IMG/VR virus record: IMGVR_UViG_3300032243_001266
Location: 1-58,702 of that record
Source of the DNA: a virus
Lineage: Duplodnaviria > Caudoviricetes
DNA length: 58,702 nucleotides
Direction: 5' to 3' (one strand)
The position numbers and the translations under genes were made by a program. The notes beneath the pieces are model-generated. The model saw only the letters and a program-made list of their open reading frames with translations, was not told the origin of the DNA and ran no database searches. Positions 1 to 58,702 of this stretch are shown here, piece after piece (within the stretch, counting starts at the first letter, position 1; each line of letters starts with the position of its first letter).

Positions 1-123
1 CGCGAAATGTAGGACGGCCGGCGCGCGCTGTATGTCTTACGAATATATGCGGGCCTGGTTATTACTTTGCGCATGGCAATAAATACGGCTAAGGTATATG
101 ATCAAGGGTATAGGGTATTAACA
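1..123 (+). repeat. left inverted terminal repeat (123 bp)
   Basis: 1-123 is the exact reverse complement of 58580-58702; first mismatch at 124/58579. Confidence 0.97.
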
Positions 124-140
124 AAACTTTATGAGGGCAT

Positions 141-191
141 TAACATTATTTTGGCTATTTGTCGCGTAATTTTATTACAGAAACAAAAACA
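141..191 (+). promoter_or_regulatory. repeated early promoter unit, copy 1
   Basis: TAACATT-N15-CGCGTAATTTTATTACAGAAACAAAAAC upstream of ORF 214; near-identical copy at 624-676; TAATTTTA resembles the Bacteroidota -7 box TAnnTTTG. Confidence 0.65.
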
Positions 192-213
192 CAAACCAAT
201 AAAATAAAAAGTC

Positions 214-426
214 ATGAGAAAAAGAACAGCAATAAAAAAACAGCCCGCGCCGGTAGTTACAGCAAGCGCAAACGGCTTGGAATTTCATGAAGCCCGCAAG
301 GTATCAACTAACGTAAGAATAAAACAGTTAGTAAATGAATTAGGTATCCCCGAAAACGTTTACAAATTACAGGCTGCTTTTCGCGAGTATGAGCGTCGCA
401 AAAAAAATGATTTTTTCAATCTTTAA
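214..426 (+). CDS. small basic early protein, function unknown
   Basis: 70-aa ORF, A-rich leader, directly behind repeated promoter unit. Confidence 0.7.
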   Translation: MRKRTAIKKQPAPVVTASANGLEFHEARKVSTNVRIKQLVNELGIPENVYKLQAAFREYERRKKNDFFNL

Positions 427-450
427 TTTTAACCCTTTAAATTTTAAGCC

Positions 451-615
451 ATGACAAACAAACAAAAAACGACGGCCGGCATTATTTGCTTATTAATTAC
501 AATTTTTTCGCCCGTATTTTTATTCGCGGACGCCGAAGGCTACGGGATCTTTTTATTCATTTGCTTTATCCTTTGCTTCGGTACTTTGGCCGATAACCTT
601 TTAACGAATGAATAA
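451..615 (+). CDS. small two-TM membrane protein (54 aa, not in ORF track)
   Basis: MTNKQKTTAGIICLLITIFSPVFLFADAEGYGIFLFICFILCFGTLADNLLTNE; two hydrophobic stretches, AAGCC-ATG start context. Confidence 0.65.
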   Translation: MTNKQKTTAGIICLLITIFSPVFLFADAEGYGIFLFICFILCFGTLADNLLTNE

Positions 616-623
616 CTAACCGA

Positions 624-676
624 TAACATTTTTTTATATTTTCAACGCGTAATTTTATCACAGAAACAAAAAACAA
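624..676 (+). promoter_or_regulatory. repeated early promoter unit, copy 2
   Basis: TAACATT-N15-CGCGTAATTTTATCACAGAAACAAAAAAC, same spacing as 141-191. Confidence 0.65.
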
Positions 677-698
677 TAACCTTCTAAAATTTCAAATC

Positions 699-872
699 AT
701 GCAAAACAATCTCAAAACCTTAGAAACTGCAAACGTTCAAAAACTTATTAACGAACAAAAACCACAAATTAACGCGCTTAAAAAAGCGCTCCAGGCAATA
801 AGTAAAACAATAAAAGCCCCGTTTGATACGTCCAAAGGTTATACGGTTCTACCTTCAAACCGTCCTTTGTAG
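699..872 (+). CDS. small early protein (57 aa, not in ORF track)
   Basis: MQNNLKTLETANVQKLINEQKPQINALKKALQAISKTIKAPFDTSKGYTVLPSNRPL, directly behind promoter copy 2. Confidence 0.6.
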   Translation: MQNNLKTLETANVQKLINEQKPQINALKKALQAISKTIKAPFDTSKGYTVLPSNRPL

Positions 873-926
873 TATTATTTTTTTATCCCTTTCGCGTAAT
901 TTATTCACCCTTAAAATTATTATTTT

Positions 927-2219
927 ATGTTAATCAAATTATCAGTATTAAAAAACAGTATAAAAGCCGGCTACTTGCCCGCTGATTTTATTGATCAATT
1001 AAGAAACGGCGAAGATATTACCCTAACGGCTACCGGGTATGCTGCTTTGTTATGCGATACAACCGAAATAACAAGCGGAGATGTTTACCATAGTGAACAA
1101 GATGAATGTTATTTTAATTATGATGAAATTAACGGCGAATATATTGACGCAGATAACGCCGTCTGCGCGTTCGGGCGCCGGGGTGATGAAGTTTGGACGC
1201 ATGAGCGCGAATGTGTTGAATATCGCGGCCAATATTACGTTACTGATTACCTAAATGATAACGATATAGTAATACTACATGATCAAGAACTTTGCCACAT
1301 AAACCGCGCGCAGTACGTTCAAAGTGAAGGCGAATATTACAGGGATGACGACGTTTATTTTTGGGAGTGCGACGGCGAATATCATTTAGAACCAGAAGAA
1401 GAAGAAGAAGAAGTACAGCCTCAAAAAAATACTCTTTGGGGCTACGATCAAGGCCCGCGCGAATTAAATTACACACATGAGGACGCGGGCGCCGGTACGG
1501 TTTTCGGCTTCGGCATTGAGATAGAAAAAAACGCGCTCCCTTCATTTGACTTTGAAAAAGAACAAATATACAGCAACACCGGCGCCGTACTTGAAAGGGA
1601 CGGGAGCGTTTCAAACGGCTTTGAACTTAAGACGCCGGTATATAATTTACTTAGCCCTAAAACTGAGGAAAGATTGAAGCCCTTAGCGGAATTTTGCAAT
1701 ATCAAAGAAATACAGGGCGCGGGCGGACATATTGGCTTCAGTATGGAAGGCAAAAATGATGAAGAACTTTTGAATCTTTGCCGCGGCTTTTTGCCCCTAA
1801 TTTATGCCATGTACAAAAACAGGCTAAAAAATCATTATTGCGAAGCGAAGCCAATTAATAAACTGATAAAAGAAAAACAAAAATTTCAATCGGTACGTTT
1901 GCGCGGGCATTACATTGAATTTCGTATTTTCTCCGCTGTAAAAAGTTACGAAACGGTAATTTTTCGCCTTAATTTATTTCGCTGCATTGCTAAAAATATC
2001 GGCGCCTCATTTTCGCGCGTGCTAATTATGGCAATTAATCCAGCCCACGAACTTAATAAACTGTTAACGGGCTTGAATGTGTATAATAACGCGGCGAATT
2101 TTGAGCGCTTAATAACGGACGCCATAGAATTTCACAAAACAATCGGGCGCGGGCGCCTATCTCAAAAAAAGATAGATAAAATAATTGAAACGGTCCGCAA
2201 AAATATGGCAACGACTTAA
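927..2219 (+). CDS. putative amidoligase (glutamine synthetase-like COOH-NH2 ligase) with acidic N-terminal region
   Basis: Motifs FGFGIEIE, DGSV...FELKTP, GAGGHIGFS, YIEFRIF; adjacent GATase-II gene. Confidence 0.8.
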   Translation: MLIKLSVLKNSIKAGYLPADFIDQLRNGEDITLTATGYAALLCDTTEITSGDVYHSEQDECYFNYDEINGEYIDADNAVCAFGRRGDEVWTHERECVEYRGQYYVTDYLNDNDIVILHDQELCHINRAQYVQSEGEYYRDDDVYFWECDGEYHLEPEEEEEEVQPQKNTLWGYDQGPRELNYTHEDAGAGTVFGFGIEIEKNALPSFDFEKEQIYSNTGAVLERDGSVSNGFELKTPVYNLLSPKTEERLKPLAEFCNIKEIQGAGGHIGFSMEGKNDEELLNLCRGFLPLIYAMYKNRLKNHYCEAKPINKLIKEKQKFQSVRLRGHYIEFRIFSAVKSYETVIFRLNLFRCIAKNIGASFSRVLIMAINPAHELNKLLTGLNVYNNAANFERLITDAIEFHKTIGRGRLSQKKIDKIIETVRKNMATT

Positions 2220-2295
2220 AGGGTGAAAGGGTAAAAAAACGGGGGGCGCGGCCCGTAATTAACGCGCTATTTTTTAACCTACAAAAAATTATTTT

Positions 2296-3081
2296 ATGTG
2301 TATAGCTATTTTAAACCGTAAAGGGACATTGACTAAAAAAACGTTTCGTAATTGTTGGGACGCGAATCCAGACGGCGCGGGCCTATGTTATTTTGACGGC
2401 GAAAGGGTGCAAATATTCAAGGAGCTAAAAAGTTACAAGTTGTTTTTTAATGAATATCAGATCGTCCGAAAGAAATTTCCTAACATTGATATCGCGATAC
2501 ATTTTCGTATTGCCACACATGGCCGCGTAAATTTGACAAATTGCCATCCCTTCCGTATTAATAAGCGGGCCGCATTCATTCATAACGGCATGATCAATAA
2601 TTTAGAACGCTCCGCTGATTTCTCCGATACCTACTTATTTAATGAAACTATCTTGAAAAAATTACCCGCAAATTTTACAGGCAATAACGCGCTATTGGAA
2701 CTTATTGGCGGCTATATTGGCGCGTCTAAATTAGTGATAATTAACGGCCCCGTTTCAGTTATTGTTAACGAAGATTTTGGGCATTGGGATAGTGGTAATT
2801 GGTACAGTAATAAAAGCTACCAAGATCGGCCCGTATATACGGCGGCGCCCAAAGTTACCACACATAAAAAAGCGGACGGCTATACATGGACGCCCGCAAA
2901 AAATTACTCCCTTTGGGGCGGCAGTGAATATTACGAAGATGATTTCATACCTGTTAACGATACCCGCGCGCGCGCAACTTGCGAATGTTGCCGCGAAGAG
3001 ACGGACGCGGCTTCGTATAATTATGAATATAATCTTTTTATGTGTAGCAAATGTCTTAAGGAGTGTGAAGGCTGGCAATAA
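2296..3081 (+). CDS. class II glutamine amidotransferase (Ntn hydrolase) with C-terminal Zn-ribbon
   Basis: N-terminal MC, NPDGAG, HFRIATHG, NCHPF, HNG, SDT; CECC...CSKC tail. Confidence 0.9.
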   Translation: MCIAILNRKGTLTKKTFRNCWDANPDGAGLCYFDGERVQIFKELKSYKLFFNEYQIVRKKFPNIDIAIHFRIATHGRVNLTNCHPFRINKRAAFIHNGMINNLERSADFSDTYLFNETILKKLPANFTGNNALLELIGGYIGASKLVIINGPVSVIVNEDFGHWDSGNWYSNKSYQDRPVYTAAPKVTTHKKADGYTWTPAKNYSLWGGSEYYEDDFIPVNDTRARATCECCREETDAASYNYEYNLFMCSKCLKECEGWQ

Positions 3082-3105
3082 TTAGCGCGTAAATTTCGCG
3101 AAAAT

Positions 3106-3137
3106 AGGGCGGCAATATGCCGGCCCTGTTTTTTTTT
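3106..3137 (+). terminator. intrinsic terminator after GATase gene
   Basis: AGGGCGGCA-ATA-TGCCGGCCCT hairpin (one bulge) followed by G and T9. Confidence 0.75.
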
Positions 3138-3500
3138 GCCCCTATGTCTGAAAATATACGGCGCGCCATATAGCGCCACAGCGGGCGCGAATATAGGCGC
3201 GAAAGTTATGAGCGGGCGCGAATATAGGCCCAAAAATAAACGGCTATAAACGGCCCTAAATTAAGCGGAGCGGAGCGGGCAAATATATCGGAGCGGGCGC
3301 TCCATGAAATAAACGGACGCCGGCAAAGATATCGGGCGCCTAATTTGCAGGACGCAAACAGCGGCCAAAAAAACGGACGCGAACGGACGCGGGCCGACTA
3401 TAAACGGGCGCAAATGAGCTGGCGCGGGCAAAGGTACGGACGGGGCGCCGGCCCTAAATTAACGGCGCAAACGTCGGGCGCCAGGCGCAAATTTCAAAAA
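3138..3500. repeat. GC-rich non-coding block with short direct repeats
   Basis: AGCGGGCGCGAATATAGGC at 3180-3198 and 3211-3229; CGGCCCTAAATTAA at 3251 and 3449; AACGGACGC at 3312, 3372, 3382. Confidence 0.85.
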
Positions 3501-3517
3501 CCTAAAACCAAAAGAAC

Positions 3518-3634
3518 ATGAAAACAAAAAAAGTAAATTTCATAATTGGGAGCGAAGGAATATGGCAAACAATCGGCGCGCGAATGTGGCTAACAAGCCT
3601 GGAACGGCAGGGCATACGGTTTTCGTGTAATTAG
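3518..3634 (+). CDS. small hypothetical protein (38 aa, not in ORF track)
   Basis: MKTKKVNFIIGSEGIWQTIGARMWLTSLERQGIRFSCN with A-rich leader. Confidence 0.45.
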   Translation: MKTKKVNFIIGSEGIWQTIGARMWLTSLERQGIRFSCN

Positions 3635-3681
3635 TTAAGATTAACAGGCAAAATAAAATTGTAAAACTAAAAAATGAAGAA

Positions 3682-3903
3682 ATGAGAACCCAAACTAATT
3701 TAATAAACTATTTCAACCGGTTCAATGTATTGGCGGAAATTACTTTGCTTCATGGGGGCGAATTGGGTATAAAGCTAAAAAATAAGGATCAGTATTTGTT
3801 AGCCCGTAGTATAGCGGAAAACCTGGGCTTCGCTGTCTTATTGCCTTACCAATATAACTATAACCGGAATACAATATTGGGGGCTGATTTCGCCGTCTAT
3901 TAA
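3682..3903 (+). CDS. hypothetical early protein
   Basis: 73-aa ORF in + strand early array. Confidence 0.6.
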   Translation: MRTQTNLINYFNRFNVLAEITLLHGGELGIKLKNKDQYLLARSIAENLGFAVLLPYQYNYNRNTILGADFAVY

Positions 3904-3975
3904 CATATAATTGGGTTATTGTTAACTTGAATTTATGAATTGAATGCGTATCTTTATGACTCAAAAATACTGAAC

Positions 3976-4254
3976 ATGAAAAACAAAATTAAGACATACA
4001 CAAAAACGCTTATTGATGATGATGGAATTGAACTACTTGTAACTTTCGATTATTATTGGGAAAATCAGAAGGAAGAAGGACATGGGGAACATGATTTATC
4101 GGGCTGGAACATTCAGCTAAACTATGTAGAATTGGTATTGGCTGGCGCTTCGGTTAAGTTCAATGGAGAGGCTAACATACTTAAATATCTTGCCCTGGGG
4201 CAATACTTAGCCATATTGGGTAAGATAGACATAAACGAAATAGAAGGTAAATAA
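3976..4254 (+). CDS. hypothetical early protein
   Basis: ORF track 3940-4254; ATG at 3976 (MKNKIK) has better start context. Confidence 0.65.
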   Translation: MKNKIKTYTKTLIDDDGIELLVTFDYYWENQKEEGHGEHDLSGWNIQLNYVELVLAGASVKFNGEANILKYLALGQYLAILGKIDINEIEGK

Positions 4255-4280
4255 TTTAATAACAATTAAAAACAAAAGCC

Positions 4281-4520
4281 ATGACAATTAAACAAATCAA
4301 TGAAATTGCAAAGTATGAAGGATGGGGGCTATTCGCTTGTCACGGAATTTCGGAGATTCGTGACGGCACTATTCTTATTCAAAAAGTAGATGATGAGGAG
4401 ATGGACTTTTTTTATGATGATGACAAGGCTTTTGATCATGTAAAGAAGTTAGCGGATATGGGCAGCCATCTTCATCAGTATTCGCTTGCAATAGTAGAAC
4501 ATTCAATATTAAAATTATAA
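4281..4520 (+). CDS. hypothetical early protein
   Basis: 79-aa ORF with AAAACAAAAGCC-ATG leader. Confidence 0.7.
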   Translation: MTIKQINEIAKYEGWGLFACHGISEIRDGTILIQKVDDEEMDFFYDDDKAFDHVKKLADMGSHLHQYSLAIVEHSILKL

Positions 4521-4524
4521 AACT

Positions 4525-4668
4525 ATGGAATCAATAAGAAAAGAAAAAATAGACAAATTAATGGAGTCAATTAGAAATTCATCAGCTACTCCAAATGAGA
4601 AAATTGATATTCTGGACGCGCTTTCGGAATTAATTATTTGGCTTTATATTGATTTTGATAAACATTAA
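4525..4668 (+). CDS. small hypothetical protein (47 aa, not in ORF track)
   Basis: MESIRKEKIDKLMESIRNSSATPNEKIDILDALSELIIWLYIDFDKH fills the gap between neighbours. Confidence 0.55.
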   Translation: MESIRKEKIDKLMESIRNSSATPNEKIDILDALSELIIWLYIDFDKH

Positions 4669-4679
4669 AAACTAAAAAC

Positions 4680-5192
4680 ATGAAAAAGTTAATTGTGGTT
4701 TTATTATTTCCTTTGTCATCATTTGCTCAAAGTGATTTTATAATTGAATTGTGTAATGAATCTGGTCCGGATTTACATTCTGGAGTAAGTAATAAACCTT
4801 TGTTGTGTGTAAAAGATAAAAATACCCTGTTTGGTCTTATGTTCTCTTTTCAAGAGCAACAAGATTCAGTTTGGTATAGAGGTATGATGGTAATGTCAAA
4901 AGGGATAGGCCAAAATATTGATAGTGCTAAATTGGAATTTACTTTTGAAGATGGGGAAATATTGAAACTTGAGGCATGGATGAACGTAGGATATTCAACT
5001 TGTTCTCACTTTGATTATTCCGGAGAGTATTTTGGCAAGTTACTTGAAAAGAAATTGATTAACATGAAATATACCAATTTAGGAACGGGAGAATATATTT
5101 CATATGATTTGAAAGAAAATCAGTTTAATTTTTTTGTAGAGGTCAAGGAGGCAATAGACAAAAAGAAAATATCTTGGAGAAACTGTCTTTAA
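4680..5192 (+). CDS. exported (Sec/SPI) protein, function unknown
   Basis: MKKLIVVLLFPLSSFA|Q signal peptide with Gln at +1. Confidence 0.75.
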   Translation: MKKLIVVLLFPLSSFAQSDFIIELCNESGPDLHSGVSNKPLLCVKDKNTLFGLMFSFQEQQDSVWYRGMMVMSKGIGQNIDSAKLEFTFEDGEILKLEAWMNVGYSTCSHFDYSGEYFGKLLEKKLINMKYTNLGTGEYISYDLKENQFNFFVEVKEAIDKKKISWRNCL

Positions 5193-5215
5193 TTAATAAT
5201 CTAAAAAACAAAAAC

Positions 5216-5452
5216 ATGAAAAAAGCAATTTTAGCATTGGCAGCAGCCTCAATAGCATTGGCCATGATGGCATCATGCAAAAAACAAACTTGTAATTGCG
5301 GAACAATTATGAGTGATAGAGTATCGGATTATTCAGTAGTAATTAGGAATGATTGTAGTAGTAATGAGAAACGCTTTTATCTTGAACCTGGAGATTGGAT
5401 GAGCGCCTATGTTGGTACTGAATATTGTATAACAAACGTAACAAGTTGGTAA
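5216..5452 (+). CDS. small Cys-rich lipoprotein
   Basis: MKKAILALAAASIALAMMAS|C lipobox; start refined from 5174 to ATG 5216. Confidence 0.75.
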   Translation: MKKAILALAAASIALAMMASCKKQTCNCGTIMSDRVSDYSVVIRNDCSSNEKRFYLEPGDWMSAYVGTEYCITNVTSW

Positions 5453-5470
5453 ACTTTAAAATTGAAAGTT

Positions 5471-5650
5471 ATGAATATAGTAGAGTTTGATATGGAAAAA
5501 TTGAGAGCTTTAAGAAAGGCATACAAAAAAGCATTTGAAGATGGCGAAAAAGTATTCAAATTTGAAGAACACGAATTGCTTACTGATTACGCTAAGTACT
5601 TAATTCAGCATCTTGATTATGAAATAAATGTTTTGAAAATGCGTAAATAA
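5471..5650 (+). CDS. hypothetical protein
   Basis: ORF track 5462-5650; first ATG at 5471. Confidence 0.6.
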   Translation: MNIVEFDMEKLRALRKAYKKAFEDGEKVFKFEEHELLTDYAKYLIQHLDYEINVLKMRK

Positions 5651-5653
5651 ATC

Positions 5654-5661
5654 TATATTTG
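5654..5661 (+). promoter_or_regulatory. Bacteroidota -7 promoter box
   Basis: TATATTTG just upstream of ORF 5669. Confidence 0.5.
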
Positions 5662-5668
5662 TATTGTT

Positions 5669-5878
5669 ATGGCAAAGAATCAAACTAATACATACGAAGC
5701 AGCCAAAAATACATTTGAATCACTTGGCTTTAGAGAAGATGCCGTTCTGCCTTTATTTCAGCCTAATGTAAGGATTTTCAGAAAGCACTTGAGCGAAATG
5801 ATTAGACGCCAAAAAAGTGGCAAGAAATTCGCCTCCAGAATTGTTTCAGAGGGCTTGAAAGTGATAAGAATTGAGTAA
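5669..5878 (+). CDS. small basic protein, possibly DNA-binding
   Basis: 69 aa, basic C-terminal half KKFASRIVSEGLKVIRIE. Confidence 0.6.
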   Translation: MAKNQTNTYEAAKNTFESLGFREDAVLPLFQPNVRIFRKHLSEMIRRQKSGKKFASRIVSEGLKVIRIE

Positions 5879-6052
5879 TTAATCTGATTTTTTCCGATAA
5901 AGCATGAATTTTTCGGCAAGTTTCATGCACTTTTTCCTTTGAATAGTGTGGGTTTTGTCAAGTTTTATGTACGAAAAAATGTACATAATGCGGAATCTTA
6001 TATTTTGTAAACCAAAATCTTTTAATTATGTATAACGGAATAATGTTTATAG

Positions 6053-6085
6053 TTTGCTTTGTAATGGTAATAGTTCTTACTTTTG
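6053..6085 (+). promoter_or_regulatory. Bacteroidota housekeeping-type promoter
   Basis: TTTG(6053-6056)-N21-TACTTTTG(6078-6085). Confidence 0.6.
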
Positions 6086-6089
6086 TTGA

Positions 6090-6161
6090 GCAAAAATATT
6101 TAAAATAGGTTTTTTGTACGGCTTTGTTTTTTGTTATGGGGCTATTCTTAGCCCCATTTTT
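6090..6161 (+). ncRNA. candidate ~70-nt U-rich small RNA
   Basis: No ORF between the promoter at 6053-6085 and the hairpin terminator at 6136-6161. Confidence 0.4.
6136..6161 (+). terminator. intrinsic terminator
   Basis: ATGGGGCTA-TTCT-TAGCCCCAT followed by TTTT. Confidence 0.7.
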
Positions 6162-6164
6162 AAT

Positions 6165-6197
6165 AAAAAAAATCCCCAGTATAGAAATACCGGGGGA
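6165..6197 (-). terminator. intrinsic terminator ending the late (- strand) region
   Basis: On - strand CCCCGGTAT-TTCT-ATACTGGGG followed by A and T8. Confidence 0.8.
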
Positions 6198-6232
6198 GTC
6201 GTAACCATTAAACTAAAACATGAAAATGTTTA

Positions 6233-6511
6233 TTAAGAATCATCTTCATCGGACTCAAATATCTCATCATATAATTCATTAAGGCATTCATCAATTATTT
6301 TTAATGACTTTCTTCTTATCCTCTTTATTCTTTTCTCATCTTCTTTGTTCATAAGAGCCACATCTATATCATCAACAGCAGACAATGAAAAATAAGCGCC
6401 TTGAATATAATCAAGTCTGGTAGTATATTCTATTTCAAATTCCTGCTCAACAGTTTCTACCTTTTCATCTTCAACCTTTGGATCTTCGTTTGGTATTAAA
6501 TTTTCATCCAT
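6233..6511 (-). CDS. acidic hypothetical protein
   Basis: 92-aa ORF packed against the phosphoesterase gene. Confidence 0.7.
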   Translation of the reverse strand: MDENLIPNEDPKVEDEKVETVEQEFEIEYTTRLDYIQGAYFSLSAVDDIDVALMNKEDEKRIKRIRRKSLKIIDECLNELYDEIFESDEDDS

Positions 6512-6513
6512 GA

Positions 6514-7503
6514 TTATAAAGTTTTTCCTTTATAAATTCTTTTGTTGTGAAAGTTATAATCGCTTCCGTTTTCATCCAATTCTACATAGGCATAGCCATG
6601 ATTCCATTTATTTAGTGGCATATAGGCCGGATTCAACTCGGACAAACAACCAATTGACCATGTAGTTGTAATCTTGCCATTCATATCAGATTCGGTATGT
6701 TCACTTGTCGCATGATTGTGGCCTTGAAATGCCGATACTTTACCTCTCAAATATAAACCTCTTGCAACGTTCACAGGAGCTGAAATTCCGCCGATATATT
6801 CGTGACCATGTATTCCATTCAAATCATTCAACTTCATGTACTGATTAGCCTCTATCATCGTTATATCATATTCCCTGGCCTTGATGATATTAGCAAATTC
6901 AAAATCTTCAATTCCGGCAATCTCATGGGCTTTTTGAAAAAGGAAATGCTGATACCTTAGTTCGTGATTCCCAAGTTTAAAGTAAATTTTACAATTCAGA
7001 ATGGTTTTTAACTTATCAAAAAATAATTTCAAGCTATCCAATTCGTATTTGAAATCTCTCTTTTTAGGATCTTTAATAAATCTACTTAATTGGTGGCAAT
7101 CAATGGTATCTCCATTAAGCAACAAAGCATCAACCTTTTCTTTTTTTAAACTGGTTAATGCTTCTGTTAATGCGTCAAGTGAATGATAAGGCAAATGAAC
7201 ATCTGATAATATGCCTACTTTTTTGTGACGAGGAAATACAAAAGGAGTATAAATTGTTTCTTCTGACTCTGGTAACTTATAAGGATTGTATGGCCTTGGT
7301 TCTTCTCTTATGTATTTTTGATTAGCTAATACATCTTTGCCCTTGGTTTCATTTTTACCTTCAATTCGTCTTAGTATGGATCTTGCATTTTCAACATCTT
7401 TGAATTGAAGCTTGTGTTCTTTAAAAATAATTCTTGCCAACTTCAATGATGGCATATCAGGAAACTTGTCTCGGTAGCTTCTTGCGATTTCAGATTTGTT
7501 CAT
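6514..7503 (-). CDS. calcineurin-like metallophosphoesterase
   Basis: SDVH, NGDTID, GNHE, HGHE, GHNH motifs; start refined to ATG 7503 (MNKSEI). Confidence 0.88.
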   Translation of the reverse strand: MNKSEIARSYRDKFPDMPSLKLARIIFKEHKLQFKDVENARSILRRIEGKNETKGKDVLANQKYIREEPRPYNPYKLPESEETIYTPFVFPRHKKVGILSDVHLPYHSLDALTEALTSLKKEKVDALLLNGDTIDCHQLSRFIKDPKKRDFKYELDSLKLFFDKLKTILNCKIYFKLGNHELRYQHFLFQKAHEIAGIEDFEFANIIKAREYDITMIEANQYMKLNDLNGIHGHEYIGGISAPVNVARGLYLRGKVSAFQGHNHATSEHTESDMNGKITTTWSIGCLSELNPAYMPLNKWNHGYAYVELDENGSDYNFHNKRIYKGKTL

Positions 7504-7930
7504 AATATAGTTTTGACTCTTCATTACGCCTTCGCCTAAGACCTTTCTCAAATGGACTACCTTTGTTTACCCAACGAAGAAGTTCATCTTTTATTGTGGG
7601 GTCATTAGGATTTATAAAAGCTTTTTTATATAAAGTAGATTTTAATAAATTACCACATCCTACATTATAAACAAAACTCATTAGCGCGTCAAATTGATTC
7701 TGATTCAATTTCAATTTAGCCAAACAATATTCTTTATTCTTTAATTCCCAAAACATTAATTTCTCGGCATCTTCATGGGTTATTTTCTCGCCCATTTTTA
7801 TTTTTTTGCCATCTGACCACATAGTGCTTCCAAATCCAATTGTGACTTTTCCAGCCGGGCATATATATGCGTCTGTGAAAAAGCCTTCAAACTTTTTTAT
7901 TAAATTAACTGCTCTTTGTGATGTTGTCAT
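7490..7930 (-). CDS. endolysin, GH24 phage lysozyme
   Basis: IKKFEG-x-YICPAGKVTIGFGST, NQNQFDALMSFVYNVG, GLRRRRNEE. Confidence 0.95.
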   Translation of the reverse strand: MTTSQRAVNLIKKFEGFFTDAYICPAGKVTIGFGSTMWSDGKKIKMGEKITHEDAEKLMFWELKNKEYCLAKLKLNQNQFDALMSFVYNVGCGNLLKSTLYKKAFINPNDPTIKDELLRWVNKGSPFEKGLRRRRNEESKLYYEQI

Positions 7931-8481
7931 TTTCTAATTATATGTAGAATTAAAGACAATCCAAATAAAAGTAATAAAATTATTACCCACCACAATAAAT
8001 TGATTCGTTTTACGTTGGCGGATTCATAGTCACTTCTCAGCCCATTTATTTCAAAATCTTTTGATTGAATTAAAGCCGTATCTTTTACTTTATACGTTTT
8101 ATAAACAATCGGAATCTGCCTATTTAATGTTTCCTGGAGTCCTTCAATAAATTTATAAGAATCTTTAAGTTCGTTTTTTAATTTAGATATTTTAGTAAGA
8201 CAATCATTGTCTCTTAAATAAACCGTATCATTTAATACTTTATCAATAGTATCTTTTTTGATGATTATTTTTTTATTCAATGAATCAATGATAACTTGCC
8301 ATCTTACTTTTTCTATTGTATCAATTCGTATAATTGAAGAATCGCATGGATAGTTTTTGGCGACAAACTTTGTAACAACTTCTGGATGTTTTAGCTGAGC
8401 CTCAATTAAATCACGCTGGGCTTGTCTTTCAGAATAACAACCAAAAACCAAAAATAAAAATACAAACAATAAATATTTCAT
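7927..8481 (-). CDS. putative unimolecular spanin
   Basis: N-terminal lipobox (FLVFG|C) plus C-terminal TM (LLWWVIILLLLFGLSLIL); lies between holin and endolysin. Confidence 0.7.
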   Translation of the reverse strand: MKYLLFVFLFLVFGCYSERQAQRDLIEAQLKHPEVVTKFVAKNYPCDSSIIRIDTIEKVRWQVIIDSLNKKIIIKKDTIDKVLNDTVYLRDNDCLTKISKLKNELKDSYKFIEGLQETLNRQIPIVYKTYKVKDTALIQSKDFEINGLRSDYESANVKRINLLWWVIILLLLFGLSLILHIIRK

Positions 8482-8705
8482 TTTGATTCTTTTGACAAAA
8501 ACGAACCTTCACTATTTGATAAATAATTCTTGATGATATAAGCAAGTGCAGCCGTTAATGATGTAGTTGCAATTTGTTTCCAATTAAAAACCAATTCTCC
8601 GGAATCCATTGTATTATAAAGAAAAGTAACCAATGCAGTTAAAATAGCAACAATCAATCCTTTAAAAAAATCTTGAATGTTCAATGATGCAAATGCTGAT
8701 TTCAT
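8478..8705 (-). CDS. putative holin
   Basis: 75 aa, two TM segments, in lysis cassette. Confidence 0.7.
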   Translation of the reverse strand: MKSAFASLNIQDFFKGLIVAILTALVTFLYNTMDSGELVFNWKQIATTSLTAALAYIIKNYLSNSEGSFLSKESK

Positions 8706-8842
8706 AATTTATCGTTTTGATTTAAAAAATATAAAAAAATTATACAAGACAAATAGGCTATAAATCTAATCCAAATCTCATCTACAAAATAGATACAAAG
8801 CATTACAATAAATGCGGCATATATATAATCTTCACGATTCAA
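8702..8842 (-). CDS. small membrane protein (46 aa, TTG start, not in ORF track)
   Basis: MNREDYIYAAFIVMLCIYFVDEIWIRFIAYLSCIIFLYFLNQNDKL; overlaps both neighbours, stop forms ATGA with holin start. Confidence 0.5.
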   Translation of the reverse strand: MNREDYIYAAFIVMLCIYFVDEIWIRFIAYLSCIIFLYFLNQNDKL

Positions 8843-9041
8843 GTTTTTGTATTCTAATTTCGTGATCTTTCAAATCATCTTTTATTACCTCAATATCTTT
8901 TTTAAACCCTACATCAGAAAGCAATATGGATTGTACTATTTTTTCAAATTTGTCAAGTCTTGATATAAATAATTTCGCAACAAAAACTATTAATCCTATA
9001 ACAACTCCGATTAATAAATTTGTTAATTCTCCATTACTCAT
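8832..9041 (-). CDS. single-TM plus coiled-coil lysis-associated protein (holin/antiholin-like)
   Basis: N-terminal TM, C-terminal DHEIRIQKLE coil; first gene of lysis cassette. Confidence 0.6.
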   Translation of the reverse strand: MSNGELTNLLIGVVIGLIVFVAKLFISRLDKFEKIVQSILLSDVGFKKDIEVIKDDLKDHEIRIQKLES

Positions 9042-9164
9042 TTTTTTAATTTTATGTGCTTATTAAAATTAACTACATTTTTGGATTTATTTTGACAATT
9101 TGAACATTTTTTTTACCATTAATAATTAATTTATATTGGCTTTTTAGCGAAATTAAATTACTAA

Positions 9165-12100
9165 TTATTGCGAATACGCTTTGGTAAGTGTCATCAAAGT
9201 ACTTGCATAAATGGTAGCAGTATTTGATGTGACGGTTGCCCCTTGCAAAATTACGTTACCGGGGGTAGAGCTTGTCACTAAAATTCCTTCAATCCTAAAT
9301 GGAACCTCAGTAGCTACAGCAGTAGAGAATCCAGTTGATGGATATAAAGTATTTATAGCAGTTATAAATGCGTTTTGAATTGTATTCAAGGCGTTTGCTC
9401 CATAACTAAAATTGGCTTTTATAGTAGTTCCTGCGGGAGCTGAGATACTTACTTTTAAACCAGTAGCAGATGTAGCTTTTGATGCAGATCCGTTAATCAT
9501 TATCCTATAAGCAGTATTAGCTGCTACTGCTATGGATAGATTTGTACTAACCGCAGTAGTACTTGATGTTGTAAAGTCAGATCCTAAATAAGCTATTGTA
9601 GGTACACTTTGAACATAATTAGCAAGCATAGCTGCCGTATCAGATATGTTCAATTTTAGGTTTATTCTATTGCTCAAAGATGCGGTATCCGTCTTTCTTA
9701 GATATTTACTAAGCATGGTAGCCGTGTCGCTAATATTTACTTTTAAGTTTATTCTATTGCTCAAGGATGCCGTATCTACCTTTCTTAAATATGGACTAAG
9801 CATAGTTGCGGTATCTCCTGGTCCAATCTTACTATTAAATGTAGTCCAATTTGCTGATGACAAAGCACCTCTATTTGTAGCTGATGCTGTAGGTAAATTA
9901 AATGTATGGGAAGTGCCTGTAGACACTATCTTAAAATCAGTACTATCTGTTCCCGTTACCATTGTTTGTGCTGATCCTGTAAGCGAATTAATAGCGGTAA
10001 TTCCCGTGCCTGCCAATATACCAGCTTGTTGAGTAATTGTAAAAATTGTAGATTGTACAGCAGGATGAACTAATGGTGTAGTTTGTGAAGCTTCTGCTCT
10101 TATGCTCATGTTGATATCTGCACTTCCCCAATATAATTCTATTGTATCTCCAGCTACTAATTGAATAACATAATTCCATGCTGCCATCATATATGCTGGG
10201 TTATTACCTTGTAAAGATATTACTCCAGCACTTGCAGTTATATCAGTTCCATTTTTTCTTAGCCAAAAATTCACATAATCAACACCTGCATCTGATTTAT
10301 CCATTTGAGAAGAAAATTGCAAATTGTAAATACCCGTATTAGCACATACAATTTGAGAAGTCATTGTTCCTGTATATGTAGCAGATGTTTTAAGTTGAGA
10401 AACTGAAACTTCGTAAGTACCTATTCCCCCACTGCCAGATATAAATGCCGATATGAAAGTCCCTGCGGTTATACTGCCGTTTGTTAATACCATTCCTACC
10501 TTAATCTTACCAGATGTTAATGATGTTACATTTAAAGTAGTTCCTGCACCAGCACCTCCATTATTAATAGTACCTACAAATACCGCAGTTTGTGTATTAA
10601 GAGAAAACCCGTTGGCTAAGTCTGTTGTATTAAATTTTACTGCTCTTGGTGTATTTGCTGTTGGATTGTCTTGTGTAGTGCTATCTGATATTGATAAATA
10701 ATATCCGCTTGCAGGAGGATTAGTTCCCACACTATCTTTTATAGCATATCTTGTATTCCCTATGTAGTAAATGATTGAATCCTTACCTAATGTTCTTGTT
10801 ATGTTATTTACCCATTTGTTTGTAGTATCTATTTTTCTTAGGTATGGACTAAGCATAGACGATGTATCTGAAATATTCAATTTCAAGTTTATTCTATTGC
10901 TTAATGATGCGGTATCTACTTTCCTCAAATAAGGACTAAGCATGGAAGATGTATCAGATATGCGAACATACTTTCCCGACAATCCACTAACTGATGTATC
11001 AGCTATCAAAGTTCCACTTGTTGTAATAGTTCCTCCACTTAATCCATATCCAGTAGCTACAGATGTAACTGTACCAGACCCTGTTGAAATAGTTATATTG
11101 CCCGTTGAATCTGGAGAGTTGCCATTAATTTTTGCTATTAATGTTCCTGTTGTATTGGGAAGTGTTAGTGTATTATTTGTAAGTGTATTGGGCGGCTGTA
11201 CATAAAATGTAGTCCCACCACCGCTTAATTTTTTAAAGAAAAGTTTTTCTGATGTTGCTCTGAACTCTTTATCCAAGTCAGATGAAGATAACTTTAATAT
11301 TGGCAATAGCTTATTGATATAAGTAGTTTTGTCAAATTCAAGTGTAGCGTAGTTGGTTGTAAATCTTTTTTCAAGTCCCACAAAATATGGAGATGTTGAT
11401 CCCCTAATTGAGTCCTTTGAACTTAATACGGCTACGGTATTTGCGCTTGCGCCTGTGTTTACACTATCAATAATGAGAACTGATTTTTGATAAGAAAGAT
11501 TCCCTTTATTTAGAACAGTTTGTAAATTTGGCACTAATGTTATTGTAGCGCTTATATTATTTTTTTTAACTGAAAATGTTGTATCTGTTAAAGCGGTAAC
11601 TGATTGTACATATTTAGAGCTATCAGCAGCTCTCATATATCTATTATTAAGTGTGATTGTATCCGCTGATATTGTACCACTTGTCGTTATTGGATTTGGT
11701 GATGCGATAATTCCATATCCTTGAGATATGCTTGTAACTGTTCCGTTTCCACCTCCTGCATCTCCATAATAAAGATATTTCGTTATAGTATCAAGTAATA
11801 AATATTTTTTAGCGCCTGCGCTTCCTCTCACTATTCCGGAACTTGGTATTCTCATTCTTACTGAATTGAATGTAATGAAGTCAAGTTCTTTTTGATCAAT
11901 ATTTCCAATATAAGGAGGTATGGCATCTGTATTCCCGCCAACAAGCCAAGAGTTTCCACCGCCGCCGCCAGATTGAGATAAATTAATCCACTTGGTTGCG
12001 CTTGCGTTTCTCATATACAAACTATCTCCAACTCTAATTACAGCGCCAGCGTAATTTTTACCATAAGGAGAAATGTTGGCTTTAGCTGTATCTGAATAGT

Positions 12101-12254
12101 ATGGAACAATAAATGAGCTATCAGCCTTGAATCCACCTCTTGAAGTTACAAGTGTGGTTGGCGCACCAATGGTTTGATTAATTGGATATTGCGGTTGGGC
12201 ATAGCAAATTGCACTAATTGTCATTAATGCTAACGCAAGTAATAATCTTTTCAT
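9165..12254 (-). CDS. tail-fibre-like S/T/G-rich repeat protein with N-terminal signal peptide
   Basis: GTVTS-x-GYG-x-ITTSGT repeats, DTAxMLSPYLRK repeats, position between tail and lysis genes; MKRLLLALALMTISAICYA|Q N-terminus. Confidence 0.7.
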   Translation of the reverse strand: MKRLLLALALMTISAICYAQPQYPINQTIGAPTTLVTSRGGFKADSSFIVPYYSDTAKANISPYGKNYAGAVIRVGDSLYMRNASATKWINLSQSGGGGGNSWLVGGNTDAIPPYIGNIDQKELDFITFNSVRMRIPSSGIVRGSAGAKKYLLLDTITKYLYYGDAGGGNGTVTSISQGYGIIASPNPITTSGTISADTITLNNRYMRAADSSKYVQSVTALTDTTFSVKKNNISATITLVPNLQTVLNKGNLSYQKSVLIIDSVNTGASANTVAVLSSKDSIRGSTSPYFVGLEKRFTTNYATLEFDKTTYINKLLPILKLSSSDLDKEFRATSEKLFFKKLSGGGTTFYVQPPNTLTNNTLTLPNTTGTLIAKINGNSPDSTGNITISTGSGTVTSVATGYGLSGGTITTSGTLIADTSVSGLSGKYVRISDTSSMLSPYLRKVDTASLSNRINLKLNISDTSSMLSPYLRKIDTTNKWVNNITRTLGKDSIIYYIGNTRYAIKDSVGTNPPASGYYLSISDSTTQDNPTANTPRAVKFNTTDLANGFSLNTQTAVFVGTINNGGAGAGTTLNVTSLTSGKIKVGMVLTNGSITAGTFISAFISGSGGIGTYEVSVSQLKTSATYTGTMTSQIVCANTGIYNLQFSSQMDKSDAGVDYVNFWLRKNGTDITASAGVISLQGNNPAYMMAAWNYVIQLVAGDTIELYWGSADINMSIRAEASQTTPLVHPAVQSTIFTITQQAGILAGTGITAINSLTGSAQTMVTGTDSTDFKIVSTGTSHTFNLPTASATNRGALSSANWTTFNSKIGPGDTATMLSPYLRKVDTASLSNRINLKVNISDTATMLSKYLRKTDTASLSNRINLKLNISDTAAMLANYVQSVPTIAYLGSDFTTSSTTAVSTNLSIAVAANTAYRIMINGSASKATSATGLKVSISAPAGTTIKANFSYGANALNTIQNAFITAINTLYPSTGFSTAVATEVPFRIEGILVTSSTPGNVILQGATVTSNTATIYASTLMTLTKAYSQ
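9630..9815 (-). repeat. intragenic peptide repeat cluster 2
   Basis: DTATMLSPYLRKVDTASLSNRINLKVNIS / DTATMLSKYLRKTDTASLSNRINLKLNIS / DTAAML. Confidence 0.85.
10820..10960 (-). repeat. intragenic peptide repeat cluster 1
   Basis: DTSSMLSPYLRKVDTASLSNRINLKLNIS / DTSSMLSPYLRKIDTT. Confidence 0.85.
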
Positions 12255-12261
12255 AAAAAAA

Positions 12262-12675
12262 TTAAATAAATGGATATAATTGAAAAAGCTCTCCGGTTAC
12301 AGCTGCGGGATTACAAGTGAATATACCCGTAGTTTTATTCCATGAGAAATAAGATGCCCCAGTATTTATTATTGATTGAGGCACATTATTTCTTACGAAT
12401 AAAAGATTGTAACCTATGAATGTTGGTATGGTAACCGTGCTTTGTCCATTAACCATGAATGAAGAACCAGATACTTCAAATTCAATTGGATTAGGCGTTG
12501 CGCCTGGGTTTATTGGAACTACCGACCCACCACCCGTGCCGGTTATTATGAATTGACCTTCTAAGGCAAACTTACCACAAAGCCAATACAAATAATTAGC
12601 AACACCTCTCGCAGTAGGATTTTGGAAAGATGTTACTCCGTCTGTAAATGCAGTTGTACTTACTTGTAGTGACAT
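12262..12675 (-). CDS. putative virion structural protein
   Basis: 137 aa, beta-rich C-terminal part, in tail block. Confidence 0.6.
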   Translation of the reverse strand: MSLQVSTTAFTDGVTSFQNPTARGVANYLYWLCGKFALEGQFIITGTGGGSVVPINPGATPNPIEFEVSGSSFMVNGQSTVTIPTFIGYNLLFVRNNVPQSIINTGASYFSWNKTTGIFTCNPAAVTGELFQLYPFI

Positions 12676-12685
12676 TTTTTATTTA

Positions 12686-13384
12686 TTATGGGTAAATTCT
12701 AATTTCTATTGTTGCTTTAAAAAGCAAATCATTTGTATCCGTATCGGTAGATGTTTTTTTGGATTTCAATGTTATTTGAGATGAACTATTTCTTTCCCAT
12801 CCAAGCGAAACGCCAGCATTAACGCCAAATCCGGTTGGCATATAACCTGGAGTTAAAAACACAGCAATTTTATTATTTGTCCAAGCAGCACTTGAAAATA
12901 TTGTGTAATTGCCAGCAGAAGTATATCCAAATGTAGGAGTAAAACCCAAGGTATTTACAAGCGTATAGTCAATAGTTGGGGCATTTGTACCAGTTTGGCT
13001 TATCACCGCTGTATAAACACCATATCCCAAATTAACTATTGGATTTCTTGGGTCTGTGCTATCAACAGAAAGTGTGCTACTGATTATAGATTGCACAATA
13101 CCTCCGGTTAAATCCCAATTAGATCCATTATATTGATATATTTCGTCAGTATCGGTTGAAATATAAATAGATCCTGTTGTCTCAGCAAGTGGACGATTAG
13201 AAAAAATATCAGAGGCTATTTGAGGAGTTCCTTGAGCATTCAAAACCGAGTTCTCATTAGCCAATACAGCAATGTCTGAAGTAGTTATTTTTACTGTTGT
13301 TGCGCCTTGATCTACTGGTATTAATTCAGAACCATCCAATGGTGTTGTACCGGCGGGTAATTGGTTTATTTGAACGTTAGCCAT
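12686..13384 (-). CDS. putative fibre/spike protein
   Basis: N-terminal MANVQINQLP...ELIPVDQGATTVK motif typical of phage fibre N-termini; S/T/G-rich. Confidence 0.65.
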   Translation of the reverse strand: MANVQINQLPAGTTPLDGSELIPVDQGATTVKITTSDIAVLANENSVLNAQGTPQIASDIFSNRPLAETTGSIYISTDTDEIYQYNGSNWDLTGGIVQSIISSTLSVDSTDPRNPIVNLGYGVYTAVISQTGTNAPTIDYTLVNTLGFTPTFGYTSAGNYTIFSSAAWTNNKIAVFLTPGYMPTGFGVNAGVSLGWERNSSSQITLKSKKTSTDTDTNDLLFKATIEIRIYP

Positions 13385-13386
13385 AT

Positions 13387-13926
13387 TTATTGCGTTATTA
13401 GGTTGAGATTATTTTGGGTTATTATTACTTCATCTAATTCGGTAGAAATAAAATACACATCAGTTATCACGCAGTTGGGAGATATTCCATTTATCAAAGC
13501 CCCAAGCCCTTCTGGAGCTTCTATTGTAATTACATTGTTTACATTTGTTATTACATAACCATAAGAGTTCAATGCAAGTTCTGCTGCTAAATTTGCGGCA
13601 GTCAAATTAATTGTTGTATCAGATGCGCTTATTGTATATGTACCAAGCGAAATGTTGCCTTGAATTGGGTCATTAATATAAACCGTTATTGTTTGCCCCT
13701 CATCTCCTATTGTATCTATTGATATGGTTGCCGTAGCTCTTACCTCTGTAATGTCTGGGAATCCAGCCCAATTCCATCTCAGAGCATCTGTAACAGTAGC
13801 TATTGTAGTTGCAGCTGTATATGTTTTCCTTGGACCAAACAAAGAGCCATCTGCTTGATAATTCAAGGCAAGAGGCGTGCTTATATCGCCCAAGTCAATT
13901 ATATCTGGTATTGATAGTTGTGCCAT
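13387..13926 (-). CDS. putative virion structural protein
   Basis: 179 aa, beta-rich, ends in ISTELDEVIITQNNLNLITQ. Confidence 0.6.
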   Translation of the reverse strand: MAQLSIPDIIDLGDISTPLALNYQADGSLFGPRKTYTAATTIATVTDALRWNWAGFPDITEVRATATISIDTIGDEGQTITVYINDPIQGNISLGTYTISASDTTINLTAANLAAELALNSYGYVITNVNNVITIEAPEGLGALINGISPNCVITDVYFISTELDEVIITQNNLNLITQ

Positions 13927-14444
13927 TAGAAGAAATAAGCTTGGTTTTGTGCCATATTTGTTGCCCTATTCAAACACGCTTGCGATGCAAATATATCATT
14001 TCCAATTTCAACTGAATTTATTGCTCCAATTATATTAGTCCAAAATATTCCCACATTGCCCCAATAGTTGTTGTCTTGGATAATGTTATATGTCTGCGAT
14101 TGCAACTGAATTAAATAGTAAAGAAATTGCTTGTTGAACTCGCTAAAACAATAGTTATTATTAAGCTCATACAAAATGTTATTTGAAGCATCTAACCATT
14201 CAACTCTTATATTCGCTGCCGTATCTTGTGTCAAGATGTTTAAAGATATTGGATTATCAACTAAAGGCCATTCAATGTAATTAGTTGTAGTTCCAGATGG
14301 CACTATGTAGTTTCCAAAACAATCCGTAATGTATATTCTTCTTGAATCAATAGCACCATCGCTTCCTGTACTTGTATCTGTGATAATTACAAACGCCGGA
14401 TTAGCTGATGTTTGAGCTACTGTAAAATTTTGTGAGAATGGCAT
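13926..14444 (-). CDS. putative tail structural protein
   Basis: 172 aa, first gene behind promoter at 14461. Confidence 0.6.
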   Translation of the reverse strand: MPFSQNFTVAQTSANPAFVIITDTSTGSDGAIDSRRIYITDCFGNYIVPSGTTTNYIEWPLVDNPISLNILTQDTAANIRVEWLDASNNILYELNNNYCFSEFNKQFLYYLIQLQSQTYNIIQDNNYWGNVGIFWTNIIGAINSVEIGNDIFASQACLNRATNMAQNQAYFF

Positions 14445-14460
14445 TTTTATAGGTGTTTAG

Positions 14461-14468
14461 CAAATATA
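14461..14468 (-). promoter_or_regulatory. Bacteroidota -7 promoter box
   Basis: TATATTTG on - strand upstream of ORF ending at 14444. Confidence 0.5.
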
Positions 14469-14469
14469 A

Positions 14470-17400
14470 TTAATCTTCTGGTTCTTGTGAAGAATTATTG
14501 TTTAGAATATATTGAGCAGCTGCGTTGACTCCCGCGTCCTCTGAATCATTTGAAGTTGCCTGCGTAGTATTGTTACCTTGTGGCTTCTCTTTTTCTTCTG
14601 GCGGAGGTCCTTGGAATCCATTGCCTTCAAGTTGAAGCATTTGATCTGGGGTAAATTCAGAAAGCTTAAGTTCTTTGGTATAAAGTCTTTTATTTTTTTG
14701 TTTAGACAATGTTTCCATTGCTTTCATTTTTCTTTCTTTACCAAACAATTCAGCTTGAGCATATTCTGGATGAACTTGAATAAATTGAGAATATCCTGCT
14801 TCGCGAGCTATTTGATATAATTGATTACAAGCTTCTGCTTGTTGCTTCAAATTAAGTTGTGTAAATTTTTTGGCACTTTTTTTAACCTTTATTTGATTAA
14901 AATCTTCAGCATAAGCATCAATTATTTTTTTATCTTGTTCGTTTGCCGCTTCCCTCAAATCATTTCTATCTGATGATTTAGCAACTTGGAAATCTTTTAT
15001 TTTATATTTTTTAGCCAAATCATTTAAATCAGTTTTTATTTTTTCAAAATATTGTTCGGCATCCTTTCCTTTATATCTTGGGTCATTGGCTACATCATCG
15101 CCAAACTTATACTCAGCTACATAAAATGGCACAACGTCATAAATAAATGGAGATATTAATTTTTTTCTATTTTGACCAATTAATATATCTAAATCTCTTT
15201 TTTCTTGTGTTTTTAATTCAACGTCTTTGCCATTTACTTTTAATTTATTATCCTCTGGCATTGGGAAAAATCTATCGTCTTGTGTTTGTTGGTATTTGTC
15301 AAACAAAATTGCTCCAAATTTATCACCTACTCCTCCTTCAAATCCCAAAAGTGTATTGACCATGCCCATCGCACTTACATCTTTTTTTATAGGCTCTCCC
15401 CACATTGAAACTCTTTGAGGAGGTCCTCCAGCAAAATATCTAAGTACTGCATTTCTTTGTTTCTGATTATTCAATATTTTATCATAAGCATTATCCGCAT
15501 TATTATTAGCTTCATAAGGAAGCATAGCTTTACTTATTGCTGCATAAGTTCCTCCTGTCATTATATTCCCAAATCCATTTGCAACAGATGTGAAGTAATT
15601 ACTTCCTTTATCTTTAGACATAAAAGCATTTATTACACTTGTACCATTATCAATGGCCAATGTATTCAATGCTCCCATTGCTGATTCTTGAAAATCATCT
15701 AATAAAGGAAAATCTCCAGGTTCTTCTCCTTTTGATTTTCTTTCTTTTTCTCTTTCTACATTTTTTGTTTCTATATCCATTGTAGAACCAAGAGGACCAA
15801 ACCAGCCAAGATCAACCCAAAAATCACTTCCGCCAAGCATTTTGCCTAAGTTTAATTGATTCATTTTGGAATAAAATCTTTCACCTTGCATTACTCTTCT
15901 TTTTTCATCAGCAGAAAGACTTGAATGTACCAATCCATTTTGTTGTAAATAAGGCGCTGCAATATATCTAAATCCATATCCAACGGCTGCGGTAGCTGCT
16001 GAATCTTTTGCTTTTTCAGTATATTCTCTTGCTTTTGCCTTGTCACCTTTTCTTGCGGCTTGAAAAGCCATTCTTGAGTAATTGGCAGATTCAGCCAATG
16101 ATAATTCTGGGAATGTCAATTTTAAACCAGTCCACATTACATTGCTATAAATTTTTGTAAATGGAAATGTTGTTGTCATTACAACATCAGCAGCAAGTCC
16201 GCCTTTTTCTTTAGCACCCTTTCTTAGTCCACCAAGCATTTGGGTAAGCATATTTTCTTGTTCCATTACAGCTCTACTTCCTGCTTCATTAATTCTATTT
16301 TCTACTTCTTTCGCTTTAGCTTCTGCATCTTTGGCTTCTACTCCATCGGCAATAAATTTCTTATATGCCATCTTAAATGGAGACTCTATAAATGCTTGTA
16401 TTTGATTTTCTTCTATAAAACCTAATTCTTGAAATGCTATTTGAGCAGCTTTAGCCCATTGAGCACCAGAACGAGCTGGCATATCACCAAAAGCCAATGC
16501 TCTTAAAATAAAATCACTTTGTCTTGCTACCCATGACTTTCTAACCCACGCATCAACAACTTCTTTTGTAGTCATAAATTTCTCACCCTTCTTCCAAAGC
16601 TGATAATCACGAAGCGCTTTACCAGGAGATAATGAACTTTGATAACTTGTTGTTCCAAAGAAATCTCCGCCTGGATGCCCTGTTTTAAACTTTAAAAAAC
16701 CCTTACGCACTCCGCCGCCTGTTCCAGAAAAATAATATTTTTGAGCAATGGCTAAATTAGTTGTTGGTTTGTAAACGCCAGTCAACCCTAATTTATTTGT
16801 AATTTTTGATCCTCCATAAAGAGCAAGTTCAGCAGCTTGTTTTACTGATGATGTACTAAATCTTATTGCTTGATATGCCAAGTTTTGGATAGGGTTTTTG
16901 ACCAAAGTAAAAATAGACATCAACCCACCTTTCCACATACTTGCAAATGTTCCTCCAAGGTCCGCTTCTCTATGAAGCATATTCAAAAGCTCTACTTCGG
17001 CTTTTACTGATTCTTCTTTTGCTTTTCTTAATTTATCTATATTCTCTCTTGTTGGGTCTTTTACCATCTCATCTTCTACCTTCGCTACATTGTTTATTAT
17101 ATCGGTAAGTTTTTCAATTTTTGTAACCATGTCTGGTGACAAATCTCTGAATCCCATAACATCGGCAACAATTTTTCTAAATTCTTCTTTCTGCAATCCA
17201 CCAGATTCGGCTATCTTTTTTATACTTCTCCTTACTATTTCTCTTAATTTTTCTTTATCAATTCCTTTGGCTCTTCTCTGAAATTCATCTAAGAATTGCT
17301 GTGCTTTCTTTTTCTGCCATTCTGGAGATTGTTTTTTTGCTTCATCATATTCGGCTTTTACTTTATCTAATTCGTCTTTTGCGGCTTGCTCTTGTTCATT

Positions 17401-20400
17401 TAAAGTTCTTTTTTCTTTATATGCTTCTGCACTAAAATCATTTTCCCTTTTTCTTCTTTGAAGCTCGTCTTTTAATTTATTATATCTTTTAATTCTATTG
17501 ACTGATTCGTTTGCTTTTTTCTTTTCTTTAGACCATATTTCTGATTCTTCTTTTATTTGTTGTTTTAAATCTTTTTCTTCATCTGTTAATTTTCTTTTTT
17601 CAACAGGATTGGTTGTTTTTTCTTGCCTATTTTTTACTCTGTCTAATTCTGCTTTTAATTTAGAAATATTATCTTCAATCTTCCACTTCAATCTTTCATT
17701 TTCAATTTTTTCTCTTAATTCAATTTCTTTGTCAGAATATTCTCTCTTATTTGTTTCGCTTGGCTCTTTTTCTTTTCTTTGTTTTAATCTGTCAAGTTCT
17801 TTTTCTAAATCATCTATTCTTTTCTTCGTTGCCATATTTTCTCTCAAATCCTTTTCGGCTTTTTCAACTTCAGATTTTAAATTTTCAATTTCCGGCGTGT
17901 CTTTTTTTACTTCTCTTTTTTTACCTTCTGGCAATTTGCCAGATTCAAGAATATTCAATTTTTCTTTTAAATCGGAAATCTTTTTCATTTGTCTGTTAAT
18001 TTCCGATTCCAAAGCTTTATAGTCTTTTGAATTTCTTCTTGATTGATCTATTTCTTCATCCCATTTTTTTTGTTCTTCTTCAATTTTAGAAATTAAATCT
18101 TGTTCTTCTTTTGTATATTCTATTTTTTGAGGTTCTTTTTTTTCTTTTTGTTCTTTTTCTCTTCTGAATCTTACTCTGTCTAATTCCGCCTCTAAATTTT
18201 CTATTCTTTCTTGAATCTTTTTTTCGTTTGGAGTAATTTCACCAGATGCAATCCTTGCCTCTTTTACAAGTTTTTGATTTTCTCTTCTAAGCTCATCTCT
18301 TTCTTTTATTAATTTCTGAACTTCTTCAACATTGCCAAATTTTTCTACTCTTTGTTCTGATGGAACTCCGCCCTTTTTTATTTTTTCTTGATAATCTTTT
18401 ATTTGATTTTCTAAATCATTTATTCTTTCTTTTAATTGATCTTCTCTTGATTTGTCCTTTTTACCTTCATCTGCAACTCTTGTTAATGCTGATTCGTATT
18501 CTTTTCTAAATTTTTCCTTATCCCAATTATCTCCTACTTTATCTGATATTTGGTCTATTGCTCTTTGTACTATATCAACAACTCTATCTCCTCCTTTTAC
18601 CGCTAATCTCATTCCTTCTATTACCGGATTCAATACAGATAATGGAATAACAAATCCATATGTGTTATTTGGATTTATTTTTAACTTGTCAAAAAAGTCG
18701 TCAATCTTCTTATCTCTTTTTTTCCTATCAGCCGCTCTTTCTTGCTTTCTTCTTTCTTCAACCTTGGCTTCAAACAATTCTGCTCCACCTTCGGTTTTCA
18801 TCAATTCATCATAAAGCTCATCAATATTTTTAGTTTTCATCCACTCCTCAAATCTTTCCTTAGTAAATTTATTTTCTGCAATTATAAATCCGAGTGGACT
18901 TGTCTTGTAGTAATGTCCTGCATAAGCGGTGAATTGCCCCGCTCCTGTAAGTTGTGCAGAATATTTATCAACCAAATCAGCCCATTGCATAGCAGCATCT
19001 AATTTTTCTGCATCCGTTTTTGCATTTTTCTCTCTATCTGCTGCTCTATCAATTAATTCAGCGTATATAGCAGACCTTACGCTTGGGTGCATATCATCAC
19101 CTTTAGCTATTTCCAATGCTTGATTTTCACCAACTTGATCAACAATACCTACTGCAACTTCTCTTGCTTCAGCATTAGATGCCGTTTTGTAATTAAGATT
19201 ATCGGCAAGTTTTTGTTTTAGATTTGATGGAATGCTTTCGGCTTCCATTATGTTTCTTTTTAATCCAGATTGTCTTTCTGCGTTAGTTCCAGAATATGAT
19301 GGAACATTTGGCGTTTCCGTTGGTGGCTTATTACCTCCTGCTTCAGTAGTCTTTTCCCCAGATAATTGCTTGTAAAATTGCTCAAAACCTTTTTCTACTA
19401 TTTCTCTATTTTCTTCACCTCTTATTGAAACTAATTCGCTTACTGATTCTTTTAAAGCTTCATAGAAATCAACACCCTTATCCAATAATTTACCCATTTT
19501 TACAACGGCGTCTGCAAGCTTTTTTTGTAAATCTTCGGCGGACATTCCAGACTTTTTAACATCTTTCAAAAAATCTGGAGTTTTCAAAAAGTCTGGCAAT
19601 TCAACACCGGCTATTTTTTCAGCTAACTTTCTTGCCTTTTCTTCAAATTTTCCTACTTTTTCTGTTGAAGGCGGAGTTTCTTCTGGCTTTACTTCTGCTT
19701 GGGTTGTTGTTTCTGCGGTTGGCTCTGTTGCTTTTTCCGGGCCACCGACATTTTCCCCAGGAATACCGCTAATTGATTCTTCTGCTTGTCTGTTAACTTT
19801 TTCAATTGTTTCATTTAATATTTTTTCTGCTTTTGGTGATAATGTAAGTAATTCTGGAACAAATCCATATTTATATTCATTTTCTAATTTATTCCAATCA
19901 ATAGAACCATCTTCATTTTGAAATTTTTCCAATATAGAAAGCATTTCTGCTTGAACATCTTCTGGCAAGTTTTCTACTTCTTGCTTTAATTTTTGAGCTG
20001 CATTTTCTCCCATTGAGCTTACTTCATCTGGAGAAAAGTTTTTTTCAAATTCAGCTTCAAGTTCTAAGTGAGGCCTCATTATGTCCTCAATCATTGTTTT
20101 TGGACTACTATGAGAAAGCATTACATCCTCAATGGCATTTCTAAAATCTTGGTCGCTATATCTATCTTGAAAATATTCTGATTGGCTTTCCCATAATTGA
20201 TGAGCAAGTTCTTTTATGCTTGGAGCGCTGTTGTCTTGCATATTTAATCGCGCCTTATGCTCTCCCGTAATTTTTTTCTTGCCTAATACGGCTTCAGCCC
20301 CCGCTTTTCTTCCAAATAATTCTCTTAATGCGCTTGGATTTATTTTGCCTCCTGATATAAAATATTGAAGAACAACAGTAAGCGGGTCCTCTGCTTCTAT

Positions 20401-23400
20401 TGCCAATGCTCTTTTCTTTACATCCTTCTCTACCTTTTCTTCTTTTTGCTCCATTTTTTCTACTTCTCCAAACGGAAGTTCTTCTTCAATAGGTTTTTCC
20501 GCTGTGGGTAAAGTTTCTGGTTTTGCTTCTGCTGGTTGTTCTTTAGATAGTAGGGATTCTACTGCTTTTAACTTATTTCTTGGTCTTTCATAATCTGTTT
20601 TTTCAACTACCTTAATTCCATGTTTTTCTGCTGCTTTTTTAATATCTTTAAGCGATACATGGTATGGAGATGTTACAGGCTCTTGGTCTAATACTTTTTT
20701 ATCTACTTCAATTTGTTTTATATATTTATTCAAATCTTTTATCCCATCATAACCTCCAATCTTTAATTCTTCCTCTCCAACAAAAGTTCCTAAATTCTCG
20801 CTACCTTCTTTTATTTTTATTCCGTCTTTTCTTAATTTTTGTAAGTCTAATTCAATAACTACACCCTTATCTGAAAAAGACAATGGCTTGTTACCTTCCC
20901 CATACTGCTGCACAGTAGATAATTCAGGATGCCCAAGTCCTTTATTTGTTGTAGTGGAAACACCGCTTACTTCTCCTTCCCCATATAAAGAATTTTCATC
21001 AAGAATATTAAGCAATGAAGTTGGGTCTGTAAAGTGGTATGTTGTAGGTGCATTTATATCTCCTTTAAGCCCATAAGAATTTGGTTGATTATCTATCAAA
21101 TCCATTTCTTCTTTTTGCTTTTTACCAAGTTTTCTGCCTTCTGAATCTAAGTTTTTAGAATAAACATAAGCATCCCCCATAGATAACTCACCTTTAGCTG
21201 CTTTATCGTAAAGTTCATTTTGTTCAGCCTTGTGTTTTTCTCTTAAGGCATATCTTAAATCAATCAAATCACTTGGGGCTAATTCCCCTCCATTTTTTAA
21301 ATGGTTTACATACTCGTCTGTATTATTTTTATTAATTATTACATCTCTTAATGCAGTAGGTGTTTGTTCTACCGCCTCATTCTCTTTTGCAATATCTCCC
21401 CCTACACCAACACTACCTGCTTCTGGTTTAGCTTCTGTCTTGGTAACTTCTACTTGTTTTAATAAAGGTGATATTAGCTTATCGTACTTGGCATAAACTT
21501 CATCAAATGCTTTTATATCTTCTGGGTTAGTAAGTTTGCTTCTATCTACTTTGCCATCTACTCTGTATTGTTCTGCGTTTGGTATTCTTGAATCAAGCTC
21601 TGCTTGTTCTTCTGCTCTTAGCCTATCTATTTCTTTTTGATTGGTTGTTTCTGTCTTTGTTTCTAATGGCTTTTCTTCTACAACCTCTGCCTCTATTGTT
21701 TTTGTTGGCAATTCAGCAAGCTTAACTTCAACTACTGCCTCATCACCTATTGGATTTTCTTTTGCATATTTTTTTGCATCTTCTATCAAAGCATCAAATT
21801 GCTTTTCTACCGCTTCTATTTGTAAATCTTTAGGGTCTGCTCCTTGTTCTAATTGTGCTTGAAGGTCATCTATTGTTTTTTCTTTGAGATTCTCAAAATA
21901 TCTTACTGGGTCTGCTTTTATTTGTTGCAGTTGTATTTGAGCTTGAGCCAAATCTTGGGATGCTTGTGAATCTTGTGGATTTTCTTGTAATCTTCTTTGA
22001 GCATCAGCTACTGTATTCTCGTAGTTCTTTATTGATAAATCTACTGATTCGGTAATAACAGGCGCTTCTGATCCAATTTTATTCTTTAATTCATTGACTA
22101 CATCTTGAGGAGTAGTATTTTCATCAACCTCAATACCATTATCCTCTGCCACTTTTTGTACTTCTGGGGTCATTTCTTGAGGAATATCTGTTGATTGTAC
22201 TAAATCAGACGCATCTTTGGTAATAATTGCTGATTCTGATTTCTGATTAGTATATAAGTCAGATATATCTTTATTGATTCCCTCAATTAATTTTTGTATG
22301 CCTGCTATTTGCGAATCTATTCCTTCGTGAAATGCTGGATCTTCAGTTTTCTTTTTCTCCATCAAATCATTCAACTCTTTTGTCAATCCATCCCTTCTTA
22401 TCAAATTAGTTGCAATCTGTATTCTTTTTGGTATGTTGATTACAGATAAAGGTATTTTATAATTGTATGTTGAATACTCGTCTATTATTTTATTTAACGT
22501 TTGTCTTTGGTCTGGGGTTAAACTTTGGTTTGCTTTATTTTTGATATCCTCCCTAAGTTTATTTAATGCTTCTGGAGTATCAGCTTGCATCACCTTTGTT
22601 TTCAATTCTGATTGAACCTTATTAAATGACGCAGGACCAGCACCGGTTAAAACTCCCATCAAAGCTCCTTGCCTTGCTTCTCCAAGCATTTCGCCCCATC
22701 CTTCTCCATAAGCTTTTGCATTAAATATATCATTGAATTTAGTAGGCAATTTAAAACTTGGTGTTTCAAAAACATTTCTGCCAACACTATCATTCAATAG
22801 CTTTTTTAATAACTTATCATTTGCAGACATGGCTAATCCAAAAGTAGCTCCTGTACCAGCATGACTTGCCAATGTAAGAGCTTTAGTTTTTATGCTATTA
22901 AGTTCTGATGTAGCCAACTTCTCAAAAGTCAAAGGAGTAAGAAGTATGTTATTTGCTTCGGCTTTTTTTATTGTATTTATTGTAGTATTTACAGCCAATT
23001 TATTACTTGCATTACCAAATATTTTATCTATGCCCATTTTTGCTATAAGGCCTTGCATGATACCATTGTTATATGCAAAAACTAATTTTTGATATTCGGG
23101 CAAATTCTTTCCTTCTGGTGTGCTATTTATAGAATCCATTCCGTTTGCATATCCTTGAGCCATAAATCCGACTGGCACACCGGACACATTAACTAAAGCG
23201 GCTGGTAGCATATTTGCAACAGCTCCCGCTGCGCTTAAAATATAATCATCAGCAAATCTTTTTTCATCACCATGCAAATTAAATGTCAATCCTTCCCTTG
23301 CATCATTTTTTAGCCAATTGGAAATTGTTCTGTCTGTTTTTTGGTCAGAAAAAATATTGATAATTCCAGAAGGCAAATCTTCGCCAACCACGCTATAAAG

Positions 23401-25437
23401 GCCGCCAACCATTTGAGTAAGCCCACCCCAAGCATTATTCCACAAATATCCTACTGCGTTTGATGCTGTTTCTGGATTCAATATATCCGAAATACCCTCA
23501 AATCCAGATTTTTCAAATTGCGGAGGAATTGAGGATAACATTTGAGCAAAAACAGCGCCCTTGAATTTTCTATCGTACTCTTCGTTTTGTCTTTGAATTT
23601 CTACTTTATCAAGTTCTCCTTGTTCTTGCTTTATTCTTAAATAGTTTCCAGGATCTGATATAAATTTATTTATCTCTTTCTTGCCTTCGTCTGTAAATTC
23701 AGTACTCTTTTTCATTATAGTACCGCTTGGTTTGAGATATTTTTCAAACTGAGGCAAATCTGCAAATGCAGAATAATCTCCCTTTAATGCAGCCAATTGT
23801 ATTCCTTGGTAAGTTCTTAAAGGAACACCCATTCTACTTGCGTTCTCTTTTTGTTGAGTCGCATCCATAGCCCCCAAATAAGGCATGGTATCGTACTTCT
23901 TTTGTTCTTCTTCTGTTATTTTAAATTTCTGTAAGCCATTTTTAGTTGGCCTGTATTCATATCCTTTGTCTAAATTAGGTTGCCCAAACTTATTTTTATT
24001 ATACTTGTATTTTATGTAAGTATCAAAATCCCATCCCATAGGGCGACCATTCTTTTCGTAGTCGCCTTTTTCTTTATTAAATATTGCGTATTGGTCTTTT
24101 ATGCCTCCAACTTGCGTATTTATCTTTATGGACAAGTCATTAAGACTATTAATGTTGCTTGGATCAAAATTCTTTACACCAACTGTATTAGCAACATCTT
24201 GAAGATTTTTTGCAAACTTTATCTTAAAATATTGTGGCTTTAATGCGTTTATTATTTTAGTGTCCTGTATTCCATTCCCAACATATTCTGATTCATTTTG
24301 AATTACTCCTTTATCAACAGCAAGTTTTGCAATACTTTGCTTGTCGGAAGGAAGCCCTATTGTCTTAAATACATCCGTAACACTTGTTGGCATTGATACC
24401 GGCTTTATATACTGCATATTTTCATAAAGACTCTGTATCTTATTTGTCTTTGTTCTTAATGCCTCTGCAAGCTCTCCTAATGATTTATAATCTTGTAAAT
24501 TAAAATTCTGTATGCCAAATGTTTGCGCCTCTTTGTTGAGTACGTCTGTAAGTTTTTGTTTTGCTTCTGGAGTTGAAAAATCAGCCACATCAAGATTGCC
24601 AAAAGTCACCGCATAATTAACTAAATCTTGAATATCTTTTTTAGAACCTAATTTAGTTTTTGCATCATCAAGCAATTGTTTTTTTGATTGCAAAGAGCCA
24701 TCATATTGGAGATTATTGTCTTGGGCGTATTTTTGCAAACCTTGATCATCATTGGTATAATTCAATTGCTTTATATTGCCACCAAGCTCATAATCAGTTT
24801 TGGCATAATCAAGAAGCTCTTTATTCTTATTATCAGAAAAATCATAGCCTTGTATGCCATACTTTTCGGCTAATTGTTGTCTTGATTGCTTATCGTATGG
24901 AAGCTTTTTAGATGCTAACCAATCAACGAGGTTTTGAGGAGGTTCTGGCTCTGGCGTAGGTTCACTAACGACCTTTGTTTCTTGTATATTTGTTGTGGAT
25001 GGAGATGGAGATACGCCATCCTGTGAGCCATTTGTAGCAATGAGTAAAGAAGGGGATGGACTTTTTTTTTCAACGATAGTTAATTTCCCATTGGAAATTC
25101 CGTTTTCAATTCTATCAGTATCATATCCCGCAGTCATTAAATCTTTGTAATTAAATACTCTGCCGTCTGCTGATTTATATTGTTGGTCATGGTCCGTAAT
25201 ATCGCCTACTTCTGTAAGATTGCCATTGTCTATGCCGGATTGTATTCTTTCGGGAGTATATGAGGCATCCATCAATTGCTTCATTGAAAATAACCTACCA
25301 TCCTTTGCTTTTAATATAGGCTTTTTGGTAGGTTCTGGAGAAGCTATGGGCGCCTCTATTTGAGTTTCAGTAATTGTTTCTTCTTGAGGTATTTCTACTT
25401 GTGGCTCATTAGCCATTGGTTGCATTTCGTTTGCCAT
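14470..25437 (-). CDS. giant internal virion (ejection/cargo) protein with ART-like domain, putative wall-binding repeats and long coiled coil
   Basis: 3655-aa ORF, last of three ejection-type genes after the tail genes; YHFT/VSTT/EEE motif set at ~20600-21045. Confidence 0.75.
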   Translation of the reverse strand: MANEMQPMANEPQVEIPQEETITETQIEAPIASPEPTKKPILKAKDGRLFSMKQLMDASYTPERIQSGIDNGNLTEVGDITDHDQQYKSADGRVFNYKDLMTAGYDTDRIENGISNGKLTIVEKKSPSPSLLIATNGSQDGVSPSPSTTNIQETKVVSEPTPEPEPPQNLVDWLASKKLPYDKQSRQQLAEKYGIQGYDFSDNKNKELLDYAKTDYELGGNIKQLNYTNDDQGLQKYAQDNNLQYDGSLQSKKQLLDDAKTKLGSKKDIQDLVNYAVTFGNLDVADFSTPEAKQKLTDVLNKEAQTFGIQNFNLQDYKSLGELAEALRTKTNKIQSLYENMQYIKPVSMPTSVTDVFKTIGLPSDKQSIAKLAVDKGVIQNESEYVGNGIQDTKIINALKPQYFKIKFAKNLQDVANTVGVKNFDPSNINSLNDLSIKINTQVGGIKDQYAIFNKEKGDYEKNGRPMGWDFDTYIKYKYNKNKFGQPNLDKGYEYRPTKNGLQKFKITEEEQKKYDTMPYLGAMDATQQKENASRMGVPLRTYQGIQLAALKGDYSAFADLPQFEKYLKPSGTIMKKSTEFTDEGKKEINKFISDPGNYLRIKQEQGELDKVEIQRQNEEYDRKFKGAVFAQMLSSIPPQFEKSGFEGISDILNPETASNAVGYLWNNAWGGLTQMVGGLYSVVGEDLPSGIINIFSDQKTDRTISNWLKNDAREGLTFNLHGDEKRFADDYILSAAGAVANMLPAALVNVSGVPVGFMAQGYANGMDSINSTPEGKNLPEYQKLVFAYNNGIMQGLIAKMGIDKIFGNASNKLAVNTTINTIKKAEANNILLTPLTFEKLATSELNSIKTKALTLASHAGTGATFGLAMSANDKLLKKLLNDSVGRNVFETPSFKLPTKFNDIFNAKAYGEGWGEMLGEARQGALMGVLTGAGPASFNKVQSELKTKVMQADTPEALNKLREDIKNKANQSLTPDQRQTLNKIIDEYSTYNYKIPLSVINIPKRIQIATNLIRRDGLTKELNDLMEKKKTEDPAFHEGIDSQIAGIQKLIEGINKDISDLYTNQKSESAIITKDASDLVQSTDIPQEMTPEVQKVAEDNGIEVDENTTPQDVVNELKNKIGSEAPVITESVDLSIKNYENTVADAQRRLQENPQDSQASQDLAQAQIQLQQIKADPVRYFENLKEKTIDDLQAQLEQGADPKDLQIEAVEKQFDALIEDAKKYAKENPIGDEAVVEVKLAELPTKTIEAEVVEEKPLETKTETTNQKEIDRLRAEEQAELDSRIPNAEQYRVDGKVDRSKLTNPEDIKAFDEVYAKYDKLISPLLKQVEVTKTEAKPEAGSVGVGGDIAKENEAVEQTPTALRDVIINKNNTDEYVNHLKNGGELAPSDLIDLRYALREKHKAEQNELYDKAAKGELSMGDAYVYSKNLDSEGRKLGKKQKEEMDLIDNQPNSYGLKGDINAPTTYHFTDPTSLLNILDENSLYGEGEVSGVSTTTNKGLGHPELSTVQQYGEGNKPLSFSDKGVVIELDLQKLRKDGIKIKEGSENLGTFVGEEELKIGGYDGIKDLNKYIKQIEVDKKVLDQEPVTSPYHVSLKDIKKAAEKHGIKVVEKTDYERPRNKLKAVESLLSKEQPAEAKPETLPTAEKPIEEELPFGEVEKMEQKEEKVEKDVKKRALAIEAEDPLTVVLQYFISGGKINPSALRELFGRKAGAEAVLGKKKITGEHKARLNMQDNSAPSIKELAHQLWESQSEYFQDRYSDQDFRNAIEDVMLSHSSPKTMIEDIMRPHLELEAEFEKNFSPDEVSSMGENAAQKLKQEVENLPEDVQAEMLSILEKFQNEDGSIDWNKLENEYKYGFVPELLTLSPKAEKILNETIEKVNRQAEESISGIPGENVGGPEKATEPTAETTTQAEVKPEETPPSTEKVGKFEEKARKLAEKIAGVELPDFLKTPDFLKDVKKSGMSAEDLQKKLADAVVKMGKLLDKGVDFYEALKESVSELVSIRGEENREIVEKGFEQFYKQLSGEKTTEAGGNKPPTETPNVPSYSGTNAERQSGLKRNIMEAESIPSNLKQKLADNLNYKTASNAEAREVAVGIVDQVGENQALEIAKGDDMHPSVRSAIYAELIDRAADREKNAKTDAEKLDAAMQWADLVDKYSAQLTGAGQFTAYAGHYYKTSPLGFIIAENKFTKERFEEWMKTKNIDELYDELMKTEGGAELFEAKVEERRKQERAADRKKRDKKIDDFFDKLKINPNNTYGFVIPLSVLNPVIEGMRLAVKGGDRVVDIVQRAIDQISDKVGDNWDKEKFRKEYESALTRVADEGKKDKSREDQLKERINDLENQIKDYQEKIKKGGVPSEQRVEKFGNVEEVQKLIKERDELRRENQKLVKEARIASGEITPNEKKIQERIENLEAELDRVRFRREKEQKEKKEPQKIEYTKEEQDLISKIEEEQKKWDEEIDQSRRNSKDYKALESEINRQMKKISDLKEKLNILESGKLPEGKKREVKKDTPEIENLKSEVEKAEKDLRENMATKKRIDDLEKELDRLKQRKEKEPSETNKREYSDKEIELREKIENERLKWKIEDNISKLKAELDRVKNRQEKTTNPVEKRKLTDEEKDLKQQIKEESEIWSKEKKKANESVNRIKRYNKLKDELQRRKRENDFSAEAYKEKRTLNEQEQAAKDELDKVKAEYDEAKKQSPEWQKKKAQQFLDEFQRRAKGIDKEKLREIVRRSIKKIAESGGLQKEEFRKIVADVMGFRDLSPDMVTKIEKLTDIINNVAKVEDEMVKDPTRENIDKLRKAKEESVKAEVELLNMLHREADLGGTFASMWKGGLMSIFTLVKNPIQNLAYQAIRFSTSSVKQAAELALYGGSKITNKLGLTGVYKPTTNLAIAQKYYFSGTGGGVRKGFLKFKTGHPGGDFFGTTSYQSSLSPGKALRDYQLWKKGEKFMTTKEVVDAWVRKSWVARQSDFILRALAFGDMPARSGAQWAKAAQIAFQELGFIEENQIQAFIESPFKMAYKKFIADGVEAKDAEAKAKEVENRINEAGSRAVMEQENMLTQMLGGLRKGAKEKGGLAADVVMTTTFPFTKIYSNVMWTGLKLTFPELSLAESANYSRMAFQAARKGDKAKAREYTEKAKDSAATAAVGYGFRYIAAPYLQQNGLVHSSLSADEKRRVMQGERFYSKMNQLNLGKMLGGSDFWVDLGWFGPLGSTMDIETKNVEREKERKSKGEEPGDFPLLDDFQESAMGALNTLAIDNGTSVINAFMSKDKGSNYFTSVANGFGNIMTGGTYAAISKAMLPYEANNNADNAYDKILNNQKQRNAVLRYFAGGPPQRVSMWGEPIKKDVSAMGMVNTLLGFEGGVGDKFGAILFDKYQQTQDDRFFPMPEDNKLKVNGKDVELKTQEKRDLDILIGQNRKKLISPFIYDVVPFYVAEYKFGDDVANDPRYKGKDAEQYFEKIKTDLNDLAKKYKIKDFQVAKSSDRNDLREAANEQDKKIIDAYAEDFNQIKVKKSAKKFTQLNLKQQAEACNQLYQIAREAGYSQFIQVHPEYAQAELFGKERKMKAMETLSKQKNKRLYTKELKLSEFTPDQMLQLEGNGFQGPPPEEKEKPQGNNTTQATSNDSEDAGVNAAAQYILNNNSSQEPED

Positions 25438-26855
25438 TAAATTGATAAATTTAATTTGTCGTTGCTTTGATTTGTAGCTAAATCTTGCTCCACCTTACCG
25501 CTCATTGAAGGTACAAAACTTGTTTTATTTAATTGCTTCTTATTTTTAGCATCTTGTATGGCATCTGGTAGCAAAGTATTTCTATCAACGCTACCTTCTT
25601 CTGTTTGAATAATAACAGGAACGCCATTTTTTACTTGTATTTCAGCTTCGTCAACAAATTGATTGTTAGGTATCTTTTTTATTACTTGTGTGGGTAATTT
25701 ACCTTTTTCAACTTTTACTGTTCCTGTAAACAAATTGCCATTTTTATCTACCCATTTGGTGTTTTTTACAAAAATTCCATCTTTGGGATTTACAACCATA
25801 TCTGAAAATGATTCAAGCGCAGTTGGCAATGTATTAACGTCAATTTTTTCACCTTGGCCTTTTGCATTTGCTACTGCCTTTGCAATTGCTGCCGCATTCT
25901 GTTTGCTTGTTTCTGCTTGAACTTTCATCTTAGCATCTTCATCAATTCTCTTGAATGGTTCTGTTCTTGTTTGAGCCATTGTTTTTATAGCAGTAGCTGC
26001 AAACAAATCTCTATCATCTTGTATATCTGTTCCAAAAACATTCTTATGTATTGCATTTAAGTCATTAAATCCGTTAACATCTCCGGATTTCATTTGGTCA
26101 AATGTTTTGCCATTCAAAAAATTATACTGCAAATCATTATCATTGTCATAAGAATTTTTCATTGCATCGCCATACTTTTGCAATGTTGGCGTATCGTAAG
26201 AAATTTGTTTAGTGCCTTCATAAACAAATTGAGAACCCTTTCTTAATTTCTCTCCTACTATTGTTTCTGATGGCTTATATCCAAACTCATTGAATTTTTT
26301 AGCGTAAAATCCACTTACATCCATTTCTTTTGGCGCTACTTCTATAAGTGAAGTATTGAATGCTTTATATGCAGGATTTTTTATTACTTGTTTTGTTTCT
26401 GGATCAACTGCCCATATTGATTGGGCTGATGCACTATAATCATCGGTAGCTTTTTTCGTCCATCTCTTTTTTACATCTGGGTTGCTTAGTGTTGCTTGTC
26501 CTATTTTAGTATCCGTAGCAAGAGCAGGAGCGCTATCAGACATTATCTGATATGGTACTTGCGCAAGTTGTTCCGCTTGCATTCTAAGTGCCGGATTTTT
26601 TCCGCTTGCCAAAGCTGCGGAATTTTGCATATAAAAGTTCTTGTAATTTTGAACTGCTTGATAAAATGCTGGGGCTTCTTGTGGCCTAACATTCTTATCA
26701 GAAGCCGTTTTTATCATATCCCTATAATACTTATCAAGGGCTTGCTCTTTTGCTTGCTCTTGTGCTTGTCTTTTGACAAGAAAGTTCATCATAGGCGTAG
26801 TGTCTATTCTGAACGCTTCGCCACCATATAAGTCGGATGGATTATATATAGCCAT
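25437..26855 (-). CDS. putative internal virion (ejection) protein
   Basis: 472 aa, A/Q/K-rich helical, coupled to giant gene. Confidence 0.6.
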   Translation of the reverse strand: MAIYNPSDLYGGEAFRIDTTPMMNFLVKRQAQEQAKEQALDKYYRDMIKTASDKNVRPQEAPAFYQAVQNYKNFYMQNSAALASGKNPALRMQAEQLAQVPYQIMSDSAPALATDTKIGQATLSNPDVKKRWTKKATDDYSASAQSIWAVDPETKQVIKNPAYKAFNTSLIEVAPKEMDVSGFYAKKFNEFGYKPSETIVGEKLRKGSQFVYEGTKQISYDTPTLQKYGDAMKNSYDNDNDLQYNFLNGKTFDQMKSGDVNGFNDLNAIHKNVFGTDIQDDRDLFAATAIKTMAQTRTEPFKRIDEDAKMKVQAETSKQNAAAIAKAVANAKGQGEKIDVNTLPTALESFSDMVVNPKDGIFVKNTKWVDKNGNLFTGTVKVEKGKLPTQVIKKIPNNQFVDEAEIQVKNGVPVIIQTEEGSVDRNTLLPDAIQDAKNKKQLNKTSFVPSMSGKVEQDLATNQSNDKLNLSI

Positions 26856-26906
26856 TATTATTTTATTTTATTATCCTAAATATCCTCCTGCCATTAAAAT
26901 TTATTA

Positions 26907-27542
26907 CTATTCGGATGGTTCGTTATTATCAGTATTATCAGTATTATTATTTGTTTTTCCTGTATTTCCTTTTTTCATATATCCCAAAGCAGATGCTCCA
27001 GTTTGCAAACTACCCATTAAATTTTGGAAGCCTGCTTGTTTTTGCTGTGCGGCTTTAGCGGCTTTAGCTGCCAAAAGATTGTATTTAGTTTCCCAGGGCT
27101 GCATTTGATTGATTTGGAATTTACGCATATCTTCTGCTGCCTTTTGAGAAGTTACTTGCCCAAGTCTTGCAAACCTTTGTTCTTTCTGTTGCTCTGCTCC
27201 GGCTAATGCACGAGATGAAGCATCAGTAGAGCCTTGAACCATTGAAGCAATAGCCCCTTGGCCTCCTGGCCTTCCCATGTTTGTTGCTCCAATACCAGTT
27301 GCTAAGTTTCTATTAATAAGATTTTGTTGCTGCTTATACATTGCGCTCTGAGCAGCCGGTGTCATAGCTTGCTGAAGGCTTTGCTGATAATATTGATCCA
27401 ATGCACTACTTCCGCCAAATTTAGGGGCATTAGCTGCGTGCTGCTCAAGTGCTTGTTCCTTCTTTTTTGTTCCGGCAGTTAATATTTGACCAAGGCTACC
27501 AAGCGCTCCTGCGCCGGTTACTGCTATTGTAACATAACTCAT
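26907..27542 (-). CDS. putative internal virion (pilot/ejection) protein
   Basis: A/G/Q-rich with glycine-rich hydrophobic N-terminus (AVTGAGALGSLG). Confidence 0.65.
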   Translation of the reverse strand: MSYVTIAVTGAGALGSLGQILTAGTKKKEQALEQHAANAPKFGGSSALDQYYQQSLQQAMTPAAQSAMYKQQQNLINRNLATGIGATNMGRPGGQGAIASMVQGSTDASSRALAGAEQQKEQRFARLGQVTSQKAAEDMRKFQINQMQPWETKYNLLAAKAAKAAQQKQAGFQNLMGSLQTGASALGYMKKGNTGKTNNNTDNTDNNEPSE

Positions 27543-28015
27543 TTTTCTATTATTTTGGCGTTAGACGAATTTATTATTTTTAAGGCATCTTTTACTTCTT
27601 GGGGCAAAAGTGGATTATCGTGTTTTTCAATAATTCTTTCTTCTATTTGTTCTTCATTTTCATTATCTGGATTAGGATGAGCCGTAGCCCATACACAATC
27701 TTCCCATATATATAATACCCTTCTTGTCCCAGGTTGTGTAACTCCTATATATGGAGCTTCAATAAAAACTTCTTCTCCTTCATCAATCCATACCGAAACT
27801 TTACCTTTTAAAACAAAATACTGATGTTGCGTTTTGTGTATTTTGCTTGTTATTAAAGTTCCAGCAGGCATGAATATTTCCCTTACATAAAGACCTTCAG
27901 TAAATCTGTGTACCAATGGACATTGAACTAAATCCATATTTTCAGCCATTATGGATTCAAGTTCATCTATTCTTTCGTCTTTAGTTTTCTCCTTCAATTC
28001 TAATTCTTCGCCCAT
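27539..28015 (-). CDS. cupin-like phage protein
   Basis: HRFTEGLYVREIFMPAGTLITSKIHKTQH...GKVSV pattern. Confidence 0.65.
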   Translation of the reverse strand: MGEELELKEKTKDERIDELESIMAENMDLVQCPLVHRFTEGLYVREIFMPAGTLITSKIHKTQHQYFVLKGKVSVWIDEGEEVFIEAPYIGVTQPGTRRVLYIWEDCVWATAHPNPDNENEEQIEERIIEKHDNPLLPQEVKDALKIINSSNAKIIEK

Positions 28016-28024
28016 GACATTATT

Positions 28025-28477
28025 TTAATAGTACACAAGTGTTGTTACTTTATCTTCTTCATTATCTCTATATCTAACCATACCCTGCTTTATCAAATGG
28101 TCTATTGCTCTTGTATTGTGAGTGCTTAATATACATTGGAATGGCTTGCCAAGTGTCTTTTTAACTTGATTAAACCACCCAATTAAGTTCTCCTTATTTC
28201 TATATTTTTTATTAATACAAAAGCTATATAAAACGTTATCAAATGTAACGAAATATCCAATAGGCTTTTTTTGAAAAATTACTTTGTAATAATTCAATTT
28301 TGTCTCTTGAGATGCTTCGTGGATTCTATGCAAAGAAGCTAATACGGCAAACTCTCTTGTGGGCTTACCTTCAATACAAAGATGATGATACTTATCAATA
28401 AGCTCATCATCTCCTACATAAGACATTTCTACCAATGCTGGTATCTCCGTTTTTGATATTTTTTTTATTGTTATCAT
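28025..28477 (-). CDS. GNAT-fold acetyltransferase-like protein
   Basis: PIGYF...SFCINKKYR...NTRAIDHLIKQGM; position like T7 gp13-type genes. Confidence 0.55.
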   Translation of the reverse strand: MITIKKISKTEIPALVEMSYVGDDELIDKYHHLCIEGKPTREFAVLASLHRIHEASQETKLNYYKVIFQKKPIGYFVTFDNVLYSFCINKKYRNKENLIGWFNQVKKTLGKPFQCILSTHNTRAIDHLIKQGMVRYRDNEEDKVTTLVYY

Positions 28478-28749
28478 GGTGGTAATGGCACTCCGGACTC
28501 TATAAATAATATTCTATCTTCGTTTAGTACATTATAAAACTGATTTGTGTATTGAGAGTAAATAAGTGGTACATCTTGCGGATTGTAAAACACTATATTA
28601 CCCACATTAAATGGTAGCGTGTTTGGATTTATTTGTACCACTTCGCCCCATGTTCCTATATTATTAGCCGTAATTAAATTCCACCCACTATATATAGGCT
28701 GAACCAATACATTTGGCGGCTGCATATATATGTTGAATGGTAATGACAA
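28474..28749 (-). CDS. divergent GroES-fold protein
   Basis: NVLVQP...GEVVQI...FNVGNIVFY...YNVLNEDRILFI follows the GroES strand pattern. Confidence 0.5.
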   Translation of the reverse strand: MSLPFNIYMQPPNVLVQPIYSGWNLITANNIGTWGEVVQINPNTLPFNVGNIVFYNPQDVPLIYSQYTNQFYNVLNEDRILFIESGVPLPP

Positions 28750-31700
28750 TTATCTTGCGTTTAGGGGTGAATTAATATAGTTCAAAGATACGGTATTAAG
28801 GAAATAAAAATTAGTTGCGCTGTCCTTTTGGAATCTAACTACCAAATAATTTCCGTGCATTGTTTGACCATTGATAAGGCCCCCTGGGCTATTTTTATCC
28901 CTCAAGATTGCCGATGTATATTGCCCTTCCAATTCTACAAATCTTGCCGCTACAATCTCGCTTTCTTGATTCGTAGAGCCATATGTCATTAATTGAGATG
29001 TAATAGAAGGGCAATACCATGCCGAATTTGATGTTTGGAATATAGCCAAATATGTTTTTCTATCTATTGCCCTATCATTAAATGCTACATCCACATAAGA
29101 CCCATACTGAACTCCATAAAAGTTACAATAAGTACCCCCAGCATGAATCCACAAACTGCCGTCCTTAAATGTAATATAAGTGTTATTTAAACAAGCTATG
29201 TTTTCGGGATGGTATGAGGCGAATGTTTCAAACCCTTGTTTTGCATCTCTTGAGTCCAAGAAGATGAGAGTATATGGGTTTTGGATAAGATCATTTCCAT
29301 CATATATGGCATCCATTGAAATGATATACTTATTTGTATAAGCATCATATCCTCCATAAACTGTTGGATATCCATCTGCCGGAGCCGCTTGAGATTGAGC
29401 TATTTTGTATTGCTTTAAATTAGGTACAAAGAAAGCATTCATTTTGTAAAGGATGGATATTGGAGTAATGCCATCGTTACTTAATCTACAAACCACTCCT
29501 TTATTATCATCTATAAAAAACTTAGCGTGCTTACCATAAGCAAAACTTTCTGGTACATTACCTATTCCGTATTGACCTATGTATGGATATACTATTTTAT
29601 TAAGAAGCGTATCGCTTTGCGCAGATAATGGGTTGCCTGCCGTATCTTTTACAATTTGTGTCAATACAGTTACAACGCCTACGTCAAACTCTTGGAAAAC
29701 ATATTGATTCCTTCCTTCAATAAACATTTTTTTAATAGAACCTCTGCTTCTATCATATACATCAAAATTTTCTTCGTAAAATCTATTTATATTATTTATA
29801 GTAGTTCCAGCTTGAAACTCTCCCCCAAATCTTATTAAGGTTGGATTGAATGATTGTGCAGCATTTGGGTCATATCTCCAAACTCGTCCATTTGGTGAAG
29901 CTGAACTTTCATAATTATCAGAAAAATTAGGATCTATAATACCTTGTTTAATTACTCTTGAATCTGTAATTTCTATGTTTAATTCCAACAAATCGCCTTT
30001 GTAATTATTTAATCCCCAGCCAACTTTTGCCATATTTAAAGATGGGGTATAAATACAATCTATAACAACAACTTTTTCTTGATTTGCAATTAACCTATCG
30101 GTATTTGCAAAAATTGTAGCTCCCAATATTTGTATAGACCCAGTACCGGTAACTCCATTCCATTCATTTGATATTAATTGTATATTAGCAAAATTAGCAG
30201 ATGGTTTTAAACGCATTGTACCTTTTACTCTAAATGAAGGAGGTGTTGATGGGGTGTTAATTAAAATGGGATATGCATCATTAGTAAATGCTGTTGTAGA
30301 TGTTACGTTTTGTGGAGTATAGTCTGGATTATTTGCTGTGTTGTAGGTAAGTGTAGCTAAAAGATAAAATGATGTAAAATTTGAGGTAATTCCAGATACA
30401 GGATTATGAATCCAAGTTGATTTGCCACCTATTGGATAGGTTCTGTATCTAAAAAAACTATCTCCTTTATACAAATCAAACAATGCAGGAGTTACCAAAT
30501 TGCTTGTTTGATTTTGATTTTTTCCTAAATGGTATGCTTGCATCGTTCCAGCATCTCCTATATTATACTTTTCGCCAAATTCATAATATATAGTATTTTG
30601 GTCATTAAAGGTTGTTTGAGGCGTATATATTTCTATAAGATAATTTGAATAAATAGGATTGCCAAAATCAAAAGACCCAGAAGTTTGAGGCAAATATATT
30701 TTTAAAAAAAATCCATTTACAATAGTTGCATTTATAGTTGGATTTGTAACCGTTTCTAAAATTTGAAAATCTTTTTCATCGGACAATCCATATATATTAC
30801 TTGTGCCTCCGGCATTAGAATAAAGTTTTACGAATCTAACTCTATCGCCTGGGGTAAATTCATAACCAAGTGATTTTATTGATGGATTAGATGAAATATA
30901 TAATAATAAGTTGTTTATAGAAATATAAGCATACTTATATCCATATTCGTTGTTTATGAAATCCTTATATGTGGCATCGCTAACCCAATATAAAAAATTA
31001 GATTTTGTAAGATTTTTAGTTCTTACTAATTCAAAATAACTTGCCCAAATAGGCGGCCTACTATTAATTTGAAGCCTTTGTTCTGGTATATATACATCAT
31101 TAGCTGATGGAGGAAAAGTTTCATCATATTGTTGTGTTTGAAATGAACTGCTTAAAGTTAACACAACACCATTTGTTCTTCCTTTATCATCAAAATAAAC
31201 TACACCATAAGAGTATTTTGAAAACCAATCATAAGCCAAAATAGAGCTTCTATTTTCTGCAAAATATTCAGATAAATAAAAAGTAGGCAAATAAGGAAAC
31301 AATACAGGCGTTGGAGCAACTACCAATAAATTGCCGTCCGGGTCTAAAGAGACTATATATCCAAGACCAGTAAAATAATTAGATATGTCTAATCTTAAAG
31401 AGTTCTGAGTTGCTCCCGTAGCAATTATTGTAGTGCTGACTGTTACGTTATTATCAATATAGTATATTGTATATTCATCTCCAATTGTAGGCGTTCCAGC
31501 TACAATTATTTTTAAAGAACCTTCAAAGACAATTAAATCTGGCGTTGTAACTAAAACAAGCGCTTGTTGATTTGAAGTTCCCGCTAATCTATTATTGTTT
31601 AATATGCTTGTTGAATAAATACCAACAACCAAATCATATCCTTCTGTTATTGCTCCATAATCTAAAACGTTTCCATTTGGCAAACTTTGCGCGTAAGCTA

Positions 31701-32655
31701 TTTGAGGAACATTATCAAATGGCTGTATGCTTTCTTTTATAGATATTGGTATATAACTTTCATTATTTAAAAAATTAAATTGAATTGTAGCATTGTCTGA
31801 AATAGATAAACTGGGCTTATCAATAACTTTTACTAAAAAATAATCAGACCAAACATTTCCATTAGATTCGCATCCAAGAATTTCTATTTTTTTTACGTTG
31901 GGCTGTCCGCTATTAAATATTATTAAAATACTTGAATTTCTTGTAGGATCAGTTGAAATTGCTTGGTCGGCATAATTTTTTGGAAGTGTCAATTCGCATT
32001 GAGCGCTTGTAACAGATTTTTCTAAATCATCATATACATATCTATATTTAAATTTGAAAAGTTTTCCAACCAAATTATTTACAGTAACATTAGCGTTATC
32101 TTTATATACGCATAATGGAGGCATTGATGGTGGCTCTTTGGCTACATCAAGATAACTTCTTTGTATTACCCCGTAGGCTCCTGTTGTAGCCGTAAGTACA
32201 TTTATTTTAGAAGGAGGATTAATTCCATCTGTCCAAAAAAGCAAATCGCCTTGATCATCTTCTCTATAAACTATATCTATGTGATTGATTCGGTAAGATG
32301 GGTCAAAATTCAAAACGCTGATATTATCAGTATCAGTCAAATCCTCCATGACTATAACAATAGAGCCGGTATTTTGGTCATAGTAGCTAATTCTATTGTA
32401 GCCATCGCTATTCCATGTAAAATAATAAAGTCTATTTCTTACTCTATCTGAAAAATTGCCAATTACCTTATTCGTTCCATTTGGCAAAAAATTTGTTATT
32501 TCGTAGTTTCCATTTATGTTAGACAATACTTCGTCTTGTCCTTTTCCTTCTGCATCTCTTGTAATATTCAAAGCATCAACAAAGTCCCCTTGAGGGACTC
32601 TGTATGTACTATCGTCTTGATTAAGTTTACCACCAAACGTTCTAATTTCAATCAT
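28750..32655 (-). CDS. tail stabilization / nozzle protein (P22 gp10-like, crAss-like muzzle)
   Basis: 1301 aa, N-terminal GKLNQDD...GDFVDALNI, YGIGNVPESFA motif, follows ring genes. Confidence 0.75.
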   Translation of the reverse strand: MIEIRTFGGKLNQDDSTYRVPQGDFVDALNITRDAEGKGQDEVLSNINGNYEITNFLPNGTNKVIGNFSDRVRNRLYYFTWNSDGYNRISYYDQNTGSIVIVMEDLTDTDNISVLNFDPSYRINHIDIVYREDDQGDLLFWTDGINPPSKINVLTATTGAYGVIQRSYLDVAKEPPSMPPLCVYKDNANVTVNNLVGKLFKFKYRYVYDDLEKSVTSAQCELTLPKNYADQAISTDPTRNSSILIIFNSGQPNVKKIEILGCESNGNVWSDYFLVKVIDKPSLSISDNATIQFNFLNNESYIPISIKESIQPFDNVPQIAYAQSLPNGNVLDYGAITEGYDLVVGIYSTSILNNNRLAGTSNQQALVLVTTPDLIVFEGSLKIIVAGTPTIGDEYTIYYIDNNVTVSTTIIATGATQNSLRLDISNYFTGLGYIVSLDPDGNLLVVAPTPVLFPYLPTFYLSEYFAENRSSILAYDWFSKYSYGVVYFDDKGRTNGVVLTLSSSFQTQQYDETFPPSANDVYIPEQRLQINSRPPIWASYFELVRTKNLTKSNFLYWVSDATYKDFINNEYGYKYAYISINNLLLYISSNPSIKSLGYEFTPGDRVRFVKLYSNAGGTSNIYGLSDEKDFQILETVTNPTINATIVNGFFLKIYLPQTSGSFDFGNPIYSNYLIEIYTPQTTFNDQNTIYYEFGEKYNIGDAGTMQAYHLGKNQNQTSNLVTPALFDLYKGDSFFRYRTYPIGGKSTWIHNPVSGITSNFTSFYLLATLTYNTANNPDYTPQNVTSTTAFTNDAYPILINTPSTPPSFRVKGTMRLKPSANFANIQLISNEWNGVTGTGSIQILGATIFANTDRLIANQEKVVVIDCIYTPSLNMAKVGWGLNNYKGDLLELNIEITDSRVIKQGIIDPNFSDNYESSASPNGRVWRYDPNAAQSFNPTLIRFGGEFQAGTTINNINRFYEENFDVYDRSRGSIKKMFIEGRNQYVFQEFDVGVVTVLTQIVKDTAGNPLSAQSDTLLNKIVYPYIGQYGIGNVPESFAYGKHAKFFIDDNKGVVCRLSNDGITPISILYKMNAFFVPNLKQYKIAQSQAAPADGYPTVYGGYDAYTNKYIISMDAIYDGNDLIQNPYTLIFLDSRDAKQGFETFASYHPENIACLNNTYITFKDGSLWIHAGGTYCNFYGVQYGSYVDVAFNDRAIDRKTYLAIFQTSNSAWYCPSITSQLMTYGSTNQESEIVAARFVELEGQYTSAILRDKNSPGGLINGQTMHGNYLVVRFQKDSATNFYFLNTVSLNYINSPLNAR

Positions 32656-32658
32656 TTA

Positions 32659-33429
32659 TTACATTTTAACGGTTAGTCGTTGTTGCTCCATACTCCATTG
32701 ATGAGCGTCATGTAAATCTACTGGACGATAACGAGCATTAGCCAATCTTCTTTCGTTAAAATACTGCCTTCTGCGTTGTTCTTTATCTCCTAAACTGCCT
32801 CTACGAGTATTAGGCATCATGGCTATGTCGTTGTATGCAATATACCACATTAATGCGGTTTTGAAATGGATAGGAATGTAATATTCTTCTCCTTGTTTTG
32901 GCGTGGCTACATATTCAAGCATCACATATTCATAGCCATAGTTTTCGCTCAAAAGCAAAACGCCATTGTGATTATCTATTTTAAATGTTCCAATAAATGG
33001 CGAACCGCTTGGAAGTCCATAAAGAGCCGAGAAATCTCCATTGTTCCAATAGTTATACCAAATAGGCGTATTGAATTGTATGAGGTCTATTATCGTATTG
33101 TCTTGTGTAAGCGCATCTCTATTTGGCAGCAAGTCTGCGTATGTGGTAAGATTGCTATTATATCCCATTGGGATTATTTCTCCTCTACTATTCAGAACGC
33201 CAACTTTAGAATAATTCAAATAGTCATCGGGTAGATTCACCGTTTGATTTGAATTTACAAGAAGCTTTACCGATTTGATTTGATAGAAAAAGTCAAGACC
33301 CAATTCTTCCATTCCGGAGAACGCAAGTTGCCAACACTTGTAATATTTATGGACGCTTTGTTCCGAGCGGTCCAAGTATAAATTTATGACAGTATCTAAA
33401 GATACATATTGCTGTTGGGTATTACTCAT
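32659..33429 (-). CDS. putative tail ring / tubular protein
   Basis: VNLPDDYLNYSKVG motif, size and position. Confidence 0.6.
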   Translation of the reverse strand: MSNTQQQYVSLDTVINLYLDRSEQSVHKYYKCWQLAFSGMEELGLDFFYQIKSVKLLVNSNQTVNLPDDYLNYSKVGVLNSRGEIIPMGYNSNLTTYADLLPNRDALTQDNTIIDLIQFNTPIWYNYWNNGDFSALYGLPSGSPFIGTFKIDNHNGVLLLSENYGYEYVMLEYVATPKQGEEYYIPIHFKTALMWYIAYNDIAMMPNTRRGSLGDKEQRRRQYFNERRLANARYRPVDLHDAHQWSMEQQRLTVKM

Positions 33430-33441
33430 TTTACATAGGTT

Positions 33442-33705
33442 TTATATTAATGCTAATATAGCATTATCTTCCATTAGGTAGAAGGATTCTCCATCTTTTT
33501 CTACTAAAGTTCCCCAATCATGAACTCTATATCCCACTTGGCCTTCTTTTAAATACATTGGGCGTTCTTTTGTTCCGCTTCCAACCGCAACTATCGTTCC
33601 TTTGTCGGATTCTTTACGATAGCTTTCCGGAACAAACAATCCTCCTTGCGTGACTTCTTCTTGAAGAAACGGCTTGAATAAAATTTGATTTTTGATTGGT
33701 TTCAT
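33442..33705 (-). CDS. groES: co-chaperonin GroES
   Basis: MKPIKNQILFKP...TQGGLFVP...GTIVAVGSG...YLMEDNAILALI. Confidence 0.9.
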   Translation of the reverse strand: MKPIKNQILFKPFLQEEVTQGGLFVPESYRKESDKGTIVAVGSGTKERPMYLKEGQVGYRVHDWGTLVEKDGESFYLMEDNAILALI

Positions 33706-33706
33706 A

Positions 33707-34342
33707 TTATGCTGTTCTTATTGCATCAGAGCCATCATTTGCGGAATCTTGTATTTGTAATCTTGCTTGACTTAATGATTTTACTACATAATCAACAATG
33801 CCCGGAATGTAGTCATCTGGAATATTCAATGTGCTTGACAAGTTCGTACTATCACCGCCCGAAACAATTGTTATTGTTGCTGTGTATTGATTCAGAATAA
33901 GCGTAGAATAAACGTAAACATGGTCGCCTTGTTGATATGCTAATATCTTTCCTGTTGGCTGTTGAAGGGATTGAAAATAAGTGACTTGATCTTGTGATAA
34001 CCAAACTACGGGTTTGGATATTTCCCCATCTGTTGATTTGAATTGCAGAGTAGATATGCCTTCGTTTTTACCAATTGCTATTGGTATTTGAGGCAAGTTC
34101 ACTTTCCATATAAATTGCTCATCTAATGAAACGGCAAGCCCTTTATAGGTTAAATAGAAACTATTATTTACATAACCAACGCCATCAAGCTGAATCGCTT
34201 CCTTATAATTTTGCTTAACCATCAAGCCTATTCCTTGATTAATCATTTGATTAACAAGTCCAGGAGTTATGCTTGCATCATCAGAAGGCTGCGTGCCATA
34301 TACTTGACGAAGTATTTGTTCTATAAGGGCTTGACGAGTCAT
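33707..34342 (-). CDS. putative tail ring / adaptor protein
   Basis: 211 aa, helical N-terminus and LNIPDDY C-terminal motif, position after capsid genes. Confidence 0.6.
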   Translation of the reverse strand: MTRQALIEQILRQVYGTQPSDDASITPGLVNQMINQGIGLMVKQNYKEAIQLDGVGYVNNSFYLTYKGLAVSLDEQFIWKVNLPQIPIAIGKNEGISTLQFKSTDGEISKPVVWLSQDQVTYFQSLQQPTGKILAYQQGDHVYVYSTLILNQYTATITIVSGGDSTNLSSTLNIPDDYIPGIVDYVVKSLSQARLQIQDSANDGSDAIRTA

Positions 34343-35013
34343 TATTGTCCTTGATTTTTAATTGCCATAGAATATTGTTCTATCACATTCATTTGAAGAT
34401 TTACTCCAATAATGGCCAACGCTCTAACTATAACCTCAAGCATAGCTGCATCATCCCAAACGGGTTGCTGACTACTATTGGCATCATAAACCGGAATGCC
34501 ATTTGGGTCCAACGTATAGCCCCAAGTTATTGTAGGCGGATTTCTTACATAGCTAAGTTTCGCTTGAGATATATTATTTGGAAAAAATCTAAATCCTGTA
34601 TCTTCTAAAATATAAATAGGATTTGTAGCTACTGGGTCTATGACTGAATTGTAATAAGAATATAGATAATCTTGTTGGACGGATCTTATTCTTTGGTAGC
34701 CATAAATACTAACCATAGCGTCCGTTTGCAAATAGTCGCCTGGATATGGACTATAACCGAATGAATCAACGCTCAAATTATACCAATAAATTATTGGCGC
34801 AAGCCTTGTCCTAACGATTGTATTTTGCCCAAATTCAACTCTTGCAATCGGACGCCCTGGTGTATATTGTTGAAATGAACCGAGCAAGTATGAAGCATAG
34901 CTTTTTTGCGCTTGATTAATCGTAAGATTAAAGTCATCGGGGCTTACATAACCTTGTTGAAGGTTTTTTGCCGTGCTATACAATACGAGCTGATAAACTT
35001 CGTCAACGGTCAT
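34342..35013 (-). CDS. putative tail ring / head-tail adaptor protein
   Basis: MTVDEVYQLV...KNLQQGYVSPDDFN...QAQ N-terminus of crAss-like ring proteins. Confidence 0.65.
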   Translation of the reverse strand: MTVDEVYQLVLYSTAKNLQQGYVSPDDFNLTINQAQKSYASYLLGSFQQYTPGRPIARVEFGQNTIVRTRLAPIIYWYNLSVDSFGYSPYPGDYLQTDAMVSIYGYQRIRSVQQDYLYSYYNSVIDPVATNPIYILEDTGFRFFPNNISQAKLSYVRNPPTITWGYTLDPNGIPVYDANSSQQPVWDDAAMLEVIVRALAIIGVNLQMNVIEQYSMAIKNQGQ

Positions 35014-35912
35014 TTTATTGTTTCTTTAAGTTGCTGTTGAAATGTTCTTCCTTCCTCTGTATTTGTTAAAGCAAGCTCAGTAAGATAATCTATGGGCTGT
35101 CTGCTTGATGGAATAATGCCTATCAATCCACCACCGCCTGCCCAAAATGCTCTCCCTGGCTGACTTGCGACATCTACTTTAGCCGAAAGAATTGCTTTTT
35201 TAACAAGGTAACTGATTTCAATTTCCTTGCTTTTGTTATTTACTAAGTCTTGGAATTGGAATGGATTCCTTTTAGCAAACAACATAAGTTCTTTTCTAAG
35301 CAAATCATTAGTTTTGATTTCTCCAATCTCATCGTGCATAGGCATTTTCAAGAAACTGATGTACTTTTTCATAGTAACTTCATCAAGTTCTCTTGCCACA
35401 ATAGCCATATCAATTTCAAGGCTCTCTTTCTTCAATGCTTCTGCGGCTTGCTTTGCTGGGTCATACTCATAGAACTCAAACTTACTTCCCGATTTGCGAT
35501 TTGGATTTCCAATGTTGTGTCTGCAAAGTCTTGCAAACTGCAATGCAGCAGCATCCCAATCCGGTATTCTTAAACACTTAGACCCTCTTGGAAAGGCTAA
35601 GCTTTTTGCATTGTTCCTAACGTAATCTGGATCAAGATGCTTTTGGTCCTTTACCCATATTGATTCAACGCCAACTAACAATCTTGCTCTTTCTTCTCTT
35701 CCTGTTTCTGGATTGATAATGTCATCAATATTAGGAATATAAACACCACCTTTCTTTTTTGTGTCAACCAATTTAAAAATATGGTGCTTTGTTTCTTTAG
35801 TAGCGGGCATTGTTTCAATCGTATGCCTTGCTACATCTTCGCTAAATATCTCCAATGGAGACTTTTGTGTTTCACCCACTTGGGAGAATTGCACATCTTT
35901 TAATTTTGCCAT
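35010..35912 (-). CDS. conserved head-module protein downstream of major capsid
   Basis: 300-aa ORF immediately after MCP terminator. Confidence 0.55.
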   Translation of the reverse strand: MAKLKDVQFSQVGETQKSPLEIFSEDVARHTIETMPATKETKHHIFKLVDTKKKGGVYIPNIDDIINPETGREERARLLVGVESIWVKDQKHLDPDYVRNNAKSLAFPRGSKCLRIPDWDAAALQFARLCRHNIGNPNRKSGSKFEFYEYDPAKQAAEALKKESLEIDMAIVARELDEVTMKKYISFLKMPMHDEIGEIKTNDLLRKELMLFAKRNPFQFQDLVNNKSKEIEISYLVKKAILSAKVDVASQPGRAFWAGGGGLIGIIPSSRQPIDYLTELALTNTEEGRTFQQQLKETIK

Positions 35913-35965
35913 TTTTTATTTTTAAGTTTTAAGACCATTTAGGCCTCCCACATACATGGGATTAT

Positions 35966-36003
35966 TTTAAAAGAGCCACGGAGTATTTCATCCGTGGCTT
36001 TAT
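35966..36003 (-). terminator. intrinsic terminator after major capsid gene
   Basis: AGCCACGGA-TGAAATAC-TCCGTGGCT followed by CTTTT on - strand. Confidence 0.75.
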
Positions 36004-36015
36004 TTGCTATTTTTC

Positions 36016-37449
36016 TTAGCTTGCTTGAACAATGATGAATTGGTTAGCAGCGCAGACACGAGTACCACGATAAGTGATAGTCTCTACATGGTCAACCATT
36101 TGTCCACTTGTTGGATTCATGGAAGCACCACCCCATTGCCATACACGGATTGCATTACCGGTAGATCCGCCCTTAGGAGGAGCTTGATACATTACAGTAA
36201 TGTTCTTGTATGCTTTGGTTACGTCTTTAGCATCGCGAACTTCACCTTGAGGGCAAATCATGCCGAAGTTACGGAAGTAGTCATTAACCGGAGTAAGACC
36301 AGTAGTCATTTCCGTGTTAAATTGCTTGTACTTCTTAACCTTGAACATATAACCATCAATGCGAAGGCTCTGAACGCCATAGTTTACTGCGGCATCTTCT
36401 GATTTCTCATTTGAACCCCAAACATAAGCACCAGCAGGGAACTCTTTAAAAATACCATCGCTGAAGTTTTGTCTTTGGTAAATGTCCATCAACCACATAC
36501 TCTCATTTGCGCAACCATTCACATCCATTACACGAGTAATTTCATGAAGCTTAGCAATATCAAGTGTACCTGGAGTGTAACCTACTGTTTCGCCATCGGC
36601 CAACACTTTTGGAATGATACCTTCTGAACCAACAGAACTTGATGTAGTCAAACCGGTGTTGTTAACGATGTTACCACGCATGAGTTTGAACTCTACGTTG
36701 TTGATGAAACGTTGGTTGCTTTTTACAAGTCCTTTGTAAGTGAAATAGCTTGTTCCAGCTTGCGCTCCACCAGCCATTTCTGAACCACTAACACCACTAT
36801 TGTAAAAAACCTCGGTCATTTCTGCCAAGTCGGTAGCAGCCCAAGATTCTCTCATCTCGGTGATGTTGTTGTCATACTTCTGATCCAAGTGGATGAGCGG
36901 ATTGATGCTATCTGAAGCTTCCCCTGCGTCCATATCACCACCCAACAACAATACGTCAGTAGCAAGCAAACTTGTTCCGCCAGCTGAAGCAAGTGTTTGT
37001 GTAGAGATTTTTGGACGAACTGTGAAAGTGAAAGCATACGCAGTTGTTCCTGTGATAGCAAGGATTTCACCTTCTACGTTTGTTGAAGCAACGCGAACAG
37101 TTTCACCTACGCGAACTGGAGATTCAGTACCGCTATTGTAGTGGTCGCCAGCAGCCAAAGTAACTGTGATAGTCCCTCCGGGAGTAGCAGCAGATACGTT
37201 AGCAGCAGCTTGAATACCAACCATCAACTTACCGCGGTTTTCAAACCAAAAGTAGTTACGGTTTTTTACTTCTTCCATTCCACCATAGGTAGAGAGCCAC
37301 CAAGTGAAATCTTCGTTTCCGTATTTTTCAACGTACTGCTTATAGTACTGAGGTGTAAGCAACTGCAAATCGGAAATCAGCTGCCTATTTGCATACTGGG
37401 AGGCTATTGCACCCGGTTGCAAAATGTTTGATGTAGGAATACCAGCCAT
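36016..37449 (-). CDS. major capsid protein (crAss-like type)
   Basis: 477 aa, follows portal and scaffold, distinct high-expression codon usage (AAC, TTC, ATC, CGT), followed by terminator. Confidence 0.8.
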   Translation of the reverse strand: MAGIPTSNILQPGAIASQYANRQLISDLQLLTPQYYKQYVEKYGNEDFTWWLSTYGGMEEVKNRNYFWFENRGKLMVGIQAAANVSAATPGGTITVTLAAGDHYNSGTESPVRVGETVRVASTNVEGEILAITGTTAYAFTFTVRPKISTQTLASAGGTSLLATDVLLLGGDMDAGEASDSINPLIHLDQKYDNNITEMRESWAATDLAEMTEVFYNSGVSGSEMAGGAQAGTSYFTYKGLVKSNQRFINNVEFKLMRGNIVNNTGLTTSSSVGSEGIIPKVLADGETVGYTPGTLDIAKLHEITRVMDVNGCANESMWLMDIYQRQNFSDGIFKEFPAGAYVWGSNEKSEDAAVNYGVQSLRIDGYMFKVKKYKQFNTEMTTGLTPVNDYFRNFGMICPQGEVRDAKDVTKAYKNITVMYQAPPKGGSTGNAIRVWQWGGASMNPTSGQMVDHVETITYRGTRVCAANQFIIVQAS

Positions 37450-37479
37450 TTTTAATTAGTTTTTGGTGTTAAAAATAAG

Positions 37480-38643
37480 TTATTTAGCGAACATAACCGC
37501 AGCCAATTTATCCATTTCGGATTGTCTATTGTCTGGTGAAAATGTACCGCTTGAGGTGTTTCCGCTCAAGTTGATGTTGCTGCTGTTTTTTAAGTGCATA
37601 GCTAATCTTCTATTTGCGGCTTCGTTCACATACTTTTGAGTTATTTTACCTTCGTTTTGCAGTAAGAACAAATCTTTTGTCATTTGTTTTACATTGATAG
37701 TGCCATCATCATTCACCCATCTATCGGCGAAAATCATGTTAGCATCTAAATTGTTTTCGGCAAAATAATTCAATTGCTGAGCAACGGCTTGCTTTTCTTC
37801 ATTAGATGGAACGTAAGCAACATTAAAATCAGCTCCTTCATCTTTTACTGCTGCTGAGAATCCTTCAAATGAATTTATTGCGTCGTTAACAGAACCATAA
37901 TAGTAATCCATGTATTTCTTCTGCGCCTCCAATACTTCTGGAGTCAATTCAGCTTCTTTATACGATGGGTTAATATCTGGTAATACTAAACTACTTTTTG
38001 CGCTTTCCAAATCTGGTCTTGCCAATTTGGCCTCAATAATCAAGCGCTTTTCAACTTCGTTGACTTTGTTTTCCCAATCAGATACCCTTCTTTCATACTC
38101 TGAATCAAGTTCGTCAAAAGATTGTTCGGGTTTTGATGGCTTGGAAAATTTTTCATTAAAAAGAAACTCAATCTCATCTTGTTCAAGAGATTTGTTCTTT
38201 TGAAACATACTATACTTTACAATTTCAGCAGCCGTATTAGGGTCTTTAATTTCTGCTGTTGATAGCTTTTCAATCTTCTTTTTTTCTTGCAAGAAATTGA
38301 TTAGCTCATCTTCTTTGTTTTCTTTTGCATACTCATAAAACCTTCTGCTGTCCTCATTCTCAAATTCAAATGCCTGCTTTTGTTTTAATTCGTTGATTTG
38401 CTTTGCAGCAGAATCCCAATCATCAAAACCAAGCTTCATTTTCAAATATTCATTAGCATCATAAATTTCTTCTTCGTCTTGAGATTGTGATGCGTGTGCA
38501 TTTGATTGAGCAAATGAATTGTTAGACGATGGCGCATCGGCGTTTACGGACGGGTCTGTCCAACTTCCCTCTGAGAAAGGATTGGCAAGATTAACTTCTT
38601 GCTCAGTAGCCGCTTGTTGTTCGTTTGTTTGTTGTTCTGACAT
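37480..38643 (-). CDS. putative capsid scaffolding protein
   Basis: acidic, helical, low-complexity N-terminus, directly upstream of MCP. Confidence 0.65.
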   Translation of the reverse strand: MSEQQTNEQQAATEQEVNLANPFSEGSWTDPSVNADAPSSNNSFAQSNAHASQSQDEEEIYDANEYLKMKLGFDDWDSAAKQINELKQKQAFEFENEDSRRFYEYAKENKEDELINFLQEKKKIEKLSTAEIKDPNTAAEIVKYSMFQKNKSLEQDEIEFLFNEKFSKPSKPEQSFDELDSEYERRVSDWENKVNEVEKRLIIEAKLARPDLESAKSSLVLPDINPSYKEAELTPEVLEAQKKYMDYYYGSVNDAINSFEGFSAAVKDEGADFNVAYVPSNEEKQAVAQQLNYFAENNLDANMIFADRWVNDDGTINVKQMTKDLFLLQNEGKITQKYVNEAANRRLAMHLKNSSNINLSGNTSSGTFSPDNRQSEMDKLAAVMFAK

Positions 38644-38657
38644 ATATCTATTTGTTT

Positions 38658-39041
38658 TTAGCTCAATGTAAGCATATATTGAGTTCTTGCAAACAATCCA
38701 CTAAGGTCTTGTGCCTTATTTGAAATGTCGCAATATTCTTTACTTGATGCCCATTTTTCAAGCTCATAAGCAAACTGCATACCTTCTTTTACTAAAAAAG
38801 ATACGGCATCTGCACTATAAGTTGGAAATTCATCAAGCTTTGCTTTGCCTATTCTTTTGCCATTTTGATATCCCATGAGGATTTCCAAAATGTCATCTTT
38901 AATGTCATCTAAACCTTGGTAAAGTTTTTGAAGAGCCTTATGCTCTGCATAAGAACGAGTGTCAAGATGCAGACTGTGTGCCGATGTTTGAAAAGAAAAC
39001 AATTTACCTTTAATTATCTCTGGTGTGATTGTCATTGCCAT
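38658..39041 (-). CDS. ferritin/Dps-like four-helix protein (DUF5856-like)
   Basis: AHSLHLDTRSYAEHKALQKLY...DDILE...YMLTLS. Confidence 0.7.
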   Translation of the reverse strand: MAMTITPEIIKGKLFSFQTSAHSLHLDTRSYAEHKALQKLYQGLDDIKDDILEILMGYQNGKRIGKAKLDEFPTYSADAVSFLVKEGMQFAYELEKWASSKEYCDISNKAQDLSGLFARTQYMLTLS

Positions 39042-39042
39042 T

Positions 39043-39396
39043 TTATGATATTTTAGCTAACATTACTAATATTTTATTGGCAGTTACGCCTCCTGTTCCA
39101 TCTAACTTTATATATCTACCAACTACAGGAAATCTAATAATTGTATTAGCGGCAGATTGAATAATATCTGAGCCTGTTGATAAATCAGTTCCCAATATTG
39201 AATAATAATTTTGAGAAGATACTATACTGCCATCTGAAACACTTTGTATTGCTCCGCTATCAATAGTAGCATAAAAATAAATGTCCGATGTTGGACTTAT
39301 AAATTGAACTAAAGCATAATCATAATTGCTGGTTTCAAATTCACAATAATGATTTTCATTAAATTGTTCAGTAAGATCTAAATATTGTGCTAACAT
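39043..39396 (-). CDS. putative virion protein, paralog of 39400-39780
   Basis: MLAQYLDLTEQF...SNYDY...VVGRYI...LVMLAKIS. Confidence 0.65.
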   Translation of the reverse strand: MLAQYLDLTEQFNENHYCEFETSNYDYALVQFISPTSDIYFYATIDSGAIQSVSDGSIVSSQNYYSILGTDLSTGSDIIQSAANTIIRFPVVGRYIKLDGTGGVTANKILVMLAKIS

Positions 39397-39399
39397 TTT

Positions 39400-39780
39400 T
39401 TATGATATTTTGGATAACATGACTAATAATTTATCTACTTGTGGCGCTTGGCCTCCAGATTCAATATTTATATATTTACCTACAACACCAAATTTTATAG
39501 TTGCTGTTCCAGAAAGATTTCCAATAGATCCATTATTTAACTTGCCTTGCACAGCAACAAAACTATTTGGATATATAACATGAGTCCCAGCAGATGTAGC
39601 ATTGCCATCACTAACCCCGGTTATAGCATTACCATCCAACGTTGCGGTTATTAATATTGGATTAAGTGCATTAACTGATTGAATAATAGTATAATCATAA
39701 TTACTTACATCAATCGTAATACTATCGCCTGTATTTAATAACCTAAATTGGTCTGTTAAATCTAAGTATTGAGCTAACAT
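39400..39780 (-). CDS. putative virion protein, paralog of 39043-39396
   Basis: MLAQYLDLTDQF...SNYDY...VVGKYI...LVMLSKIS. Confidence 0.65.
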   Translation of the reverse strand: MLAQYLDLTDQFRLLNTGDSITIDVSNYDYTIIQSVNALNPILITATLDGNAITGVSDGNATSAGTHVIYPNSFVAVQGKLNNGSIGNLSGTATIKFGVVGKYINIESGGQAPQVDKLLVMLSKIS

Positions 39781-39789
39781 TTTTTATTT

Positions 39790-40065
39790 TTAAATAGTTA
39801 CTACAACGGTATCTGCTGCATTAAGATATCCAGGTATTGATCCGTGGCAATCAAAATTTGGTTGAAGCGGAGTAATTTCAAAACTATTTCCAAAATAATC
39901 AACAGATTGAACTAATGCGTTAGCGCCTGTTGCAGTTATTCCGCAAAGTGCGCCAACTTGAACATCTTGCAAATTAGAATTTTCGGTACTACCTAATGTA
40001 ACTTTTACCGATTGTCCTCTCAAAGCTTGAGAAGCTACTGTGTTTATTAAAGTTATGAATGCCAT
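39790..40065 (-). CDS. small putative structural protein
   Basis: 91 aa, beta-rich, in head module. Confidence 0.6.
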   Translation of the reverse strand: MAFITLINTVASQALRGQSVKVTLGSTENSNLQDVQVGALCGITATGANALVQSVDYFGNSFEITPLQPNFDCHGSIPGYLNAADTVVVTI

Positions 40066-40229
40066 TATTTTTTATTTTTAATTGTCATTTTTGCTTTTAC
40101 TATTTTGCCAGGAAGTTTCATTCCTTTGCTTTCTTTATCCCATTCAGCTACTTTCTTTGCTCCACCTAACGCTTCCATTCCTTTTTCAGTATGCGCCCAT
40201 TTTCTTTGTTGTTCTGATTTGTAAGGCAT
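40065..40229 (-). CDS. small basic phage protein (54 aa, not in ORF track)
   Basis: MPYKSEQQRKWAHTEKGMEALGGAKKVAEWDKESKGMKLPGKIVKAKMTIKNKK; TAATG overlap with next gene. Confidence 0.7.
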   Translation of the reverse strand: MPYKSEQQRKWAHTEKGMEALGGAKKVAEWDKESKGMKLPGKIVKAKMTIKNKK

Positions 40230-40239
40230 ATTATTTATT

Positions 40240-42717
40240 TTATTCTGTTACTTGTTCTTCTTGCATTTCTTCTTGTGGCTGCTCTTGCATTTCTTCTTGC
40301 GGAGCTTCTTGCATTTGTTCTTCGCCACCTTCTTGTGGCATTCCTTCTTCCTGCATTCCCTCTTGCCCACCTTGTTGCATTTGTTGAGCTTGTTGAGCCA
40401 TCATAGCCATTTGCTGTGCTTGACTTACCGCGCCAACTGTATGTCCAAGATTTTCTGCAAATAAAGGTAATGCAATATTTTTAATAACTTCAGCCTCAAG
40501 TGGCTTCAATTCTTCTGGAACTTCAAGCCCTTTTGCATAAATATTAAACAAGCCGCTTACCATTTCCTTTTTCAAGGCGTTTGCGGTTTCCATGTCGCTT
40601 ATTTGCTTTTTAACTTCAAGCTCCATTTCAAGAGATTTTCTTCGTTCTTGCTCTGCCATTTGAGCCGATTGCATTTGACCTTGAATAGTCATTTGCTGAT
40701 TCATCATAGCTTGTTGTTGCTGAGCCTCCATCATCTTCTTCATGGATATTCTATAATACTCTTCGCCCAACTTAACATCCTCCTTGGCTATTCTCATTAT
40801 CTTAAATGTATCAACATATAGCGCCAATTGTGGATTAGAAGCTATTGCTTGATTCATTATCTGGTAAAGCGACATTATCTCTTGACCGGTAGGAAGTATT
40901 CTTACATCTGAATTAAATACCCTTGACTTAATATCTTTCTCTTCCAACAAATGTCTGTAAGCAGATGCTCCATATTCAACGGACTTATGAAGCAGACAAC
41001 AAATTTTCTTTGCCGTTTGCTTCATACATTCTACATACGCATTATACATATAATCGGTTGCGTTAGCAGCGACTTGTTGCGCAGTATCAATGTTGCCCGA
41101 TGTTACCCTTGGTTGTAAGGCTTGAGAGGCAAGATTTGGGTCCTCCCCTAATTCGTCCTTAAGAACGGAATAGTGGAATTGGTATAATTGGATAAGCCCT
41201 TGCATTTGTGGCAAGAACCCAGAGTTGCTTAATTCGGTAATAGGAACAGGAACTTGATTTCCCTCGGCATCTCTACCTCTGTAATAAAGCGTACCCGTTT
41301 GGTCATAAAGCTTCATTACATCTATCGTCTTGTTCGCTTCTCCCAAACCATAATCAATTGATTGAAGAGCATCCCAATTAATCAAGGCTCCTGTTGGTCG
41401 CATTTTAGCAACAAGTTGTTGCATTTTCAAACGAGCAAGAATCATTTGATCTGAAGGCTCTTCTATTTTTTCCGGAACGGCAAGATTTGTAAGAGAATAG
41501 TTTTGATACATATAAAAGGAATAGGAGAACTCTGCGTTTCCTGCTTCCTTTGGATCTTGAGGACGAATCATGTTTCTTTTCAATCCCCACTCAAGCATAA
41601 TTTGCTTAACCCTTACCATTACGCCTCTGTAAATATTGTATTTTGATTCATCTACCGTTTCTTCATTTTCACCTTTCTTTTCGTCAGTTGCTTTTTTTAA
41701 TATTGTGCTTTTATTCTTTTTTGTAGTAACAACTTTATACTTATCGGTATCAACTGATTTTATTTCAAAATCAAGCACATCTACGTTAAACTCATCGTAT
41801 GGTCTGAAGAATGTTATATTCCAATTCACATCCCAACGAATCTTATCATTATATTGAAAATCTTTAGAAGTTGCTGCAATTTCCCAAAGTTGTTCTTCTG
41901 TAAGATTGCCTCCAAATTCTTTTCCATATTTTCTCCTAAGTTCACTAATCTTCATTGACTTTACTTGTCCTCTCCAACTTGTGTCTCTCAAGTCTGCATA
42001 TTCAGAATAAGAATATATTGCGTTCTCCGGTTTTACATAATCAACATGAATAACACCTTGCTCATCCATCCATGTGTAAGTGCCAACAAATCCAACCTCA
42101 GCGCTATCGTGAAGCATTTTTTCTTTCAAAACATCAAACCAACCATTACTATTTAGAATGTCATTGCAAGCTGTTTCGTAAAGAATTTCTTCTGGTAATT
42201 TTTGATATTGTTTTACCCACAGATTAAGCTCATCTTTTGTTTCTGGAATTTCTTTGTCTGGAGTTATTTTCATTCCAGATTTTTGTTCAAGATCCTCAAG
42301 CATTTTTCTATTGGCAATAAGAAAATCTATTTCTTTGTACTCGTCAATTTTTTCTTTTTGAGAAAGATTATCAACTGCTTGAATTTGAACCTTTTCATTT
42401 CTCTGCATCCATCTTCCAACAAGTCCCGAAATAATTCTATTTACAATTCTTATGGATTGCCAATTTATGTTAGCGTAGTTTACCTTACCATTGAAATCAA
42501 GCAAGTCTTGAAACTTACCCATATTAACTCTACCATTAGCAGAGTTTCTATTTAATTTATATCGGTTGTTTCTTGTCCAATAGTAAGAGCTAATTCCTCC
42601 ACCTAAAGTAGAGTCAATATATTGCGCAACTTTTAATCCGTATGAGGAATCTGATTTATCTTTTATAGACAAATCATTTAGTTGGAACTCTTTTAGTATT
42701 GTGCCTGTTCTTTCCAT
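40240..42717 (-). CDS. portal protein (crAss-like type)
   Basis: ~825 aa after terminase, Q/E/M-rich C-terminal tail; start refined from GTG 42732 (inside a hairpin) to ATG 42717. Confidence 0.85.
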   Translation of the reverse strand: MERTGTILKEFQLNDLSIKDKSDSSYGLKVAQYIDSTLGGGISSYYWTRNNRYKLNRNSANGRVNMGKFQDLLDFNGKVNYANINWQSIRIVNRIISGLVGRWMQRNEKVQIQAVDNLSQKEKIDEYKEIDFLIANRKMLEDLEQKSGMKITPDKEIPETKDELNLWVKQYQKLPEEILYETACNDILNSNGWFDVLKEKMLHDSAEVGFVGTYTWMDEQGVIHVDYVKPENAIYSYSEYADLRDTSWRGQVKSMKISELRRKYGKEFGGNLTEEQLWEIAATSKDFQYNDKIRWDVNWNITFFRPYDEFNVDVLDFEIKSVDTDKYKVVTTKKNKSTILKKATDEKKGENEETVDESKYNIYRGVMVRVKQIMLEWGLKRNMIRPQDPKEAGNAEFSYSFYMYQNYSLTNLAVPEKIEEPSDQMILARLKMQQLVAKMRPTGALINWDALQSIDYGLGEANKTIDVMKLYDQTGTLYYRGRDAEGNQVPVPITELSNSGFLPQMQGLIQLYQFHYSVLKDELGEDPNLASQALQPRVTSGNIDTAQQVAANATDYMYNAYVECMKQTAKKICCLLHKSVEYGASAYRHLLEEKDIKSRVFNSDVRILPTGQEIMSLYQIMNQAIASNPQLALYVDTFKIMRIAKEDVKLGEEYYRISMKKMMEAQQQQAMMNQQMTIQGQMQSAQMAEQERRKSLEMELEVKKQISDMETANALKKEMVSGLFNIYAKGLEVPEELKPLEAEVIKNIALPLFAENLGHTVGAVSQAQQMAMMAQQAQQMQQGGQEGMQEEGMPQEGGEEQMQEAPQEEMQEQPQEEMQEEQVTE

Positions 42718-42721
42718 ATAT

Positions 42722-42751
42722 AAAAAAACCACTAACCCGCAAGGTTAATGG
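42722..42751 (-). terminator. terminator-like hairpin in portal leader
   Basis: CCATTAACC-TTGCG-GGTTAGTGG followed by T7, four nt before the portal ATG. Confidence 0.65.
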
Positions 42752-42827
42752 ATTTGTTATTTTAATTTATTAAAGCCTTCACAAGATTTTATTTTGGATT
42801 TAGCTAAAATTAACCCACTCCGTAAGC

Positions 42828-42835
42828 CAAATATA
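42828..42835 (-). promoter_or_regulatory. Bacteroidota -7 promoter box for portal/capsid operon
   Basis: TATATTTG on - strand in terminase-portal spacer. Confidence 0.55.
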
Positions 42836-42870
42836 TCATATTTTAAATTAACAAACATTTTTTTATTAAA

Positions 42871-44946
42871 CTAAATTACAGAAACCTTAGAACCTTGGTA
42901 AACTCTGATAAGTGGCGATTGCGGAGATTTTGGTACAATGATAGGCTCAAGGCTACTCACAAGAGTTATCATTGCACTAACCGTTCTATCCGATGGAGTA
43001 CGTTTGTAAGGTCTAAATTTAAGCAAATCTTCCAAAAGCTCTTCGTAATATATTTTGTTGTAATGATGTTCAATATATGTGGACATTGCGTCATTTTGTT
43101 TCGTAAGCGCGAATTCGGTTGTCGGAAATCCAAAATGCCTATCAACCTTATCATTTCTGAGTTTTATTGGGTCTATTGAATTTTTAGGGAATCTTCCCAA
43201 ATATGCAACCCTACCCCTATTTTTAAAGTAGGTATAATAATCATCCGACACAAATTCAAAGTATGTTGGGAAACTCATGTACTCAGAACAAAGCAGAATT
43301 TGGTTGTACATATCGTCCTTTTCATTTGGTCTGCCATAGATATGTCCGCCAAAAAGCCCAGTATTTTCTGGGTTTGTAATGTCATATTTGATGAAATACC
43401 ATCCCGACAACTTGGAGCCATACTCCTTCCCACCTTGCGTATTTGAATATCCATCCACCCCAATAACACCAATATCGGCTCTTGTCGGAGTTCTTACTCC
43501 TGCATCTAATCTGAATTTATTATCTTCTCCAGCAGGCGGAAGTACTAATACCTTCCAATATAATTCTGTTTTTTCTGGATCAACATCTCGCCACTTTACT
43601 TTTTGAGTATCTAAATCCCTATAAAAATGAAGATATCTGAAACGAGATACTGGTGTTTGCCTAAGATAAGCAAGCTGGGCATTAATGTTTTGGCTATTAA
43701 AAATGCAGTTATCGCCATCGTCACTAAAGGCCTCTTCTATTGTTCTAGCTTCCTTCTTAATACGTTTTGCAAGCGAACGAACGTTATGCTTTACTGATTC
43801 TCGGTCTGCAAGTATTTCCTTTACTGTTTTCTCAACATCCGGGAAACCATATAAGTCAAAGTTCTTTGCCCTATCGGCAGTCATAAAGAACCTATACAAA
43901 CCGCTTGGCGTTCTGCCATTTTCTTGCTTACTTAAATGGTCGCTATCATTCCAAAGATTTCGTGCGGCGTCTTGTATGCCATCCCTTTCAGTTTCAAGTT
44001 TTTCTACTGTAGAGCTATAAAGCGCTTTACCTATTATTCGCCCTTCATCATCAAGCAAACAATAACGAATCACCTCATGCCTATCGTAAATATTGACCTC
44101 CGTAGTTTTAGCCCACTCATCACTAAAATATCGCTGTATTTTTTGACCATCATAATGGATAGTGTCGGCACTTCCCCAATCTATCATTGAACCAAGTTCT
44201 TCTTTATCAAGATTATCTTCAGCCTTCTTACCCCTAAGATTTGTTTGCTGGAATCTTATTTCCGATTTTGGAGTAATACCCAGGCTTGTATCGTATTCTG
44301 GTCTAAAAAATCTTGGTAGTTTTTTAAACGGAGATATAAGCGCTTTTGCAAAAACCTTTTTAGCGTCATTACCGGTTTTGCTTTGGATGCCCGCATTTGT
44401 CATCCTTGTCCTTGTGGTGTACTCGTATAAGAACAAACCACCCCTATAAGTTTTACCAAAGCGGCGCTTAGTTATCTCAAGCATACCCATGCAGTTTGGG
44501 TCCTCTATAACGTACTGCAAAAAGTAAAAATATTCTAAATCTGGAGAGCGAAATCTTGGATAACCAACGTCAATCTGCCACCATTGCATATACATATAGT
44601 GCGCTCCTGTTATGTACGTTGGAGCGCCATTGTTCATAAACCAAAAGCCATTAAGCCTTCTATCCCATTCTTGTTTTTTGTATTCTTCTAATTTAGCATC
44701 ATAAAAAGCAGGGTCATCTTCTTTCCTTTTCTTCTCATACGCTTCTTCTTTCTTCATGGTTTCTTTGTACCATGATGGCAATGGAGTTCTTTCCCAATAT
44801 TGGTCTTTGGGATTATCGGAGCGTTTATGAACTCCGCGATATTCAAGTAACCTTGTTGCAAAATTAAAAACATACCCTTCTGGGGGTATGTTACATTGCA
44901 GTCCTTGAATGTCAATTACTTTTCCGCCTTCTATTGTATTAAACAT
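42871..44946 (-). CDS. terL: terminase large subunit
   Basis: Walker A-like TKRRFGKT, Walker B FSDE, SST coupling motif, nuclease IGVDGYS and C-terminal SDRTVS; start refined to ATG 44946. Confidence 0.9.
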   Translation of the reverse strand: MFNTIEGGKVIDIQGLQCNIPPEGYVFNFATRLLEYRGVHKRSDNPKDQYWERTPLPSWYKETMKKEEAYEKKRKEDDPAFYDAKLEEYKKQEWDRRLNGFWFMNNGAPTYITGAHYMYMQWWQIDVGYPRFRSPDLEYFYFLQYVIEDPNCMGMLEITKRRFGKTYRGGLFLYEYTTRTRMTNAGIQSKTGNDAKKVFAKALISPFKKLPRFFRPEYDTSLGITPKSEIRFQQTNLRGKKAEDNLDKEELGSMIDWGSADTIHYDGQKIQRYFSDEWAKTTEVNIYDRHEVIRYCLLDDEGRIIGKALYSSTVEKLETERDGIQDAARNLWNDSDHLSKQENGRTPSGLYRFFMTADRAKNFDLYGFPDVEKTVKEILADRESVKHNVRSLAKRIKKEARTIEEAFSDDGDNCIFNSQNINAQLAYLRQTPVSRFRYLHFYRDLDTQKVKWRDVDPEKTELYWKVLVLPPAGEDNKFRLDAGVRTPTRADIGVIGVDGYSNTQGGKEYGSKLSGWYFIKYDITNPENTGLFGGHIYGRPNEKDDMYNQILLCSEYMSFPTYFEFVSDDYYTYFKNRGRVAYLGRFPKNSIDPIKLRNDKVDRHFGFPTTEFALTKQNDAMSTYIEHHYNKIYYEELLEDLLKFRPYKRTPSDRTVSAMITLVSSLEPIIVPKSPQSPLIRVYQGSKVSVI

Positions 44947-45280
44947 CGTGCGCTTTGTTATCTCCAAATTGGTTGGCTATGCTTTCTGGCGTCATAATAA
45001 GATTGCTCTTATTTACATCTTTTTCTTCATCTCCTGTAATTCCAATTGCCATAGCCAATCCTGTAATAGCAGTAGTTATGGTAGAGGCGTCATTCCAAAT
45101 AATTTTCATCCTTTCAAATGTCTTGTCTTTAGGATCTCCTAAATCAAGACTATTAAGGCTTTTACTATTTAAAAGCTCCGCCATCTCATTTGCCTTTCTA
45201 TTTAAAGCATAATACAATTTTGCAGGCCCGTTTTGCTCATACAATTCAAGCCTTTTTCTTATTTCTTGCAAGCTATCCAC
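44939..45280 (-). CDS. putative terminase small subunit
   Basis: 113-aa helical protein overlapping terL start; positional call. Confidence 0.45.
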   Translation of the reverse strand: MDSLQEIRKRLELYEQNGPAKLYYALNRKANEMAELLNSKSLNSLDLGDPKDKTFERMKIIWNDASTITTAITGLAMAIGITGDEEKDVNKSNLIMTPESIANQFGDNKAHDV

Positions 45281-45287
45281 AAAAATA

Positions 45288-45953
45288 TTATTCCATTACG
45301 CTTTTTGTTACTTTTACTCTTACAGTTTTTCCTGCGGGAGCTTGTGTTTGTGTTTTTGCAGATTCAATAGTTTCTCTGCTTGGCGCTTGAGTTTGTACAG
45401 GCCCCACGAAGTTGTTTTGCGCTTCCCTTTTCTTTTTTATATTTCTAATATAAATATCAGCTATTGAAGAAGCTGATGAAGGAATCATATTCGCTAAACT
45501 GCCGCCAGACGATTTCAAATCTTGAAATATTTTTGGAGATGCTGGCCCATCAATAATTGATTTTACTGCTGCGGTAGCAGAACCAATATCAATTGGAACA
45601 TTTGCATTATCTAATTTATTCAAAATGTCTTTTACTGCCGTGGAATACATTTGATGAGCGCCAGAAGATCCAAAATTAACATCACCAGATTCATTAACAC
45701 TTGTTTCTCCGCTACCAGATTTTAATCTACCAAGTTCACCGGCATAAGCATCTTGCGGCATTTCTTTTTTCATAAAAACTGTAACATCATCATAAACTCC
45801 TTTCCCCCCTGTATTACTGCCAAGCAAATAATCTCCAAGTCCAATGGATGGAGTTTTTGCTTGTTGCGCAGCTCTAACTATTGCGCCTGCCGCTGGTGTA
45901 ACAGGGGCGGAACGGACCATATTTTTTTCTACTTTTTTCTTTGTTTCTGACAT
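45288..45953 (-). CDS. hypothetical protein
   Basis: 221 aa, A/S/G-rich, no motif recognised. Confidence 0.65.
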   Translation of the reverse strand: MSETKKKVEKNMVRSAPVTPAAGAIVRAAQQAKTPSIGLGDYLLGSNTGGKGVYDDVTVFMKKEMPQDAYAGELGRLKSGSGETSVNESGDVNFGSSGAHQMYSTAVKDILNKLDNANVPIDIGSATAAVKSIIDGPASPKIFQDLKSSGGSLANMIPSSASSIADIYIRNIKKKREAQNNFVGPVQTQAPSRETIESAKTQTQAPAGKTVRVKVTKSVME

Positions 45954-45964
45954 TTTATTAGATT

Positions 45965-46771
45965 TTATAGTGTAAATATAATGTATTTTGCATCAGATTT
46001 AGATACGCCTACCATTAAATTTTTATCTTTTACTTCTTTGGTAAGTTGTTTGTCAATAGCAATTACCTCTTCTCTTTCATTTATTTCATTCTCAAAGTGG
46101 CGACATCTAATAATCCTTTCCTCTCTTCCGTCCTTTCCCATATAGATAATTTCGTAGTCGCAAGCTTTTAGGGTTTTTACTACTTTGCCCTTTAGCTCTC
46201 CAGATGTAATGTAAAGAACGTCTTTTATTTTTTCTGGCTCAATCCCCACTATTGGCCCTTGGTATTCTTTGAAAACTCTAAGTCCCGTTGCATAATTTTT
46301 CAAAGGCTGCCATTGAGATTCATTATCTTTCCAAAGATAACATTGTTCTTCGGGAATAGAATAATATCTAACCGTGGTCATATCTTCTCCAAATCCAAAT
46401 ATCTTGTTGGTATCGTTGATTGCGTTGGGATGAATAAGGATTTCAACGCCTCTTGGAATATATTCCGCATCCACAACGAAAGCATTTACTGGTTCCGTTT
46501 CTCTGCGGTTCAAGTTATTGAATTGACGGCCTATGTATATTTTTTGTCCACTTTCAAAAGTATGACTATTTTTTTCTTCAAGGTTTATTGATATAATTAC
46601 CTTCCCTTTTACATGATAAAGTTGCGGAAGCTCGCTTATTTTCTTCTTATTAAGCTCGTCTATTTTTTTAGCGTGTAATCTTAGTTTTCTTTGCTTTTCA
46701 GCCTCAAGATGCTTTATTTGACTTTTTGTCAAAGAGCTTGTTTCAATCAAATCAAAATACTTCTTATTCAT
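45965..46771 (-). CDS. hypothetical protein, possibly tandem GroES-like domains
   Basis: KVIISI...SGQKIYI...AFVV...GVEILIH...YYSIPEEQCY, then a second similar beta-rich unit. Confidence 0.45.
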   Translation of the reverse strand: MNKKYFDLIETSSLTKSQIKHLEAEKQRKLRLHAKKIDELNKKKISELPQLYHVKGKVIISINLEEKNSHTFESGQKIYIGRQFNNLNRRETEPVNAFVVDAEYIPRGVEILIHPNAINDTNKIFGFGEDMTTVRYYSIPEEQCYLWKDNESQWQPLKNYATGLRVFKEYQGPIVGIEPEKIKDVLYITSGELKGKVVKTLKACDYEIIYMGKDGREERIIRCRHFENEINEREEVIAIDKQLTKEVKDKNLMVGVSKSDAKYIIFTL

Positions 46772-46774
46772 AAA

Positions 46775-47548
46775 TTATGGTTTATATACTCTTTGTTTTG
46801 CCCAATCTTTTATCAATTCTGGCAATGGTTCGTCTATTGGTTTTAAATCTTCTTTTCCAAACCAAAGCTCTGGCTGAAAAATATCACTACCATCCAATTT
46901 TACATCGTGGCTCCCCATTTCAAAAACACCCTCTTGCATATTTATTACTTTAGCCTTCATTATATTTCTATCCCTAACAAACCCCATGTGATACATTCTT
47001 ATATCATTCAATGCAGAAAAATCTGCTGTTGGTACTGCAAGGCTTTCCGCATCTCCGTAAGACCTATATTGTGTTTTTGCAAGTCTTATTATTTCGGTAG
47101 AACATGGCTTTCTATCTTGAGGAACATCTAATCTCAAATAGGGGCTTTGCCAAAGATTTATTCTTGTACAGAAATAAGCATCTTCTCCAGACTGAATTAC
47201 ATCGCGAACTTTTTGATAACAATTCTCATGCAAAATTTCATCAGCTTGTTGATAAAAATTATAGTCTGTTTCCAAACGAGAAATGGCAATATCGGTAAAA
47301 TAACAAAGCTTGCTTTGCGCCTTACCCTGCTGCGCATCCCATTCTTCTTTAGGCAAATAAGTAACTAACAAATTCTTATTTTCAATCTCAAGCTGTTGTA
47401 TTATTTTTTCTGTTTCATCTTCACCTTCAACAACAACACAACTTACTTGATCACAAAATTGAAGTAATGATAATATACTTTCTCTAAAGCAATAATCATA
47501 CTTTACTCCGTTTCTTACAAATATGCTTCCGCCAAGCGTTTTACTCAT
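46775..47548 (-). CDS. glycosyltransferase, GT2-like (GT-A fold)
   Basis: GSIFVRNGVKYDYCFRESILSLL...DQV...EDET; QADE DxD-like motif; YHMGFVR. Confidence 0.85.
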   Translation of the reverse strand: MSKTLGGSIFVRNGVKYDYCFRESILSLLQFCDQVSCVVVEGEDETEKIIQQLEIENKNLLVTYLPKEEWDAQQGKAQSKLCYFTDIAISRLETDYNFYQQADEILHENCYQKVRDVIQSGEDAYFCTRINLWQSPYLRLDVPQDRKPCSTEIIRLAKTQYRSYGDAESLAVPTADFSALNDIRMYHMGFVRDRNIMKAKVINMQEGVFEMGSHDVKLDGSDIFQPELWFGKEDLKPIDEPLPELIKDWAKQRVYKP

Positions 47549-48141
47549 GATAAATGTTTTAATTCTTCTTTTACTCTTTCAAAATCTTTTTCAATGTCTT
47601 TGCAAGTCCAAAAGAAAAAAGCCCCAAGTCCATTGAACGAAAGCGTTGGATGCCATTGAGGAAATACAACGTAAGCCCATTTGCCTGGCATCATTTTTTC
47701 AAGTTTTTCGGGCGTCCAAGCAGATTTATGAGAATCTGGATTGTTATCATTAGGATCCGTTGTCATACAATATTCCCCAAGAGGCGTAAACCAAATTTGC
47801 TTCTTAGCTACTTTTGAAGTCAATTCTAAAAATTCCAATGCGTCTTTTTCTCTAAAATGTTCTATTGTATCTGTGCTAATAGAAACATCAAATTTATTTT
47901 TTTTCTTTTTCGCTTCTTTTAAATACTCAATAACATCCATCACTAACAATTCGCCTTCACCAACAAGATGCCTATCTATACAATCTACATGAAGTCTTGA
48001 TTTAAAATCCATTCTTCCGGTTTGAGGTGCGCTTCCACAAGCCAAGTCAATCATGGATTGATTTGAAATATCTCCGCATATTGCGGCCAATACTTCTATT
48101 TGAAGTTCTCCACTTCCATTTTGATTAAATTCTAATTTCAT
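47545..48141 (-). CDS. class I SAM-dependent methyltransferase
   Basis: MIDLACGS motif I, FDVSISTDTIEH, FTP, HKSAW. Confidence 0.85.
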   Translation of the reverse strand: MKLEFNQNGSGELQIEVLAAICGDISNQSMIDLACGSAPQTGRMDFKSRLHVDCIDRHLVGEGELLVMDVIEYLKEAKKKKNKFDVSISTDTIEHFREKDALEFLELTSKVAKKQIWFTPLGEYCMTTDPNDNNPDSHKSAWTPEKLEKMMPGKWAYVVFPQWHPTLSFNGLGAFFFWTCKDIEKDFERVKEELKHLS

Positions 48142-48142
48142 T

Positions 48143-49555
48143 TTAATTTTTTTTATTTTCTAAATTATTTATAGCATCTATTACTTGTTCTGTTTCTGCT
48201 ATGCAGCACGGCGGCTTTTCTTTATCAATTCTACATTCCATACCTCTTACCGTACCAGAGTTTTCATGATAGCAATGTTGATATATGCAAGGTTGCTGTA
48301 TGACTTCAAGACCATTCATATCCGGATGAACATATTCTGGATTTACGCTGCCGAAAAAACCAACGCATGGTTTATTGTAAGCCATTGCTATATTTAATGG
48401 ACCACTATCAATACCCAAAAATATATCACATCCAGCTATTACAAATTTAAGAAAAGCAAGTGACGAGGCATTTATTTCTATTCCAACTGATTCGTGCCTT
48501 TCTTTGCCTATTTGAAATACCGTATATCCGTAAGCTTCTAAATGTTTTTTTACCGCCTTCCAATTTACATTGTAAACATTTCTGTAAGGCATATCCTTAT
48601 TGTCAATATGCAATATTGCATACTTTTTAAACAGCTTTGTTTTTTCATTTACAAATGGATATATTATTGGCCTTGAAAGTTTATAGTCCTTTATGCCACA
48701 AAACTCAAAATAACTTTTAAGTCTGTTTTGCCTTGGTTTTACTTCATAAGCAAAATCTAAGTTTATTACTTTTTCGGGCGTTATTCTACTTGCGTCAAAT
48801 TGAGAAATGTGTTTTATTGGGAAATAATGATGTGTAAACAATTCAAAAATATCAACTGGCGTATCTAATACAACATTATATCCTTTGTGCGCATAATATC
48901 TCATAATAGGCTCTACCAAAAGCACATCTCCTATTGCTGCCGTTCTTTTTATTACTACTGTTGGCTGATATGGTGCATGAAAATTACCATGAAATCCAAA
49001 TGTCTTTTGATTTGGCTCCCTCAATTCATATGCAAAAGATTCGGCAAGATTTTGTGGAGCAAATTTAATTCCATAGGTTTCCTCCAAATATGGGCGATAG
49101 GTTCTGCAAATAGTATCATCTTCTGGATGAAGCGCCGAAACAAAATCATCGTTTGCTAAAATATCTAATAAAATCTTTGACCTTAAACTAAAGCCGCCAT
49201 TACCTACATTACGCCCATCTGAATATAACCACGGCGAACCAATATAATCATATTCAAGAAACTCTTCTTTCCAAGACGTTTCATCTAAGATATATCCATC
49301 CCATTGAACCAACAAACAATGAGTTGTATCAACATACTTACTTAGTTCTTTTATACAAAAATGGCTATACTCTTCTTTTGATTTTATAGAAGGAATAATT
49401 ACAGCTTCAACACCATCAACCTCAATTTCTATATCGGTTAAAAATAATGTTCTGCTTGGGCTTACTTTTTCTTTGCATTTTTGCAATGCAGATATAGCCT
49501 TTCCGTAATTGTAACAATCAATACAAACTATCGTCAGCTCTTTTATATGCTTCAT
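48143..49555 (-). CDS. DUF5672-like domain fused to GT9-like (GT-B) glycosyltransferase
   Basis: N-half QWDGY...YDYIGSPW...VGNGGFSLRS...PED; C-half RTAAIGDVLL...FLGIDSGPLNIA...FFGSVNP. Confidence 0.85.
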   Translation of the reverse strand: MKHIKELTIVCIDCYNYGKAISALQKCKEKVSPSRTLFLTDIEIEVDGVEAVIIPSIKSKEEYSHFCIKELSKYVDTTHCLLVQWDGYILDETSWKEEFLEYDYIGSPWLYSDGRNVGNGGFSLRSKILLDILANDDFVSALHPEDDTICRTYRPYLEETYGIKFAPQNLAESFAYELREPNQKTFGFHGNFHAPYQPTVVIKRTAAIGDVLLVEPIMRYYAHKGYNVVLDTPVDIFELFTHHYFPIKHISQFDASRITPEKVINLDFAYEVKPRQNRLKSYFEFCGIKDYKLSRPIIYPFVNEKTKLFKKYAILHIDNKDMPYRNVYNVNWKAVKKHLEAYGYTVFQIGKERHESVGIEINASSLAFLKFVIAGCDIFLGIDSGPLNIAMAYNKPCVGFFGSVNPEYVHPDMNGLEVIQQPCIYQHCYHENSGTVRGMECRIDKEKPPCCIAETEQVIDAINNLENKKN

Positions 49556-49748
49556 CTTTTTTTATTTTATATGTGCCGTTATTCCAAATTCTTATTTGAT
49601 CAGTAGTAAAATGCTTAACAACGCCGCCATTTTCAAGAATAACGGTCACTTCATCATTTTCCAAAAACCCATTTGACTTTATGTACCATACAATTCCATC
49701 GCCCAATGGCGTTGTGCAAGGCGTTGGGTGTGATGGTTCGTATATCAT
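49518..49748 (-). CDS. small phage protein, function unknown
   Basis: 76 aa, TPLGDG...END...VKHF. Confidence 0.65.
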   Translation of the reverse strand: MIYEPSHPTPCTTPLGDGIVWYIKSNGFLENDEVTVILENGGVVKHFTTDQIRIWNNGTYKIKKDEAYKRADDSLY

Positions 49749-50545
49749 TTATTAAAGTGTTTATGAGTAAAATATTCTAAAGCTGTTTGATGATAAAAAG
49801 CATATCCATTAGCTCCGGTAGGAAATGTATTGGGAAATTGTGTACACAACTCAAGTATTCTTGGCAACTTCATTGCATCTGCTAAGTGCCATAAAAAACT
49901 TTGATTATAAATGCCAATTTTGTAACACTTCATCATCATAGCTAATTCCAAAAAATCTTTTGATTCAAGATGCTGAACGTTTAAATCAAATGTTTTTTCA
50001 AACAATTCTTTTTCATTTTTAGTTCCTGCAAAAACAATATTATCATCATACTTTTTTAAGAAGAAATAATTAACGTAAGCGTTGTTATATCTTTCTGTTC
50101 TATTGACAAGTATTTTTTCTCTTTGAACATTTATTGTAGGAACTTCTATCCACGGCTTAGATAAATCGCAACTCATTTCTGGAAATATAGAAAATGCGTA
50201 ATGATGAATAAGTCCTGCCGGCATTGGTATCATTCGGCTATCACGAGTAATATCTATATTAAAATCTATTTCTTGTCCTCTAAAAATTTCAAAACTTTCA
50301 ATATATTCTTGATATTCTATAAGTGGTTTTAGCCTATTAAACATTTCTTGATTCATGCAAACTTGTTGCCCTTGTTCATCTTTTACAGGGCTTACGGCGC
50401 CATTATAGTAAAAAGCTGGCAAATCTAAAACTTGACAAATGGTTACTTTTTTTCCAAATGACTTCCATAATTGTTTAAGACCAGGAAGCAATAAAATCAA
50501 ATCGCCCGCATTATAGCTATGTTTTATCGTAATAGTATTACCCAT
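49745..50545 (-). CDS. GT-B-fold (GT9-related) glycosyltransferase-like protein
   Basis: HSYNAGDLILLLP N-terminal motif, PWI, YNQS...LADAMK; start refined to ATG 50545. Confidence 0.6.
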   Translation of the reverse strand: MGNTITIKHSYNAGDLILLLPGLKQLWKSFGKKVTICQVLDLPAFYYNGAVSPVKDEQGQQVCMNQEMFNRLKPLIEYQEYIESFEIFRGQEIDFNIDITRDSRMIPMPAGLIHHYAFSIFPEMSCDLSKPWIEVPTINVQREKILVNRTERYNNAYVNYFFLKKYDDNIVFAGTKNEKELFEKTFDLNVQHLESKDFLELAMMMKCYKIGIYNQSFLWHLADAMKLPRILELCTQFPNTFPTGANGYAFYHQTALEYFTHKHFNK

Positions 50546-50613
50546 AATCATTTGCAAATAAAACACTATTTTTACATTCTAACAATCATTCTTTCACAAA
50601 AAAATTATTTTTT

Positions 50614-50853
50614 ATGGCACAAGCGATGTTCGCCGTTTCTATTTACGGTGCAAATCAAAACGATTGGAACAACAACAATGGAGTAACCTTAGGTTTCTCT
50701 CCAACTCAAGTTGTTCTTAGATCTTTGCCTGCTGGAACAAAGTATTCTGGTGTTACTTGTAACGCTCAGATTCAATTGTTACCAACTGCGCCAAGCCCAA
50801 TCCAACCGGTTTATTACACCGATAAAACGGTTGCTCAAATCATTGCTCTGTAA
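50614..50853 (+). CDS. small stand-alone protein, possible capsid decoration
   Basis: 79 aa, MCP-like codon usage, own terminator. Confidence 0.7.
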   Translation: MAQAMFAVSIYGANQNDWNNNNGVTLGFSPTQVVLRSLPAGTKYSGVTCNAQIQLLPTAPSPIQPVYYTDKTVAQIIAL

Positions 50854-50871
50854 CACAGAGTTAGATTTTGG

Positions 50872-50898
50872 AAAGCCCACCCAAAAGGTGGGTTTTTT
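50872..50898 (+). terminator. intrinsic (probably bidirectional) terminator
   Basis: AAAGCCCACC-CAAAA-GGTGGGTTTTTT between convergent genes. Confidence 0.8.
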
Positions 50899-51142
50899 AA
50901 TTTTCTCTTGACCAAAAATCTTCAAATACTTGCCACTCTCTATTTCTTATCATTAAAGGATAGCTATTTAATGGGCATTCTTTTGGAGTTATTGGATTTT
51001 CGTTTTCATCAATTTTAATAAATAAATCATCTTCAAAAAATTCTGGATGACCACAATAATGCACTAATCCTAATTCTATTTTATATAATGGGCAATATTC
51101 GCAACCGGTTACTGTTAATTCCATTTTAGAATTTTTTTTCAT
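50897..51142 (-). CDS. small Cys-containing protein
   Basis: CEYCP...YCGHP...PKECPL, possible Zn binding. Confidence 0.65.
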   Translation of the reverse strand: MKKNSKMELTVTGCEYCPLYKIELGLVHYCGHPEFFEDDLFIKIDENENPITPKECPLNSYPLMIRNREWQVFEDFWSREN

Positions 51143-51150
51143 TAGAAAAA

Positions 51151-52017
51151 TTAATTAATAAATCCTAAAAAGTAATCACCAAATTTTATTTTTAAAAGAC
51201 TTCTCAACTTTTTTTCATCTTTTAATATTTCTTGAGCATATTTTGCAACTGCATATTCTTTCCATTCAGATGAATTCAATTTTTTAAAATATCTTCCATA
51301 CATATACCCAATAATAGATCCAGAACCATATCCATTGTAACAATAAATAGCGATAGGAGCCTCGTAAGGCTTTTTTTGTATTGTTGTATCTCTTTTTACA
51401 AAATATCTTTTTGCTGTATCTAATTTTTCAATATTAGGCACTATATGAAGAATCTTATTCCGTAAAATTAATTCTTCTTCAGTCAATAAAGTGTATGGTT
51501 TAATTACTACTGGAACATAAAGTGGTATTTGAACAAGATCACCAAAATAAACACTTGAAGAATCTCTATTTTCGTAAACATTTAAAATTACCGGAGCAAT
51601 ACGATTATCATAAATTGGGAATGGCGCATCTGCATTTACAATTTGATTTTCAAGTTCACGCTGATAGAATCTATTATCATCAACAACATTGTAATAATTT
51701 TTATAAGCAATATCCTTATAATTTGGATTATCGGAAAGAACCTTTAATGTTCTACGGAGGACAAAAAACATCCTTCTTGCATCTTCAAGTTTATCAAAAA
51801 TTTCTTTTCTTTCACGAATTGTAATTAATTCAATAGAATTAACCAATGTATAAGATTTGTTTTTATCATAAAATTCAACAACAACGATTGCATTGTTGTA
51901 AATAACCAACGAATCTTGTTCAGTAGGACAATCGCATTTTGCACCATAAATATCTTTACATTGACTGATTACTATTTTATTAATTAGCAAAAAAATAAAC
52001 GTCAATATTTTTCGCAT
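51151..52017 (-). CDS. putative exported protein
   Basis: MRKILTFIFLLINKIVIS|Q signal-like N-terminus; DSL, DSS, DTA, DTT sequons. Confidence 0.65.
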   Translation of the reverse strand: MRKILTFIFLLINKIVISQCKDIYGAKCDCPTEQDSLVIYNNAIVVVEFYDKNKSYTLVNSIELITIRERKEIFDKLEDARRMFFVLRRTLKVLSDNPNYKDIAYKNYYNVVDDNRFYQRELENQIVNADAPFPIYDNRIAPVILNVYENRDSSSVYFGDLVQIPLYVPVVIKPYTLLTEEELILRNKILHIVPNIEKLDTAKRYFVKRDTTIQKKPYEAPIAIYCYNGYGSGSIIGYMYGRYFKKLNSSEWKEYAVAKYAQEILKDEKKLRSLLKIKFGDYFLGFIN

Positions 52018-52079
52018 AATTTAAATACTGCATTTTAAATCCAATTTAATTAATGGATATTTTGCAATAACAAATTACA

Positions 52080-52376
52080 TTAAAAAAGCTCAAGAGCAAT
52101 AGGTTCTTTTTTAATTAACATATAAACATACGCATTACGTCCATACTTAGTTTTGCGTTTTTCACCGGGTTTGAAAATGACTTGATTTCTTTCTAATTCA
52201 GCTAATCTTCTTGATGCTCTATTTTTATCATCCCAATCTAAAAAATTAGCAATCTCTTCATAAGTTGCTCTTTTTAAAATCTTTAATGCGTCAATAATTT
52301 GATGATGATGTTTAGAAAGAACTTCTTCTGTCATCATTTTATGCGCATCATGTGATGTTTCTGGATTTGATCTCAT
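52080..52376 (-). CDS. winged HTH DNA-binding protein
   Basis: ATYEEIA...RASRRLAELER...GEKRKTKYGRNAYVY. Confidence 0.75.
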   Translation of the reverse strand: MRSNPETSHDAHKMMTEEVLSKHHHQIIDALKILKRATYEEIANFLDWDDKNRASRRLAELERNQVIFKPGEKRKTKYGRNAYVYMLIKKEPIALELF

Positions 52377-52408
52377 AATAGTAGTGTATTTAGGATTAAT
52401 GTCTAAAG

Positions 52409-52478
52409 CAAATCTACGAACATTATTTTATTTTTAGCAAAAAAATATTTTTTTATTTTCTGAATAAGTTTACATTTG
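52409..52478. promoter_or_regulatory. divergent promoter pair
   Basis: TAGATTTG on - strand (52409-52416) and TACATTTG on + strand (52471-52478) between two HTH genes. Confidence 0.6.
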
Positions 52479-52495
52479 TGAAAAATGAAAAGAAT

Positions 52496-52693
52496 ATGGA
52501 ACAAGAAAAAGTAAAATTATCAATTCCGGAGCAAGTCAAATTGGCTCTTGATGGTAGAACACAAAGATGGTTGTCATTTGAGATAAGATTACCAGAGCAG
52601 GAACTATCACAAAAAATGAAAGGTACTACTCAATTTACACAAGACGAGTTAGATAAAATAAGCAATCGCTTAAATTTTAAATTTGAAATATAA
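52496..52693 (+). CDS. Cro/XRE-like HTH protein
   Basis: GRTQRWLSFEIRLPEQELSQKMKG...FTQDELDKI; start refined to ATG 52496, downstream of promoter. Confidence 0.75.
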   Translation: MEQEKVKLSIPEQVKLALDGRTQRWLSFEIRLPEQELSQKMKGTTQFTQDELDKISNRLNFKFEI

Positions 52694-53217
52694 TGGCAAA
52701 ACGTCTTACTGACACGGAGAAGTGGAATGACGATTGGTATATATCATTAAGCAATGATTACCGAATCATTTGGCAATGGTTATTGGATAATTGCAACCAC
52801 GCAGGAATATGCAAAAGAAGCATTAGACTATTGAATTTAATGTGCAATACTGATATTTCAGAAAAAGAATTAATAAGCCAAATGGATGGAAGGATTGTTG
52901 TGAAAGAAAATAACTGGTTCATTCCCAAGTTTTTAAAATTCCAATACACTTCGCTTAATAGCAATCGGCCAGTAATTATTTCGGTTGTGAAAGAGTTAGA
53001 AAAAAATAATCTTTTATCAATGATTCCAGAATCATTTGGGAATGATTACTTAATCATTAAGGATAAGGATAAGGATAAGGATAAGGATATGTCTTACTCA
53101 AAAAAAGAAAAAAATGCAAAATTTAGCGGAAATTTTAAAGCACAATCAGAAGAGTTATTTGCTCAAAGATTTGCAAGACATCACACAAATGACTCTGGCG
53201 GAAAAAATGATTTGTAA
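52693..53217 (+). CDS. replication initiator / replisome organizer-like protein
   Basis: MAKRLTDTEKWNDDW...WLLDNCNHAGI N-terminus and KDKDKDKDKD linker; upstream of primase-helicase. Confidence 0.6.
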   Translation: MAKRLTDTEKWNDDWYISLSNDYRIIWQWLLDNCNHAGICKRSIRLLNLMCNTDISEKELISQMDGRIVVKENNWFIPKFLKFQYTSLNSNRPVIISVVKELEKNNLLSMIPESFGNDYLIIKDKDKDKDKDMSYSKKEKNAKFSGNFKAQSEELFAQRFARHHTNDSGGKNDL

Positions 53218-53587
53218 GGCACGGCAAATTGGATTTTCATTTTCTCAACTGGATGATGATGACAAAAGAATTGCGGTTGATCAGATTATGATTCGGGCGG
53301 CGGCTATTTGTGGGTGCGTTTTGCCAACTACCGAATTTTTTGCTACTTTCATAGCCGAAGAAATCTCAATATTCATCCTTGAGTTTGGTTATGAAGAACT
53401 TACTCTTGAAGAAATTCTACTTTCATTTCGCCTAAATGCAAAAGATAATGCAGATATAGACTATGTTTCCTTTGTTGGGAACTGCATAAACGTTGACTAT
53501 GTAGCAAAGGTTTTAGGCCGATATAACATCCAAAGAAAACTTTTAGACAGAAAATTTCAAAACAAAATTGATGGTTATGAACTTTGA
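53114..53587 (+). CDS. replication-module hypothetical protein
   Basis: 157 aa helical, between initiator-like and primase-helicase genes. Confidence 0.6.
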   Translation: MQNLAEILKHNQKSYLLKDLQDITQMTLAEKMICKARQIGFSFSQLDDDDKRIAVDQIMIRAAAICGCVLPTTEFFATFIAEEISIFILEFGYEELTLEEILLSFRLNAKDNADIDYVSFVGNCINVDYVAKVLGRYNIQRKLLDRKFQNKIDGYEL

Positions 53588-55637
53588 AGATTTGCACGAA
53601 ATAGAAGGCTTGCAGTTTATTCCGGTTAATGCGCAAAAACAACCAATTGTAAAAGATTGGCAAAACTCAGTCAAAAAGTATGACTTGAGCAACTGCGTGG
53701 CTGTTGGATTGGTTTGCGGAAAGCCATCTGGGAATGTTGAAGTGATAGACATTGACCAGAAATATAGCTTGGATGGGAAGCTTTTTGAGAACTATAAACG
53801 CCTTATCCATGAGTTAGATGATAGTCTTTTGCAAAAACTTGTGGTCCAAAAGACCAAAAACGGCGGATATCACTTCATTTACCGTTGTTCTGCCATAGGC
53901 GGCAACACAAAGCTTGCAAATAGATCCACAACTGATGCCGAAAAAGATGAAACTTACCAAAAAACTTACGAATCTGAGGTAAGCAAGGGGAAAGATGACG
54001 CTGAGGCTCGCAGAGTTGCCGAAAAATCAAAGATAAACGATAAAGTAAGGGTTCTTATAGAGACGAGGGGGATAGGCGGTCAAATCGTCTGTAATCCATC
54101 CGTAGGATATGAGATGATTTATGGCGATTTGTATGGAATTAATGATATAACTCCAGATGAGAGAGATATTTTATTTGGAATTGCCCGACAGTTCAATGAG
54201 GTTATGGAAGAATATGCGCTTCCGGCTAAAAGTTCTGCGATTAAAAAAACAAAAGGTCTTTCTGCCTTTGATGATTATAACAAAAGAGGTGATGTGATAG
54301 GACTTTTACAGAATCATGGATGGAAATTTGTGAAAAGACAAGGTCCAAAGACAATATTTTTAAGACCAGGGCAGACATCATCGGTATCTTCTGGAAATTT
54401 TGATGAAAATAGAAATTGGTTCACGGTTTTTACCACGAGTAGCGAATTTGAACCCGAAAAAGCTTATTTGCCATACGCGGTTTTTGCCATTTTGGAATGC
54501 AATAAAGACTTTGTAGAAGCAAGTAGAAGGCTTTATGATATGGGCTATGGTGATAAAGACGAGCCTAAGAAGGAAACACCAAGCACAAGAGTAATTACTT
54601 CTCGTGTTGATGTGAATGACAATGATTTTTCGTTTTTAGCCAAGCCACAAGATTACGATGATTATCTACAATCGGTTAGAGATGGCACTTTGAAGATGGG
54701 TTTGACAACCGGTAGTCCATCTTTGGATAAACATTTTTTATTTAAGGAAGGGAACTTGGTTATGACCAATGGTATTGATAACACCGGTAAATCAGTTTTT
54801 ACTTGGTATTTGTGCCTGCTTGCCGCTATGTACCACGGGTGGAACGGCATCATATTCTCAAGCGAAAATACCCTTGGCGCATTTATGAGAAAGATGATAC
54901 AGTTCTATTGGGGCAAGCCGCTTGTAGGTCCGAATGCAATGAACGAAACCGAGTATAATATTGCTAAGGCTTTCGTAGAAAAACATTTCTCAATGATTAA
55001 AGCTCAAGAAGATTTGTTTAACTACAAGGATATCATCAATATGGTTAAGAAAGCAAGCAAGGTTAAAAAATACCATTACGGAATGATTGACCCATACAAC
55101 TCGTTAAAGATAGATCTTAGCGGATTCAGCAAATTGAACACCCACGAGTATCACTATGAGGCATTGAGCGAAATAAAAGCTTTTGGCCAGCAGAATAATT
55201 TTGGTTGGTTTGTAAATCACCACGCAGTAACGGCTGCCGCAAGAACTAAGGACGGAGAAAAAAAGTATCAAGCCGCTCCAAATAAAGCAGACACCGAAGG
55301 AGGCCAAAAAGTTGCAAACAAGGCTGATGATTTTTTAACTATTCATAGAATTACACAGCACCCAACAGATTGGATGGTTACCGAACTCCATGTTAGAAAG
55401 ATAAAAGATACCGAAACCGGCGGTAGACCAACATCACTTGATTTTCCAGTTAAGTTTGAGATGTATCGCGGAGGTTGTGCTTTTATTGAAAGACTTGAAG
55501 AAGGAGGACAACCTATTGATCCTGTACATTCTTGGCATATCAAAAGAGAAAGTGTACAATCCAAAATAATAATAGAAGATAAACCTAAAGAATCTTCAAC
55601 GGCTTGGAAACCATATAAAGATGATATTTCATTTTAA
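53577..55637 (+). CDS. bifunctional Prim-Pol (AEP) primase fused to SF4/DnaB-like helicase
   Basis: GLVCG...VIDID, TKNGGYH, IETRG; Walker A GIDNTGKS, MIDPYN, NKADDFLTIHR, KIKD. Confidence 0.88.
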   Translation: MNFEDLHEIEGLQFIPVNAQKQPIVKDWQNSVKKYDLSNCVAVGLVCGKPSGNVEVIDIDQKYSLDGKLFENYKRLIHELDDSLLQKLVVQKTKNGGYHFIYRCSAIGGNTKLANRSTTDAEKDETYQKTYESEVSKGKDDAEARRVAEKSKINDKVRVLIETRGIGGQIVCNPSVGYEMIYGDLYGINDITPDERDILFGIARQFNEVMEEYALPAKSSAIKKTKGLSAFDDYNKRGDVIGLLQNHGWKFVKRQGPKTIFLRPGQTSSVSSGNFDENRNWFTVFTTSSEFEPEKAYLPYAVFAILECNKDFVEASRRLYDMGYGDKDEPKKETPSTRVITSRVDVNDNDFSFLAKPQDYDDYLQSVRDGTLKMGLTTGSPSLDKHFLFKEGNLVMTNGIDNTGKSVFTWYLCLLAAMYHGWNGIIFSSENTLGAFMRKMIQFYWGKPLVGPNAMNETEYNIAKAFVEKHFSMIKAQEDLFNYKDIINMVKKASKVKKYHYGMIDPYNSLKIDLSGFSKLNTHEYHYEALSEIKAFGQQNNFGWFVNHHAVTAAARTKDGEKKYQAAPNKADTEGGQKVANKADDFLTIHRITQHPTDWMVTELHVRKIKDTETGGRPTSLDFPVKFEMYRGGCAFIERLEEGGQPIDPVHSWHIKRESVQSKIIIEDKPKESSTAWKPYKDDISF

Positions 55638-55647
55638 AATTTAAAAC

Positions 55648-55845
55648 ATGATTTGTAAAAAATTTTCTGACATGACACCAGTTGAAAAAGTTTTATTCAT
55701 TGGAGAGCTTACGCACGCTTGTATGAGCGATGATGATTTGCATGAAATGGGTGAATCTCTAATAGAATTAGCCAAATCTAAAGGTCTTTTTGACAACGTA
55801 AAAATTAATCCACCAAAAAGTATAGAAGATGATTCCAAGGACTAA
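55648..55845 (+). CDS. hypothetical protein
   Basis: 65-aa ORF in replication operon. Confidence 0.6.
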   Translation: MICKKFSDMTPVEKVLFIGELTHACMSDDDLHEMGESLIELAKSKGLFDNVKINPPKSIEDDSKD

Positions 55846-56425
55846 GCAAGGCGATTGTAGCGACCCAGTATGTGGAGCCAAAAACACCGCAGTAGTTAAG
55901 GTTGGTAAAGAACTTTTTTGCGTTAAATGTAGGCAAAAACAGAAAGCAAATAAGCAAATAAGCCAATCGCAGAAAAAGGCTTTTTCAAGAAAAATATATA
56001 AGGCTTCTAATACAATACAAAATAGCGAAGAAAAAGAACGAGCCTATTTAATCATGGACCTTGATGATGTAGTAAGCAAATACGTTAGAATTAAAAATGC
56101 AAATGCAGAAGGAATAGTAACTTGTTTTACTTGCGAGAAAATAGGGGATTGGACTACATTTGATTGTGGTCATTATATCAGCCGTTCTTTTATGAAACTA
56201 AGATGGGATTTGAGGAACTTAAACCCCCAATGCGTAAATTGTAATAGACATCTTGATGGGAATCTTGATGCGTATGCTGAAGCAATAAATTCTGCTAATC
56301 CAGGGTTAATAGAAAATTTAATAGAAGAATCAAGGGCGCCTTATAAATGGACAAGGCAAGATCTTAAAGAAATGCTCATTGATTATAGACACAAATTGAA
56401 TATGGCAAAACTTAAGTTTAAATGA
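55829..56425 (+). CDS. NinG/Rap-like HNH recombination endonuclease
   Basis: CFTC...DCGHYISR...LRWDLRNLNPQCVNCN. Confidence 0.85.
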   Translation: MIPRTKQGDCSDPVCGAKNTAVVKVGKELFCVKCRQKQKANKQISQSQKKAFSRKIYKASNTIQNSEEKERAYLIMDLDDVVSKYVRIKNANAEGIVTCFTCEKIGDWTTFDCGHYISRSFMKLRWDLRNLNPQCVNCNRHLDGNLDAYAEAINSANPGLIENLIEESRAPYKWTRQDLKEMLIDYRHKLNMAKLKFK

Positions 56426-56494
56426 AAAAAAGAGATTTTTACATTATTGTTTTAACCTATACTATTGTGGTAGGAATAGCCCTTGCAATAATGC

Positions 56495-56752
56495 TTAATA
56501 TTCTAATCCTTTTATTGAGCCTTTAAACAAAACTTTTTTATCGCCATCTTTAATTTTTATAATCTTAAAATATTTTCTTTTTTTTGCTGGTCTATCATGG
56601 GCCATTTTAATCAAAAGCTCAACACAGTTTTCTTCTGATCTTGTGGTTGTTACAAAAAAATATCCAAGATAATTACCAAATCTAAGTTCGTATCTTGTTT
56701 TTTTATTAATATCTATATCTGATATTAAATCGTTTACATCTATCGTTTCCAT
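56495..56752 (-). CDS. hypothetical protein
   Basis: 85-aa ORF in right-end array. Confidence 0.6.
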   Translation of the reverse strand: METIDVNDLISDIDINKKTRYELRFGNYLGYFFVTTTRSEENCVELLIKMAHDRPAKKRKYFKIIKIKDGDKKVLFKGSIKGLEY

Positions 56753-56758
56753 AGATTA

Positions 56759-57106
56759 TTATTCTTTAATAAATTTTATTTCTTCTCCAGATATAATTGC
56801 ATCAACTATATTTTCAATTATACCTAATTGATTTTCGTTAAGATGAATTAATCTATCGCTTATTGCCTCTAATGATATTGATGATAAAAGTTCCTTTTCA
56901 AGAGAAAGTTTATTATCCGGCCCAAGTCTATCTTTTAAATTTGAAATAATCCATTCGCACTTTTGGATGTATTGATTAAACACAGCTTTTATATCTCCTT
57001 GTGTTCCAAATCTAACATCCTCAAAATATTGTTTAGCAATATTTATATGATGTATTCCTTTTGCAAGCGAATATGTATTATCTGTAAATCTTTCTTTTTT
57101 AGACAT
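56759..57106 (-). CDS. hypothetical protein
   Basis: 115-aa helical ORF. Confidence 0.65.
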   Translation of the reverse strand: MSKKERFTDNTYSLAKGIHHINIAKQYFEDVRFGTQGDIKAVFNQYIQKCEWIISNLKDRLGPDNKLSLEKELLSSISLEAISDRLIHLNENQLGIIENIVDAIISGEEIKFIKE

Positions 57107-57136
57107 GGGCCAGCATTGTATTAATTTTTAAATAAT

Positions 57137-57316
57137 TTATTTTTCTTCTTCTAATTCGGCAGCTTTTTCAATAATGTAATTATCAATTTGCTGTTTTGTA
57201 AAAGTGCAACCAATGAGCATTGAATTAAAATAATCATAGAGTTCTGTTAATGTAACATCATCATAATCATTGCTAATTGAAATTGTAACATCGTGCATTT
57301 TGATTTTCATTTCCAT
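57137..57316 (-). CDS. small acidic protein (59 aa, not in ORF track)
   Basis: MEMKIKMHDVTISISNDYDDVTLTELYDYFNSMLIGCTFTKQQIDNYIIEKAAELEEEK. Confidence 0.6.
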   Translation of the reverse strand: MEMKIKMHDVTISISNDYDDVTLTELYDYFNSMLIGCTFTKQQIDNYIIEKAAELEEEK

Positions 57317-57553
57317 TTTTTAATAAATTTTGAAGTGATATAATATAAATAGTCAAATAAAAAAAACCATAAAAAAGCAAAAAAAATCATCCCAATTAAA
57401 ATTAATGTTGCCAAAATAACCCAATAAAAAATCTTTATAATCATTATCTTAATCGTTAAAAATATTATTCAATATATTTCTTATTACAATTTTTAAAAAT
57501 TCCCACAGAAGTATTATTAAAATATATTCCATATATTTATTTGCTATTTTATT

Positions 57554-57796
57554 TTATAGGTTTTCTATTTCTTTTTTTACTTGTTCCCAAAATTCCTTAA
57601 TAGTTAAATATTTATTGCCAATTATTGACTTATTGTCTGGAGCAATATTTATAATTTCATCTACCATTAATAATACAATATCTATAGTCTGATAATGCAC
57701 AGTCATTTCCCATAACATATCGTCTTTATTTGCTTTTTCAGTTAGGGAATCCTTAACCTTAATTAATAATTGATTTGCTTTTTCTTGTGGAGTCAT
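57554..57796 (-). CDS. small phage protein
   Basis: MTPQEKA...VDEII...FWEQVKKEIENL. Confidence 0.7.
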   Translation of the reverse strand: MTPQEKANQLLIKVKDSLTEKANKDDMLWEMTVHYQTIDIVLLMVDEIINIAPDNKSIIGNKYLTIKEFWEQVKKEIENL

Positions 57797-58035
57797 TGTC
57801 TATGTTTTAATTGTTCTCTATACCATTTCATTCCTTGAATTACTCCAAAATCAAAATCAGTTCTAATAGTTCCAAGTTCTTCATCTGCAAACTTCTCTAT
57901 TTCTTCATCTGATATTTCTTGTTGGGGAAGTTGTGCCATTTCTTTGGCTTTATCTAATATGCTATGCCATGTAAGTTTATCTTTTGGCTCATCCCATAGC
58001 TTTTCAAATAACCATTCTATTGATGTCTGTTTCAT
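57793..58035 (-). CDS. small phage protein
   Basis: MKQTSIEWL...AKEM...ISDEEI...GMKWYREQLK. Confidence 0.7.
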   Translation of the reverse strand: MKQTSIEWLFEKLWDEPKDKLTWHSILDKAKEMAQLPQQEISDEEIEKFADEELGTIRTDFDFGVIQGMKWYREQLKHRQ

Positions 58036-58057
58036 ATCCTATTTGTTTAATATGCCA

Positions 58058-58312
58058 TTATAATTTATTACCCCTCATTAATTTAAGCAAATCGCCCTTA
58101 GACAATTCTTTGTCTGTCGCAACACCTTCCTTTGCAATTTCTGTTTTTGTTGCTTTTGATCCAGTCTTAGCATCTGACTGAGATTCAACATAATTCCTCA
58201 ATAATACATCCACAAGTTCTTGAGCAGATTCAAAACTACCCTTCTTCATCGCATGATTAAAATGCACTATATTAAATCTGATACTTTTGGGTGATGACTT
58301 TTTTGCTTTCAT
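58058..58312 (-). CDS. possible ribbon-helix-helix DNA-binding protein
   Basis: KSIRFN strand followed by two helices (SAQELVDVLLRNY); start refined to ATG 58312, downstream of promoter box. Confidence 0.5.
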   Translation of the reverse strand: MKAKKSSPKSIRFNIVHFNHAMKKGSFESAQELVDVLLRNYVESQSDAKTGSKATKTEIAKEGVATDKELSKGDLLKLMRGNKL

Positions 58313-58400
58313 AACTCGTATTACTTTTGTAATTCGTTTGTAATTCTTTTGTGATTCATTTGAGTCACATTTGTGTTTCAATAGTAACTCAATAGCAACA

Positions 58401-58408
58401 CAAATGTA
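58401..58408 (-). promoter_or_regulatory. Bacteroidota -7 promoter box for right-end genes
   Basis: TACATTTG on - strand. Confidence 0.5.
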
Positions 58409-58579
58409 ATACAATACATTATTACAAACCAAAAATATTTTTGTTAATTTTTTTAAACAGAAATAATTACGCTGATTTTTAGGCGATTCTAAGGCTTATT
58501 TTTTGCCAAGTGCATATACCCTACCTCTTATGGCGAGAAATGCCATTTATCCCCCTCCTACTCCCCTCTCCCAAACATA

Positions 58580-58702
58580 TGTTAATACCCTATACCCTTG
58601 ATCATATACCTTAGCCGTATTTATTGCCATGCGCAAAGTAATAACCAGGCCCGCATATATTCGTAAGACATACAGCGCGCGCCGGCCGTCCTACATTTCG
58701 CG
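58580..58702 (-). repeat. right inverted terminal repeat (123 bp)
   Basis: exact reverse complement of 1-123. Confidence 0.97.

What the first reader, a model, noticed from the sequence alone, without database searches (positions are those of the whole stretch)
1..3640. Left ~3.6 kb is written in a different sequence dialect (CpG/CGCG-rich): candidate first-injected segment
Seen: genes and spacers here use GCG/GCC/GGC/CGC/ACG codons and contain dozens of CGCG/GGCGC words. The rest of the genome prefers GCA/GCT/GGA/AGA and has CGCG only about once per few kb (counts by eye). The bias covers the ITR, promoters and several unrelated ORFs, then fades near 3.6-4.2 kb. Established: T5 and T7 inject a leading segment that carries host-takeover genes; the T5 segment is depleted of some restriction sites. 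Inference: selection on the DNA itself in the part that enters first (restriction or modification motif avoidance, or protein coating), rather than one transferred gene.
Basis: partly seen in the sequence, partly recalled or inferred. Interest (0 to 1): 0.75.

Follow-up and report, generated by a model that had tools for sequence, protein, structure and literature searches.

The report
CpG-rich early block at phage end
The first 3.6 kb of this phage genome really is written with far more CG dinucleotides than the rest, related phages keep the same oddity at the same place, and what reads it is still unknown.

Summary
Confirmed. Window 1-3630 has CpG o/e 1.77 (rest 0.72; no other 3.6-kb window exceeds 0.95) and 51 CGCG (14/kb vs 0.35/kb). 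The bias is in genes and non-coding DNA alike and ends at the end of a 560-nt GC-word array. It is neither an artefact nor a recent import. A second assembler bridges the junction. The block shares the genome's TCGA/CTAG purge. Relatives at 89% and ~67% DNA identity keep it with CpG turnover (8 gains, 2 losses). In 5 of 5 related records holding this region, the record-wide CpG maximum sits at the head of the same early operon, even where genes differ. It is not host-optimal codon usage (the capsid gene uses another set). It is not generic restriction-site avoidance: palindromes are not fewer, and CGCG, absent from three relatives, is enriched 40-fold. Best reading (0.5): position-linked selection on the DNA of the first-expressed, probably first-entering segment; agent unknown. 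'First-injected' is untested. The 'ITR' is doubtful: about 3.2 kb seems missing beyond one repeat copy. Payload: a glutamine-synthetase-fold ligase plus a class-II amidotransferase. Earlier scan notes (unchecked) report similar CpG-rich early blocks in E. coli phages.

The parts
1..123 (.). Left copy of the 123-nt inverted repeat. It is CpG-rich (o/e 1.71) and starts with CGCG.
   Evidence: 100% identical to the reverse complement of 58580-58702.
58580..58702 (.). Right copy of the inverted repeat. The DNA just inside it is ordinary: AT-rich and CpG-poor.
   Evidence: (last 5 kb CpG o/e 0.25-1.15).
164..172 (+). GCGTAATTT word about 50 nt upstream of ORF 214-426. It recurs at 647-655 and 894-902 upstream of the next ORFs, and once pointing inward at the right end (58464-58472, minus strand). 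Possible early-promoter element.
   Evidence: 5 matches in the window, 4 of them at these places; 10 of 100 shuffles give at least 5 matches, so the count alone is not significant. Direct repeat D8.
214..426 (+). Small ORF, 70 aa, CpG o/e 1.66. A counterpart is seen by eye in G002 (1211-1417 of the reversed record) and in L062.
451..615 (+). Small hydrophobic ORF, 54 aa, CpG o/e 2.27.
699..872 (+). Small ORF, 57 aa, CpG o/e 1.67.
927..2219 (+). 430-aa protein: an N-terminal beta-repeat domain plus a C-terminal glutamine-synthetase / carboxylate-amine-ligase fold (amidoligase-like). CpG o/e 1.76.
   Evidence: 80 homologues; AlphaFold pLDDT 90.6; Foldseek: GmaS, glutamine synthetases, YbdK; probability 0.97-0.99, TM 0.22-0.29. 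No Pfam family.
2296..3081 (+). 261-aa class-II (Ntn, N-terminal Cys) glutamine-amidotransferase-like protein with a Cys-rich tail. CpG o/e 1.69.
   Evidence: PF13230 GATase_4, E 1.4e-8, 34.4 bits, cut-off 23; adjacency conserved.
3110..3140 (+). Terminator-like hairpin with a T run after the amidotransferase gene.
   Evidence: sequence.
3082..3640 (.). Non-coding array of short GC words (GGGCGC, CGGGCG, AACGGACGC and similar) alternating with A/T words. GC 0.51, CpG o/e 1.71. The compositional change point (3630) is at its end.
   Evidence: Not a structured RNA beyond its composition (z -0.48 and -0.92). No Rfam match.

Best explanation
The block is the head of the left early operon, next to the terminal inverted repeat of a Bacteroidota-type podovirus. 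Its layout is: repeat copy, three small genes, an amidoligase-like and amidotransferase-like enzyme pair, a terminator, and a 560-nt non-coding GC-word array. Its DNA is kept CpG-dense, above all in CGCG/GCGC words set in an A/T-rich background, by continuing selection on the DNA itself. That selection is tied to this position: the first-expressed and probably first-entering kilobases. It is not inherited from a donor and is not a by-product of codon optimisation. Purging of the hosts' restriction sites (TCGA, CTAG, perhaps AGCT in the first 2.3 kb) acts on the same DNA in parallel. Shown: the bias, its sharp boundary, its presence in coding and non-coding DNA, its conservation with turnover, its link to position across relatives, and its mismatch with the host-optimal codon set. 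Inferred: that selection rather than mutation bias maintains it, and that this end enters the cell first. Guessed: that the CG/GC words act as a positive feature of the leading DNA. Examples are binding sites for a protecting or handling factor, or a physical property that hinders unwinding-dependent nucleases, until the early enzymes have acted.
For: (1) DNA level. Non-coding CpG o/e is 1.83 and coding 1.66-2.27. CA and TG are depleted symmetrically (0.75 and 0.78). There is an excess across codon boundaries. (2) Native. TCGA is 0 in the block against 9.7 (G000), 7.4 (G001) and 6.2 (L062) in dinucleotide shuffles, and at most 1 of 1000 shuffles reaches 0. CTAG is 0 against 5.0 in G000. Both sites are also almost absent from the rest of the genome. 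(3) Maintained. G001 is collinear, with TerL 84% and the 430-aa protein 52-54% identical. It keeps a CpG/CGCG-rich end, yet only 32 of G000's 95 and 19 of its 51 CpGs are at shared positions. Between G000 and the 89% relative L062, CpG counts are 154 and 149. Changes polarised with G001 are 8 gains and 2 losses, with 19 ambiguous. (4) Position. In G000, G001 and G002 the six highest-CpG 1-kb windows of the record all lie beside the left repeat. G002 lacks the enzyme pair (1.22-1.39 vs median 0.49). In G009 and G010 (TerL 31%) the eight highest all lie at the head of the early operon, 2-4 kb upstream of the pair. That makes 5 of 5 related records that hold this region. (5) The boundary coincides with the end of the non-coding array. 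This recalls the repeat-rich border of the first-step-transfer DNA of T5/BF23 (PMC10644984, passages). (6) It is not codon optimisation: see the rivals. (7) Published precedent that only the first-entering DNA is exposed to restriction: PMC12455610 (abstract) and PMC10644984 (passages).
Against: No factor that would read CpG is identified. No experiment or read-level datum shows which end enters first. The window's left end may not be the only arrangement. L062 and one contig of the probable source run carry other DNA outside the repeat, so the block could lie 3.3 kb from an end in some molecules. The right-end genes beside the other repeat copy, which share the GCGTAAT word, are not CpG-rich, so 'early and terminal' alone is not sufficient. 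The enzyme pair is CpG-elevated in some unrelated phages (5 of 19 loci at 1.3-fold or more over background; G006), which also fits a gene-linked cause. A cultured distant relative (Elemovirus) shows no such block. Maintenance by a regional mutation bias is not excluded. The polarised count is small (10 informative sites).
Confidence: 0.5

Rival explanations
1. Mobile early-gene cassette. The amidoligase-like/amidotransferase-like pair and its neighbours travel between phages and bring, or are repeatedly replaced from, a pool with its own CpG-rich composition.
For: The pair is adjacent in 7 of 7 distant loci examined. It is CpG-elevated in other backgrounds: L048 and L049 gene 1 at 1.55-1.86 against 0.43-0.51 background, and L043/G006 at 1.4-1.7 against 1.0. 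In G006 the module's GC (0.41-0.44) is below the genome's (0.475), while in G000 it is above, so the two converge. The block proteins are far more diverged between G000 and G001 (52-54%) than TerL (84%).
Against: No resident genome among 20 loci has the dialect. No cellular homologue was found. The G006 block shares only the CpG excess: GpC 1.03 vs 1.73, S/W junction ratio 0.92 vs 0.69, different Arg and Gly codons. Gains are not fewer than losses within the clade. TCGA/CTAG purging is shared with the backbone. G002, G009 and G010 have the CpG maximum at the same position without the pair, or upstream of it. Fourteen of 19 loci show no elevation of the gene.
Confidence: 0.2
2. Translational adaptation. 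The first genes are recoded towards host-optimal codons for rapid expression, as reported for the leading regions of conjugative plasmids.
For: PMC13478746 (abstract): plasmid leading regions are GC-rich, not consistently depleted in palindromes, and have a higher codon adaptation index. Here too the block is GC-richer and not palindrome-poor. It avoids AGA (0.12, as the capsid gene does). It raises C-ending two-fold codons (0.38 vs 0.24 in the rest; capsid gene 0.60).
Against: The capsid gene, used as a proxy for the host-optimal set, prefers CGT, GGT, GCT, ACT and ATC. It uses TTA 0.00, ATA 0.04, GCG 0.05, ACG 0.02 and TCG 0.00. The block prefers GGC, GCG, ACG and CCC and keeps TTA 0.35 and ATA 0.34. 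The RSCU correlation of the block with the capsid gene is 0.19, against 0.24 with the rest. Non-coding DNA is as CpG-rich as the genes. There are no tRNA genes. The host's own genes were not available.
Confidence: 0.1
3. Regional mutation bias. The DNA next to this end is replicated, repaired or recombined differently and drifts towards CpG.
For: The effect is position-linked and covers non-coding DNA. An inverted repeat and, in G002, a phage recombination module lie nearby.
Against: I know of no mutational process that creates CpG and CGCG/GCGC specifically (recalled, not searched). The arm next to the other repeat copy is unaffected. The boundary is sharp and coincides with a sequence element. 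CGCG exceeds dinucleotide expectation, which points to word-level selection.
Confidence: 0.1
4. Assembly chimera or contaminating fragment joined to the phage contig.
For: The window comes from a metagenome assembly and is bounded by a repeat at which assemblers break.
Against: A 9,962-nt Logan contig of run X1 covers 94-8000 and beyond with 0 differences at flat depth (same reads, different assembler). Runs of three other studies hold diverged copies of both sides. G001 is collinear across the same junction. TCGA/CTAG purging is shared.
Confidence: 0.02

Closest known systems
First-step-transfer (pre-early) DNA of phage T5/BF23
   Same: Terminal segment with host-takeover or anti-defence genes under their own promoters, closed by a long non-coding, repeat-rich stretch. 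Only restriction sites inside it matter, so it is purged of them (PMC10644984, passages). Here: terminal early operon, 560-nt repeat array at the boundary, TCGA/CTAG absent, AGCT absent from the first 2.3 kb.
   Different: No long direct terminal repeat. Two-step entry is not shown. The defining oddity here is a positive enrichment of CpG/CGCG, which those passages do not mention. The phage families are unrelated.
Leading (first-injected) region of Autographiviridae such as murciaviruses
   Same: Variable leading region that encodes anti-defence functions. The location of R-M motifs in it decides sensitivity (PMC12455610, abstract).
   Different: That work concerns the absence of one Type I motif, not a dinucleotide-level recoding. 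The present phage is not a T7 relative (no phage RNA polymerase was found among the proteins scanned).
Leading regions of conjugative plasmids (Shaw et al. 2026, PMC13478746)
   Same: The first-entering DNA is GC-richer, is not consistently palindrome-depleted, and has its own codon usage (abstract).
   Different: There the codon usage moves towards the host optimum. Here it does not, and non-coding DNA shares the bias.
Amidoligase + glutamine amidotransferase early genes of LUZ24-like Pseudomonas podoviruses
   Same: An adjacent ligase and class-II amidotransferase pair among early genes (PMC3890496 and PMC3517423, passages).
   Different: The 430-aa protein does not match PF12224 and has an extra N-terminal beta-repeat domain. 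Nothing about composition is reported in those passages.
CpG-rich, CA/TG-poor early modules at the ends of E. coli phages
   Same: About 2-kb early-gene block near a physical end, CpG-rich, kept in several genera.
   Different: There CA/TG is almost erased. Here it is only reduced (0.76 vs 1.12), and the main signal is CGCG/GCGC enrichment with segregation of G/C from A/T.

Membership tests
First-injected / first-step-transfer segment (T5-like sense) | Lies at the physical end that enters the cell first | not testable with these tools
   Only contigs were available. Contigs end exactly at window position 1 in runs X4 and X5, and G002's contig ends at the outer edge of its own repeat copy. But L062 and one X1 contig continue beyond it.
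First-injected / first-step-transfer segment (T5-like sense) | Closed by a non-coding, repeat-rich border element | tested here: met
   Non-coding array 3082-3640 with short direct repeats. The change point at 3630 is at its end. It is a resemblance only; function is unknown.
First-injected / first-step-transfer segment (T5-like sense) | Restriction sites purged specifically from this segment | tested here: inconclusive
   TCGA and CTAG are purged genome-wide, not specifically. AGCT is absent from the first 2.3 kb of G000 and L062 while the rest has 3.5/kb, but this was picked post hoc among 16 palindromes. Overall palindrome load is not lower. No R-M motif catalogue was available.
Recently transferred compositional island | Composition matches a donor | tested here: not met
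   No DNA match in the phage collection. 0 of 20 resident loci share the dialect. No cellular relative was found. The G006 block has a different signature.
Recently transferred compositional island | Absent from close relatives, and decaying towards the resident composition | tested here: not met
   Present in G001, L062 and in diverged contigs of three other studies. 8 CpG gains vs 2 losses.
Amidoligase_2 (PF12224) with class-II GATase phage module | Match to the PF12224 profile | tested here: not met
   No Pfam family at E<=0.01 for the window protein, and none of 32 family members matches PF12224 at E<=1.
Amidoligase_2 (PF12224) with class-II GATase phage module | Glutamine-synthetase-like carboxylate-amine ligase fold | tested here: met
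   Model pLDDT 90.6. Foldseek hits to GmaS, glutamine synthetases and YbdK at probability 0.97-0.99 and E about 1e-4. TM is only 0.22-0.29 because of the extra N-terminal domain.
Amidoligase_2 (PF12224) with class-II GATase phage module | Adjacent Ntn-type (N-terminal Cys) amidotransferase-like gene | tested here: met
   PF13230, 34.4 bits against a cut-off of 23. A gene starting MCI follows gene 1 (MCIAILN in six, MCIIIHK in L061) in the window, G001 and 7 of 7 distant loci examined.
Codon-adapted leading region (plasmid type) | Codon usage closer to the host optimum than the rest | tested here: not met
   With the capsid gene as proxy: RSCU correlation 0.19. NCG, TTA and ATA codons are used by the block and avoided by the capsid gene. 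The proxy is indirect, because no host genome is known.
Linear genome with inverted terminal repeats (protein-primed type) | The repeat copies are the two physical termini | tested here: inconclusive
   The window has them at both contig ends. But G002's second copy is 2,596 nt inside its end, and an X1 contig has 3,193 nt outside the repeat at about single-copy depth.
Linear genome with inverted terminal repeats (protein-primed type) | Protein-primed family-B DNA polymerase and terminal protein | tested here: inconclusive
   None among the 26 ORFs scanned. A primase-polymerase/helicase and a large terminase are present. 39 of the 65 ORFs were not scanned.

The most novel reading that the evidence does not exclude
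Phages of several families keep the first-expressed, first-entering kilobases of their DNA CpG-dense (CGCG/GCGC words, with GGCGCG/GGGCGC polarised to one strand). This would be a positive signal read by a phage or host factor: a protective coat, an entry brake, or a decoy or shield against nucleases. It would make a dinucleotide-level 'leading-DNA code', and the counterpart in Bacteroidota phages of the CA/TG-poor early modules that this scan noted in coliphages.
Probability: 0.25. Interest if true: 0.85.

Novelty: new variant of a known kind. Interest (0 to 1): 0.62.

Why it matters
Recent work shows that the first DNA of a phage or plasmid to enter a cell is where the contest with host defences is decided. 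So far only the absence of sites and codon adaptation have been described there. Here the leading early operon carries a strong, sharply bounded enrichment of one dinucleotide. It appears to be maintained by selection, it recurs at the same place in related phages with different genes, and it runs against both host-optimal codon usage and the CGCG avoidance of relatives. If a factor reads it, that would be a new layer of phage-host interaction. It would also give a simple sequence signature for finding the leading end and the earliest genes in uncultured phage genomes.

Tried and rejected
DNA similarity of 1-3700 to 50,697 phage records: no match.

Single-protein scan of viral contigs with the 430-aa protein: none confirmed. 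The alignment-based scan then gave 20 loci.

Cellular homologues of the 430-aa family: none.

Host hint through a glycosyltransferase-region protein: one weak Lachnospiraceae hit, uninformative. The host, and so its dialect, remain unknown.

tRNA genes: none. Rfam on 1-6000: none.

Sigma-70-type promoter scan: 24 found vs 22.8 expected, so uninformative. Terminator-like sites: 11 vs 6.2. TANNTTTG boxes: 101 vs 92.9 expected in the window, and not depleted in the block.

Helical periodicity: AA/TT and CG bands are ordinary. The SS band is 21 against a mean of 12 and a maximum of 27 in other windows.

Array as structured RNA: z -0.48 and -0.92.

Chi-like polar words: GGCGCG and GGGCGC are strand-polarised beyond synonymous-codon and dinucleotide shuffles in G000 and G001. 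But they were chosen post hoc, have no extended consensus, and partly reflect the strand asymmetry. I kept this as a noticed item, not as a mechanism.

The CGCG hot spot in GenBank MW202828 (L063 4140-4470) is an ACGCG-type microsatellite beside iterons, a different thing. The enzyme pair there is not CpG-rich.

Elemovirus (cultured, TerL about 26%): no CpG block.

G008 (another family, direct terminal repeats): the CpG maximum is elsewhere (3.2-3.8 kb), and the module region is only second.

'Top CpG window within -6/+5 kb of the gene in 19 of 20 loci': rejected as evidence, because that span covers most of each locus.

More left ends of the family: the anchor-gene scan returned only G001, G002 and one fragment. 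G003-G005 do not reach this region.

Their small shares are not used for any claim.

The loci L037-L041 from the amidotransferase scan were only profiled: 2 of 5 show a CpG peak about 1.1 kb upstream of the match.

Supplements of the papers were not open. Figure S1B of PMC10644984 (repeats at the T5/BF23 border) and the supplementary tables of PMC13478746 might refine the comparisons.

Papers seen:
- PMC3517423, PMC3890496 and PMC10644984: passages by 'find'.
- PMC12455610 and PMC13478746: abstract and outline.
- 10.1101/866236 and PMC5683454: search listing only.

That a CpG-enriched phage leading segment is not in print rests on searches only.

Recalled, from no call: the Pfam text for PF12224 and the Iyer/Aravind amidoligase paper, the Chi sequences of other bacteria, and transcription-driven entry of T7.

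Full report
WHAT THE WINDOW IS. The window is a whole IMG/VR virus record of 58,702 nt, classed as having inverted terminal repeats. Positions 1-123 equal the reverse complement of 58580-58702. It is a tailed phage with a large terminase, portal, capsid-type and other virion proteins, a 3,655-aa ORF with a peptidase-like stretch, and a primase-polymerase/helicase. By TerL its nearest cultured relatives are podoviruses of Flavobacteriia (Flavobacterium, Cellulophaga, Tenacibaculum, Maribacter) at only 26-28% identity. The host is therefore probably a member of Bacteroidota, but it is unknown.

- Window 1-3640 has GC 0.41, CpG o/e 1.77 and 51 CGCG. The other 55 kb have GC 0.34, CpG o/e 0.72 and 19 CGCG.
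- The change point is at 3630. No other 3.6-kb window exceeds CpG o/e 0.95.
- CG is the dinucleotide that changes. All eight mixed G/C-A/T steps are depleted and GG/CC do not move.
- The block therefore segregates G/C from A/T. Junction density is 0.337 against 0.485 expected, where other windows show 0.427 against 0.450.
- Inside the G/C runs it favours alternating CG/GC. CGCG and GCGC exceed even dinucleotide-preserving shuffles (51 vs about 35 sd 5).
- Codon choice differs sharply while amino-acid usage does not.
- The block's 1,009 nt of non-coding DNA are as biased as its genes (1.83). CA and TG are depleted alike (0.75, 0.78). This is a property of the DNA.

ANATOMY. The block reads as follows:
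- The repeat copy.
- Three small ORFs, each preceded by a GCGTAATTT word.
- A 430-aa gene and a 261-aa gene.
- A terminator-like hairpin with a T run.
- A 560-nt array of short GC words alternating with A/T words, whose end coincides with the change point.

The 261-aa protein is a class-II, N-terminal-Cys amidotransferase-like protein (PF13230, 34.4 bits against a cut-off of 23). The 430-aa protein has 80 homologues and no Pfam family. Its confident model (pLDDT 90.6) matches glutamine synthetases, gamma-glutamyl-methylamide synthetase and YbdK (probability 0.97-0.99, low TM because of an extra N-terminal domain). Ligase plus amidotransferase pairs are known among early genes of LUZ24-like podoviruses (PMC3890496 and PMC3517423, passages). 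The pair is adjacent in the window, in G001 and in 7 of 7 distant loci examined.

NOT AN ARTEFACT, NOT A RECENT IMPORT.
- A 9,962-nt contig made by another assembler from the probable source run covers 94-8000 and beyond without a difference and at flat depth. Runs of three other studies hold diverged copies of both the block and the DNA beyond it.
- G001 (62.6 kb) is collinear with the window from end to end. It has the same CpG/CGCG-rich last 3.6 kb.
- TCGA is nearly eliminated from G000, G001, G002, G004 and G005. It is also absent from the CpG-rich blocks of G000, G001 and L062, against 6-10 expected from shuffles.
- CTAG is purged in the G000 lineage and is absent from its block (0 vs 5.0).
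- Weaker depletions of the bulk genome (GATC, CATG, GTAC) are not seen in the block. I record this as evidence that the two compartments are not under identical regimes.

MAINTAINED, NOT INHERITED. Between G000 and G001 the block proteins are 52-54% identical. Only 32 of 95 (ligase) and 19 of 51 (amidotransferase) G000 CpGs are at shared positions, yet both copies are CpG-rich. Between G000 and the 89% relative L062, CpG counts are 154 and 149 over 2.3 kb. In the ligase gene, changes polarised with G001 are 8 gains against 2 losses, with 19 ambiguous. A foreign block decaying towards CpG o/e 0.72 should show the opposite.

POSITION-LINKED.
- G002 (65.8 kb) lacks the enzyme pair. Yet the six highest-CpG 1-kb windows of its record all lie at 201-701 beside its left repeat copy (1.22-1.39 vs median 0.49, 95th percentile 0.78). 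The same holds for G000 (201-1901) and G001 (1401-1901).
- In G009 (65.3 kb, TerL 31%, median 0.80) the eight highest windows all lie at 41.4-42.1 kb, with up to 20 CGCG per kb against a median of 1. G010 behaves alike.
- By eye, these zones begin just after non-coding DNA with words resembling the window's termini. They form the head of the early operon, 2-4 kb upstream of the enzyme pair.
- So 5 of 5 related records that include this region have their CpG maximum there. G003-G005 do not include it and show none.
- In G006, a phage with no TerL relative, the eight highest windows all lie on the enzyme pair in the last 3 kb of the contig. Its signature differs from the window's in everything but CpG. 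That argues against one donor dialect.
- The gene family is CpG-elevated at 1.3-fold or more over background in only 5 of 19 loci. A cultured Elemovirus has no such block.

WHAT IT IS NOT.
- Generic restriction avoidance. The block has as many mixed 4-bp palindromes as other windows and more distinct 6-bp palindromes. It is packed with CGCG, which is absent from G002, G003 and the Elemovirus (0 in 65.8, 49.1 and 59.8 kb) and depleted in the rest of G000 (19 vs 46 expected).
- Codon optimisation. The capsid gene shows the expected optimal set (CGT, GGT, GCT, ACT, ATC, AAC, TTC; almost no NCG, TTA or ATA). The block does not follow it (RSCU r 0.19). It shares only AGA avoidance and a partial rise of C-ending two-fold codons. 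This separates it from plasmid leading regions (PMC13478746, abstract).
- A structured RNA or curved DNA.

RESTRICTION PURGING BESIDE IT. AGCT is absent from the first 2.3 kb of G000 and L062, while the rest of G000 has 3.5 per kb. That is the pattern described for first-entering DNA in T5/BF23 and murciaviruses (PMC10644984 passages; PMC12455610 abstract). It was picked post hoc among 16 palindromes and is absent in G001, so it is only suggestive.

THE ENDS.
- G002's left 103 nt recur inverted 2,596 nt inside its right end. They are followed by outward-reading genes that look by eye like an annealing protein, an exonuclease and a RusA-type resolvase. These genes have no counterpart in G000, G001 or G003-G005.
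- In the probable source run, one contig carries 3,193 nt outside the repeat at about single-copy depth, while the left arm and the reversed right arm both leave its inner side.
- L062 shows other DNA outside the repeat followed by the left arm.
- Short contigs of two other studies end exactly at window position 1, and G002's contig ends at the outer edge of its own repeat copy.
- The simplest model is repeat, left arm, right arm, inverted repeat, then an extra ~3 kb. The block would sit at a physical end and the window would lack about 3.2 kb. A second isomer, or an assembler's arbitrary choice, cannot be excluded.
- 'Complete genome with ITRs' should not be taken at face value, and 'first-injected' remains an inference.

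VERDICT. The proposed cause, motif avoidance, is not supported. The agent that favours CpG is unknown. Searches found no description of a CpG-enriched phage leading segment. Earlier, unchecked notes of this scan describe CpG-rich, CA/TG-poor early blocks at the ends of E. coli phages, which may be the same principle in another dialect.

Noticed in passing
window 1-123 and 58580-58702; G002 (reversed) 1-103 and 63090-63192; record 1: The 'ITR' is probably an inverted repeat at which assemblies break. G002 carries 2.6 kb, and the probable source run 3.2 kb, of further DNA outside one copy. The window is likely about 3.2 kb short of complete.
   Followed up: partly
G002 (reversed) 63193-65788: The extra segment encodes outward-reading genes that look by eye like a single-strand annealing protein, a YqaJ-type exonuclease and a RusA-type resolvase. 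There is no counterpart in G000, G001 or G003-G005. They were not scanned against family libraries.
   Followed up: partly
G002, G003, NC_055853 (whole records): CGCG is completely absent from 65.8, 49.1 and 59.8 kb (expected 17-65). This suggests CGCG-specific restriction in hosts of this phage group, while G000 and G001 pack CGCG into their leading block.
   Followed up: partly
G000, G001, G002, G004, G005 (whole records): TCGA is almost eliminated (0-1 per record against 28-187 expected). CTAG is nearly absent in G000 and absent in G004. GATC is absent in G004. GGCC is absent in G003.
   Followed up: partly
window 1-3640 and G001 (reversed) 1-3700: GGCGCG (12:2 and 13:1) and GGGCGC (13:1 and 4:0) are polarised to the + strand, beyond codon- and dinucleotide-preserving shuffles. 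They number 0:3 and 2:2 in the other 55 kb. Most sites are not positionally conserved. The words were chosen post hoc and have no longer consensus.
   Followed up: partly
window 164, 647, 894 (+) and 58464-58472 (-); G002 (reversed) 128 (+) and 63010 (-); G001 (reversed) 384 (+) and 62585 (-): A GCGTAAT word faces inward next to both repeat copies in three relatives and precedes the first ORFs. It may be an early-promoter element distinct from TAnnTTTG.
   Followed up: partly
window 1-2303 and L062: There is no AGCT in the first 2.3 kb of either strain, although the rest of G000 has 195 sites.
   Followed up: partly
window 36016-37449 (-): The capsid-type gene has a strongly selected codon set (CGT, GGT, GCT, ACT, ATC, AAC, TTC; no TTA). 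It differs from the bulk of the genome and is usable as a proxy for the host's optimal codons.
   Followed up: yes
L063 (MW202828) 3990-4470: Five ATCGACATA iterons are followed by a 300-nt ACGCG/ACACGCG microsatellite-like tract (18 CGCG in 500 nt). This looks like an origin-type region in a GenBank podovirus.
   Followed up: no
window 14470-25437 (-): A 3,655-aa ORF with only a weak peptidase-like match near its N-terminus. A 3,694-aa structural protein occupies the same place in Elemovirus.
   Followed up: no

Follow-up and report, generated by a model that had tools for sequence, protein, structure and literature searches.

A signal-bearing, sequon-rich fibre-like protein of a Bacteroidota phage as a candidate for maturation outside the cytoplasm

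Introduction

Textbook accounts place the assembly of tailed phages entirely in the cytoplasm. To our knowledge, the only virion glycosylation known apart from the case proposed here is that of actinobacteriophages, which is carried out by cytoplasmic phage enzymes, and we know of no documented two-compartment assembly of the sort considered below. The initial annotation of the locus described here also started from the premise that virion proteins of tailed phages lack signal peptides. This premise is too absolute given the record of Cellulophaga phage phi18:3 (NC_021794), a podophage of Flavobacteriia, in which three large proteins with signal-like N-termini ending in (S/A)Q (gp085, gp086, and gp087) adjoin the lysis genes and are annotated as virion structural/tail proteins "based on experimental MS/MS proteomics analysis". 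These proteins are poor in the O-glycosylation sequon (1 against 3.6, 1 against 3.1, and 1 against 2.9, respectively), and no similarity to the protein described here was detected, phi18:3 being absent from its eight tblastn matches.

Signal-bearing fibres have also been described in Bdellovibrio bacteriovorus, whose MAT fibres combine a signal followed by a conserved beta-rich N-domain with a mosaic, trimeric shaft of phage-tail-fibre-like shape and varied tips (Caulton et al. 2024, PMC10769870). However, these fibres are encoded by the bacterium for its own surface, their N-domain measures about 130 aa, many of them bear an S74 chaperone-protease, and the passages of the paper drawn on here report no link to O-glycosylation (PMC10769870). 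In phages of Porphyromonas gingivalis, genes are found whose products are predicted to expose Gln upon cleavage (Matrishin et al. 2023, PMC10367356). These genes are of unknown function and may modify the outer membrane of the host; fibres are not named in the relevant parts of that paper, and the word stem "glycosylat" is absent from its whole text (PMC10367356).

The general O-glycosylation system of Bacteroidota acts in the periplasm on D-(S/T)-(A/I/L/V/M/T) in soluble regions of non-cytoplasmic proteins, usually with near-full occupancy of the sites, and also accepts engineered motifs and foreign proteins (PMC12871550). The sequon is enriched above chance in exported proteins. Known substrates are host proteins, and the word "phage" does not appear in this review (PMC12871550). 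A literature search for an export-glycosylation route of a phage fibre found no description. Here, we describe a fibre-like protein, P0001, which resembles the known substrates in its predicted non-cytoplasmic targeting and in its motif but is encoded by a phage, in a 58,702-nt stretch of viral DNA that was analysed as a whole (the window).

Results

The initial annotation, which left the minus strand unmentioned, had placed a 1029-aa protein with a signal peptide at the end of the tail block. Both the ORF and the n/h/c build of its N-terminus bear this out (Table 1). P0001 is the final gene of the block, and holin-like genes, a lipoprotein, and an endolysin come after it. Its start can be regarded as fixed: only 7 nt separate the ATG from the preceding stop codon of the upstream gene, and homologs are conserved at the protein level from immediately behind the signal onward. 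A signal-bearing fibre occupies the same locus position in the related loci L007, L027, L041-L043, and L045-L048.

Whole-protein scans assigned P0001 to no Pfam (E<=0.01) or NCBIfam (E<=1) family. Peptidase_S74 had no match in Pfam, a difference from many MAT fibres. A Type IX C-terminal sorting domain (TIGR04183 or TIGR04131 type) was likewise not found in Pfam and NCBIfam scans, which a very divergent domain of this kind could escape. By fold, the top viral matches (BFVD) were phage fibre proteins. The jelly roll matched 4-1BBL, C1QL2/3, and ExsFA/BxpB (probability 1.00, TM of the target about 0.5) and forms the core of a module (aa 510-809) common to ordinary tail fibres. Repeat units begin at aa 434, 447, 463, and 476 in the first block and at aa 814, 827, 843, 856, and 872 in the second; their spacing of 13 or 16 residues agrees with the interval of 13-16 previously given for the repeat sequons. 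The C-terminal beta-sandwich, a candidate for the distal tip, contains no sequon and a single Asp.

Table 1. Features of the P0001 locus and of other signal-bearing ORFs in the window
Feature	Coordinates	Strand	Details	Basis
Fibre-like protein P0001, gene	9165..12254	minus	1029 aa; stop codon 9165-9167	
Signal peptide, aa 1-19	12198..12254	minus	MKR / LLLALALMTISAI / CYA; predicted SPI cut before Gln20	
Type 1 N-domain of mature P0001, aa 20-100	11955..12197	minus	closes in Gly run	alignment and profile
Predicted contact strand, aa 24-39	12138..12185	minus	with 137-aa upstream protein	complex model interface
First repeat block, aa 430-480	10815..10967	minus	DT(S/A)xMLSPYLRK / DTASLSNRINLK units	
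C1q/TNF-like jelly-roll domain, aa 630-745	10020..10367	minus	pLDDT about 90	fold model
Second repeat block, aa 810-886	9597..9827	minus	modelled helical; 5 sequons	
C-terminal beta-sandwich, aa 887-1029	9168..9596	minus	pLDDT 70-90	fold model
137-aa protein	12262..12675	minus	signal-less; predicted docking partner	
232-aa protein	12686..13384	minus	ordinary fibre-type N-terminus (MANVQINQLPAGTTPLDGSELIPVDQG...); only here and in L045	
179-aa protein	13387..13926	minus	paralog of 137-aa protein	
172-aa conserved tail-module protein	13926..14444	minus	48-77% identical in 4 type-1 relatives	
Lysis cassette	7490..9041	minus	directly after fibre	
One-helix membrane proteins	8832-9041 and 8478-8705	minus		
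Lipoprotein	7927-8481	minus	spanin position; 5 sequons vs 0.5 expected	
Phage_lysozyme endolysin	7490-7930	minus		Pfam 5.3e-32
170-aa signal-bearing protein	4680..5192	plus	MKKLIVVLLFPLSSFAQ; 2 sequons vs 0.3 expected	
288-aa signal-bearing protein	51151..52017	minus	3 sequons vs 0.5 expected	

We assessed the signal by its component parts and by its conservation in homologs, the latter with a crude test of hydrophobicity plus charge. The N-terminus reads MKRLLLALALMTISAICYA up to the predicted cut, with Q behind it (opening residues, MKRLLLALALMTISAICYAQPQ), and consists of the n-region MKR, a 13-residue hydrophobic core, and C-Y-A preceding Gln20; aa 2-19 are helical in the fold model. A Gln at +1 and small residues at both -3 and -1 are consistent with a cut made by signal peptidase I in accordance with the Q-rule (PMC5837995 and PMC10653852). 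The residues before Cys17 (S-A-I) do not match the lipobox [LVI][ASTVI][GAS]C, and this Cys is missing from the other type-1 signals.

Retention of the signal in homologs, a check proposed in the initial annotation, was confirmed in sets of related, and hence non-independent, sequences. Of the 120 best homologs, 97 passed the crude test, with small-x-small-Gln present in 84 of them, and most of the 23 that failed were truncated calls of the same N-domains. Among 141 further proteins, 133 passed (small-x-small-Gln in 108 of these), and the remaining 8 had 5'-truncated or over-extended starts. Gln followed a small residue in all 10 rows of the type-1 alignment. A Sec/SPI-type signal that obeys the Gln+1 rule of Bacteroidota is thereby supported in silico for P0001.

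The type-1 N-domain has 16 invariant residues (Q27, G30, T34, L35, G40, D45, I49, P51, D55, T56, A59, N60, Y68, G70, R82, and W89). A profile of the signal plus N-domain retrieved 1134 protein clusters with a cut-off of E<=1e-3 and 522 when this was tightened to E<=1e-10, and the N-domain stood behind a non-signal N-terminus in none of the 141 inspected proteins. At least six different mature N-domains were distinguished, every one of them behind a signal. A Cys pair is kept in types 2, 3, and 4 (13/13, 29/29 with a third Cys in 8, and 24/26 proteins, respectively), which fits oxidative folding outside the cytoplasm. The type of N-domain tracks the type of virion: type 1 belongs to podophages with giant proteins, type 3 to siphophages with a tape measure, and type 4 to a small phage type, and each of the three has upstream neighbours unrelated to those of the other two. 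Matches to the portal came from 85 phage records (84 Flavobacteriaceae phages and 1 uncultured spring phage) and matches to the 1301-aa tail protein from 87 (86 Flavobacteriaceae phages and 1 uncultured); two scans of bacterial genomes found no relative. A lytic, short-tailed phage of Bacteroidota with a trimeric P0001 is the best explanation.

Next, the glycosylation sequons were counted. P0001 contains 41 Asp, of which 25 are followed by Ser or Thr, and 20 of these complete the motif D-(S/T)-(A/I/L/V/M/T) (aa 55, 77, 155, 198, 224, 263, 281, 382, 447, 476, 492, 507, 524, 703, 770, 814, 827, 843, 856, and 872), while DSS or DTS makes up the remaining 5 (aa 45, 211, 419, 434, and 463). This recount is identical to the earlier hand count. 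In shuffled sequences the mean was 4.8 (sd 2.0, maximum 13), and none of 10,000 shuffles reached 20. The initial annotation had asked whether the enrichment survives once the repeats, which hold 7 of the 20 sequons, are set aside. It does: with both blocks (aa 430-480 and 810-886) left out, 13 sequons remained against 3.7 (sd 1.8, maximum 11; 0/10,000 shuffles).

As a control for the motif, D[ST]Phi was enriched 4.17-fold in P0001 and 3.95-fold in 96 signal-bearing homologs, whereas the ratio for D[ST]nonPhi was 0.88 and 0.99, respectively. When D was swapped for E or N the ratio was at most 1.24, and the reversed motif gave 1.3-1.5. Within the window, the four signal-bearing ORFs carry 30 sequons against 6.1 (0/2000 shuffles). 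The claim that the other exported proteins also bear such sequons held for each of the three (Table 1; together 10 against 1.4, 0/2000 shuffles), whereas the 63 remaining ORFs showed no excess (35 against 41.8 expected). These results indicate that the sequon excess depends on the third motif position and goes with the signal. P0001 carries the motif of a general O-glycosylation substrate, and its signal points to a non-cytoplasmic location. The sequon load is not universal: the ratio falls below 1.5 in 20 of the 105 long type-1 relatives, and the phi18:3 proteins are sequon-poor; the latter also imply that signal and sequon load are not always paired. Tandem repeats are able to inflate sequon counts without export; the signal-less tape measure of L033 contains 21 sequons against 5.1, arising from a 26-aa repeat.

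Fibres lacking a signal provide a natural control. Ordinary fibres carry a cytoplasmic docking domain at their N-terminus (MARIKNT..., MPKINTY..., MARISTYVIDG...), whereas P0001 opens with the signal and N-domain. Fibres with such signal-less N-termini match the module at aa 510-809 with 76-85% identity, and 20 signal-less fibres with this central module together contain 67 sequons against 81.4 expected. No excess was observed in the signal-less fibres of Cellulophaga phage phi38:1 (gp085, 5 against 5.1; gp087, 1 against 2.9) or of the uncultured podophage MW202828 (3 against 3.4). These fibres and the signal-less IMG/VR fibres resemble P0001 in adjoining lysis genes and in their mosaic build. 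At aa 703-705, D[ST]I is found in all eight of the other signal-type proteins, whereas all 24 remaining proteins read D[IV][IV] (22 visibly signal-less, 2 cut at the contig end), a contrast that may be a clade effect.

Furthermore, a complex of the mature N-domain with the 137-aa protein was modelled with 3+3 chains. The model gave ipSAE values of 0.89, 0.88, and 0.88, with a partner pLDDT of 87 and contacts that agreed 100% between runs, whereas the best of three controls was 0.00. In calibration, 58 of 80 solved pairs and 2 of 110 mismatched ones attained this mark, counts that hold only roughly for the present six chains since single-chain pairs and other alignments were used. The predicted interface involves aa 24-39 of P0001, with invariant residues on both sides. 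Docking to the products of 12262-14444 had been suggested in the initial annotation; of these, the 12262-12675 product docks in the model (ipSAE 0.88). Modelled alone, the 137-aa protein folded poorly (pLDDT 51.7) and resembled phage tail parts with matches below Z 8. Both the window and 4/4 type-1 relatives found have its domain just upstream of the fibre, which it abuts in 4 of these 5 genomes, an 82-aa ORF intervening in L048. In L046-L048, the 137-aa-type domain is fused to an N-part that is present in the 179-aa paralog but missing from the 137-aa protein of the window. As the partner has no signal, it and an exported P0001 would meet only after a breach of the inner membrane.

Discussion

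The initial annotation had interpreted P0001 as a fibre exported for host glycosylation and then either added to virions or used as an adhesin or decoy. The export signal and the motif-specific excess are supported in silico, and P0001 withstood all three computational tests by which the initial annotation could have been refuted. We favour the reading that P0001 is an exported, glycosylated mosaic tail fibre that joins virions after lysis, with a probability of roughly 0.55. Judged from its sequence features, P0001 is likely exported and glycosylated and probably matures outside the cytoplasm. Its attachment to virions after lysis is plausible in view of the N-domain type that tracks the virion type, the complex model, and the phi18:3 annotation.

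We infer export, cleavage, and glycosylation, as well as when and where docking would occur, to be as follows. P0001 would be translated from the late tail operon and exported unfolded via SecYEG, and signal peptidase I would cut after Ala19, leaving Gln20 to be cyclised to pyroglutamate in keeping with the Q-rule. In the periplasm, the general O-glycosylation system of the host would load as many as 20 D-(S/T)-hydrophobic sites on the shaft, and perhaps the five extra D-(S/T)-S sites as well, while the C1q/TNF-like domain and the C-terminal beta-sandwich would remain nearly site-free, and the protein would trimerise there. Once holin, endolysin, and spanin had broken the envelope, P0001 would meet particles built in the cytoplasm, and aa 24-39 would dock onto the signal-less 137-aa protein in its trimeric form. 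Tentatively, and at slightly less than even odds, this may extend to a large group of Bacteroidota phages of several virion types whose particles are finished in two compartments, with Sec-exported, glycan-coated fibres added at lysis. Pyroglutamate-capped fibres would then snap onto an adaptor made in the cytoplasm, their shafts coated with host glycans and their tips bare.

If the favoured reading is true, a fibre matured in the periplasm would constitute an additional assembly route for tailed phages and the first tailed-phage fibre glycosylated by a host periplasmic system. It would be relevant to fibre annotation in Bacteroidota phages, gut crAss-like phages included, and to the expression and engineering of receptor-binding proteins, whose products from the E. 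coli cytoplasm would be without processing, disulfides, and glycans. It would also bear on phage stability, immune recognition, and host range. The proposal is testable, as phi18:3 is a cultured relative and the O-glycoproteome of Flavobacterium johnsoniae has been mapped.

P0001 could instead be exported and glycosylated without ever joining the particle, acting as a free or envelope-bound factor: a decoy or receptor mask that keeps progeny from adhering to debris and vesicles, a superinfection block, or an adhesin released on lysis. Signal and sequons point to the periplasm, whereas particle assembly takes place in the cytoplasm, host recognition could be handled by the 12686-13384 product or the 1301-aa tail protein, and in some relatives the fibre is followed by a run of additional signal-bearing proteins. 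Matrishin et al. 2023 (PMC10367356) read Q-rule Porphyromonas phage proteins as modifiers of the host surface. Nevertheless, we consider this alternative rather unlikely. A free factor would have no need for an N-domain type that follows virion architecture, and in loci of the siphophage type no long fibre-like gene other than that of the signal-bearing protein follows the tape measure/distal tail genes. True tail fibres exchange central and distal modules with P0001 at an identity of about 80%, the complex model has P0001 docking onto a tail-module protein that lacks a signal, the 232-aa protein is missing from 3 of 4 type-1 relatives, and the signal-bearing proteins of phi18:3 are annotated as found in the virion.

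The two other alternatives depart from the favoured fibre added at lysis in how the N-terminus is read. An uncleaved signal-anchor would tether P0001 to the inner membrane, storing it at the envelope until it is collected or released at lysis. The positive N-terminus and the 13-residue hydrophobic core fit a type II anchor, and the sequons would still face the periplasm. This is improbable, however, given that small residues at -3/-1 plus Gln at +1 are kept in 84/97 and 108/133 signal-like homologs, that the core is short for stable anchoring, and that the predicted docking strand starts four residues past the cut site. Still less probable is an ordinary cytoplasmic fibre whose hydrophobic N-terminus has another role and whose sequon excess reflects structural shaft repeats. 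Seven of the 20 sites do lie in tandem repeats, repeats alone account for the 21 sequons of the L033 tape measure, and the predicted partner is cytoplasmic. Yet the excess persists outside the repeats and hinges on the third motif position. Three unrelated exported ORFs share it, but it is missing from the 63 other ORFs and from signal-less fibres with the same module. The Cys pairs of N-domain types 2-4 also argue for folding outside the cytoplasm.

Signal peptide and gene context of P0001

The tail block ends with the fibre-like protein P0001, whose ATG lies 7 nt downstream of the stop of the upstream gene. Next on the same strand, 3′ of P0001, are a pair of membrane proteins with one helix each, then a lipoprotein at the place of a spanin, and finally an endolysin (Phage_lysozyme). 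T, S, A, and G are abundant in P0001. Its N-terminus (MKRLLLALALMTISAICYAQPQ) starts with a positively charged n-region, continues as a hydrophobic core of 13 residues, and has C-Y-A preceding Gln. No family was assigned to P0001 in Pfam and NCBIfam scans, nothing was found at E ≤ 1 by phmmer against PDB sequences, and a PHROGs search gave two matches only (E 0.003-0.004). An Atlas look-up with aa 1-110 returned only leads below 0.9, to "phage tail like trimerisation region" PF26696 in Bacteroidota; this family was dropped because a local Pfam scan of five PF26696-listed homologs did not reproduce it. P0001 was also rejected as T9SS cargo, since the Pfam and NCBIfam scans contained no sorting-domain family, and as a lipoprotein, since its N-terminus does not carry a lipobox.

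Coordinates of P0001 and the other features discussed
Feature	Record	Position	Strand	Length
P0001	window	9165-12254	minus	1029 aa
P0001 C-terminal beta-sandwich	window	9168-9596		aa 887-1029
137-aa protein	window	12262-12675	minus	137 aa
Fibre-like gene	window	12686-13384		232 aa
179-aa paralog	window	13387-13926		179 aa
ORF with internal signal-like stretch	window	5174-5452		92 aa
Tail protein	window	28750-32655		1301 aa
Supposed glycosyltransferase cassette	window	46775-50566
Cassette part with Pfam matches	window	48143-49555
Fused protein, 179-type N-part + 137-type domain	L046	9463-9996		175-205 aa
Same	L047	9469-9996		175-205 aa
Same	L048	9093-9710		175-205 aa
ORF MKHIRQI...	L033	10904-11083		58-59 aa
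Same	L045	12970-13146		58-59 aa
Same	L046	13786-13962		58-59 aa
Same	L047	12497-12673		58-59 aa
Signal-bearing protein after fibre	L046	13959-18188
Same, two proteins	L047	12677-13585, 13590-15194
Same, two proteins	L044	11341-14103, 14110-14733
Tape-measure protein	L033	1048-4692
phi18:3 gp085-087	NC_021794 (L049)	2892-8584

Sequon enrichment in P0001 and in predicted exported proteins of the window

We next quantified the Bacteroidota O-glycosylation sequon, D-(S/T)-(A/I/L/V/M/T). The residue count made by hand in the initial annotation proved exact: P0001 contains 41 Asp, 25 D[ST], 20 D[ST][AILVMT], and 5 DSS or DTS. The density of sequons described there exceeded that of shuffled sequence (20 versus 4.8 ± 2.0 expected; none of 10,000 shuffles reached 20) and persisted when both repeat blocks were removed (13 versus 3.7 ± 1.8; 0/10,000 shuffles). 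The excess is tied to the exact motif. The observed/expected ratio was 4.17 for D[ST]Phi, compared with 0.88 for D[ST]nonPhi, 0 for E[ST]Phi, 1.24 for N[ST]Phi, 1.46 for the reversed motif, and 0.31 for D[AG]Phi. By region, there are two sequons in the N-domain, eight in the shaft (aa 101-479), three in aa 480-560, one in the neck, and five in the helical repeats. The C1q-like domain has a single sequon, and the C-terminal sandwich, which unlike the shaft has just one Asp, is free of them.

The claim that other exported proteins of the phage carry such sequons also held. In a simple set of 67 ORFs, from which the endolysin ORF was excluded by an overlap rule, the four ORFs with a signal or lipoprotein signal had 30 sequons versus 6.1 expected (0/2000 shuffles), compared with 35 versus 41.8 in the remaining 63, which include a few membrane proteins. 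When P0001 was left out, the signal ORFs still had 10 versus 1.4 (0/2000 shuffles). Among the related phage loci, L033 encodes a signal-less tape-measure protein in which a 26-aa tandem repeat (VNADTTELNTVQSDINKIQSKAVE...) occurs ~15 times. Through this repeat the protein reaches 21 sequons versus 5.1 expected; repeats by themselves can therefore inflate sequon counts.

Signal and sequon load in relatives of P0001

A protein search with P0001 gave 1179 matches, all mosaic. The signal peptide reported in the initial annotation is retained among them: 97 of the best 120 matches passed a crude signal test, and most of the others were plainly truncated calls with the same N-domains. Behind the signal we found at least six different mature N-domains, each of ~75 aa and ending in a Gly run. 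A Cys pair is kept in 13/13, 29/29 (with a third Cys in 8), and 24/26 proteins of types 2, 3, and 4, respectively; types 1, 5, and 6 are Cys-free.

A profile of the signal plus the type-1 N-domain, the type of P0001, matched 1134 clusters at E ≤ 1e-3 among 1.84 billion representatives. The signal test was passed by 133 of 141 new type-1 proteins, the other 8 being 5′-cut or called from a start too far upstream, and none of the 141 had the N-domain behind a non-signal N-terminus. Sequons numbered 1663 versus 421 in the signal-bearing homologs (n = 96) and 1184 versus 460.7 in the long type-1 relatives (n = 105; median ratio, 2.5). Since the ratio was below 1.5 in 20 of the latter, the sequon load is common, not universal.

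Signal-less fibres as a natural control

The central module of P0001 (aa 510-809), which contains a C1q/TNF-like jelly roll, is 76-85% identical in fibres with ordinary cytoplasmic fibre N-termini. In 20 signal-less fibres with this module, 67 sequons were found versus 81.4 expected. At aa 703-705 of the shared module, P0001 and eight other signal-type proteins have D[ST]I, whereas all 24 others have D[IV][IV]; this contrast may partly be a clade effect. No sequon excess was seen in the signal-less fibres of phi38:1, a cultured relative, or of MW202828, an uncultured podophage, whereas the lipoprotein of MW202828 had one (6 versus 0.7).

Host and predicted glycosylation

The window record is a complete virus genome of 58,702 bp with inverted terminal repeats. 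Its portal and 1301-aa tail protein matched phage records at 23-30% identity; Flavobacteriaceae phages accounted for 84/85 and 86/87 of the matches, respectively, the single exception in each case being an uncultured spring phage. These relatives, which include Cellulophaga phi38:1 and phi40:1, Flavobacterium "elemo" phages, and Maribacter and Tenacibaculum phages, share the gene order portal, ..., ~1300-aa protein, ..., giant protein of ~3700 aa. We read the host as a member of Bacteroidota. Scans of bacterial genomes with P0001 and with the type-1 N-domain alignment confirmed no relative, and so yielded neither a prophage copy nor a host name. A tRNA search found none. The Bacteroidota-type promoter pattern TTTG-N17-21-TAnnTTTG was set aside as host evidence because its count (6 versus 4.1 expected) was reached in 26/100 shuffles. 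The N-part of the 1301-aa protein matches "virion structural protein" phrog_14478 (7e-69), and its C-terminus weakly matches the C-terminal domain of the crassvirus muzzle protein (24.9 bits; cut-off, 27).

According to a review (PMC12871550), the motif is O-glycosylated in the periplasm of Bacteroidota on non-cytoplasmic proteins, its sites are occupied for the most part, engineered sites and proteins of other species are likewise glycosylated, and Ser also occurs at the third position. Bacteroidota signal peptidase I substrates mostly expose Gln, which is then cyclised (PMC5837995, PMC10653852). Under these rules, an exported protein with 20 motifs would be expected to be glycosylated, and we consider export and glycosylation of P0001 quite probable. 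No link to P0001 was established for a supposed glycosyltransferase cassette; only one part of it had Pfam matches (DUF5672, 2.6e-16; Glyco_transf_9, 1.4e-07), and its neighbours had none at E ≤ 0.01.

Predicted attachment to the virion and comparison with known systems

In at least three virion backgrounds, the signal-bearing protein is encoded where a tail fibre would be: it follows the tail module with a giant protein in the window and L045-L048, the genes for the tape measure and distal tail in siphophage-type loci (L033, L040, L042), and a short structural module in L007, L027, and L041. The N-domain type tracks the background, and by profile comparison the 137-aa family encoded upstream of P0001 is unrelated to the upstream neighbours of type-3 and type-4 fibres (probability, 0.04% and 0.8%), as expected of a docking domain. 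The 137-aa domain is encoded just upstream of the fibre in the window and in 4/4 type-1 relatives; its gene abuts the fibre in all but L048, where an 82-aa ORF intervenes. In L046-L048, it follows, within a single protein, an N-part that in the window belongs to a 179-aa paralog (23-24% identity to the 137-aa protein). Between the two paralog genes, a 232-aa fibre-like gene is present only in the window and L045, and looks like an insertion.

A 3+3-chain model of the 137-aa protein, the one partner tried, with P0001 aa 21-100 gave ipSAE values of 0.89, 0.88, and 0.88 (best of three controls, 0.00), a partner pLDDT of 87, and agreement between runs in 100% of contacts. The mark used was reached by 58/80 solved and 2/110 mismatched pairs in a calibration on single-chain pairs with other alignments, so that these rates apply only roughly to the 3+3 model. 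Modelled contacts (P0001 aa 24-34, 36-37, and 39; 137-aa protein aa 95-98, 105-108, 123, and 126-130) take in invariant residues on both proteins. The model supports binding of the P0001 N-domain to the 137-aa protein.

Against attachment to virions, however, the predicted partner has no signal, and its own fold model is poor (pLDDT 51.7). The best structural match of that model was CBA120 TSP4 residues 187-250 (Z 7.6; rmsd 1.8; 64 aligned), followed by other phage tail parts, with every match under Z 8; the modelled likeness to tail parts is a lead only. The whole-P0001 model (mean pLDDT 60.3) has long low-confidence shaft stretches and gave clear structural matches for the C1q-like domain only. 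As the 137-aa protein is signal-less, the two proteins would meet only once the inner membrane opens. Attachment after lysis is the best-supported predicted fate of P0001, at slightly better than even odds.

In favour of attachment, Cellulophaga phage phi18:3 encodes three adjacent proteins (gp085-087) with signal-like N-termini, structural by MS/MS according to the record annotation; these are sequon-poor (1 versus 3.6, 1 versus 3.1, and 1 versus 2.9). The closest published counterparts found for P0001 are ordinary tail fibres, with which it has modules in common; Q-rule signal genes of unknown function in Porphyromonas phages, which PMC10367356 does not connect to fibres or glycans; and the signal-bearing, phage-fibre-like MAT adhesins of Bdellovibrio, which are the bacterium's own (PMC10769870). 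A literature search, mostly outside subscription journals, found no account of tailed phages whose tail fibres bear a signal, are exported, or are glycosylated by the host. We favour reading P0001 as a tail fibre that matures by a new route (probability about 0.55), a proposal of interest as the pattern is widespread and directly testable.

Further signal-bearing proteins

In L044, L046, and L047, one or two more large signal-bearing proteins directly follow the fibre; export may therefore span the whole set of distal tail genes in some related phages. The start of one of them may resemble that of a beta-helix enzyme. Four relatives, representing two virion types, conserve a short ORF directly 3′ of the signal-bearing fibre; the window has none like it between P0001 and the first holin-like gene. 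Elsewhere in the window, a 92-aa ORF contains a signal-like stretch, MKKAILALAAASIALAMM, beginning at internal Met15; this may be its true start, which would make it a fifth exported protein of the phage.
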